A stretch of 32,000 nt of DNA from Ruminococcus albus 7 = DSM 20455. GTDB lineage: Bacteria; Bacillota; Clostridia; Oscillospirales; Ruminococcaceae. The notes beneath the pieces are model-generated. The model had not been told where the DNA came from. It did not search any database and worked only from the letters and a program-made list of their open reading frames with translations. Below, in pieces: positions 1 to 32,000 of the stretch. Position 1 is the first letter of the stretch, and the number at the start of each line of letters is the position of its first letter. The stretch lies in NCBI RefSeq assembly GCF_000179635.2, contig NC_014833.1:3000001-3032000 (forward strand). Direction: 5' to 3'. The position numbers were made by a program, and so were the translations under genes.

Positions 1-1785
1 ACTTCCGTCCTCGGAGATATCGATCTTGACATCACACTCAGCGGAGATCTTCTGGATGACCTTTCCGCCTGAACCGATAACTTCTCTGATCTTATCAACA
101 GGAACCTTGGTGGAGAGCATCTTGGGTGCCCACTTGCTGACCTCGGGTCTAACCTCGGGGATAGCCTTGAGCATGATCTCATCAAGGATATACATTCTTG
201 CTTTTCTGGTCTTCTCGAATGCGCTTGCGATGATATCCATAGTCAGACCGTCTACCTTGATATCTACCTGTATAGCGGTGATACCGTTCTTGGTACCGCC
301 TACCTTGAAGTCCATATCGCCGTAGAAGTCTTCAAGACCCTGGATATCTACCATTGTCATCCAGCTGCCGTCTTCCTTGGTGATAAGGCCGCAGGAGATA
401 CCTGCAACGGGTTCCTTTATTGGAACACCTGCGTCCATCAGAGCGAGGGTAGAACCGCAGATAGAGCCCTGAGAAGTAGAACCGTTGGAAGAAAGGACCT
501 CAGATACGCATCTGATAGCGTAGGGGAATTCATCAACGCTGGGCAGTACGGGAACGAGAGCTCTCTCAGCCAGTGCGCCGTGACCGATCTCACGTCTTCC
601 GGGGCCTCTTGAAGGTCTAGTTTCACCAACAGAGTAGCTGGGGAAGTTGTACTGGTGCATATATCTCTTGCTGGTCTCTTCGTCAAGACCGTCAAGCTTC
701 TGTGCATCGGAAACAGGGCCGAGAGTACAGATAGTCATTACCTGTGTCTGACCTCTGGTGAAGATACCGGAACCGTGAACTCTGGGCAGTACGCCTACTT
801 CAGCAGCGAGAGGTCTGATCTCGTCGATGCCTCTGCCGTCAACACGCTTGCCCTCATAGAGCCAGTTTCTAACGATCTTCTTCTGCAGCTTGTAGAGAAC
901 TTCCTCGAGCATAGCGCCCTGATCGGGATACTGCTCGTCATACTTCTCGTGAACTGCATCATATATAGGCTGCATTCTTGCATCTCTTATGTTCTTGTCA
1001 TCGGTATCGAGAGCCTTCTTAACGTCCTCGCCTACCATAGCCTCGATCTCGTCGAAGAGGTCGTGATCAACTTCCATAGACTCGAACTCGAACTTAGGCT
1101 TGCCGATCTCCTTCTGGATGCCCTTGATGAACTCTACCATCTTCTTGATCTCGGTATGGCCTGTTTCGATAGCCTTGAGCATCAGATCATCGGGTATCTC
1201 ATTAGCGCCTGCCTCGATCATAACGATCTTATCTGCAGAACCTGCAACTGTCAGGTTCAGTTCATTCTTAGCTCTCTGCTCCAGAGTGGGGTTCAGCACC
1301 AGCTCGCCGTCAACGTAGCCTACGTTGATAGAAGCAACGGGTCCGTTCCACGGGATATCGGAGATAGAGATAGCGATAGCAGCAGCGATCATACCTGTGA
1401 TCTCAGGTGAGTTATCGGGATCAACAGCCAGTACTGTCATAACAACAGTAACATCGTTTCTCATATCCTTGGGGAACAGAGGTCTGATAGGTCTGTCAAC
1501 ACATCTTGAAGTCAGTATAGCCTTATCACTTGCCTTGCCCTCACGCTTGGTGAAAGAACCGGGGATACGGCCTACTGCATACATCTTCTCCTCGAAGTCA
1601 ACGGAAAGAGGGAAGAAATCAACACCCTCTCTGGGCTTCTTGGAAGCTGTAACGTTAGCCATTACAACGGTCTCGCCGTATCTTACCCAGCATGAGCCGT
1701 TTGCAAGTCCGCAGGTCTTGCCTGTTTCTACAACTACAGGTCTGCCTGCATAAGTGGTCTCAAAAGTCCTTGCGTTCTCAAACAT
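1..1785 (-). CDS. pnp: polyribonucleotide nucleotidyltransferase (PNPase); first ~595 codons, 3' end runs off the left window edge
   Basis: Absent from the ORF track because there is no stop in the window. Reverse-strand translation from ATG (1785-1783) reads MFENARTFETTYAGRPVVVETGKTCGLANGS... It continues through RNase-PH-like regions (..RREIGHGALAERAL..) into a KH-like stretch (..KIREVIGSGGKVIQKI..). AGGAGG RBS at 1795-1800. Lies downstream of rpsO, the usual arrangement. Confidence 0.93.
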   Translation of the reverse strand, partial: MFENARTFETTYAGRPVVVETGKTCGLANGSCWVRYGETVVMANVTASKKPREGVDFFPLSVDFEEKMYAVGRIPGSFTKREGKASDKAILTSRCVDRPIRPLFPKDMRNDVTVVMTVLAVDPDNSPEITGMIAAAIAISISDIPWNGPVASINVGYVDGELVLNPTLEQRAKNELNLTVAGSADKIVMIEAGANEIPDDLMLKAIETGHTEIKKMVEFIKGIQKEIGKPKFEFESMEVDHDLFDEIEAMVGEDVKKALDTDDKNIRDARMQPIYDAVHEKYDEQYPDQGAMLEEVLYKLQKKIVRNWLYEGKRVDGRGIDEIRPLAAEVGVLPRVHGSGIFTRGQTQVMTICTLGPVSDAQKLDGLDEETSKRYMHQYNFPSYSVGETRPSRGPGRREIGHGALAERALVPVLPSVDEFPYAIRCVSEVLSSNGSTSQGSICGSTLALMDAGVPIKEPVAGISCGLITKEDGSWMTMVDIQGLEDFYGDMDFKVGGTKNGITAIQVDIKVDGLTMDIIASAFEKTRKARMYILDEIMLKAIPEVRPEVSKWAPKMLSTKVPVDKIREVIGSGGKVIQKISAECDVKIDISEDGS

Positions 1786-1821
1786 TAAATAAATCCTCCT
1801 GTCACTGTCCGGCAAAGGCTT

Positions 1822-1878
1822 TAGCATAAAGCGCAGAGTGCAGATTTTCCCGACTTTTACACTCTCCGTTCAATGCTA
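1822..1878 (-). promoter_or_regulatory. long stem-loop in the pnp 5' leader (possible processing or autoregulation hairpin)
   Basis: On the minus strand TAGCAT..GGAGAGTG..loop..CACTCT..ATGCTA can pair (outer arms at 1822-1827 and 1873-1878). Sits between the rpsO terminator and the pnp RBS. The function is only an analogy to pnp leaders of other bacteria. Confidence 0.3.
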
Positions 1879-1910
1879 AAAAACCATCACGCGAACATAA
1901 TTTTACTGTT

Positions 1911-1954
1911 TTTAAAAACACCAAAAGGCAGTGGCGGTAGTCCGCCTCTGCCTT
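1911..1954 (-). terminator. rho-independent terminator after rpsO
   Basis: 13-position stem (1925-1937 / 1942-1954, 12 pairs, one mismatch) with a 4-nt loop, followed on the minus strand by TTGGTGTTTTT. Confidence 0.6.
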
Positions 1955-1970
1955 GATGATCTTAACTTGA

Positions 1971-2237
1971 TTACTTACGGATACCCAGCTTATCGATAAC
2001 GGCTCTGTATCTCTCGATGTCGTTCTTCTTCAGGTAGTTGAGAAGGTTTCTTCTCTTACCGATCATCTTGTACATACCTCTTCTGGAGTGGTTATCCTTC
2101 TTGTGCACCTTCAGGTGTTCTGTCAGGTCGCTGATCCTTCTTGTCAGTATAGCGATCTGTACCTCAGGGGAACCTGTGTCGGTGTCATGTGTTCTGTTAG
2201 CCTCTATAACGGCTGTCTTTTCGTCTTTTCTCAGCAT
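1971..2237 (-). CDS. rpsO: 30S ribosomal protein S15
   Basis: 88-aa ORF with typical S15 sequence (..[49 protein letters not shown]..). Confidence 0.97.
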
Positions 2238-2373
2238 AATCTTGTACCTCTTTCTTAAAATATTTTCCTCTGCGTCGGGATACGGCAGGTACTTTCTTCT
2301 TACCGAAGCGTGACCCGTATTCTGATGCAGGGATACTTATGCCTGCGCGCTATCCGCACAATATGACTTATTT

Positions 2374-2402
2374 ATTATACATCATTACGTGCTGTTTGTA
2401 AA
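2374..2402 (-). promoter_or_regulatory. sigma-A-type promoter for rpsO (TTTACA-17-TATAAT) followed by a ~135-nt GC-rich leader
   Basis: Minus strand has -35 TTTACA (2397-2402), a 17-nt spacer and -10 TATAAT (2374-2379). The leader at 2238-2373 has several possible hairpins. An S15 autoregulatory leader is plausible but not demonstrated. Confidence 0.45.
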
Positions 2403-2426
2403 GAGAGTTCATAAACTTTTTACATA

Positions 2427-3290
2427 TCACTTCTCATATTCCGCTGCGATATTCTTTCCGTCGCATTTGGCTATGACCGCATTCTTCCTGGTCAGGAACA
2501 CCTCTGCACCGCATTTTTTAAAAAGCGAAACCGTTTCCTCATCCTCGGGTTCTTCATCGGAGCAGGTAATGACGGCGATATCCGCTTTGATCTTTTCGGC
2601 AAAGGGTTTTAACTGCTTCTGCCAGTGACCGTGATAGGGCACTTTGACAAATCGGTAGACTTTATCGTTGTTCGCATTGAACTCTGCAAGCCTTTCATTT
2701 TCGGCATCACCTGCAAAGAGCATATCCACATCGCCCAGTGTCACCGATGTTATCAGGGAGGAATTATTGCTGGGGTCTTTGTCATAGACTTCCTGTGCAG
2801 GCGGGTCTACGGTGAAAGTTGCTTCCCCCAGAGTGAAGTTCAGCACCTCACGAACCGTCTGCGCGGTCATGCCTTTTTTATCCAGTGCTTCAAGATAGTT
2901 TTCGTACTCATTACCTTCCTTCGGGGAGTTGCTTTGCAGCACTGTCCCTACCTCACATTCTTTAAGCACCTTTGCAGCGCCGCCAACATGGTCCTTATCA
3001 AAATGGGTGATTATGAGATAATCGAGTTTTTTGATACCATTTTCTTCCATATAGGCGACTATCTCTTTGCCGAAGCCCTTTTCACCGCAGTCGATGAGCA
3101 CTGCCCAGTCTTCACTGTATATGAGTTCGGCATCAGCCTTGCCGGCACTGAAACTATATATAGTCAGACCTTCACCTATCTCGCTGATATCGATCTTATC
3201 TTTATTTGCCGTACACGCTGACAGCAGCGCTGTCAGGACAGCAGTACCGATGCAGAGAAATCTTTTAAGCATAAACATTTTCCTTTCCAT
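2427..3290 (-). CDS. MBL-fold metallo-hydrolase lipoprotein (ComEC C-terminal-domain-like)
   Basis: Signal peptide with lipobox (..LTALLSAC). Metallo-beta-lactamase motif LIITHFDKDHVGG, later DAENE and PYHGH. The true start is probably one of the internal ATGs (M5/M7, about 3272-3278), which lie behind a GGAAAGGA RBS. Confidence 0.85.
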   Translation of the reverse strand: MERKMFMLKRFLCIGTAVLTALLSACTANKDKIDISEIGEGLTIYSFSAGKADAELIYSEDWAVLIDCGEKGFGKEIVAYMEENGIKKLDYLIITHFDKDHVGGAAKVLKECEVGTVLQSNSPKEGNEYENYLEALDKKGMTAQTVREVLNFTLGEATFTVDPPAQEVYDKDPSNNSSLITSVTLGDVDMLFAGDAENERLAEFNANNDKVYRFVKVPYHGHWQKQLKPFAEKIKADIAVITCSDEEPEDEETVSLFKKCGAEVFLTRKNAVIAKCDGKNIAAEYEK

Positions 3291-3328
3291 TCCCCTGTAT
3301 CTCCCCTGTTATTTTACCTTTCGGATGC

Positions 3329-4780
3329 TTACTCCTCACTATCCGTATCATCGTTTCCGCTTTCAGGACCGGGATTCAGACCTCGCAGATACTTTCTCTG
3401 TGCCAGCAGGAAGCAGAACACGCAATATGCCCCTATGCAAAGAAGTACGATGCTGCCTGTCACCTTGAACAGTTTTGAACCGAAATAAGCCTTTGTGATC
3501 CTGGCTCTTTCCTTGACCGGTGAGCGTTCTACCTTCGTGGTGGATATAAGGTCTATCACCGCAAGTACCTCACCCTTATAGATAAGTTCCATCGTTCCGA
3601 GGACATCGCCCTTTTCAACAGGTGCGACAATGTTATCCCTAACGGTTATCCTTTTTTCAACATCTTCTATAGGGATGTTTACAGGCCACATACGGCTGTA
3701 GCCGTTTGCGGGTTTGAGATTGGCATAATCCTGCTTTTTGCCGTAGCCTACCTTAACGTCCCTGACCTCACTGGATTCATTGATGAAATCCTTCTGTACA
3801 AGGGTATCGAATGCCCATTCATACAGATTTATATGGTCGATGAAGCTGTAATACACCACATCATCCGCATATACGGATTCAGGATCAGCCTCGCCTTTTT
3901 TTACATCTTCTGCCAGTTTTTCCATAGGTGCACCCATTGTCACCACCAGATACCTTACACCGTCGCTTACAGCATAGCTGGCAAAGCAGCGTCCCGCAGA
4001 TTCGGTGGTACCTGTTTTTATGCCGCGGCATTTTGCATAATAGTACTTTGTGTACTCATTTATCATATAGTCTGTGCTGGCGATATACGTGCCCTCGGGG
4101 TGGAAATCCGTAGGCGCCATGGTGAATGAGGGACTGCCTACAAGTTCCTCAAAGACAGGGTATTTATCAAGGGCGTATCTGCATATCGTAGAGATATCCT
4201 TTGCGGTGGAATAATTCTGCTGGGTAAACAGGCCGTGGGCATTTGAGAAATGGGTGTGCTTCAGACCCAGTTCGGATACCTTCGCATTCATCATATCGAC
4301 AAATCCCGATATATTTTCCCCGACGTTTATCGCTATTATATTGGCAGCCTCACAGGCTGAGGGTATCAGCAGTGCTGCCAGCAGATCATAAGCGCTGACA
4401 CTCTCGTTGGGCTGGATATCCGCAGTAGCCGCACCCGTATCATAAAGTTCGTCAAAAGCCTCGGTGCCTGCGGACATCATTTTATTTCTCAGGGTGCTTT
4501 CATCACCGCCAAGCTCGTCCAGCAGCACCACGGCTGTCATAAGCTTTGTCAGGGATGCAGGCGGTACTTCCTTTTCGCTGTTGATATCCACAACCACTTC
4601 GCCCGAATCCATATTTACCATATAAACACAATCGGAATAAAGCTTCACTTCACTGCGCTCACCGTCGGCATCGACTGTAGTCGGCACAAAGCTCAGCGCT
4701 GACGCTGTAAAGCTGCCCATATCCGCAAATATCAGTGCCGCACAGAGCAGCGCTGCTATCACACGTAGTTTCTTCTTCAT
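3329..4780 (-). CDS. serine-type D-Ala-D-Ala carboxypeptidase (PBP5/DacB-like) with C-terminal membrane anchor
   Basis: N-terminal signal sequence. SxxK (ASLTK), SxN (SNAHG) and KTG (KTGTT) motifs in canonical order. Hydrophobic C-terminal helix (IVLLCIGAYCVFCFLL). Confidence 0.9.
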   Translation of the reverse strand: MKKKLRVIAALLCAALIFADMGSFTASALSFVPTTVDADGERSEVKLYSDCVYMVNMDSGEVVVDINSEKEVPPASLTKLMTAVVLLDELGGDESTLRNKMMSAGTEAFDELYDTGAATADIQPNESVSAYDLLAALLIPSACEAANIIAINVGENISGFVDMMNAKVSELGLKHTHFSNAHGLFTQQNYSTAKDISTICRYALDKYPVFEELVGSPSFTMAPTDFHPEGTYIASTDYMINEYTKYYYAKCRGIKTGTTESAGRCFASYAVSDGVRYLVVTMGAPMEKLAEDVKKGEADPESVYADDVVYYSFIDHINLYEWAFDTLVQKDFINESSEVRDVKVGYGKKQDYANLKPANGYSRMWPVNIPIEDVEKRITVRDNIVAPVEKGDVLGTMELIYKGEVLAVIDLISTTKVERSPVKERARITKAYFGSKLFKVTGSIVLLCIGAYCVFCFLLAQRKYLRGLNPGPESGNDDTDSEE

Positions 4781-4820
4781 CTATACATGACCTCTTTGTC
4801 CAAAATTCTTAAACATTATC

Positions 4821-4849
4821 AGTATAGCACAATCCCGTGTCTTTTGCAA
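4821..4849 (-). promoter_or_regulatory. sigma-A-type promoter upstream of the carboxypeptidase gene
   Basis: Minus strand TTGCAA (4844-4849), 17 nt, then TGcTATACT (-10 at 4821-4826). AAGAGG RBS before the ATG at 4780. Confidence 0.4.
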
Positions 4850-4888
4850 GCGGCTTTTGGCGAAAATGGCGTGAAAAATATTACGGCA

Positions 4889-7186
4889 CTATTTTGCCCC
4901 CGACATATCGGCTGCAAATATAACAGGCCTGCCGTTTTTAACAGCAAGACGAAGTTCCCTGCCGCAGCCTGCAAGTATGCTGTCACAGAGGATGTCCTCG
5001 GCATCCTGCTCGACAAATCGGCGGATATCACGGGCAGAGCCGCCTGAGGAAAGACACTTTTCAGCGGCATAGTTTTCACATTCGCGGGATATCTCCAGGG
5101 TATAGCCCAGCTTCGCGGCACGCTCCGAAAGTTTAGCAAGTTCCATACCTGCGATACGGCGCAAAGTTTCGATACAGGGCGGTTCAAATACGATGATATC
5201 ATCCATGCGGTTTATCAGTTCGGGAGAGAGGACTTTTTTCACCGCCTGCCCGATATCGCGCCTGCAGCTTTCTCCGTCATGGCTGAAAAAGCCTGCGTGC
5301 TTTCTGTCTGCCAGTTCTGCCGCACCTGCATTTGTGGTGAGTATCACTGTCAGTTCTGACAACTCTGCCGTTCTGCCTGCGCTGTCGGTAATGACACCCT
5401 CCTCCAGCATTTGCAGCAGAACACCGAAAACATCCCTGTGAGCCTTTTCTATTTCATCGAAGAGAAGCACTCCGCAGGGACGGCGGCGGATAAGTTCAAC
5501 CAGTCTGCCGCCGTCCTCATAACCCACATATCCTGCAGGTGCACCTATCAGCTTTGCGACGCTGTGGGGTTCCATATACTCGCTCATATCCAGACGTATA
5601 AGGCTGTCACTGCCGTAAAGCAGAGCTGAGAGTTCTCTTGCGAGCATGGTCTTGCCAACGCCTGCCGGACCTGCGAACACGAAGCTCCCCACTGGTCTGC
5701 CTCCCCTTTCAAGCCCCAGTCTGCGCCGCCTTACGGCGCGGGACACTGCCGCTACTGCCCTTTCCTGACCTATGACGGTACTGTTGAGTTTTTCCTCCAG
5801 ATGTCTGAGAGCCTCACGTTCATCTGTATCGGCACAGGTACATACGATACCGGTACATCTGCTGACGGTCTGTTCCAGTATATCACGGGTCAGAACGGTG
5901 CGCCTGTGTGCTTTTGATATCGCATCGAGATATCCGCCTCTGTCGATCTCACCCGCGAGATACTTTTCAAAGGCACGCTCGGGGGTACGGTCTTCACCTG
6001 CTGCCAGCCCTGCCGCACTGCAGGCACCGTCAAGGAGCTCCAGTGCTTTATCCGGGAAATGTTTATGCTTCATATAGCGTCCGCTGAGTTCCACCGCACT
6101 GCGGCATACTTCCTCGGGTATACTGACCTCGTGATGATCCTCCAGTCTTCCCTTCAGCCCCACGAGTATCCTGTAAGCGGTATCCTCATCCGGTTCGCTT
6201 ATATCCACCCTGCAGAAGCGCCTGTCCATAGCAGCATCCTTTTCTATGGTGCGGCGGTATTCCTCGGGAGTTGTCGCGCCTATTATCTGTATTCTTCCGC
6301 GTGCAAGGTCGGGTTTCAGTATATTAGCGGCATCTATGGCACCCTCTGCCGCACCTGCGCCCATGATATTGTGGAGTTCATCTATAAAAAGGATAACATT
6401 TCCTGCCAGCGAAGCTTCATCAAGGCAGGCTCTCAGACGTTCTTCAAAATCTCCGCGGTACTTTGCGCCCGCAAGCAGAAGAGTTATATCCAGTGCGAAT
6501 ATGCGCTTATCTGCCAGCTGAGGCGGTACGCTGCCTGATATTATCTTTACGGCAAGCCCCTCAGCCAGTGCTGTTTTGCCTACACCTGCATCACCTACAA
6601 GACACGGGTCGTTCTTGCGGCGGCGGCAGAGTATCTCCATAACAAGGCGGAGCTCATCATCCCTGCCTATAAGCGGATCAAATCCAAGACACACTGCAGG
6701 GTCGGTCAGCTCGGTACCATAGCGTGAAAGTGATTTAAGGTGAGGCTGATCTCTTCGGGAGATACAGCTTCCGGCACCGGTCAGGCAGTCAGATGCTATC
6801 CTGCGCTCCTCGGCATTGAGCCTGCGGAGTATCTGCATGGCGCAGCTGTCCCTGCAGCGCATAAGCCCTGACAGTATATGCTCACTGCCAACGCTTTTTC
6901 CTCCCAGACGTTCCGCAGCCTCCAGCGCTTTGCGTACATTTTCGGTCTGTGCAGTTTCGGGTGTCATACAGGGAGTGCCCCTGCCGATAAGATCATCCAT
7001 TTCATCACATACCCGTTCAGCAGTAACGCCGTACCTTTTCAGCACAGCCTCCGCCGCACCGCAACAGCTTACAAGCGCAAGCAGCAGATGCTCACTGCCC
7101 ACATAAGTATGACCGCGTTCACCTGCCAGCACAGCAGCCCTCCGCAGGACTTTCCTGCCCGTTTCAGTATAGTTCTCATAGCTCAT
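4889..7186 (-). CDS. clpC: ClpC-type AAA+ ATPase (Clp_N repeats plus two AAA modules) with a shortened middle domain
   Basis: Two Clp_N repeats (GSEHLLLAL, GSEHILSGL). D1 Walker A GDAGVGKTA and Walker B ILFIDELH. D2 Walker A GPAGVGKTM and Walker B LLFDEIEKAH. An AGF tripeptide sits where a ClpP-docking loop is expected. The track start at 7195 is GTG. ATG at 7186-7184 lies 8 nt after GGAGG and is preferred. Confidence 0.9.
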   Translation of the reverse strand: MSYENYTETGRKVLRRAAVLAGERGHTYVGSEHLLLALVSCCGAAEAVLKRYGVTAERVCDEMDDLIGRGTPCMTPETAQTENVRKALEAAERLGGKSVGSEHILSGLMRCRDSCAMQILRRLNAEERRIASDCLTGAGSCISRRDQPHLKSLSRYGTELTDPAVCLGFDPLIGRDDELRLVMEILCRRRKNDPCLVGDAGVGKTALAEGLAVKIISGSVPPQLADKRIFALDITLLLAGAKYRGDFEERLRACLDEASLAGNVILFIDELHNIMGAGAAEGAIDAANILKPDLARGRIQIIGATTPEEYRRTIEKDAAMDRRFCRVDISEPDEDTAYRILVGLKGRLEDHHEVSIPEEVCRSAVELSGRYMKHKHFPDKALELLDGACSAAGLAAGEDRTPERAFEKYLAGEIDRGGYLDAISKAHRRTVLTRDILEQTVSRCTGIVCTCADTDEREALRHLEEKLNSTVIGQERAVAAVSRAVRRRRLGLERGGRPVGSFVFAGPAGVGKTMLARELSALLYGSDSLIRLDMSEYMEPHSVAKLIGAPAGYVGYEDGGRLVELIRRRPCGVLLFDEIEKAHRDVFGVLLQMLEEGVITDSAGRTAELSELTVILTTNAGAAELADRKHAGFFSHDGESCRRDIGQAVKKVLSPELINRMDDIIVFEPPCIETLRRIAGMELAKLSERAAKLGYTLEISRECENYAAEKCLSSGGSARDIRRFVEQDAEDILCDSILAGCGRELRLAVKNGRPVIFAADMSGAK

Positions 7187-7261
7187 GCAAAACACCTCCG
7201 CAGAAAGTATAGCCTTATAGGATAAAAGTATTCAGAGCCGCTTGAAATATGCAGCGCTGTA

Positions 7262-7288
7262 ACCATTTTTCCAAAGCAGCATAATATA
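7262..7288 (+). promoter_or_regulatory. candidate sigma-K-type promoter (AC-N16-CATAATATA) upstream of the Cys-rich peptide ORF
   Basis: AC at 7262-7263, 16 nt, then CATAATATA at 7280-7288. Compared with the B. subtilis sigma-K consensus AC-16/17-CATAnnnTA as I recall it. This is a short, low-information match. Confidence 0.25.
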
Positions 7289-7337
7289 TACCATAAGGCT
7301 CACGCAGCCTTAAATAAACAACAAGGGAGTCGATACT

Positions 7338-7442
7338 ATGAATTTCGGAACAAACAACGTATGGTGGATAATCATTCTCATCCTCATCATCGGTATGTCA
7401 GGCTGCGGCTGCTGCGGATGCAATAACAACTGCGGCTGCTGA
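7338..7442 (+). CDS. 34-aa hydrophobic, Cys/Gly/Asn-rich peptide (YjcZ-like tiny membrane/sporulation peptide candidate)
   Basis: Below the ORF-track cutoff. AAGGGAG RBS sits 7 nt before ATG 7338. Translation is MNFGTNNVWWIIILILIIGMSGCGCCGCNNNCGC, stop TGA 7440-7442, with a hairpin 20 nt downstream. It lies in a sporulation neighbourhood. Confidence 0.55.
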   Translation: MNFGTNNVWWIIILILIIGMSGCGCCGCNNNCGC

Positions 7443-7461
7443 TAGGCAGCACACCGAAAAC

Positions 7462-7484
7462 AGGGGGCAGCGCTGCTGTCCCCT
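7462..7484. terminator. hairpin between the convergent peptide ORF and spoIVA
   Basis: 10-bp GC-rich stem (7462-7471 / 7475-7484, one G-T pair) with a 3-nt loop. The minus strand follows with TGTTTTCGG. Confidence 0.45.
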
Positions 7485-7511
7485 ATGTTATTGTATACGC
7501 AGTTATGGATA

Positions 7512-8987
7512 TCAGAGTATAAGGCATATAAGTCCCGAACAGCCCTCATTTATCATGCGCTCCACCGTTTCTTTAAGGCGCATACGTGCATCATCGGGCA
7601 GTTTTGAAAGCTTTGTGTAAAGCCCCTCGCTCACAAGCTCATGCAGTGATTTTCCGAAGATATTTGAGCCCCATATCTTATCGGGCTCCTTCTCAAAATC
7701 GCTCATCATGTACATAACCAGCTCCTCGGATTGCTTTTCCGATCCGACTATGGGTGCTACCTCGGTATTAATCTCAGTACGTATCAGATGAACGGCAGGG
7801 GCCTGCGCCTTCAGTCGTATCCCGTACTTGCCGCCCTGTCTTATTATCTCGGGTCCTTCCATAGTGAGTTCATCGGGTCCGGGCATGACTATGCCATACC
7901 CTGTGCTCTCCATCTGTGTGATCGCATCTTTGTACTTTGCAAACTTCCTGCGTATCTCCACCAGTTCCAGTATACGCGGCAGAAGTTCGTTCTCTCCGTT
8001 TATCTCAATACCTGTTGCCTCGCCTATCACGCGGTAGAATAGTCCGCCGGAAAGTTCTGCTGATATGACAGCCGAACCGCTTCCTGCATCTATGGATCTG
8101 ACAGAACAGCTTTCTATATACTCACATCCGCCGATAGTATCAGCACACGCGGATATCTGCCTGAGTGTTTCAACGCCCTCGGCGGCTTCACGTATATGAG
8201 CAAATACAGCTTCTTTCAGCCAGTGCCCCCTGCCAAGGGTGTTTATCCAGCCCGGCATGGCTATACCTATCTCCCGAACAGGGAATGAATACAGCACATT
8301 TGCCATTATGCCCATTATATCTTCATCTTCAAGCTCGGTGCAGTTTACCGCCATGACATCGGTGCTGTATTTTTCACTCAGCTGTTTACAAAGCTGTCGG
8401 GCTTCATCACTGTCAGGGTCTTCGGTGTTCAGCAGGACCGCAAATGGTTTTCCTGCAGCTTTGAGTTCGTTTATGACCCTCTCCTCGGCTTCTTCGTATT
8501 CATCACGTGGGAGATCGGTAAAGCTTCCGTCTGCGGTGATCACAAGACCTATAGTGGAATGCTCAGTTATCACCTTGCGGGTGCCGACCTCTGCCGCCAT
8601 ATTGAAAGGTATCTCGGTATCGAACCAGGGAGTCATCACCATACGCGGAGCTTCTTCCTCGATATACCCCTGTGCCGAGGGAATTATATAACCCACACAG
8701 TCGATGAGCCGCACATTGAAGCTGGCTCCGCCTTCCAGCGATACATTCACCGCTTCTTCGGGTATGAATTTAGGTTCGGTGGTCATGATAGTACGTCCCC
8801 CTGCGGATTGGGGAAGTTCGTCCTGCGCCCTTTCTCTGCGGTACTCACTGCTGATATTGGGTATAACCAGTTTTTCCATGAACCGTTTTATGAATGTGGA
8901 TTTGCCCGTTCTCACGGGTCCTGCCACGCCTATATAGATATCTCCGCCCGTTCTGCGGGCTATGTCTGTATATATATCCCTGCTCAC
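7512..8987 (-). CDS. spoIVA: stage IV sporulation protein A (spore-coat basement-layer ATPase)
   Basis: N-terminus ..DIYTDIARRTGGDIYIGVAGPVRTGKSTFIKRFME.. closely matches the SpoIVA Walker A region. 491 aa. GTG start with AAGGGGG upstream. Confidence 0.95.
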   Translation of the reverse strand: MSRDIYTDIARRTGGDIYIGVAGPVRTGKSTFIKRFMEKLVIPNISSEYRRERAQDELPQSAGGRTIMTTEPKFIPEEAVNVSLEGGASFNVRLIDCVGYIIPSAQGYIEEEAPRMVMTPWFDTEIPFNMAAEVGTRKVITEHSTIGLVITADGSFTDLPRDEYEEAEERVINELKAAGKPFAVLLNTEDPDSDEARQLCKQLSEKYSTDVMAVNCTELEDEDIMGIMANVLYSFPVREIGIAMPGWINTLGRGHWLKEAVFAHIREAAEGVETLRQISACADTIGGCEYIESCSVRSIDAGSGSAVISAELSGGLFYRVIGEATGIEINGENELLPRILELVEIRRKFAKYKDAITQMESTGYGIVMPGPDELTMEGPEIIRQGGKYGIRLKAQAPAVHLIRTEINTEVAPIVGSEKQSEELVMYMMSDFEKEPDKIWGSNIFGKSLHELVSEGLYTKLSKLPDDARMRLKETVERMINEGCSGLICLIL

Positions 8988-9001
8988 CCTTGTATGCCCC
9001 C

Positions 9002-10549
9002 TTACCCTCTGATAACTATCATCCTGCCGTCGTCTATACTGTCAGCACCGTCAGGAAGTCCGTTGTCCTCTCTGACAGCTTCAACTGTTGTACGGCAGCG
9101 CTTGGCTATATCCCATATATCCTCATTCTCACCGCACCTGCACAATCTCAGTGTACAGCTGCTGTCACGGGTCGCCGGCTTATCCTTATTAAGTATAACG
9201 CTGCTTACCAGCTTTGTGCCGCTTCCGCCGTTCAGCTTATAAACTACGCGCACATCCGTCCTGACCCTGATAGTACCGCCGTCACCGAGATAATACGAAC
9301 AGCCTGCTGTTTCAGCATAGGCTTCAAGTGTACTTTCACTGCTTTCTTCGGGAACAGCCGCTTCGGCTTCGTATGTACTCTGTCCCTCTATACAGAAGAT
9401 ACCGCCTTCACTGCCCTCTCCCATGACTGAGCAGGTCACTCCGCCGGATATGCGAAAGGTATTCCCGTCCTTTCTTATGGTAGGACGTGTGCATGATGCA
9501 TAGTGGTCATACACAGCGCCGACTGTGCCGTCAGGTGCGGCAAGGGTGCATTCGGATATACAGGATATATGCTTTTCATCTCCGCTGTCTGAAGATATCT
9601 CAACTATCTCATCCGGAAGACAATCATACTCGGTGGAGTATGCATCAGTCACACCGACACCTGCCCCCGATTTCTCTGCCGTACAAAAGACATCAAGTTC
9701 CAGTTCCCACTCCACGGTATTATCCTCTCCGCCGCCCGCCGTAATACTGCAGCCCGATGGCTTGACCCTGACACTGACCCTGTAGCTGTCATCAAGACCT
9801 TCCATATCTATCATACGGCTGAAGGGCAGGGTAAAACGAAGATCCTGCACACGGTCAGCGCCTGTTTTATCTATACAGGTACACAGTGCTTCCAGCTCGG
9901 CTTCTCCCTTTACCGCTAGCTTTCCCGCCACTATACGCTGCTCTGTCCTTGTTACTGAGCAGCCTGTGCGAAGCACTGTTCCGACAGAGGGCTTATCATC
10001 AGGGAGGGAGGTCTGCTGGATAACTGTTATTCGCTTTGATGCATACAGCCTTTTAACAGGATAGGTGACCGTCTGCTTACGCAGCTGTATTCCGCAGCCG
10101 CTGCCGCCTGTAACAACAGTTTTTTCCCGCTGACAGCACACCTTTACCGATGCGCATAAAGTACCCCGCACATCTATCCGTCTGCTGCCCTTTGCCCGAC
10201 AGGACAGCCGCAGGCAGTTAAGGTCTATCATTACCTCGGGCGAACTGCATTCACCTTCTATATCCAGGGTACGGCTGATCTCCGCATTCTGCTCTATGCA
10301 GTTTATGCGGCCGCTTCCCTCGGTAAGGTACAGCACCCTCACGGTAACGGTGATATCAAATGCCAGTCTCCCGTCGCTCACGCTCTGGGATGTGAGCTGA
10401 GGTTCTGCAGTACACCTGAGTATCCTGAAAACATCAGGATAATAATCAGGCAGAACTATATCCCGTTCCAGCGGCAGTTCCTCAGTGCGGTCAAGGGCTT
10501 TTTCGGTCACGCACACAGTGTCTGATATAAGTCTGAGTTCATCGTTCAT
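9002..10549 (-). CDS. sipL: DUF3794-repeat protein with C-terminal LysM-like domain (SipL/SpoVID-type coat morphogenetic protein)
   Basis: N-terminal LPDYYPDVFRIL motif typical of DUF3794. C-terminal ~45 aa is LysM-like (..EDIWDIAKRCRTTVEAVREDNGLPDG..GRMIVI). The stop is 14 nt before the spoIVA start, so co-transcription is likely. Assignment rests on domain architecture plus context, not on a search. Confidence 0.6.
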   Translation of the reverse strand: MNDELRLISDTVCVTEKALDRTEELPLERDIVLPDYYPDVFRILRCTAEPQLTSQSVSDGRLAFDITVTVRVLYLTEGSGRINCIEQNAEISRTLDIEGECSSPEVMIDLNCLRLSCRAKGSRRIDVRGTLCASVKVCCQREKTVVTGGSGCGIQLRKQTVTYPVKRLYASKRITVIQQTSLPDDKPSVGTVLRTGCSVTRTEQRIVAGKLAVKGEAELEALCTCIDKTGADRVQDLRFTLPFSRMIDMEGLDDSYRVSVRVKPSGCSITAGGGEDNTVEWELELDVFCTAEKSGAGVGVTDAYSTEYDCLPDEIVEISSDSGDEKHISCISECTLAAPDGTVGAVYDHYASCTRPTIRKDGNTFRISGGVTCSVMGEGSEGGIFCIEGQSTYEAEAAVPEESSESTLEAYAETAGCSYYLGDGGTIRVRTDVRVVYKLNGGSGTKLVSSVILNKDKPATRDSSCTLRLCRCGENEDIWDIAKRCRTTVEAVREDNGLPDGADSIDDGRMIVIRG

Positions 10550-10591
10550 GTTTATTTCCTCCTGTTTATAGGATAGCCTTTTGCTATAAAC

Positions 10592-10620
10592 ATGATATGC
10601 CTGTATTCACAGGATTATTC
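10592..10620 (-). promoter_or_regulatory. candidate sigma-E-type promoter for the sipL-like/spoIVA operon
   Basis: Minus strand reads gaATAat, then 14 more nt, then CATATCAT (-10 at 10592-10599). This fits ATA-N16-CATAcanT, the B. subtilis sigma-E consensus as I recall it. Confidence 0.35.
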
Positions 10621-10631
10621 CCCTATGAGCC

Positions 10632-11075
10632 GTGATCGCAGCAAACGATGATCTCAGACAGGATATATTCTATGTGCTTGACAGGCTGGATGGCTGTGAC
10701 AGTTCAGCATATACTATCATCCCACCCGAAGGCACAGGCTTCACGCCCATAGCGGTGAGCCATGCAGCGTCCCTTGAAGGCAGGTGCTTCGGGTGACGCT
10801 TTGAAACAGGCGGAAAGACGGTGGTTTTCACAGGCGATACTTCTTCGCCGGAACCGTTCATGCCTTATCTCACAAACGGAGCTTACCTCTACACGGAGTT
10901 ACCTGCTTATAACTCACCTGTACACCTGCATATAGATAAGCTGAGAGCAGTCATGCCCGAACTTGCAAAGCGAAATATCAAAGTATTCATAATGCACCTA
11001 GATGACGAGGAGGCACTCTGTAAGACCGCCGCGGAGATAGGCGCAGCTCCTGCTCCGATGTACACGGAAGAATGA
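10632..11075 (+). pseudogene. MBL-fold hydrolase remnant: N-terminally truncated and interrupted by an in-frame TGA
   Basis: One frame reads ..TPIAVSHAASLEGRCFG*RFETGGKTVVFTGDTS..KVFIMHLDDEE.., with TGA at 10794-10796. The His, GDT-Asp and late His motifs of the MBL fold are present. No HxHxDH segment exists, because the frame closes at TGA 10626-10628. Confidence 0.5.
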
Positions 11076-11095
11076 TATAAGAACATAAACACAGC

Positions 11096-11128
11096 AAGAC
11101 CCCGATACCGCAACGATATCGGGGTCTT
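11096..11128. terminator. bidirectional hairpin terminator between the MBL remnant and metY
   Basis: Perfect 12-bp stem AAGACCCCGATA / TATCGGGGTCTT (11096-11107 / 11117-11128) with a 9-nt loop. Confidence 0.6.
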
Positions 11129-11208
11129 ATAATGTATCGATATATCACACGCCGACGGCGCTGCTTCAGATCATTTTTTCCTCATTATACTTCCATACTT
11201 CTTCTGTA

Positions 11209-12498
11209 TCAGATGATGCCTGCTGCCTTGAAAGCCTGCTCGAGATCTGCGATAAGATCATCGGCATCTTCAAGTCCCGATGATATCCTTATGAGGTTAG
11301 CAGGGATATCAGCCAGCTTGAATTCTTCCTCATTCAGCTCAGAGTGAGTGGTATTCGGAGAATCAACTATCAGTGAACGGGCATCACCGAGATTTACATG
11401 ATAGTGGAACAGCTTTATATTATTAAGGAATGTCGCTTCCTGCTCGGGTGTTGCCTTTATGCCGAAGCTGAGCACTCCTCCGCCGCCGTTAGTGAGATGC
11501 TTATCTGCCAGTGCCTTGAACTTGTAATTCTTTGCACTGGGATGACGTACCCATTCAACAGCAGGACTGTTTTCGAGATACGCAACTATCTTCTCAGCAT
11601 TCCTTGTCTGCTTTGCAACTCTCTCCGAAAGTGTTTCAAGACCTATGATACCCAGATATGCATCCTGAGGCGAAAGTGCTGCGCCAAGGAGATTAAGGTA
11701 TACAAGAGTAAGTCTGAATATGAAGAAGTTGTCTGCGAATATATCAGCAGGCGACTTGCCCTTTAGCATTACTATCTTTTCATAGAACTGAGGATATTTC
11801 TCGGGGGTATAATAGCTCATATTGCCGTTATCGAGGATAAGTCCTGCGATGAGGTTGCCGTGACCCGTAAGAGATTTTGTAGCTGAATATACTACGATAT
11901 CAGCACCGTGTTCAAGAGGTCTGTAAAGGTAAGGTGTCGCAAGGGTGTTATCTACCACCACGGGAACACCGTGTTTGTGTGCCACCTCGGATATAGCATC
12001 TATATCCAGCAGATAAGCGTTAGGGTTGCTGATGGATTCAACATATATACCCTTTACATCGTCAGTGATCTCAGCCTCCAGCTTTGCAGGGTCAAGCACT
12101 GCATCGGTTATCTTGATCTTAACACCCAGTTCAGGGAAGAGTCTGTCAAAAGCATCAATGGTGCCGCCGTATACGTAAGGCGATGCAAGTATCGTACCGC
12201 CCTTTGCAGCCAGGTTAAGCAGAGTATAAGATATAGCAGCCATTCCGGAGCCTACTGCAACAACGTTCTTTGCACCGTCGAGAGCTTTTACTCTCTCTGC
12301 AAAGTAAGTTACAGTGGGATTGCCTACTCTGGTATAAAGGTAGCCTGCCTCCTTGTAGGTGAAAAGGTTCTGTGCGTGCTCGGTATCTCTGAAGTCGTAT
12401 GCCGCTGTCTGGTATATGGGAGGCGATACTGCCTGCTGATTATCTCCGGGCTCATAGCCTGCTCTTATTTTTTTGGTGTCGAATGCGAGTTCGCTCAT
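11209..12498 (-). CDS. metY: O-acetylhomoserine/O-acetylserine sulfhydrylase (PLP-dependent, Cys/Met metabolism family)
   Basis: 429 aa. Starts ..KIRAGYEPGDNQQAVSPPIYQTAAYDF.. and has the PLP-lysine motif YSATKSLTGHG. Typical length and C-terminal ..IRISSGLEDADDLIADL. Confidence 0.92.
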   Translation of the reverse strand: MSELAFDTKKIRAGYEPGDNQQAVSPPIYQTAAYDFRDTEHAQNLFTYKEAGYLYTRVGNPTVTYFAERVKALDGAKNVVAVGSGMAAISYTLLNLAAKGGTILASPYVYGGTIDAFDRLFPELGVKIKITDAVLDPAKLEAEITDDVKGIYVESISNPNAYLLDIDAISEVAHKHGVPVVVDNTLATPYLYRPLEHGADIVVYSATKSLTGHGNLIAGLILDNGNMSYYTPEKYPQFYEKIVMLKGKSPADIFADNFFIFRLTLVYLNLLGAALSPQDAYLGIIGLETLSERVAKQTRNAEKIVAYLENSPAVEWVRHPSAKNYKFKALADKHLTNGGGGVLSFGIKATPEQEATFLNNIKLFHYHVNLGDARSLIVDSPNTTHSELNEEEFKLADIPANLIRISSGLEDADDLIADLEQAFKAAGII

Positions 12499-12577
12499 AA
12501 TATTACTTCCTTTCGGTATGTTGTTTTCGATGAATCCAGTTTAACCGAAAATGCTCCAAAGGTCAATAATAAAGCAC

Positions 12578-12589
12578 GATAACGTTATC
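12578..12589. promoter_or_regulatory. palindrome copy 1, GATAACGTTATC (candidate operator)
   Basis: Perfect 12-bp palindrome, 11 bp upstream of a possible metY -35 (TTGACC, minus strand, 12561-12566; -10 TAAACT after 17 nt). Confidence 0.45.
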
Positions 12590-12682
12590 ATAACAGCCTG
12601 TCGGGAATGTTCGCAAAGGGCATTATGGTGCACCTGCGGCACTCATCGGATCTCTCATAAATGAATTCTCCTGCCAAAACAC

Positions 12683-12694
12683 GACAACGTTATC
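12683..12694. promoter_or_regulatory. palindrome copy 2, GACAACGTTATC
   Basis: One mismatch to copy 1. Same CA.. flanks (acGACAACGTTATCAc). Confidence 0.4.
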
Positions 12695-12771
12695 ACTTTG
12701 CTGTTACGGCGTTTTTCCAAAGCAAGACGCTGTGCGGCAGCATCAGAAAACCGAAATACGGCGCAGTATAA

Positions 12772-12783
12772 GATAACGCTATC
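12772..12783. promoter_or_regulatory. palindrome copy 3, GATAACGCTATC
   Basis: One mismatch to copy 1. Lies about 60 bp upstream of the LysR gene -35. Confidence 0.4.
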
Positions 12784-12844
12784 ACAAATGCCGGAAAGTT
12801 AAATTATTTTTATATCTCTCGATTATTTTTATACATTATGTGCC

Positions 12845-12873
12845 TTGACAAACAAAAACTAATATGATATATT
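12845..12873 (+). promoter_or_regulatory. sigma-A promoter for the LysR-family gene
   Basis: TTGACA (12845-12850), 17 nt, then TGaTATATT (-10 at 12868-12873). Confidence 0.5.
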
Positions 12874-12908
12874 AGAAAACAATAATTCATAGTAAAGAGG
12901 TGGGAAAT

Positions 12909-13838
12909 ATGACCCTTCAGCAGATGCACTATGCACTGACAATAGACAAAAACGGTTCAATGAACAAAGCTGCGGACAAGCTGAATATATCCCAGCCGAC
13001 CCTGACGAGCGCCATGCGTGAGCTTGAAAAGGAGCTTGGCTTTGAAATATTCCTGCGCACCCACAAAGGCGCTGTACCTACAGCAGAGGGTGCCGAGTTT
13101 CTGCGCAGCATAGGACTTATATACAGACAGTACGAGCTGGTATGCGAGAAATATTCGGATAAGGATATGAAAAGAAAATTCGGTGTATCTACCCAGCACT
13201 ATTCCTTTGCGGTGAATGCATTCATTGAAACCGTAAGACAGTTCGATACACTGGAATTTGAATTTGCTGTACGTGAAACAGAAACGCTGAAAGTCATCGA
13301 GGACGTGGGCAGCCTTAAAAGTGAGATAGGTGTACTTTATATAAGCAACTTCAACCGAAGATCAATAAACAAACTCCTCGAAGAAAATGAACTGTCCTTC
13401 ACGGAGCTTATAAAGTGCAAGGCTTATGTATATATGTGGAAGGGACACCCCCTTGCAAAGGAGAGTTCTCTCAGCCTTGAACAGCTTGCACCCTACCCAT
13501 GCCTTTTCTTTGAACAGAACGGTCATAACAGCCACCTGTATGCCGAAGAGATACTGAGTGAGAACATATACCCCCGTTCCATAAAAGCTACCGACCGCGC
13601 TGCCATGGGCGAGCTTATGCAGAAGCTGAACGGATACACCCTGTGCTCGGGTATACTGTGCAAAGAATTCTCAAGTGAATATGTGGTAGTCCCATACCGC
13701 GATGATACCGACAACCCCAACAGCATCATGGAAATAGGCTATATACGTAAGAAACACGGCTCTCTCAGCGAGATAGGGCAGAAGTATATTGAAGAACTCA
13801 AAAAAAGTCTTGAGCTGAATGCAGAAGAAAATGTTTAG
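12909..13838 (+). CDS. LysR-family transcriptional regulator
   Basis: N-terminal wHTH MTLQQMHYALTIDKNGSMNKAADKLNISQPTLTSAMRELEKELGFEIFLR, followed by a ~200-aa co-inducer domain. ATG 12909 follows AAAGAGG; the track start at 12900 is GTG. Divergent from metY. Confidence 0.9.
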   Translation: MTLQQMHYALTIDKNGSMNKAADKLNISQPTLTSAMRELEKELGFEIFLRTHKGAVPTAEGAEFLRSIGLIYRQYELVCEKYSDKDMKRKFGVSTQHYSFAVNAFIETVRQFDTLEFEFAVRETETLKVIEDVGSLKSEIGVLYISNFNRRSINKLLEENELSFTELIKCKAYVYMWKGHPLAKESSLSLEQLAPYPCLFFEQNGHNSHLYAEEILSENIYPRSIKATDRAAMGELMQKLNGYTLCSGILCKEFSSEYVVVPYRDDTDNPNSIMEIGYIRKKHGSLSEIGQKYIEELKKSLELNAEENV

Positions 13839-13875
13839 TTTATGTAAATAAAATGTAGACATTTTATGTAAACTC

Positions 13876-13903
13876 TTGCATTTTTATCTATATGAGGTAT
13901 AAT
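13876..13903 (+). promoter_or_regulatory. sigma-A promoter for htpG
   Basis: TTGCAT (13876-13881), 16 nt, then TATAAT (13898-13903), immediately upstream of CIRCE. Confidence 0.5.
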
Positions 13904-13907
13904 AGAT

Positions 13908-13934
13908 TTAGCACTCGGATATGTTGAGTGCTAA
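13908..13934. promoter_or_regulatory. CIRCE element (HrcA operator)
   Basis: Exact match to the consensus TTAGCACTC-N9-GAGTGCTAA: TTAGCACTCggatatgttGAGTGCTAA. Confidence 0.88.
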
Positions 13935-13971
13935 ATCTTTTTGTTTATAATTTGTAAGGAGCTGAAATATA

Positions 13972-15864
13972 ATGGAAACCAAGCAGTTCAAAGCGGAGTC
14001 CAAAAGACTTCTGGATATGATGATAAACTCCATCTATACTCACAAGGAGATATTCCTGAGAGAGATAATCTCCAATGCCAGCGATGCTATCGACAAGCTG
14101 TATTTCAAGTCCCTGACCGATACGAGCGTAGGTCTCAACAAGGACGATTTTGCTATACAGATAAAGGCTGACAAGGAAGCCAAGACCCTTACTGTCGAGG
14201 ATAACGGTATCGGTATGACAGAGGAAGAGCTGGAGAACAATCTGGGTACTATCGCACAGTCGGGCTCTCTTGCATTCAAGACAGACAACGACCTCGGTGA
14301 GGACGTTGATATCATCGGACAGTTCGGTGTAGGTTTCTATTCCACTTTCATGGTTGCCAAGGAAGTTCGCGTGCTGACAAAGGCTTATGGCAGCGACAAG
14401 GCTTTCCTGTGGAAGTCCAACGGCGTTGACGGCTACACCATCGAGCCTGCTGAGAAGGAGACTGCGGGCACTGTCATCACTATGGTGCTGAAAGAAGATA
14501 CCGAGGACGAGAAGTATTCAGAGTACTGCGAGACATGGCGCATACAGCAGCTGGTCAAGAAATATTCCGACTATATCCGTTTCCCTATAAAGATGGACGT
14601 TGAGCATTCCAACTATGCTGAGGAGGGCGAGGAGCCTACCACCACCATTGAGACAGAGACTCTCAACAGCATGACACCTATCTGGAAGAAGAACAAGAGC
14701 GAGCTGACCGATGAGGATTACAACAAGTTCTACTCCGAAAAGTTCATGGATTATCAGGAGCCTATCGCTCACATACATTCCAAGAACGAGGGTATTGCTA
14801 CCTATGATGCTCTGCTGTACATTCCTTCAAAGGCGCCTTTCGATTACTATTCAAAGGATTACGAAAAGGGTCTCCAGCTGTTCTCCAGCGGCGTGCTGAT
14901 AATGGACAAGTGTGCAGACCTTCTGCCTGACTGGTTCAGTTTTGTAAAGGGTGTTGTTGACAGTGAAGACCTTTCACTGAACATTTCCCGTGAGATGCTG
15001 CAGCAGGACAGACAGGTCAAGATAATCGCAAAGAACGTTGAGAAGTCCATAAAGAACGAGCTGGCAAAGCTGCTGAAGAACGACCGTGAGAAGTATGAGA
15101 AGTTCTTTGAGGTATTCGGTCTCCAGTTCAAGTTCGGCATTTATCAGAGCTACGGTGCTGCCATAGATACCCTGAAAGACCTGCTTCTGTTCAAGTCCAC
15201 CTTTGAGGACGGCAAGAGCGTAACTCTGAAAGAGTACGTATCCAGAATGAAAGAAGATCAGAAGTACATCTACTATGCCTGCGGCGAGACCAAGGAGCGT
15301 ATAGACAAGCTGCCCCAGATCGAGAAGATCAAGGACATGGGCTATGAGGTTCTCTACATGACTCAGGACGTTGATGACTTCTGCCTGAAGGTAATGCTGA
15401 ACTATGACGGCAAGACATTCAAGTCCATAAGCGATGCCGATGTTGATCTCGACACCGAGGAGGAGAAGGAAGAAGTCAAGAAGCTGGACGAGGAGAACAA
15501 GGATATGTTCGCCTTCATGCAGGAAACTATCGCTGACAAGGTAAACAAGGTACGTCTTTCCAAGAAGCTGAAATCTCACCCTGTATGCCTTTCCAGTGAC
15601 GGCGGCATGATATCCATTGAGATGGAGAAGGTGCTCAACGCTATGCCCCAGAACGACGCTAACCGCGTAAAGGCAGACAAGGCACTGGAGATCAACCCCA
15701 ATCACGAGATATTCGGCAGATTGCAGAAGCTGTATGCTGAGGACAAGGACACCCTGAAAGATTACACCAAGCTGCTGTACGATCAGGCACTGCTGATAGA
15801 GGGTCTTTCCATTGATGACCCCGTTGAGTTCGCAAACCTGGTATGCAAGCTCATGGTTCAGTAA
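13972..15864 (+). CDS. htpG: molecular chaperone HtpG (Hsp90)
   Basis: 630 aa. N-terminus METKQFKAESKRLLDMMINSIYTHKEIFLREIISNASDAIDKL with the GHKL ATPase motifs. AAGGAG RBS at 13956-13961. Confidence 0.97.
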   Translation: METKQFKAESKRLLDMMINSIYTHKEIFLREIISNASDAIDKLYFKSLTDTSVGLNKDDFAIQIKADKEAKTLTVEDNGIGMTEEELENNLGTIAQSGSLAFKTDNDLGEDVDIIGQFGVGFYSTFMVAKEVRVLTKAYGSDKAFLWKSNGVDGYTIEPAEKETAGTVITMVLKEDTEDEKYSEYCETWRIQQLVKKYSDYIRFPIKMDVEHSNYAEEGEEPTTTIETETLNSMTPIWKKNKSELTDEDYNKFYSEKFMDYQEPIAHIHSKNEGIATYDALLYIPSKAPFDYYSKDYEKGLQLFSSGVLIMDKCADLLPDWFSFVKGVVDSEDLSLNISREMLQQDRQVKIIAKNVEKSIKNELAKLLKNDREKYEKFFEVFGLQFKFGIYQSYGAAIDTLKDLLLFKSTFEDGKSVTLKEYVSRMKEDQKYIYYACGETKERIDKLPQIEKIKDMGYEVLYMTQDVDDFCLKVMLNYDGKTFKSISDADVDLDTEEEKEEVKKLDEENKDMFAFMQETIADKVNKVRLSKKLKSHPVCLSSDGGMISIEMEKVLNAMPQNDANRVKADKALEINPNHEIFGRLQKLYAEDKDTLKDYTKLLYDQALLIEGLSIDDPVEFANLVCKLMVQ

Positions 15865-15888
15865 TTCACTTCTATCAATTCATAATTG
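15862..15888. repeat. left arm of ~27-bp imperfect inverted repeat bounding the htpG/oxidoreductase spacer
   Basis: TAATTCAC-ttctatc-AATTCATAATTG. The first 3 nt are the htpG stop codon. Confidence 0.6.
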
Positions 15889-16016
15889 CCCTCGGCCGGG
15901 CGGGCCGTTTCCGCCTATTATAGGTTCGCGGTGAAGATAAGTATCGTGTGACGGCGGGTCAAAGGATTGTGATGAAGATAGTATCTATGATACTGAAAAT
16001 ATAGCTAATAAAAAAT

Positions 16017-16056
16017 GTGCGCTTATCGCGGAATTGCGGTAAGCGCATTTTTGTGT
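16017..16056. terminator. bidirectional rho-independent terminator
   Basis: Stem TGCGCTTATCGC / GCGGTAAGCGCA (one G-T pair), flanked by an A-run upstream and TTTTT downstream. Serves both convergent genes. Confidence 0.7.
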
Positions 16057-16131
16057 TCTTAAAATTGTCAGAGTTGGAACGTATTCTTGATGTTTACTTA
16101 CGATAGCAAAACACACTATCCGCCCTGTCAA

Positions 16132-16158
16132 CAATTATGAATTATGAATTGTGAATTA
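16132..16158. repeat. right arm of the inverted repeat; also a 7-bp tandem array (AATTATG AATTATG AATTGTG AATTA)
   Basis: The reverse complement reads TAATTCAC-aattcat-AATTCATAATTG, matching the left arm in an 8-bp block and a 12-bp block at identical spacing. Ends 2 nt before the oxidoreductase stop codon. Confidence 0.6.
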
Positions 16159-16159
16159 G

Positions 16160-17137
16160 CTAGACTTCCTGCGGGAACTTTAAGCCCCATTTACTGCGGC
16201 ATTCGTCCATTATGCGCATGATGCTGAGGGTGTCTTCGGGTGGAACAGCTTTGCTGGTTTTAAGTCCCTCTGCAAGACATTTCTCGGCTTCTCTTATCTC
16301 GTATTCGTAGCCGTTTATCTCGGGCGGGAATAGCCTGTCCTCTATCTGTCTGCTTTCGGCATCGTACAGTGTACATTCGGGTGAGCAGAAGAACCAGTCG
16401 CCCATGATGATACTGCCCTTATCACCCACGATGACAGCGTTGTTGCGGTTCTGTATCTCAAATCCCGATGTGGTAGATGCGTATGCGCCGTCGGGATACA
16501 GCAGTGTCACACTGTTTGAAAGGTCGATACCGCCGCTGATGTGCGCATGGGTCTCGATACTACTCGGTTCGCCCATAAGTGACACAGCAAAGGTTATAGG
16601 ATACACGCCGAGGTCAAGCAGAGCTCCGTCGCCGCATTCGGGCTTGAAGAGCCTGTCATTCTTATCAAAGGGGATAAAGTTGTTGAAATCCGCCTTGATG
16701 TAGCGGATATCGCCAATGCGCCCCTCTTTTATCCACTGCCTAACTTTAAGGTAGGCAGGACGCATCTTCATCCACATTGCTTCCATAAGGAACAGTCCTT
16801 TTTCTTCGGCTTTCGCGAACATAGCCTCAGCCTGCTTTGTGTTCAGGGCTATGCTCTTTTCGCAAAGCACGTTCCTGCCGTTTTCAAGACACAGCATGGT
16901 ATCATCATAATGCCTGTGCATAGGCGTAGCGATATATACTATATCTATGCTTTCATCATGTGCCAGCTCCTCATAGCTGCCGTAAGCCTTTTCAAAGCCG
17001 AATTCATCCGCAAAGCTTTGTGCACTTTCTACAGACCTTGAAGCAACAGCAGCAGTAACCGAACTTCCCTGCTCTTTGAGTGCCTGTGCAAAAGTTCGTG
17101 CTATCTTACCTGTACCAATGATACCCCAGCGTGTCAT
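16160..17137 (-). CDS. Gfo/Idh/MocA-family NAD(P)-dependent oxidoreductase
   Basis: N-terminal Rossmann motif MTRWGIIGTGKIARTFAQAL, an EKS motif (..VLCEKSIAL..), 325 aa. Confidence 0.9.
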   Translation of the reverse strand: MTRWGIIGTGKIARTFAQALKEQGSSVTAAVASRSVESAQSFADEFGFEKAYGSYEELAHDESIDIVYIATPMHRHYDDTMLCLENGRNVLCEKSIALNTKQAEAMFAKAEEKGLFLMEAMWMKMRPAYLKVRQWIKEGRIGDIRYIKADFNNFIPFDKNDRLFKPECGDGALLDLGVYPITFAVSLMGEPSSIETHAHISGGIDLSNSVTLLYPDGAYASTTSGFEIQNRNNAVIVGDKGSIIMGDWFFCSPECTLYDAESRQIEDRLFPPEINGYEYEIREAEKCLAEGLKTSKAVPPEDTLSIMRIMDECRSKWGLKFPQEV

Positions 17138-17226
17138 AAGACCACTCCTTTACATATTTATCTGCATGATCATACCTCTTACATACCGGATCAATCAGTG
17201 TAATATCAGAACCTGAAATAACAGCC

Positions 17227-17249
17227 GATATACCAAAGAGATAACCATG
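17227..17249. repeat. possible degenerate relic of an IS1595-type terminal repeat
   Basis: gatataccaaagaGATAACCATG compared with the IS end gtggtgtgttaaagGGATAACCATG. The terminal ~15 nt match at all but one position. Further in, the differences are mostly transitions. Confidence 0.25.
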
Positions 17250-17414
17250 TTCATTTATTATAAATTATATCACACCAAACCTGTCTTGTAAAGGATATCC
17301 CTTGATTTTTAGCCCCTTTACACAACCATGCCGCAGATAATTTGTCTGGTTTGACAACTGAATATTATTGAACAGCGTGCAGGGCGAAAGATACATATCA
17401 TACCCCTCTCCCCC

Positions 17415-17443
17415 TTTACTTTTTAGGTAAAATATGTTATAAT
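17415..17443 (+). promoter_or_regulatory. candidate promoter for the hybrid kinase gene
   Basis: TTTACT, 17 nt, then TGtTATAAT (-10 at 17438-17443). If this promoter is used, the GTG at 17464 is too close to the transcript start. GTG 17488 or TTG 17497 would then be more likely start codons. Confidence 0.35.
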
Positions 17444-17463
17444 ATGAAATAGATATTAATTAC

Positions 17464-20400
17464 GTGGGATATATCCCCTCAAGGGCGGTGAGATCATTGA
17501 AAAAACGACTGAACACAACATTCGCTTTCCTGACAGCTGTAATACTGCTGGTGATAGCTATGATATCCGAAATAACCCTCGTGTTCACCGTAAACTCTCA
17601 GCAGGCGAACGAAACAGGCAGCAGCAGGCTGGAACTTGTCAGCCGTGAACTCGAACATAACATAAATGATGCCCGCGGAAAAGCTATGCGCTTCGCTGTG
17701 ACCGCACAGAATGTACTGGATGACCGTGATGAATTGGAAGAACTCGTTAAAAGCTACAAGGAAGATATGTTCCGCGAGACCGAAGGAAGCTGTTATAATG
17801 CCTATGTGGCAGGCGAAGACTGGTTCTTCATCCCCGATCTCACCGACACCGATGATTATGATGTAACGAGAAGAAACTGGTACCGCGGCGCTTTGCAGTG
17901 CAGCGGCGGATCATATGTTTCCGACCCGTATATAGATGCTGCCACAGGAGATATATGCTATACGGTATCCGTGATGCTCGCTGACGGCAAAACCGTCGCA
18001 GCGCTGGACTACAATATGGACAGCATTCGCAGACACATATCCAAAATGTATTCAGACGGCAAAAATGAAGCTGTGATAGTCACCGAAAAAGGCATAATCG
18101 CAGGCTGCAGCGATGAAAATATAGTCGGTAAGGACTTGCTTGAACAGCTGCCCGAATACGGCGGCATATTCTCACTTGCCAAAAGCAGCGACGGCTCTGT
18201 GCACGTAAGACAGAAGGGCAGCAACCTGTTTGCTGTGCGTTCGGAGTTCGGCTGGTACCTTATTGTATCAGAGGATAACTGGTCACTCTACCGCAGATCG
18301 TATATCCAGATGCTTGTAATGATAGGCATATCACTGATAGTATTCATCATGCTTGCGGTGATGTACCTTTCAAGCGAACGCAAAGCAAAACACGCCAGAA
18401 CTATGCTGAAAAACAACGAGGATTTTCTCGGGAGCCTGACAACAGGACTGCAGGAACCGCTCCACAGGATGATAGCAGCGGCAAGCCCAGAGAACCTCAG
18501 GAACTCCGAAAACTACGAGAAGGATTTCGAGAGCATACGCGAAGCAGGGCTGAAGCTCAACGAGATGATAGGAAAGATAGTTTCCTATAACAGTATAGTA
18601 AAAAAAGAAAACACAGATAAGCACAAGCGCAGCAAAACTGCAGGGCTTATGATAGGTGTGCGCTTCAGGCGGCTTATCGTCATCGCACTGATGCTGGTAT
18701 TTATAATGAGTATGTATGTGAATACCACCTCCACCATCAGGTGGGGAAGGTCACAGATGAACGAGGAGCTCGACACCTACACCCAGCGTCTTTCCTCATG
18801 GGTCAGCACCGAAAAAAGCGTGCTTGATATGTTCTGCTCCATGATATCCACCGAGCCTGAGATAGTACATGACTACGATGCTGCTGTAAAGAAGCTGGAT
18901 GATATCACCTCGCAGTACAGCGATATATCCGCCAGCTATATCGTCAACCCCGAATGGGAGCATCCCGTTATCATGAACAGCGGCTGGGAGCCTGACGAAA
19001 AATGGCACGTAGAAGACAGAGCATGGTATAAAGAGCTGACATCAGGAGAGGAAAACTGGTGTATATCCGCACCCTATTACGATGAAGCATCAGGTCTTTA
19101 CTGCGTGACCTTTGCAGAGAAGGTCTTCGATGCCCATACAGGAAAAACCATAGGCTGCTTCGGTATAGATTTTTATATGGATAAGCTGGTGGAACTGCTG
19201 GGCAGCAGCTATTCAGGGGACGGATACGCTTTCATAACCGACAGCGACGGCATTATCATAAGCCACCCCTACGGCAGCTACAGGCTCAGCGAAAATAACA
19301 GTACCAATGTGGCAGAACTCTCATACGTTGCCGCAGACCCCGACAGCAGCAACGTTTCCATAATATCCGACTTCGACGGCAAACTGCGTGCTGCTATCGC
19401 AAGCACCCAGAAAGAGTCCGGCTTTACGGTATATGTCATGAAGAATGTACTGAGCGTATACAGCAGCGTGCTGGTATACGGTTCAATATGCGTATTCGTA
19501 CTGCTGGGATGTACCGTTACGGTATATATACTCATGAATAATCTTATACAATTGCAGAACAGGGCAAACCGTCAGCTCAAAGAGTCTGCCGATGCCGCTA
19601 TTGCCGCAGATGAAGCCAAAAGCACATTCCTGGCACAGATGTCACACGAGATACGTACACCTATAAACGTCGTGCTTGGCATGAACGAAATGATAATCCG
19701 TGAATGCAAGGACAATGATATCAAGGAATATGCACTGAATATACAGAGCGCAGGACACACTCTCCTTTCACTGATAAACAGCATACTTGATTTCTCCAAG
19801 ATAGAGGACGGTAAAATGGAGATAATACCTGCCGCCTACTGGACTGCTTCACTTATCAATGATCTTGTTACATCAGTAGCTTCAAGGGCAGCCGACAAAG
19901 AACTGAAGTTCATAGTAAATGCCGATCCTTACCTCCCTGCCAAGCTGATAGGCGATGATATGCGCATAAAACAGGTAATATCCAACCTGCTGACAAATGC
20001 TGTAAAGTATACCGAAAAAGGCAGCATCACCCTTACAGTGCGTACAGAAAGTTTCAGCGAGGAAGAGATCATGCTGTATGTTGAAGTTGGTGATACGGGC
20101 ATAGGTATAAGGGAGGAGGATATGAGCGCACTGTTTGAATCCTTCCGCAGACTAGATGAACAGCGAAATAAAAGTATCGAAGGCACAGGGCTGGGTATGT
20201 CCATTGTGACAAAACTGCTGAAAATGATGAACAGTGAGCTCCATGTTGAAAGCATCTACGGCGTGGGCAGCACCTTCTGGTTCAGCCTGCCGCAGAAGAT
20301 ATCAGACCCCTCCCCCATGGGCGATTATACCCACAGGATCCAGTCAAAAGACAGGAATAACGGAAAACACATATATGCGCCCGAGGCAAATTTGCTGGTA

Positions 20401-21198
20401 GTGGATGATAACGAGATGAACATCAAGGTGGCTGTCAGCCTGCTGAAAATATTCGGCATAGTACCCGATACCGCACCCTCAGGATATATGGCGCTGTCGC
20501 TGATAAGAGAAAAACATTACGATATGATACTGCTCGATCACATGATGCCCGGCATGGACGGCATCGCGACACTGAAGCGTATATGCGACGAGGGTATGCG
20601 TGAAGCTGATACAACTATGATAGCACTTACTGCCAATGCTGTTGTCGGTGCAAGGGAGACCTATCTGCAGGCAGGTTTCGATGACTACTTATCCAAGCCC
20701 ATTGACAGCGGTCTGCTGGAAAAAATACTGCAGAAGTATCTGCCTTCTGAAAAGGTGTCTATGGTAGATGATAACGCCCCGACACAGGATGACACCATAA
20801 AAGACAGATTTACTCTTACCGAGCTGCAGAAGATATGCTCTCTGTATTCGGGAATAAACCCTGTGGTGGGTCTTGAATACTGCATGAACTCAAAAGAATT
20901 CTATCTTGATACACTGGAAGGCTACGCTGAAGCTGACAGACTTATCCAGATAAAAGCTGCCTTTATCCAGAAACGGTGGGATGATTACAGGGTAGACGTA
21001 CACGCAGTCAAGAGCGCTTCACTGACCATAGGTGCACAGATGCTGTCAGAAAGAGCAAAAGCCCTTGAATTTGCTGCAAGGGACGGCGACACGGAATACA
21101 TCATGCGGAACCATGAAGCCTTCACCGAGGAATACGCAAAGTGTCTTGTGGGCGTTAATGCCATACTTGACACATTCAGCGGAAACAATGATAAATAA
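17464..21198 (+). CDS. hybrid sensor histidine kinase/response regulator: two Cache-like extracytoplasmic modules (4 TM), HisKA, HATPase, REC, Hpt
   Basis: H-box FLAQMSHEIRTPIN (His at codon 728, counted from 17464). N, G1 and G2 boxes (NLLTNAVKYT, DTGIGI, GTGLGM). REC LLVVDDNEMN..LLDHMMPGMDG (Asp 1025). Hpt ..HAVKSASLTIGA (His 1180). Two periplasmic-type segments each carry a Cache-like R.WY..(9-13 aa)..S.PY.D..(T/S)G motif. Confidence 0.9.
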   Translation: MGYIPSRAVRSLKKRLNTTFAFLTAVILLVIAMISEITLVFTVNSQQANETGSSRLELVSRELEHNINDARGKAMRFAVTAQNVLDDRDELEELVKSYKEDMFRETEGSCYNAYVAGEDWFFIPDLTDTDDYDVTRRNWYRGALQCSGGSYVSDPYIDAATGDICYTVSVMLADGKTVAALDYNMDSIRRHISKMYSDGKNEAVIVTEKGIIAGCSDENIVGKDLLEQLPEYGGIFSLAKSSDGSVHVRQKGSNLFAVRSEFGWYLIVSEDNWSLYRRSYIQMLVMIGISLIVFIMLAVMYLSSERKAKHARTMLKNNEDFLGSLTTGLQEPLHRMIAAASPENLRNSENYEKDFESIREAGLKLNEMIGKIVSYNSIVKKENTDKHKRSKTAGLMIGVRFRRLIVIALMLVFIMSMYVNTTSTIRWGRSQMNEELDTYTQRLSSWVSTEKSVLDMFCSMISTEPEIVHDYDAAVKKLDDITSQYSDISASYIVNPEWEHPVIMNSGWEPDEKWHVEDRAWYKELTSGEENWCISAPYYDEASGLYCVTFAEKVFDAHTGKTIGCFGIDFYMDKLVELLGSSYSGDGYAFITDSDGIIISHPYGSYRLSENNSTNVAELSYVAADPDSSNVSIISDFDGKLRAAIASTQKESGFTVYVMKNVLSVYSSVLVYGSICVFVLLGCTVTVYILMNNLIQLQNRANRQLKESADAAIAADEAKSTFLAQMSHEIRTPINVVLGMNEMIIRECKDNDIKEYALNIQSAGHTLLSLINSILDFSKIEDGKMEIIPAAYWTASLINDLVTSVASRAADKELKFIVNADPYLPAKLIGDDMRIKQVISNLLTNAVKYTEKGSITLTVRTESFSEEEIMLYVEVGDTGIGIREEDMSALFESFRRLDEQRNKSIEGTGLGMSIVTKLLKMMNSELHVESIYGVGSTFWFSLPQKISDPSPMGDYTHRIQSKDRNNGKHIYAPEANLLVVDDNEMNIKVAVSLLKIFGIVPDTAPSGYMALSLIREKHYDMILLDHMMPGMDGIATLKRICDEGMREADTTMIALTANAVVGARETYLQAGFDDYLSKPIDSGLLEKILQKYLPSEKVSMVDDNAPTQDDTIKDRFTLTELQKICSLYSGINPVVGLEYCMNSKEFYLDTLEGYAEADRLIQIKAAFIQKRWDDYRVDVHAVKSASLTIGAQMLSERAKALEFAARDGDTEYIMRNHEAFTEEYAKCLVGVNAILDTFSGNNDK

Positions 21199-21202
21199 CT
21201 AT

Positions 21203-21230
21203 AAGCCCGAGGCTCAAGCCCCGGGCTTTC
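21203..21230. terminator. hairpin between the convergent kinase and mazF genes
   Basis: AAGCCCG / CGGGCTT stem (21203-21209 / 21222-21228), followed by TTC. The U-tract is weak. Confidence 0.35.
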
Positions 21231-21254
21231 TGTATAGCCGATATAAAGATATCT

Positions 21255-21596
21255 TCAGTTCAGCCCGAAGCTGACCGACAGCGCCGAATCCACTGCCGAC
21301 ATCGCCCCCTTATCCAGCTGTCCCATTTTCTCCCTCAGCCGACGCTTATCGAGGGTGCGTATCTGCTCAAGCAACACCACCGAATCTCTTGAAAGTCCGC
21401 AGCCTGTCCCGACAGTTATATGTGTCGGCAGACGCGCCTTGTCCTGCCTGCTGGTTATCGCCGCAGCTATAACCGTTGGCGAATGGCGGTTCCCGATGTC
21501 GTTCTGCACGATAAGTACAGGTCTTAACCCACCCTGCTCCGACCCGACGACAGGACTGAGATCAGCATAATAGATATCCCCTCTGTGAACAGTCAT
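21255..21596 (-). CDS. mazF: MazF/EndoA-family mRNA interferase toxin
   Basis: [70 protein letters not shown] is nearly collinear with B. subtilis EndoA as I recall it. ATG 21596 follows AAGGAG. The 13-codon upstream extension in the track is rejected. Confidence 0.9.
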
Positions 21597-21807
21597 ATAA
21601 AAAACACTCCTTGTGAAAATAATCTCTGTGGTCATTATTCCCGTTTTTCATGTGATGATTCAATGTAACGCGGATTTTTACGTTTACCATATCATATGCA
21701 GAACAGCTCGCAGCGGATAATGTTCAAGTAGATCCATGTTGCGCCATATATTATATCATATGCATCATTCAATATTTCACATATCGGAGATTTTATGAAA
21801 AAAAGGC

Positions 21808-21836
21808 TTGACATTTACATTCCATCGTGATATAAT
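21808..21836 (+). promoter_or_regulatory. consensus sigma-A promoter for the tRNA gene
   Basis: TTGACA (21808-21813), 17 nt, then TGaTATAAT (-10 at 21831-21836). Confidence 0.7.
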
Positions 21837-21888
21837 AATTAAGCTGAATGTTTGAGATTCAGTTAAAACCCTCATAAATATCGACAAT

Positions 21889-21972
21889 GCGGCAGTGCTG
21901 GAACTGGCAGACAGGCACGTTTGAGGGGCGTGTGTCCTAGACGTACGGGTTCAAGTCCCGTTTGCCGCACCA
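21889..21972 (+). tRNA. tRNA-Leu (anticodon GAG), type II with long variable arm, CCA encoded
   Basis: Hand-folded. Acceptor GCGGCAG/TTGCCGC, 3-bp D stem, anticodon stem CACGT/GCGTG with loop TTGAGGG. Variable arm has a GTC/GAC stem. T arm is ACGGG-TTCAAGT-CCCGT. Discriminator A, which favours Leu over Ser. Confidence 0.85.
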
Positions 21973-21977
21973 ACAAC

Positions 21978-22027
21978 AAGGCTTCTAAAACAGCGTAAAT
22001 GCGTAGTTTTAGAAGCCTTTTGTTTTT
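21978..22027 (+). terminator. rho-independent terminator after the tRNA
   Basis: Perfect 14-bp stem AAGGCTTCTAAAAC / GTTTTAGAAGCCTT, followed by TTGTTTTT. Confidence 0.75.
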
Positions 22028-22038
22028 ATATTATTGGC

Positions 22039-22060
22039 GTTTGTGTACTGTTTGTGTACT
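22039..22060 (+). repeat. tandem 11-bp direct repeat GTTTGTGTACT x2 between the tRNA and the integrase 3' end
   Basis: Two exact adjacent copies (22039-22049 and 22050-22060). An inverted 9-mer, TACACAAAC, occurs at about 26618-26626. Confidence 0.6.
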
Positions 22061-22068
22061 ACTGTGTT

Positions 22069-22116
22069 AAAAAACGGCAGATTTGGAATGATTTTGTTCC
22101 GGATCTGCCGTTTTTT
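22069..22116. terminator. bidirectional terminator downstream of the integrase gene
   Basis: A6 run, stem CGGCAGAT / ATCTGCCG (22075-22082 / 22103-22110), then a T6 run. Confidence 0.6.
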
Positions 22117-22117
22117 G

Positions 22118-23329
22118 TTATCCATATTTTTCTATCGAATTATGGCTGTCGTTATTGCTATCACTTATTGTTAGCCTTAAAGTGTCGGCTACTGATTCCA
22201 TAGCTTCTGCATTGGCTTTAGCCATCGAATGAGCATAAATGTTTAAAGTCGTTGAGGTTTGGGAGTGCCCTAAACAAGCTGATACAGTGCGTATATTAAC
22301 TCCGCTATGGATAAGTAAACTAGCGTTCAAATGACGTAGGCTGTGTAATCCAAGGAATCTTAGGTTATTACGGTCACAAAGCTTTTTGAGCCAATTATAC
22401 GGAGTTGCACCGTCCATTACTTTACCATTCCAAGTTGTAAATAAGCGATCTGTTTCATTCCATTGGTCGCCGACTTTTAAAATTTGTTTAGCTTGTTCCG
22501 CTTTGTGAATTTTTAAAATGTTAATTACATCGGCAGTAAATTTAAGATCACGTACAGAGCCTTTTGTTTTAGGAGTATCGGTATAATGACCTTTTTCCTT
22601 GGTGTAAAGAGCGGTTCGTCTGATGCTTACAACATTTGTATTAAAATCGACATCTTTCCACTCCAGTCCAAGGAGTTCACCACGCCTGAAGCCACCATAT
22701 ATAGCAAGTGTTAAAAAGGCTCTGTATTTTGTTGGGGCTTCCTGCAGAAGTGATAATAAATGCTGTGTTTCTTCAAGCGTATATATTTCCTTTTCATGTT
22801 CTGCAATTTTAGGTAATAAAACATTTTTGCACGGATTATCCGAGATCATTTGCATTTTCTCGGCATAGCTGAAAACCATTGAAATAAATGTCGAATAATG
22901 CTTTATGGTTTTGGGAGAAAGTTTACCGCCTGTACGAATGTTTATTCCCTCTCCCCCGAGATCGTTTATAAATTTTTGTATAATGCGTGTATTTATCTTA
23001 TCGATTCGTAAATGACCTATAGCCTTATATGTTCGTGCTTTAAGCTGTTTAGTGCGTTCAAGAGTTTTGGGCTTATAGTTTTTTTCGGCATAAGTTGAAA
23101 ACCATTCCTCAGCCACTGTCTCGAATTTTGCCGCATTGACGATCATGTTCCCTTTACACTGTTCCTCGAACATAACAGCAAATCGGTTTAGCTCTTTCTC
23201 GTTCTGCATTTTGCTCCTTTTGGGGTCGGGGTGCCATGTGGTCGATTGCGTAATTTTGCGTCCGCTGACATCGTAACCACACGATACACGAATAAGATAA
23301 CTATTGCCACGTTTTTTGATGTAAGCCAT
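22118..23329 (-). CDS. int: site-specific tyrosine recombinase (phage-type integrase)
   Basis: MAYIKKRGNSYLIRVS.. N-terminal SAM-like domain. C-terminal catalytic motifs ..GLHSLRHLNASLL.. and ..LGHSQTSTTLNIYAH. ATG 23329 follows GGAAAGGA, and the 36-codon upstream extension in the track is rejected. The 3' end lies 146 bp from the tRNA-Leu. Confidence 0.93.
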   Translation of the reverse strand: MAYIKKRGNSYLIRVSCGYDVSGRKITQSTTWHPDPKRSKMQNEKELNRFAVMFEEQCKGNMIVNAAKFETVAEEWFSTYAEKNYKPKTLERTKQLKARTYKAIGHLRIDKINTRIIQKFINDLGGEGINIRTGGKLSPKTIKHYSTFISMVFSYAEKMQMISDNPCKNVLLPKIAEHEKEIYTLEETQHLLSLLQEAPTKYRAFLTLAIYGGFRRGELLGLEWKDVDFNTNVVSIRRTALYTKEKGHYTDTPKTKGSVRDLKFTADVINILKIHKAEQAKQILKVGDQWNETDRLFTTWNGKVMDGATPYNWLKKLCDRNNLRFLGLHSLRHLNASLLIHSGVNIRTVSACLGHSQTSTTLNIYAHSMAKANAEAMESVADTLRLTISDSNNDSHNSIEKYG

Positions 23330-23669
23330 AAAAACAGTCCTTTCCAAAAAATAAAATTCTTTTATTGAAAAAATACGCAAATAACTTTTACTAAAGTGCT
23401 GTATTACGTTACTGCATATAGTATAAGACAGTATCATGGGTTTTGTAAACTGAAAGGACGCTAATGTTATTAATTTTATAAAAAATTTACCAAGACGGAA
23501 ATATGAGTAAAGCAGATGGCTGCCTTCAGAGTTAAAAAAATTAAAAAGATTTTATAGAAATAATCCTCAGGAACAACAAGAAAAAATCATGAGGACCCTA
23601 CTTACTTATATTATAATTTTGAAATCTGACTATACCTTTACCAACCACTTAAAATTCGGCTCGACAAGA

Positions 23670-23677
23670 ATATATTA
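23670..23677. repeat. target-site duplication ATATATTA, left of IS copy 1
   Basis: Identical 8-mer at 24703-24710, immediately beyond the other IS end. Confidence 0.8.
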
Positions 23678-24702
23678 CATGGTTATCCCTTTAACACACC
23701 ACAGATAATTTACAATGCTGTCCAAATAAACAGACCTCAAAAACCGGAAAATATAGTATAATAGTGACAGGAAACGAAAGGAGCTGTCGCTATGTCAAAA
23801 AGATTTCCGAAACCTGAGATCACACTTGATGGGATATATTCAAAGTTCGCAGATGAAAGCTTTTGCAAGGATTTTCTGCTTGATATCCGCTTTGAAAAGG
23901 GCTTTGCCTGCCCGTTTTGCGGTGGCTCTGAGTACCGCAGGATAAGGTCACGCCATCTGCTGCGCTGCAAGTTCTGTAAAGCAGATATATCCGCCACAAA
24001 CGGAACTTTTATGCACAGAACACATATTCCGCTCAGACTGTGGATAGTCACCGCATTCCTCATTATGAGCAACAAATGCAGTGTTTCTGCTGTTACGCTG
24101 ATGAGGTCTTTGGGGGTGACCTACAAGACTGCATGGTACATCCTTCACCGCATCAGAAAAGCTATGAAATGCCGTGAAGAACGCTATTTGCTCGACGGAA
24201 TCGTTGAACTTGATGACACGTATCTCGGTGCTCCGACTCACGGTAAAAAGCGCGGCAGAGGTACTGAAAAAGTCAAGATGATCGTAGCTTTTATCGAAGA
24301 ACGCAGCAGGAAATCCCGAGTACGTTAAAATGAGAGATGTGCCGAATTTAAAGGGTATAACTGTGGGTAGATTTGCCAGGGATAATATCCGCGCTGGCTC
24401 GAAGATCGAGAGTGATAATGCTCGAAGTTACAAGAAACCGTTGGCACAGAAATACTTCCATGTTTTTGAAACATATGATCCGACAAGCGGTCAGCTGAAT
24501 TGGATGCATAAAGTTATATCAAAACTTCAAAGCAATGATCATGGGAACTTACCACGGAAACGAAAAGATCCACACAGCGTTATATGCTGCCGAATACTGT
24601 TACAAATTCAACCGTCGTAAGCTGGGAAACAGTGCGTATTTAAGGCTTTTGGCTGCTTTGGTGCAGTGATCTTACTTGTGGTGTGTTAAGGGGATAACCA
24701 TA
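23678..24702 (+). mobile_element. IS1595-family insertion sequence, copy 1 (1025 bp, transposase frameshifted)
   Basis: Ends are CATGGTTATCCCTTTAACACACCACA.. and ..TGTGGTGTGTTAAGGGGATAACCATA (~25-bp imperfect terminal inverted repeats). 8-bp TSD. Apart from two 1-nt insertions, the regions compared are identical to copy 2. Confidence 0.9.
23792..24669 (+). pseudogene. ISXO2-like (IS1595-family) DDE transposase, inactivated by two +1 frameshifts
   Basis: Track ORFs 23792-24328 and 24330-24620 plus a third-frame tail together reproduce the 291-aa copy-2 protein. Extra T in the run at 24289-24292 and extra A in the run at 24521-24524. Confidence 0.85.
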
Positions 24703-24710
24703 ATATATTA
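24703..24710. repeat. target-site duplication ATATATTA, right of IS copy 1
   Basis: See 23670-23677. Confidence 0.8.
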
Positions 24711-24795
24711 TGCTGAGGTTCTCTTTCTTCACCGCCGACGGTGGGAAAGAGAGAACTGCCAAACTCTCATTATATTCGTTTAAACGATATTAAGT

Positions 24796-24820
24796 CAGAT
24801 GTGTCAGGGGGATAACCATA
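24796..24820 (+). repeat. solo IS-end-like sequence (..ATGTGTCAGGGGGATAACCATA)
   Basis: Matches the right terminal repeat of the IS (GGTGTGTTAAGGGGATAACCATA) at most positions. No IS body adjoins it. Lies 110 bp beyond the TSD of copy 1. Confidence 0.4.
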
Positions 24821-24862
24821 TTTTGATATTATCTTGCTAAAAAATAATAAGGGGGTGAGTTC

Positions 24863-25084
24863 ATGAGCGGAGAAGAAGTAAGAAAGCTGATACTGGCAAA
24901 TAATGTAAAACTTTGGGAAGTGGCAAAAAAAGCATTCGGGATATCTGACGGCAATTTTTCAAGAAAACTGCGCAAAGATTTTACCGATGAGGAGCTTCAA
25001 AAAGTTATTGTTGCCATCGAGGAACTAAAGTCTGAAAAGAGAAAAACATATGAACTCTTTCAGACAATCGAAAGCAAAAAATAA
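24863..25084 (+). CDS. small (73 aa) putative DNA-binding protein of the integrative element
   Basis: AAGGGGG RBS. Lys/Glu-rich helical sequence with an HTH-like stretch (VKLWEVAKKAFGISDGNFSRKL). First gene of the xis-rep operon. Function not established. Confidence 0.65.
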   Translation: MSGEEVRKLILANNVKLWEVAKKAFGISDGNFSRKLRKDFTDEELQKVIVAIEELKSEKRKTYELFQTIESKK

Positions 25085-25095
25085 GGAGGATAATT

Positions 25096-25302
25096 ATGAA
25101 TGAAAAACCAATACCGAGAATGAGAACAGTTAGACAAGCGGCTTTAGAAACCGGGGTTTCCGAATACTTTGTAAGGCAGCTTGTAAAAAACAAGGAAATT
25201 TATTATGTACGATCGGGTAAGAGAGTTTTGATAAATCTCGATTTGTTTATCAGCTTTTTGAACGGCGAAACTGAAAATAATGGAGGATACGATAATGAAT
25301 AA
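25096..25302 (+). CDS. xis: excisionase-family (MerR-like HTH_17) DNA-binding protein
   Basis: ..MRTVRQAALETGVSEYFVRQLVKNKEIYYVRSGKRVLINLDLFISFL.. is the typical excisionase HTH-wing pattern. AAGGAGGA RBS. Part of the integrase-linked operon. Confidence 0.75.
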   Translation: MNEKPIPRMRTVRQAALETGVSEYFVRQLVKNKEIYYVRSGKRVLINLDLFISFLNGETENNGGYDNE

Positions 25303-26122
25303 TATATTTGGTATTGATACCATAGAAATAGTTGCGAACAAGCGTTTGATAAACGCTTATAATTCGCTATTTGTTCCGACTCATTATCTGGATTCAGTCC
25401 GTACCAAGTACGTAATGAACCCAGATTTCATCAACGGTGGTATAACTGTTGAAAAATATAGTGATTATATGTCGTTGATAGGTGAAGCACTGCAAGTTGC
25501 AGGGATAGAAGCACCAGTAATAAGGAGGATAGATTTTCGTGTAGATAATTTTGTCGATGAATATGAGAAGCATTATAAACTACATAAGTTTATGATTCTT
25601 TGTTTAGCGATGTCATATCATAACATTCAGAGTTATGAAAGCTATGATCCTGTGACCCAAGACATTTTATGTATTCGAGCTCAAGGAAAATATTGGGAAG
25701 CAGAGTACTATAATAAGCTCAAGCAAGAGCCGAAATCGGGAATCAAGTCGCGCTTTGAAATGCGAGCCAAAGCAGGCTCGTATCACGTAGGAGATGAGAG
25801 GAGATATTTTGATCTGTACTCTGAAAGATTGATTAAAATCACAAGTAAACAATATTTGCTTAATGTGGCTGAATATTTAAATGATTGTTTGAACGATAAA
25901 TGGGAGCAAGAGAAAAAAAATATTTCCAAACGAGGGTTTTTAGAAAAATATAGTGATAATATTTTTATGAAAGAACAAGCTATTGGATTATGCAATATGC
26001 TCGGCTATAAAGATCCTAAACAGACTGCCTCCAAATTGGATATTAAATATATAAGCCATAAAGAATTATCGCTTTATGTAAATGAGTTGATCACTCTAGG
26101 TGATCGCTTTTTTGAAAGCTAA
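25295..26122 (+). CDS. putative replication-initiation protein (Rep_trans-like); function tentative
   Basis: GGAGGA RBS before ATG 25295; overlaps the xis stop. RIDFRVD resembles the R-I-D-x-A-x-D motif, and ..YYNKL..SRFEMRAK.. the downstream RfE motif, of rolling-circle Rep_trans proteins. Both comparisons are from memory, not a search. Confidence 0.55.
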   Translation: MNNIFGIDTIEIVANKRLINAYNSLFVPTHYLDSVRTKYVMNPDFINGGITVEKYSDYMSLIGEALQVAGIEAPVIRRIDFRVDNFVDEYEKHYKLHKFMILCLAMSYHNIQSYESYDPVTQDILCIRAQGKYWEAEYYNKLKQEPKSGIKSRFEMRAKAGSYHVGDERRYFDLYSERLIKITSKQYLLNVAEYLNDCLNDKWEQEKKNISKRGFLEKYSDNIFMKEQAIGLCNMLGYKDPKQTASKLDIKYISHKELSLYVNELITLGDRFFES

Positions 26123-26300
26123 ATGTATAAAAAATACATTTTTAAAATTATTCATGAAGCGATATAAACTCGCAGATAGTAGGAAAAGTGATGTAATAGT
26201 GTTTTTGATATGTCTAAATAACAGTCATTACTCTTATATTAGATGGTTTGTTTTGGTTTGTCTTAGTTGAGTTAACACTATGATTGAGGAGAGAAAATAT

Positions 26301-26507
26301 ATGATTATAATGAACTTAGCAGAACAGCATAAAAAACTTAGAATAAATGAACATGATAGAAGAGCTGAAAGAGCGTATTGGAAATATGTTGAGTGTGATG
26401 GTGTTCCAGATGGCTTTTATTTAAAATGCAGTTACTGCGGATATGATATCAGCAGGAAAGATGCAGACCATATATGCGCAAACTGCGGAGCTCGTATGAG
26501 CTATTAA
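26301..26507 (+). CDS. small zinc-ribbon protein (CxxC..CxxC)
   Basis: ..LKCSYCGYDISRKDADHICANCGARMSY. GAGGAG RBS 9 nt before ATG 26301; the track start at 26280 is less likely. Confidence 0.6.
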   Translation: MIIMNLAEQHKKLRINEHDRRAERAYWKYVECDGVPDGFYLKCSYCGYDISRKDADHICANCGARMSY

Positions 26508-26647
26508 ATTAGCTTGTATAAAGGAGCGGACAGTGTGGCAGTATGTTTATACTGACGAGAACGTAAAACGCATTGTACAGTATTTTTATTAGCAATAAAC
26601 CTGAATAAACCACAACTACACAAACTGAAATAAAAACTACTTATACA

Positions 26648-26690
26648 AAAGCAATGTCGTAAACAAAAATCGGCATTGCTTTTTTTATTT
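26648..26690 (+). terminator. rho-independent terminator closing the int-xis-rep module
   Basis: Stem AAAGCAATGTCG / CGGCATTGCTTT (one G-T pair), followed by TTTTT. Confidence 0.65.
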
Positions 26691-26811
26691 TGCCTTTTTA
26701 TGTTAACTACAAAAATAAGAAAACAGATATTTTTATTTTGTTAGGCTGCCTTCACATGATTATTTATTTAAGTTATAAAAAATATATAAACTCTATCCGA
26801 ACATACTCGTA

Positions 26812-26840
26812 TTGCATATTGTAGGATTTAATGTTATAAT
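26812..26840 (+). promoter_or_regulatory. strong sigma-A promoter for the Zn-ribbon membrane protein gene
   Basis: TTGCAT, 17 nt, then TGtTATAAT (-10 at 26835-26840). AAGGGGAGGGG RBS before ATG 26874. Confidence 0.6.
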
Positions 26841-26873
26841 ATACCCGATAAAGAAATTTAAGGGGAGGGGCTT

Positions 26874-27692
26874 ATGAACACATTTGTCTGCCCTCACTGC
26901 GGGGGTGAAGTTCCCGAGGGTATGCGGTTTTGTCCGCACTGCATGACTGTGCTTGCCGAGCCGCAGGCTATTGAGATAGGAGCGAAAGGCAGGAAAAAGA
27001 ACAGTTTAGTTTTTATAATAGTCCTGTGTGCTTGTATCGTGACAGGGGCGGCTGTATATTTTGCTGCAAGAGGACATAACGATATTTCCGTACAAAAAAA
27101 TAACACAGACACTGAAGTAAGTGCCGATGTATCGGAAACAGAAAGTTTTACAAGTGATGTTGATTCGTGGGTCGATAGTATGACCGAAAGCATACCTGAT
27201 AATATTGTTACTGATGAAAGCAGTTCTGCTGAAAGTCACGATGAAACTGAGAGTTCTGCAGACAGTTCGGTAAATGAGCATATCACGGAACAAGGCATCA
27301 CACCCGAGAGCCTGTATGCCGATATAAAGGACTGGTGCGGTACACATCCGCCTAAGTATTTCGGTGTGGAGAGTGCTGAAGATATATCCGCCGAGCAGGA
27401 CGGAGACACCACAATGTTTTCGTTTGCCGACAAGGGCGGGGCAAGGATATTTATAGGCACGGATACGGACGGTAATGCAAGCTTTATCATACGGCTGAAT
27501 GATATTTCCGCAGAGGGCAATAACGAGCATGGAGAAGAGATATTATCTGCACTGGGTGACATATTTTTCAGCACTGATCTCAGCGGCAGGGACGGCAATT
27601 TTACCGAGAATGGCTATTCTTTTGAGATAATATGCAATGACTACCCCGATATGTTCTATACAGAGTACATTATCACAGCCGAAAAGCTATAA
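26874..27692 (+). CDS. membrane-anchored protein: N-terminal double-CxxC zinc ribbon, one TM helix, acidic Ser/Asp/Glu-rich linker, uncharacterised C-terminal domain
   Basis: FVCPHCGGEVPEGMRFCPHCMTVL. TM LVFIIVLCACIVTGAAVYFAA. Low-complexity stretch ..TDESSSAESHDETESSADSS... About 130-aa C-terminal domain with no motif I recognise. Confidence 0.85.
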   Translation: MNTFVCPHCGGEVPEGMRFCPHCMTVLAEPQAIEIGAKGRKKNSLVFIIVLCACIVTGAAVYFAARGHNDISVQKNNTDTEVSADVSETESFTSDVDSWVDSMTESIPDNIVTDESSSAESHDETESSADSSVNEHITEQGITPESLYADIKDWCGTHPPKYFGVESAEDISAEQDGDTTMFSFADKGGARIFIGTDTDGNASFIIRLNDISAEGNNEHGEEILSALGDIFFSTDLSGRDGNFTENGYSFEIICNDYPDMFYTEYIITAEKL

Positions 27693-28109
27693 TGTTGCTT
27701 CACCGCGAGAATAAAGCTCGTTGTTTGTTTCGATGACGGACTTTCTGTTCTCTATGCAGAAGATGATAATGCTGTCACGCTTCTTTTTTGCATACAGGAA
27801 AGGATATCCCGACAGCTTTAAAAAGCTCTGCACCTCGTCAAGGGAAAGACTCATAGCTATAAGTATAGAGAGCACTTTGTCACGGGCAGGAGCTTCCTTG
27901 ACCCCCGAAAATATCTGATAGGCATATACCTGGCTTATTTCCGACTTAGCTATAACTTCGGATTTTACAAGACCCTTTTCGGCAAGGATATTTTCAAGCA
28001 TTTCGGAAACCTTTTTGCAAGATATGTTCTCGACGTTGTCCGAAAGATAGCTGTCGATGCTATCGGCAGATCTGATTTCATTAAGCAGTTCGTCTGTGGA
28101 TTTTTTCAT
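27687..28109 (-). CDS. HTH-domain protein (XRE-like, 140 aa)
   Basis: ..SEISQVYAYQIFSGVKEAPARDKVLSILIAMSLSLDEVQSFLKLSGYPFLYAKKKRDSIIIF.. resembles a Clostridial HTH regulator class that I recall as widespread. AAAAGGAG RBS. Divergent from the kinase gene. 6-nt convergent overlap with 26874-27692. Confidence 0.8.
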   Translation of the reverse strand: MKKSTDELLNEIRSADSIDSYLSDNVENISCKKVSEMLENILAEKGLVKSEVIAKSEISQVYAYQIFSGVKEAPARDKVLSILIAMSLSLDEVQSFLKLSGYPFLYAKKKRDSIIIFCIENRKSVIETNNELYSRGEATL

Positions 28110-28232
28110 GGTGATCTACTCCTTTTTATTTGCTGTATTATAGATTATAATAACACGCTTTATCTGATTTTACAAGGGGGCGGTAATATAAACCTCTCGG
28201 AAATTTTATCTGCCGAATACACGCTTGTATCG

Positions 28233-28886
28233 GTGCTTAACAGCAAGGAAAACAGTACACTGATACGCTATCGGAACAATAGACTGGGCAGAGATATAGT
28301 AGTGCGTAAGTTAAGCACTGACAGTAATACAGATGTTTATCGAAGTCTCTCGTGGGTCTGCCATGAGAACTTAGTGCGGATATACGATGTCGTTACCGAG
28401 CAGGACTATACCTATATCCTTGAAGAATACATAGAGGGCATAAGCCTTTCGGAACTTGTACCGATGAACGAAAAGGGCGCACGGACGACAGTGATACAGA
28501 TAGCGAGGGCGCTGTATGTTCTGCAAACGCTGGGCATCGTACACCGTGATATAAAAGAGGACAACGTAATAGTAACAGAGGACGGCACGGTAAAGCTAAC
28601 CGACTTCGATATATCAAAAATATACACCGAGGGCAAAAGCCGTGATACACAGCTTCTGGGTACGTCTACCTATGCCCCGCCCGAGCAGTACGGACTTGCA
28701 CAGACCGACAGCAGGAGCGATATATACTCTCTCGGTATACTCGCAAACAAGCTAGTCACTGGCAAGCACCCGTCTGCCTCGCTGTACACCAAAGGCAGGC
28801 TCGGTAAGTTTATAGTCAAGGCAACGAATATCAGCCCCGACAAGCGTTTTAACTCTGCCGAAGATGTACTGGCGCACTTTCGTTAA
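28233..28886 (+). CDS. minimal Hanks-type Ser/Thr protein kinase domain (no accessory domains); start codon uncertain, possibly ATA 28188 or ATT 28203
   Basis: VHRDIKEDNVIV (HRDxKxxN), LTDFDISK (DFG-like), TSTYAPPEQ (APE-like), SDIYSLGIL, late KRF. The frame stays open upstream of GTG 28233 and encodes ..EYTLVSVLNSKENSTLIRY.., which corresponds to beta1 and the Gly-loop. Confidence 0.85.
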   Translation: MLNSKENSTLIRYRNNRLGRDIVVRKLSTDSNTDVYRSLSWVCHENLVRIYDVVTEQDYTYILEEYIEGISLSELVPMNEKGARTTVIQIARALYVLQTLGIVHRDIKEDNVIVTEDGTVKLTDFDISKIYTEGKSRDTQLLGTSTYAPPEQYGLAQTDSRSDIYSLGILANKLVTGKHPSASLYTKGRLGKFIVKATNISPDKRFNSAEDVLAHFR

Positions 28887-28917
28887 ATATAAAAATTATG
28901 CTGTCAGCATAAGACAA

Positions 28918-28957
28918 AAAGATCCTCCTGTGGTATAATCACCATAGGAGGATCTTT
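28918..28957. terminator. bidirectional terminator between the kinase and XRE genes
   Basis: 17-bp stem AAAGATCCTCCTGTGGT / ACCATAGGAGGATCTTT (one G-T pair) with a 6-nt loop. Confidence 0.75.
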
Positions 28958-29309
28958 AAAGTTCATCAATATTCTCCGCTAATATTTTGACCGTGTTGAG
29001 GAATTTGCTCACCTGCTCGGGTGAATGATTTTTTAATTCTGCCGAAATGCTTTCGAGAACACCCACATCACCGTTCTCGTTTTTGACATCAAGCAGAAGA
29101 TAATCAAGGCTTATTTCCAGCACGGTCGAAATGCTTATGGCAGTATTAAGTGAGAGCTGCCTTGAAGCACGTTCGATATGCCCCACATAGGAAGGCGTGA
29201 TACCGCAAAGCTCCGCCAGCTGTTCCTGACTGAGCCCCAGCTTTACCCTGCGTGAGCGTATCCTCTCGCCAACGGCGGTAAGGCTTAAATTATTGTTGCC
29301 GTCATTCAT
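28956..29309 (-). CDS. XRE-family HTH transcriptional regulator
   Basis: ..ERIRSRRVKLGLSQEQLAELCGITPSYVGHIERASRQLSLNTAISISTVLEISLDYLL.. is a canonical Cro/C1-type HTH. Confidence 0.92.
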   Translation of the reverse strand: MNDGNNNLSLTAVGERIRSRRVKLGLSQEQLAELCGITPSYVGHIERASRQLSLNTAISISTVLEISLDYLLLDVKNENGDVGVLESISAELKNHSPEQVSKFLNTVKILAENIDEL

Positions 29310-29374
29310 TTACATCACCACCAACATTATACATTATGAACAAATATGATGTAAATATACTGTATGTCATGATA

Positions 29375-29403
29375 TTGACAAATAGTACAGAACAGTGTAT
29401 AAT
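29375..29403 (+). promoter_or_regulatory. consensus sigma-A promoter for the membrane-protein gene
   Basis: TTGACA (29375-29380), 17 nt, then TGtTATAAT (-10 at 29398-29403). ACTGTA / TACAG inverted motifs flank the -35 and could be an XRE operator. Confidence 0.65.
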
Positions 29404-29460
29404 GTAGTTAATCCGATATGAGTTAATGTTGATTATAGCTAATTGAAGGAGGAGCGGTTC

Positions 29461-29914
29461 ATGATAGCTTTAGGAATTATTATTACTTTTATAGGTGGGT
29501 TATTTTTACTATATGATTTATATGTATTCTTAGCATTGGGTGAATCCGGTGATGGTTTATTCCTTCTTATTTCAGCCTCTGTAACTGCGCTGGGAGTATT
29601 TTTGTGGCGAATGGGATTGAGGAGAGAGGCTGATGAGATAGAGCAAGGACAGGAAGCTGTCCAAAACGGAATGACACCGTCTCAAAAAAAGGGTGCTGTG
29701 ATCGGTATAATAATACTTATCATTATTTTTGCAACGCCATTTGTGCTGAATTTTATTCCCGATACGCCTGTGAACAAAGAAGAACAGGTATTGAAGTATG
29801 TTGAGGACATAATGAAAGATAAAGAAAAGGCAGTAAAAGACACGGAAGTAAATGCGTCGGTGAGCCATACAAAACCCAAGATACTTGATCATTCGGGTGA
29901 TGTGTATTTTGTTT
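29461..29914 (+). pseudogene. 5' part of a 3-TM membrane-protein gene interrupted by IS copy 2
   Basis: AAGGAGGA RBS, ATG 29461 (MIALGIIITFIGGLFLLYDL..). The frame runs into the IS at 29915 and stops at 29929-29931 after 5 IS-encoded codons. Confidence 0.8.
29907..29914. repeat. target-site duplication TTTTGTTT, left of IS copy 2
   Basis: Identical 8-mer at 30938-30945. Confidence 0.8.
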
Positions 29915-30937
29915 TATGGTTATCCCCTTAACACACCACAAGTAAGATCACTGCACCAAAGCAGCCAAAAGCCTTAAATACGCACTGTTTCCCAGCTTAC
30001 GACGGTTGAATTTGTAACAGTATTCGGCAGCATATAACGCTGTGTGGATCTTTTCGTTTCCGTGGTAAGTTCCCATGATCATTGCTTTGAAGTTTGATAT
30101 AACTTTATGCATCCAATTCAGCTGACCGCTTGTCGGATCATATGTTTCAAAAACATGGAAGTATTTCTGTGCCAACGGTTTCTTGTAACTTCGAGCATTA
30201 TCACTCTCGATCTTCGAGCCAGCGCGGATATTATCCCTGGCAAATCTACCCACAGTTATACCCTTTAAATTCGGCACATCTCTCATTTTAACGTACTCGG
30301 GATTTCCTGCTGCGTTCTTCGATAAAGCTACGATCATCTTGACTTTTTCAGTACCTCTGCCGCGCTTTTTACCGTGAGTCGGAGCACCGAGATACGTGTC
30401 ATCAAGTTCAACGATTCCGTCGAGCAAATAGCGTTCTTCACGGCATTTCATAGCTTTTCTGATGCGGTGAAGGATGTACCATGCAGTCTTGTAGGTCACC
30501 CCCAAAGACCTCATCAGCGTAACAGCAGAAACACTGCATTTGTTGCTCATAATGAGGAATGCGGTGACTATCCACAGTCTGAGCGGAATATGTGTTCTGT
30601 GCATAAAAGTTCCGTTTGTGGCGGATATATCTGCTTTACAGAACTTGCAGCGCAGCAGATGGCGTGACCTTATCCTGCGGTACTCAGAGCCACCGCAAAA
30701 CGGGCAGGCAAAGCCCTTTTCAAAGCGGATATCAAGCAGAAAATCCTTGCAAAAGCTTTCATCTGCGAACTTTGAATATATCCCATCAAGTGTGATCTCA
30801 GGTTTCGGAAATCTTTTTGACATAGCGACAGCTCCTTTCGTTTCCTGTCACTATTATACTATATTTTCCGGTTTTTGAGGTCTGTTTATTTGGACAGCAT
30901 TGTAAATTATCTGTGGTGTGTTAAAGGGATAACCATG
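29915..30937 (-). mobile_element. IS1595-family insertion sequence, copy 2 (1023 bp, intact)
   Basis: Same terminal repeats as copy 1, in inverted orientation. 8-bp TSD. Single 291-aa transposase ORF. Confidence 0.92.
29948..30823 (-). CDS. ISXO2-like (IS1595-family) DDE transposase with N-terminal zinc ribbon
   Basis: 291 aa. CPFCGGSEYRRIRSRHLLRCKFCK zinc ribbon, then a DDE-type core (..VELDDTYLG.., ..IESDNARSY.., ..YAAEYCYKFNRR..). Confidence 0.93.
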   Translation of the reverse strand: MSKRFPKPEITLDGIYSKFADESFCKDFLLDIRFEKGFACPFCGGSEYRRIRSRHLLRCKFCKADISATNGTFMHRTHIPLRLWIVTAFLIMSNKCSVSAVTLMRSLGVTYKTAWYILHRIRKAMKCREERYLLDGIVELDDTYLGAPTHGKKRGRGTEKVKMIVALSKNAAGNPEYVKMRDVPNLKGITVGRFARDNIRAGSKIESDNARSYKKPLAQKYFHVFETYDPTSGQLNWMHKVISNFKAMIMGTYHGNEKIHTALYAAEYCYKFNRRKLGNSAYLRLLAALVQ

Positions 30938-30945
30938 TTTTGTTT
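30938..30945. repeat. target-site duplication TTTTGTTT, right of IS copy 2
   Basis: See 29907-29914. Confidence 0.8.
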
Positions 30946-31121
30946 ATATGGAAGTCACTTCAAAAACTGCAATGTACGGAGAAGCAGGTGGTGATCTGGT
31001 AGTTGTAAAGGTCGAGGATAAAAATAAATGCTCGTGGGTGACTGATATGGCTACCGATACAGATGATGAACATATCCAAAAGGCTTTAGATGTGGCAAAA
31101 CAACTATACGGAAACGGATAA
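30946..31121 (+). pseudogene. 3' part of the IS-interrupted membrane-protein gene
   Basis: Deleting the IS and one TSD copy joins ..GDVYFV to YMEVTSKTAMYGEAGGDLVVVKVEDKNKCSWVTDMATDTDDEHIQKALDVAKQLYGNG* in frame. Total is 630 nt, or 209 codons plus the stop. Confidence 0.75.
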
Positions 31122-31137
31122 AAAGGAGGGTCTTAGT

Positions 31138-32000
31138 ATGAAAAAAATACTAGCAATTTTACTATCAATGGTCATGGCAGGAATGGTTTTCGGTTCTTGC
31201 GGAAGTGAGGAACAAACTGAAACACAGGCTAAAACAACGGAGCAGGTTTCATCGGAGGATGATCAAAACAGAGAGCCGACAGAGAACGACTACAAGGAGC
31301 AGCTTAAAGCTATTTATGATGCTTTAAAAGATCATCCTTTCAGTAATGGAAATCCCATAGAAGAGATACGAATAGAATTGGGACGAGATACATATGACGG
31401 GGGGGATAAATATGAATCAGGAACAACAGAAGCGGATATTGTAAACACTGTAAATGGTATTTATGACAGTAAATTATCAGATTGTCATGTTTCTATTGAG
31501 TATAATACAACTAACAATTATAGTATTGACTCCATCAAAATAATTACTGATCGCGGAACAGAAGAAAACTATTGCTTAGTGTATTATCCCGAGACTGACA
31601 GATGCAATAATTTAGATTTAACCAATATAGCAAGGGAAATTGCGGCAGTAGGATATAATGTTTTTACTGGAAATATGGATACAATGAATGGAAAAATGGC
31701 TGAAATTGTAGATTTTTCAAATTCAGAAGCTAACAGTGAGATAGGGAATAAAATCGTTGAAAAATACAAAGCCGATAGTTATTTCGATTTTACTGGAAGG
31801 GCATTTGTATATAGTGAGGCTATATATAGTGGTGCAGTATGTACATATGATGATAATTGGTCATCTATGGAGTTTGCACCTTATGATTTTGAAACATACT
31901 TCAAATCTGATATTGAAAGCAAAGGATTATCTTTTGACGAAGCGTGTGAGTATCTTAGCAAAGATGATGTTGGAGTTTCGGCATATAAACAGTACAAAAC
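31138..32000 (+). CDS. lipoprotein of unknown function; 3' end runs off the right window edge
   Basis: Absent from the ORF track because there is no stop in the window. AAAAGGAGGG RBS, ATG 31138. MKKILAILLSMVMAGMVFGSCGSEEQ has a lipobox Cys. The frame stays open to position 32000. Confidence 0.85.
   Translation, partial: MKKILAILLSMVMAGMVFGSCGSEEQTETQAKTTEQVSSEDDQNREPTENDYKEQLKAIYDALKDHPFSNGNPIEEIRIELGRDTYDGGDKYESGTTEADIVNTVNGIYDSKLSDCHVSIEYNTTNNYSIDSIKIITDRGTEENYCLVYYPETDRCNNLDLTNIAREIAAVGYNVFTGNMDTMNGKMAEIVDFSNSEANSEIGNKIVEKYKADSYFDFTGRAFVYSEAIYSGAVCTYDDNWSSMEFAPYDFETYFKSDIESKGLSFDEACEYLSKDDVGVSAYKQYK

What the first reader, a model, noticed from the sequence alone, without database searches (positions are those of the whole stretch)
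26812..29403. Accessory cassette: Zn-ribbon membrane protein, HTH, minimal atypical Hanks kinase, XRE, arranged as back-to-back regulator/effector pairs
Downstream of the int-xis-rep module lies a compact block in which every gene has its own strong promoter or terminator. The first gene (26874-27692) encodes a zinc ribbon, one TM helix, an acidic linker and an unknown domain.

The second (27687-28109, minus strand) encodes an HTH protein. It is transcribed divergently from a 217-232-aa stand-alone Ser/Thr kinase (28233-28886) across only 123 bp, and the two -10 regions there overlap. The fourth gene (28956-29309, minus strand) encodes an XRE regulator, divergent from a 3-TM protein and a lipoprotein.

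The kinase keeps its catalytic loop (HRDIKEDN), a DFD metal-binding motif and APPE. However, the GxGxxG loop is replaced by N-S-K-E-N-S. By eye, the alphaC Glu position reads Ser (..VYRSLSW..). It has no sensor, PASTA or TM domain.

A kinase-only protein on a mobile island, under tight local HTH control and next to a membrane Zn-ribbon protein, does not match any system I can name. The layout resembles toxin/immunity or abortive-infection modules more than housekeeping signalling.
Basis: partly seen in the sequence, partly recalled or inferred. Interest (0 to 1): 0.7.

Follow-up and report, generated by a model that had tools for sequence, protein, structure and literature searches.

The report
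Zinc-ribbon sensor, mini-kinase, HTH regulator
A small mobile element in a Ruminococcus albus-type genome carries a conserved, apparently undescribed signalling module (a membrane protein with a zinc-ribbon tail, a stripped-down Ser/Thr kinase, and a DNA-binding protein with its own conserved operator) that is common in gut Clostridia, is also present in Listeria, and does not look like a toxin or phage-defence cassette.

Summary
The four genes exist as described, with three corrections. The kinase most likely starts at a non-canonical ATA (28188, 232 aa). The '3-TM' gene is cut by an IS1595 element. Promoter-like sites are not more frequent than chance.

The cassette is cargo of a roughly 9-kb tRNA-Leu integrative element, but its core is an ordinary chromosomal module in most other species.

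In 80 species-level loci of the kinase family:
- the 140-aa HTH protein lies within 6 kb in 73;
- an N-terminal CxxC-x10-CxxC plus TM protein lies within 4 kb in 72;
- most loci without one have the kinase fused to TM segments instead.

Neighbouring genes are unrelated housekeeping genes, not defence islands.

I found a 15-bp palindrome, TATGC-N5-GCATA. It occurs once in the window (28897-28911) and is module-adjacent in 56 of 80 loci. It abuts a -35/-10 pair at fixed spacing. Its sequence variants track one residue of the HTH recognition helix.

The HTH protein has an invariant Thr5.

Best reading: a split receptor kinase signals to an XRE-type regulator, which controls an adjacent promoter. 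In this window that promoter reads antisense through xre towards membrane and lipoprotein genes. The toxin/Abi reading is not supported. The Listeria kinase Lmo0618 and its divergent 151-aa HTH neighbour form the same pair.

The parts
21889..21972 (+). tRNA-Leu(gag), the integration site of the element that carries the cassette
   Evidence: ARAGORN. In R. albus KH2T6 (L020), the tRNA 3' end plus the start of an integrase recurs about 9 kb downstream.
22118..23437 (-). Tyrosine integrase of the element
   Evidence: Phage_integrase, E 2.6e-23.
23678..24702 (+). IS1595-family copy A. The transposase is broken by two single-base indels. It has its own 8-bp target duplication, ATATATTA.
   Evidence: Inverted repeats I1-I3 against copy B. 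The empty site is seen in L020.
24863..26507 (+). Element backbone: a 73-aa protein, an HTH_17 excisionase-like protein, a 280-aa 'rep' with no family match, and a 75-aa Cys-rich protein
   Evidence: Collinear with L002, L004 and L020.
26874..27692 (+). Zinc-ribbon / single-TM / acidic linker / unknown ectodomain protein, the putative sensor partner of the kinase
   Evidence: Zn_Ribbon_1. CxxC-x10-CxxC lies at the N-terminus in 92 of 94 module partners. Such genes are 37-fold denser within 500 bp of the kinase than at 4-6 kb.
27687..28109 (-). 'H140': a 140-aa XRE-type HTH regulator with invariant Thr5. It is the proposed binder of the palindrome and the proposed kinase substrate.
28110..28187 (.). 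Divergent promoter region with overlapping -10 boxes (TATAAT 28146-28151 on +, TATTAT 28152-28147 on -) and the kinase SD AAGGGGG (28174-28180)
   Evidence: It is 100% identical in all R. albus-type copies.
28188..28886 (+). Minimal Hanks-type Ser/Thr kinase, 232 aa, with an ATA start codon. The catalytic loop and Mg site are intact. The G-loop is degenerate, the beta3 Lys is replaced by Arg, alphaC is short, and alphaG is absent.
28897..28911 (.). Palindrome TATGCTGTCAGCATA, the proposed H140 operator
   Evidence: It is the only exact copy in 32 kb (0.08 expected). The same element is module-adjacent in 56 of 80 loci and in Listeria. It covaries with H140 residue 61.
28911..28939 (+). Proposed output promoter AAGACA-17-TGgTATAAT. 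Its predicted start near 28946 reads antisense through xre.
   Evidence: The geometry is conserved: a -10-like hexamer starts 22-24 nt from the palindrome in 51 of 57 loci.
28918..28957 (.). 17-bp-arm hairpin between the convergent kinase and xre genes, acting as a bidirectional terminator. The -10 of the output promoter sits in its loop.
28956..29309 (-). 117-aa XRE regulator, an accessory part present in about 24 of 80 loci
   Evidence: HTH_3, E 7.9e-17..
29326..29403 (.). Divergent promoters of xre (TTTACA-18-TATAAT, - strand) and of the membrane-protein operon (TTGACA-17-TATAAT, + strand), with inverted repeats
29461..31121 (+). 3-TM membrane protein gene, interrupted by IS copy B. The restored ORF is about 213 aa.
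   Evidence: The intact alleles in L001-L003 are 285 aa.
29915..30937 (-). IS1595-family copy B, with an intact 291-aa transposase and its own 8-bp duplication, TTTTGTTT
   Evidence: DDE_Tnp_IS1595 E 1.1e-21 and Zn_ribbon_IS1595 E 1.4e-10..
31138..32000 (+). Lipoprotein-like ORF (MKKILAILLSMVMAGMVFGSCGS...) that runs off the window

Best explanation
The core of the finding is a three-part transmembrane signalling module. In this window it is carried as cargo of a small tRNA-Leu integrative element.

1. **Sensor.** The membrane protein (26874-27692) exposes a variable ectodomain. It presents only a 25-aa zinc ribbon to the cytoplasm. It acts as the separate sensor half of a split receptor kinase and docks or activates the soluble kinase.
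2. **Kinase.** The 232-aa kinase (28188-28886) keeps the catalytic machinery (HRD, Asn, DFD, APE). It has lost the usual nucleotide-positioning elements, and it is translated from a weak AUA codon. It is therefore scarce and probably inactive without its partner.
3. **Regulator.** The substrate is the divergently encoded 140-aa XRE-type regulator, at its invariant Thr5.
4. **Operator and promoter.** That regulator binds the 15-bp palindrome TATGCTGTCAGCATA (28897-28911). The palindrome is centred about 42 bp upstream of the predicted start of a sigma-70-type promoter (28911-28939).
5. **Output in this window.** The promoter fires rightwards. It reads antisense through the second regulator gene xre and towards the membrane-protein and lipoprotein operon that xre presumably represses. 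Kinase signalling would therefore flip a local two-regulator switch.

**Shown here:** the gene set is conserved; stand-alone and fused architectures are complementary; the palindrome exists, has fixed promoter geometry and covaries with the recognition helix; Thr5 is invariant.

**Inferred:** kinase activity, Thr5 as the phospho-acceptor, the sensor role of the zinc-ribbon protein, and whether regulation is positive or negative.
For: **Module conservation**
- The kinase family has at least 587 hits across one-genome-per-species contigs.
- In the best 80 loci, H140 lies within 6 kb in 73; three of the seven misses are at contig ends. It is directly divergent in 49 and lies upstream on the same strand in 17, consistent with an H140 -> ZnR -> kinase operon.
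- A CxxC-x10-CxxC plus TM protein lies within 4 kb in 72 of 80, usually abutting or overlapping the kinase gene.
- Density of such genes is 0.67 per kb within 500 bp, against 0.018 per kb at 4-6 kb.

**Complementary architectures**
- Of the 8 loci without a zinc-ribbon partner, three (L070, L084, L090) have the kinase fused to one TM helix plus a large ectodomain (714-1003 aa in total), and two (L063, L088) have it fused to a 3-TM tail. L092 is a similar fusion (549 aa) but keeps a weakly scoring zinc-ribbon ORF nearby.
- Listeria Lmo0618 is a kinase fused to a multi-TM region, with no zinc-ribbon gene nearby.
- Ectodomains are variable and of binding type: Beta_helix 15, BspA LRR_5 13, NosD 5.

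**Kinase**
- HRD, N111, D124, E151, D163 and R205 are invariant across 23 diverse members.
- The fold model is confident and closest to PknB.

**H140**
- It has an XRE HTH core.
- Thr5 is invariant in 77 of 77 distinct sequences, one of only five invariant positions.
- No Ser or Thr is conserved in the zinc-ribbon tails.

**Operator**
- There is one exact copy in the window, with 0.08 expected.
- There are 67 exact copies in 854 kb of loci, and 59 of them are module-adjacent.
- A TAnnnT hexamer starts 22-24 nt from the palindrome on the output side in 51 of 57 loci. Other offsets average 5.4.
- The same arrangement occurs in Listeria, upstream of a DUF5067 gene.
- In L033, L041 and L043 the promoter drives zinc-ribbon genes directly.
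- Symmetric operator variants go with changes at residues 59 and 61, at the start of the predicted recognition helix: TAAGC with N59/I61, TGTGC with N61, TACGC with S or P at 61. Val61 occurs in 34 of 48 TATGC loci and 0 of 11 variant loci (Fisher p 1.6e-5, not corrected for phylogeny).

**Weak start codons**
- SD-supported starts in 84 loci are ATG 43, TTG 13, GTG 7, ATT 14, ATC 3, ATA 3 and CTG 1.
Against: - No experiment bears on any step.
- The canonical beta3 Lys is Arg in this protein, and K-to-R is the classical kinase-dead substitution (established knowledge). The G-loop and alphaC Glu are also missing, so the protein may bind ATP poorly or not at all.
- No phosphatase gene accompanies the module.
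- Thr5 lies at the N-cap of predicted helix 1. It could be conserved for structural reasons.
- In this window the zinc-ribbon gene is not co-transcribed with the kinase. It converges on H140.
- In this window the palindrome lies downstream of the kinase rather than next to H140.
- The first gene downstream of xre is destroyed by an IS, so the output here may be partly defunct.
- An operator abutting a -35 box can repress as well as activate.
- The covariation statistic ignores shared ancestry.
- 24 of 80 loci lack an exact palindrome, although several of these have symmetric variants.
Confidence: 0.5

Rival explanations
1. Pseudokinase scaffold. The kinase-like protein is catalytically dead. 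It works as an adaptor that tethers H140 to the zinc-ribbon membrane protein, in the manner of an anti-sigma factor, and releases it when the ectodomain is engaged. No phosphorylation is involved.
For: The G-loop is degenerate, the beta3 Lys position is R, H or K, there is no alphaC Glu, and alphaC is short. No phosphatase gene is present in any inspected locus. The architecture of zinc ribbon, TM helix and variable ectodomain resembles anti-sigma factors (established knowledge).
Against: HRD Asp, the Mg-binding Asn, the DFx Asp, APE, and the GT motif of the P+1 loop are invariant over members down to 35% identity. Pseudokinases usually lose these residues; C. difficile CD2148, for example, lacks both the Asp and the Asn (PMC9674922). 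An invariant Thr in the partner fits phosphotransfer.
Confidence: 0.2
2. The zinc-ribbon membrane proteins are outputs rather than sensors. They would be surface proteins such as adhesins or binding proteins. The H140/kinase pair would control their expression or fate in response to a cytoplasmic cue.
For: In L033, L041 and L043 the palindrome-linked promoter directly precedes zinc-ribbon genes. Arrays of 2-4 paralogues lie downstream in L042 and L051. Ectodomains are BspA-LRR and beta-helix types, which are common in surface proteins.
Against: Kinase-TM-ectodomain fusions occur where no zinc-ribbon partner is present. The kinase and zinc-ribbon genes often overlap by a few bases, as expected for subunits of one complex. 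The two roles are not mutually exclusive, since sensors are often autoregulated.
Confidence: 0.15
3. A toxin-antitoxin, abortive-infection or phage-defence kinase module. The kinase is a toxin or effector held in check by the HTH protein.
For: In this genome the cassette is on a mobile element. One identical copy (L001) lies beside AAA_5/VWA, DUF4143 and DUF5724 genes. The best PADLOC hit is PD-T4-6, E 1.4e-38. Weak start codons suit a dangerous protein. HipB/HipA is a precedent for an XRE protein paired with a kinase (established knowledge; PMC8262856 was listed).
Against: Of 124 neighbours in 79 species, 3 are integrases and 4 hit PADLOC. Only 3 viral contigs carry the HTH family. The PD-T4-6 hits cover only the generic catalytic core and score about the same as Pfam Pkinase. 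Gene order is divergent rather than antitoxin-toxin. The obligatory membrane partner with an ectodomain, and the receptor-kinase fusions, do not fit a TA pair.
Confidence: 0.07
4. The palindrome is an RNA-level element, such as a hairpin in the kinase 5' or 3' UTR that acts as an attenuator, terminator or processing site. It would not be a DNA operator.
For: In the divergent class it lies 16-36 nt upstream of the kinase start. There it is often the apex of a longer hairpin followed by a T-run. In the window class it lies in the kinase 3' UTR. Symmetric arm changes also preserve RNA pairing.
Against: The arm sequence itself is conserved from Clostridia to Listeria. In many copies dyad symmetry extends to 7+7 bp around a single central base, which cannot fold as RNA. 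The spacing to a -10 box on the output side is fixed, which places the palindrome upstream of that transcript. It covaries with a recognition-helix residue. There is no Rfam match.
Confidence: 0.08

Closest known systems
Listeria monocytogenes Lmo0618 with its divergent 151-aa neighbour and the downstream DUF5067 gene
   Same: It belongs to the same kinase family (35% identity over 95% of the query). It has a divergent H140 homologue with the K-x-T-x-x-L N-terminus and the YGYQIFSG recognition helix. It has an exact TATGC-N5-GCATA palindrome 4 nt after the kinase stop, followed by GGACTT-17-TCTAAT.
   Different: The kinase is fused to a C-terminal multi-TM region (380 aa) and there is no zinc-ribbon partner. 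It is chromosomal. It has been described only as a putative kinase whose deletion lowers intracellular replication 5-10-fold (PMC3091722). One paper compared it to TraE1 (PMC4379056). No mechanism is known.
PASTA-type Hanks kinases (PknB, PrkC, Stk1, StkP)
   Same: It has the same fold and catalytic residues, and these are the best structural and sequence matches.
   Different: It has no TM or PASTA domain. The G-loop is degenerate, the beta3 Lys is Arg, and there is no alphaC Glu or alphaG. The NCBIfam score is 130 bits against a cutoff of 450. The partners are different.
Kinase-to-transcription-factor one-step signalling, for example Vibrio PknT phosphorylating the ECF sigma factor EcfP, or Mycobacterium PknK-VirS (from my own knowledge, not checked here)
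   Same: The proposed logic is the same: a Hanks kinase encoded next to a transcription factor activates it by Thr phosphorylation.
   Different: The factor here is an XRE-type HTH rather than a sigma or AraC protein. The sensor is a separate zinc-ribbon membrane protein. None of the steps has been shown.
Lambda cI at OR2/PRM and class II activators (established knowledge)
   Same: An XRE-family dimer sits on a palindrome centred near -42, abutting the -35 box of the promoter it controls.
   Different: Activation is only inferred from geometry. The protein is not a homologue beyond the HTH core.
HipB-HipA toxin-antitoxin
   Same: An XRE-type HTH gene lies next to a Ser/Thr kinase gene.
   Different: HipA has a different kinase fold (established knowledge), whereas this protein matches Pfam Pkinase. 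The order here is divergent. A membrane partner is present. The genomic context is not TA-like.
Defence kinases PD-T4-6, Stk2 and MAD6
   Same: Generic kinase-core similarity.
   Different: The hits cover only the catalytic core (query residues about 39-180). There is no shared architecture and no defence-island context.
C. difficile CD2148 (an atypical STK)
   Same: It is a Clostridial Hanks-like kinase without PASTA domains that lacks several canonical residues (PMC9674922).
   Different: CD2148 has lost the catalytic Asp and Asn and is membrane-anchored. This family keeps both residues and is soluble.

Membership tests
Hanks-type (eukaryote-like) protein kinase superfamily | Bilobal kinase fold | tested here: met
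   Model pLDDT 86.5 and pTM 0.83. Foldseek hit PknB 1o6y, E 4.8e-15, TM 0.77. Pkinase E 1.3e-33.
Hanks-type (eukaryote-like) protein kinase superfamily | Catalytic loop HRDxKxxN, DFG Asp, and APE | tested here: met
   HRDIKEDN, DFD and APPE are present. H104, R105, D106, N111, D124 and E151 are invariant in 23 family members.
Hanks-type (eukaryote-like) protein kinase superfamily | GxGxxG loop, VAIK Lys, and alphaC Glu | tested here: not met
   The Pfam match starts only at profile position 53. The loop reads NSKENS. The beta3 position is Arg25 (R, H or K across the family). No acidic residue is conserved in H34-39. The residue assignment comes from alignment, not from a superposition.
PD-T4-6 single-gene defence kinase (PADLOC) | Full-length match to a PD-T4-6 model, and a defence context | tested here: not met
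   The best hit, E 1.4e-38, covers profile positions 62-208 of 486. Only 4 of 124 neighbours hit PADLOC.
HipBA-type kinase toxin-antitoxin | HipA-type kinase fold and an antitoxin-toxin operon | tested here: not met
   The Pfam Pkinase family matches and no HipA family is listed. The HTH gene is divergent in 49 of 80 loci.
XRE/Cro-C1 HTH regulators (for the 140-aa protein) | Five-helix HTH core | tested here: met
   Foldseek hits DdrO, C.Esp1396I, SinR and 434 Cro over 59-82 aligned columns (mostly 64-75), with TM 0.42-0.78 relative to the target, lowest for full-length DdrO, which is longer than its HTH core. 11 of 39 homologues pass HTH_31 or HTH_3 at E <= 0.01. The window protein itself has no Pfam HTH hit.
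XRE/Cro-C1 HTH regulators (for the 140-aa protein) | Sequence-specific binding to a palindromic operator | tested here: inconclusive
   The associated palindrome is conserved and covaries with residues 59 and 61. Binding itself cannot be tested with these tools.
IS1595 family insertion sequence | DDE_Tnp_IS1595 transposase with an N-terminal zinc ribbon, terminal inverted repeats, and an 8-bp target duplication | tested here: met
tRNA-targeting integrative (mobilisable) element | Tyrosine integrase next to a tRNA gene, an excisionase, and direct repeats of the tRNA 3' end at both ends | tested here: inconclusive
   An integrase, an HTH_17 protein and tRNA-Leu are present. The right end is not inside the window. 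In KH2T6 the tRNA 3' end recurs about 9 kb downstream, followed by a second integrase.

The most novel reading that the evidence does not exclude
This is a previously undescribed and widespread bacterial signalling system. It uses a minimal Hanks kinase whose ATP-site elements are degenerate and whose own start codon is often AUU, AUC or AUA. A separate membrane sensor switches the kinase on through a 25-residue zinc ribbon. The kinase then phosphorylates an invariant N-terminal Thr of a dedicated XRE-type activator. That activator binds TATGC-N5-GCATA at about -42. The whole works as a Ser/Thr-based counterpart of two-component systems, found in gut and rumen Clostridia and in Listeria.
Probability: 0.4. 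Interest if true: 0.8.

Novelty: new variant of a known kind. Interest (0 to 1): 0.7.

Why it matters
Hanks kinases in Firmicutes are known mainly as PASTA-type cell-wall sensors with many diffuse substrates. A compact, self-contained pathway with a dedicated regulator and a recognisable operator would be different.

It would be a Ser/Thr analogue of a two-component system. Its regulon could be read directly from genome sequence.

The 140-aa regulator family is large: 476 clusters at 50% identity with E <= 1e-30. The module occurs in many uncultured gut and rumen Clostridia. Its variable beta-helix and LRR ectodomains may sense host or dietary cues.

The Listeria copy (Lmo0618 and its neighbours) gives a genetically tractable test case, and a virulence-related phenotype has already been reported for it (PMC3091722).

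The recurrent AUU/AUC/AUA start codons and the Lys-to-Arg N-lobe are unusual enough to interest people who work on translation and on kinase mechanism.

Tried and rejected
- **Curated libraries.** Pfam, NCBIfam, PADLOC and PHROGs give only generic kinase, XRE and zinc-ribbon hits. They give nothing for the 140-aa protein or for 'rep'.
- **Profile search of the 140-aa family against PDB sequences.** Only weak XRE hits, best E 0.0066.
- **Rfam on 26500-29950.** Nothing meaningful.
- **Literature searches.** Searches for a zinc-ribbon / Hanks kinase / XRE system found no description. C. difficile CD2148 was considered and rejected as a different protein.
- **Composite transposon.** The two inverted IS1595 copies flank the cassette, but each has its own 8-bp duplication, and KH2T6 has the same gene order without copy A. 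They are two independent insertions.
- **Defence island or prophage cargo.** Rejected by the neighbour census and the viral-contig scan.
- **Homology between fused ectodomains and stand-alone zinc-ribbon ectodomains.** Only weak LRR-level similarity.
- **Structure prediction with loci-derived sequences.** No complex prediction was possible.
- **GTG 28233 as the true start.** Rejected. It has no SD, and the upstream in-frame peptide is under protein-level conservation.
- **Operators in the H140-kinase gap of the window.** Only the ATTATA-GAT-TATAAT dyad formed by the two -10 boxes was found. It cannot be told apart from the promoters themselves.

Full report
**1. What is in the window**

The window, from left to right, holds:
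- tRNA-Leu(gag) at 21889-21972;
- a tyrosine integrase at 22118-23437;
- an IS1595-family copy with a frameshifted transposase (23678-24702);
- small xis-like genes, one of them HTH_17, and a 280-aa 'rep' that matches nothing in Pfam, NCBIfam or PHROGs;
- a 75-aa Cys-rich protein;
- the cassette.

G+C falls from about 0.47-0.54 in the first 21 kb to 0.34-0.44 from 22 kb onward.

The closest genome is Ruminococcus albus KH2T6 (kinase 97% identical). There the same element is collinear but lacks IS copy A. The tRNA 3' end plus an integrase start recurs about 9 kb downstream. The cassette therefore rides on a small tRNA-Leu integrative element.

The two IS copies are inverted and identical apart from two single-base indels. 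Each has its own 8-bp duplication (ATATATTA and TTTTGTTT), so they are separate insertions and not a composite transposon. Copy B splits the '3-TM' gene. Removing it restores an ORF that ends at 31121. A lipoprotein-like ORF follows and runs off the window.

**2. The four proteins**

*Zinc-ribbon protein.* It has Zn_Ribbon_1 at residues 6-23, one TM helix, an acidic linker, and an ectodomain found in only 22 protein clusters, all of the few that are named being ruminococcal.

*The 140-aa protein ('H140').* It has no Pfam hit of its own. However, 11 of 39 relatives hit HTH_31 or HTH_3. Its model (pLDDT 93.4) overlays XRE/Cro cores, with extra helices at both ends.

*The kinase.* It is a genuine Hanks fold. 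Across 23 members down to 35% identity, these residues are invariant: H104, R105, D106, N111, D124, G143, T144, E151, D163 and R205.

The N-lobe, however, is stripped:
- The Pfam match begins at profile position 53.
- The Gly-rich loop reads NSKENS.
- The beta3 Lys position is Arg25 (R, H or K in the family).
- AlphaC is six residues long and has no conserved acid.
- There is no alphaG.

*XRE.* The 117-aa XRE protein is ordinary.

**3. The kinase start codon**

The frame is open upstream of GTG 28233. It encodes NLSEILSAEYTLVS, which is conserved in relatives at 75-76% identity with synonymous codon changes such as TTA/CTC/CTA for Leu.

The codon aligned with the ATG of the 56% relative L011 is ATA at 28188, 7 nt after AAGGGGG. 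The same ATA is present in every R. albus-type copy. The 76% relative has ATA and the 75% relative has ATT.

Across 84 loci, the SD-supported start is ATG in 43, TTG in 13, GTG in 7, ATT in 14, ATC in 3, ATA in 3 and CTG in 1. Where the position is ATT in one species it is ATG or GTG in a close relative: IYTWL against MYTWL.

Weak initiation of the kinase therefore looks selected. At least two clades show it. The counts are not phylogenetically independent.

**4. Is the gene set conserved?**

Identical copies of the four genes occur in other contexts. One copy (L001) lies next to AAA_5/VWA, DUF4143 and DUF5724 genes and shares only 26719-29779 with the window.

More distant kinases (42-56% identity) again have a 139-aa gene upstream and a Zn_Ribbon_1 membrane protein beside them. 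They sit among ABC transporters, GerA, VanY, PPK2 and similar genes.

A scan of one genome per species gave at least 587 relatives. I analysed the best 80:
- H140 is within 6 kb in 73. It is directly divergent in 49 and upstream on the same strand in 17, consistent with H140 -> zinc-ribbon -> kinase operons.
- A protein that begins with CxxC-x10-CxxC followed by a TM helix is within 4 kb in 72.
- Such genes are 37-fold denser within 500 bp of the kinase than at 4-6 kb.
- Of the eight loci without one, three (L070, L084, L090) have the kinase fused to a TM helix plus a large ectodomain (714-1003 aa in total), and two (L063, L088) have it fused to a 3-TM tail. L092 is a similar fusion but keeps a weak zinc-ribbon candidate nearby.

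Ectodomains vary: Beta_helix 15, BspA LRR_5 13, NosD 5, and most with no match.

The XRE gene accompanies the module in only about 24 of 80 loci, usually convergent just after the kinase.

**5. Context: mobile element or defence island?**

A census of 124 neighbouring ORFs from 79 loci hit 136 different Pfam families, with no theme. Three were integrases. Four had PADLOC hits at E <= 1e-10.

The H140 family is found on 3 of 2.9 million viral contigs.

The H140 family is large: 476 clusters at 50% identity with E <= 1e-30. Almost all members are stand-alone proteins of 138-150 aa.

The mobile context in this window is therefore the exception.

**6. A conserved operator-like element**

Reading the divergent intergenic regions showed a recurring palindrome, TATGC-N5-GCATA.

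The window has exactly one copy in 32 kb, TATGCTGTCAGCATA at 28897-28911. It lies 10 nt after the kinase stop. The chance expectation is 0.08.

In the 80 loci there are 67 exact copies in 854 kb. Of these, 59 are module-adjacent, in 56 loci:
- 22 lie in the divergent gap;
- 19 lie upstream of H140 in co-directional operons;
- 17 lie just after the kinase stop, as in the window;
- one lies upstream of the kinase start in a locus with no H140 gene alongside.

On one side the palindrome always abuts a -35-like hexamer (TTGATT, TTGTTT, GTTGAA, GGACAA). A TAnnnT hexamer starts 22-24 nt away in 51 of 57 cases. Other offsets average 5.4, with a maximum of 18. The dyad centre is therefore near -42 of a sigma-70-type promoter. 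This is the geometry of lambda cI at PRM and of class II activators (established knowledge).

In the window this promoter is AAGACA-17-TGgTATAAT (28911-28939, also found by the scan). Its -10 box lies in the loop of the 17-bp-arm hairpin between kinase and xre. This layout is repeated in the relatives of this class.

The promoter points:
- towards H140 in the first two classes;
- towards zinc-ribbon genes in L033, L041 and L043;
- antisense through xre in the window class.

Some loci have promoters on both sides of the palindrome.

**7. Who binds the palindrome?**

H140 is the only regulator common to all classes.

Its predicted recognition helix (H60-68..VYAYQIFSG) is highly conserved. Q65, G69, P74 and R76 are at 97-100%.

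Loci without the exact palindrome often carry symmetric variants, and these go with changes at the start of that helix:
- TAAGC..GCTTA with N59/I61 (6 loci);
- TGTGC..GCACA with N61 (3 loci);
- TACGC..GCGTA with S61 or P61 (L011, L036, L087).

Val61 occurs in 34 of 48 TATGC loci and in 0 of 11 variant loci (Fisher p 1.6e-5, not corrected for phylogeny).

This supports H140 as the binder but does not prove it.

An RNA role is not excluded, because the element is transcribed in two of the three classes. Several points argue for a DNA site: the conserved arm sequence, dyads of 7+7 bp around one base, the fixed promoter spacing, and the lack of any Rfam match.

**8. Link from kinase to H140**

Thr5 of H140 is invariant in 77 of 77 distinct sequences. 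It is one of only five invariant positions, inside a K-x-T-x-x-L motif.

The zinc-ribbon tails have no conserved Ser or Thr.

This makes H140 Thr5 the best candidate phospho-acceptor. The caveat is that it sits at the N-cap of predicted helix 1.

The kinase and zinc-ribbon genes often overlap by a few bases. Fused and stand-alone architectures are complementary. Both observations point to the zinc-ribbon protein as the membrane half of a split receptor kinase.

**9. Listeria**

A tblastn search of plasmid and phage records found the pair in Listeria. The pair is a 151-aa H140 homologue (…KETSKLL…, …YGYQIFSG…) divergent from a 380-aa kinase with a multi-TM tail.

The length and description match Lmo0618 (PMC4379056).

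An exact palindrome lies 4 nt after the kinase stop. It is followed by GGACTT-17-TCTAAT and a DUF5067 gene.

An lmo0618 deletion was reported to reduce intracellular replication 5-10-fold (PMC3091722). No mechanism has been described in the papers held here.

**10. Verdict**

The toxin/Abi flavour is not supported.

The best-supported reading is a compact Ser/Thr signalling pathway: a sensor with a zinc-ribbon tail, a minimal kinase, an XRE-type regulator, and a palindrome-linked promoter.

In this window the pathway is wired so that its output promoter runs antisense through a second regulator gene and into membrane and lipoprotein genes, one of which is now destroyed by an IS.

Conservation, architecture, the operator geometry and the covariation are shown here. 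Catalysis, the phospho-site, the sensor role and the sign of regulation are inferred.

Noticed in passing
window 28188-28190; also L035, L049, L052, L065, L069, L071, L083, L085, L086, L091, L095-L098, L100, L102: The kinase gene starts with ATA in the window. In about a quarter of the family it starts with ATT, ATC or ATA at the position where relatives have ATG or GTG. Each of these is preceded by a strong, correctly spaced SD. Only about half of the family uses ATG.
   Followed up: yes
window 28897-28911 and 56 of 80 related loci; L103 6126-6140: A 15-bp palindrome, TATGC-N5-GCATA, lies at fixed distance from a -35/-10 pair. It is conserved from Clostridia to Listeria. Symmetric variants track residues 59 and 61 of the 140-aa HTH protein.
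   Followed up: yes
window 23678-24702 and 29915-30937: Two inverted IS1595-family copies are identical except for two single-base indels, which frameshift copy A. Each has its own 8-bp target duplication. The indels could be real or could be homopolymer sequencing errors.
   Followed up: partly
window 29461-29914 plus 30946-31121: The 3-TM membrane protein gene is interrupted by IS copy B. From 29780 onward this allele also differs from the 285-aa alleles in L001-L003 and L020.
   Followed up: partly
window 24786-24829: A solitary sequence is 73% identical to the IS terminal repeat (…GGGGGATAACCAT…). It lies about 80 bp from the end of IS copy A and falls within the stretch that aligns with the IS-free KH2T6 element. 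It may be a relic of an older insertion.
   Followed up: no
L103 (Listeria monocytogenes NZ_LR134399.1) 4418-6696: Listeria carries the H140-kinase pair (the kinase is Lmo0618, 380 aa) with the same palindrome and promoter upstream of a DUF5067 gene. A deletion phenotype is published, but no mechanism.
   Followed up: partly
window 26719-29779 compared with L001, L002 and L020: Divergence between alleles is mosaic. The kinase gene is 98-99% identical and the H140-kinase gap 100% identical. H140 is 90-92%, the zinc-ribbon gene about 94%, xre 93-100%, and the 5' part of the 3-TM gene 78%.
   Followed up: no
L001 1-8537: One identical copy of the cassette lies beside AAA_5 plus VWA-like, DUF3841, AAA_14/DUF4143 and DUF5724 genes rather than in the integrase element. 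This is a possible defence-type neighbourhood.
   Followed up: no
L020 (R. albus KH2T6) 9768-10589: A second copy of the tRNA-Leu 3' end and an integrase 3' part follows the element. This suggests two elements in tandem at the same tRNA.
   Followed up: no
L037, L047, L050, L053, L054, L074, L075, L079, L094 and L033, L039, L041-L043, L051: In many loci the palindrome is flanked by promoter-like -35/-10 pairs on both sides (GGACTT-17-TATAAT on the second side). In the class where it follows the kinase, the second promoter would read antisense into the kinase gene.
   Followed up: partly
It is conserved in the related elements (L002, L004, L005), and its function is unverified.
   Followed up: partly
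window 1-21800: The host part of the window, with higher G+C and large ORFs up to 1244 aa, was not examined.
   Followed up: no
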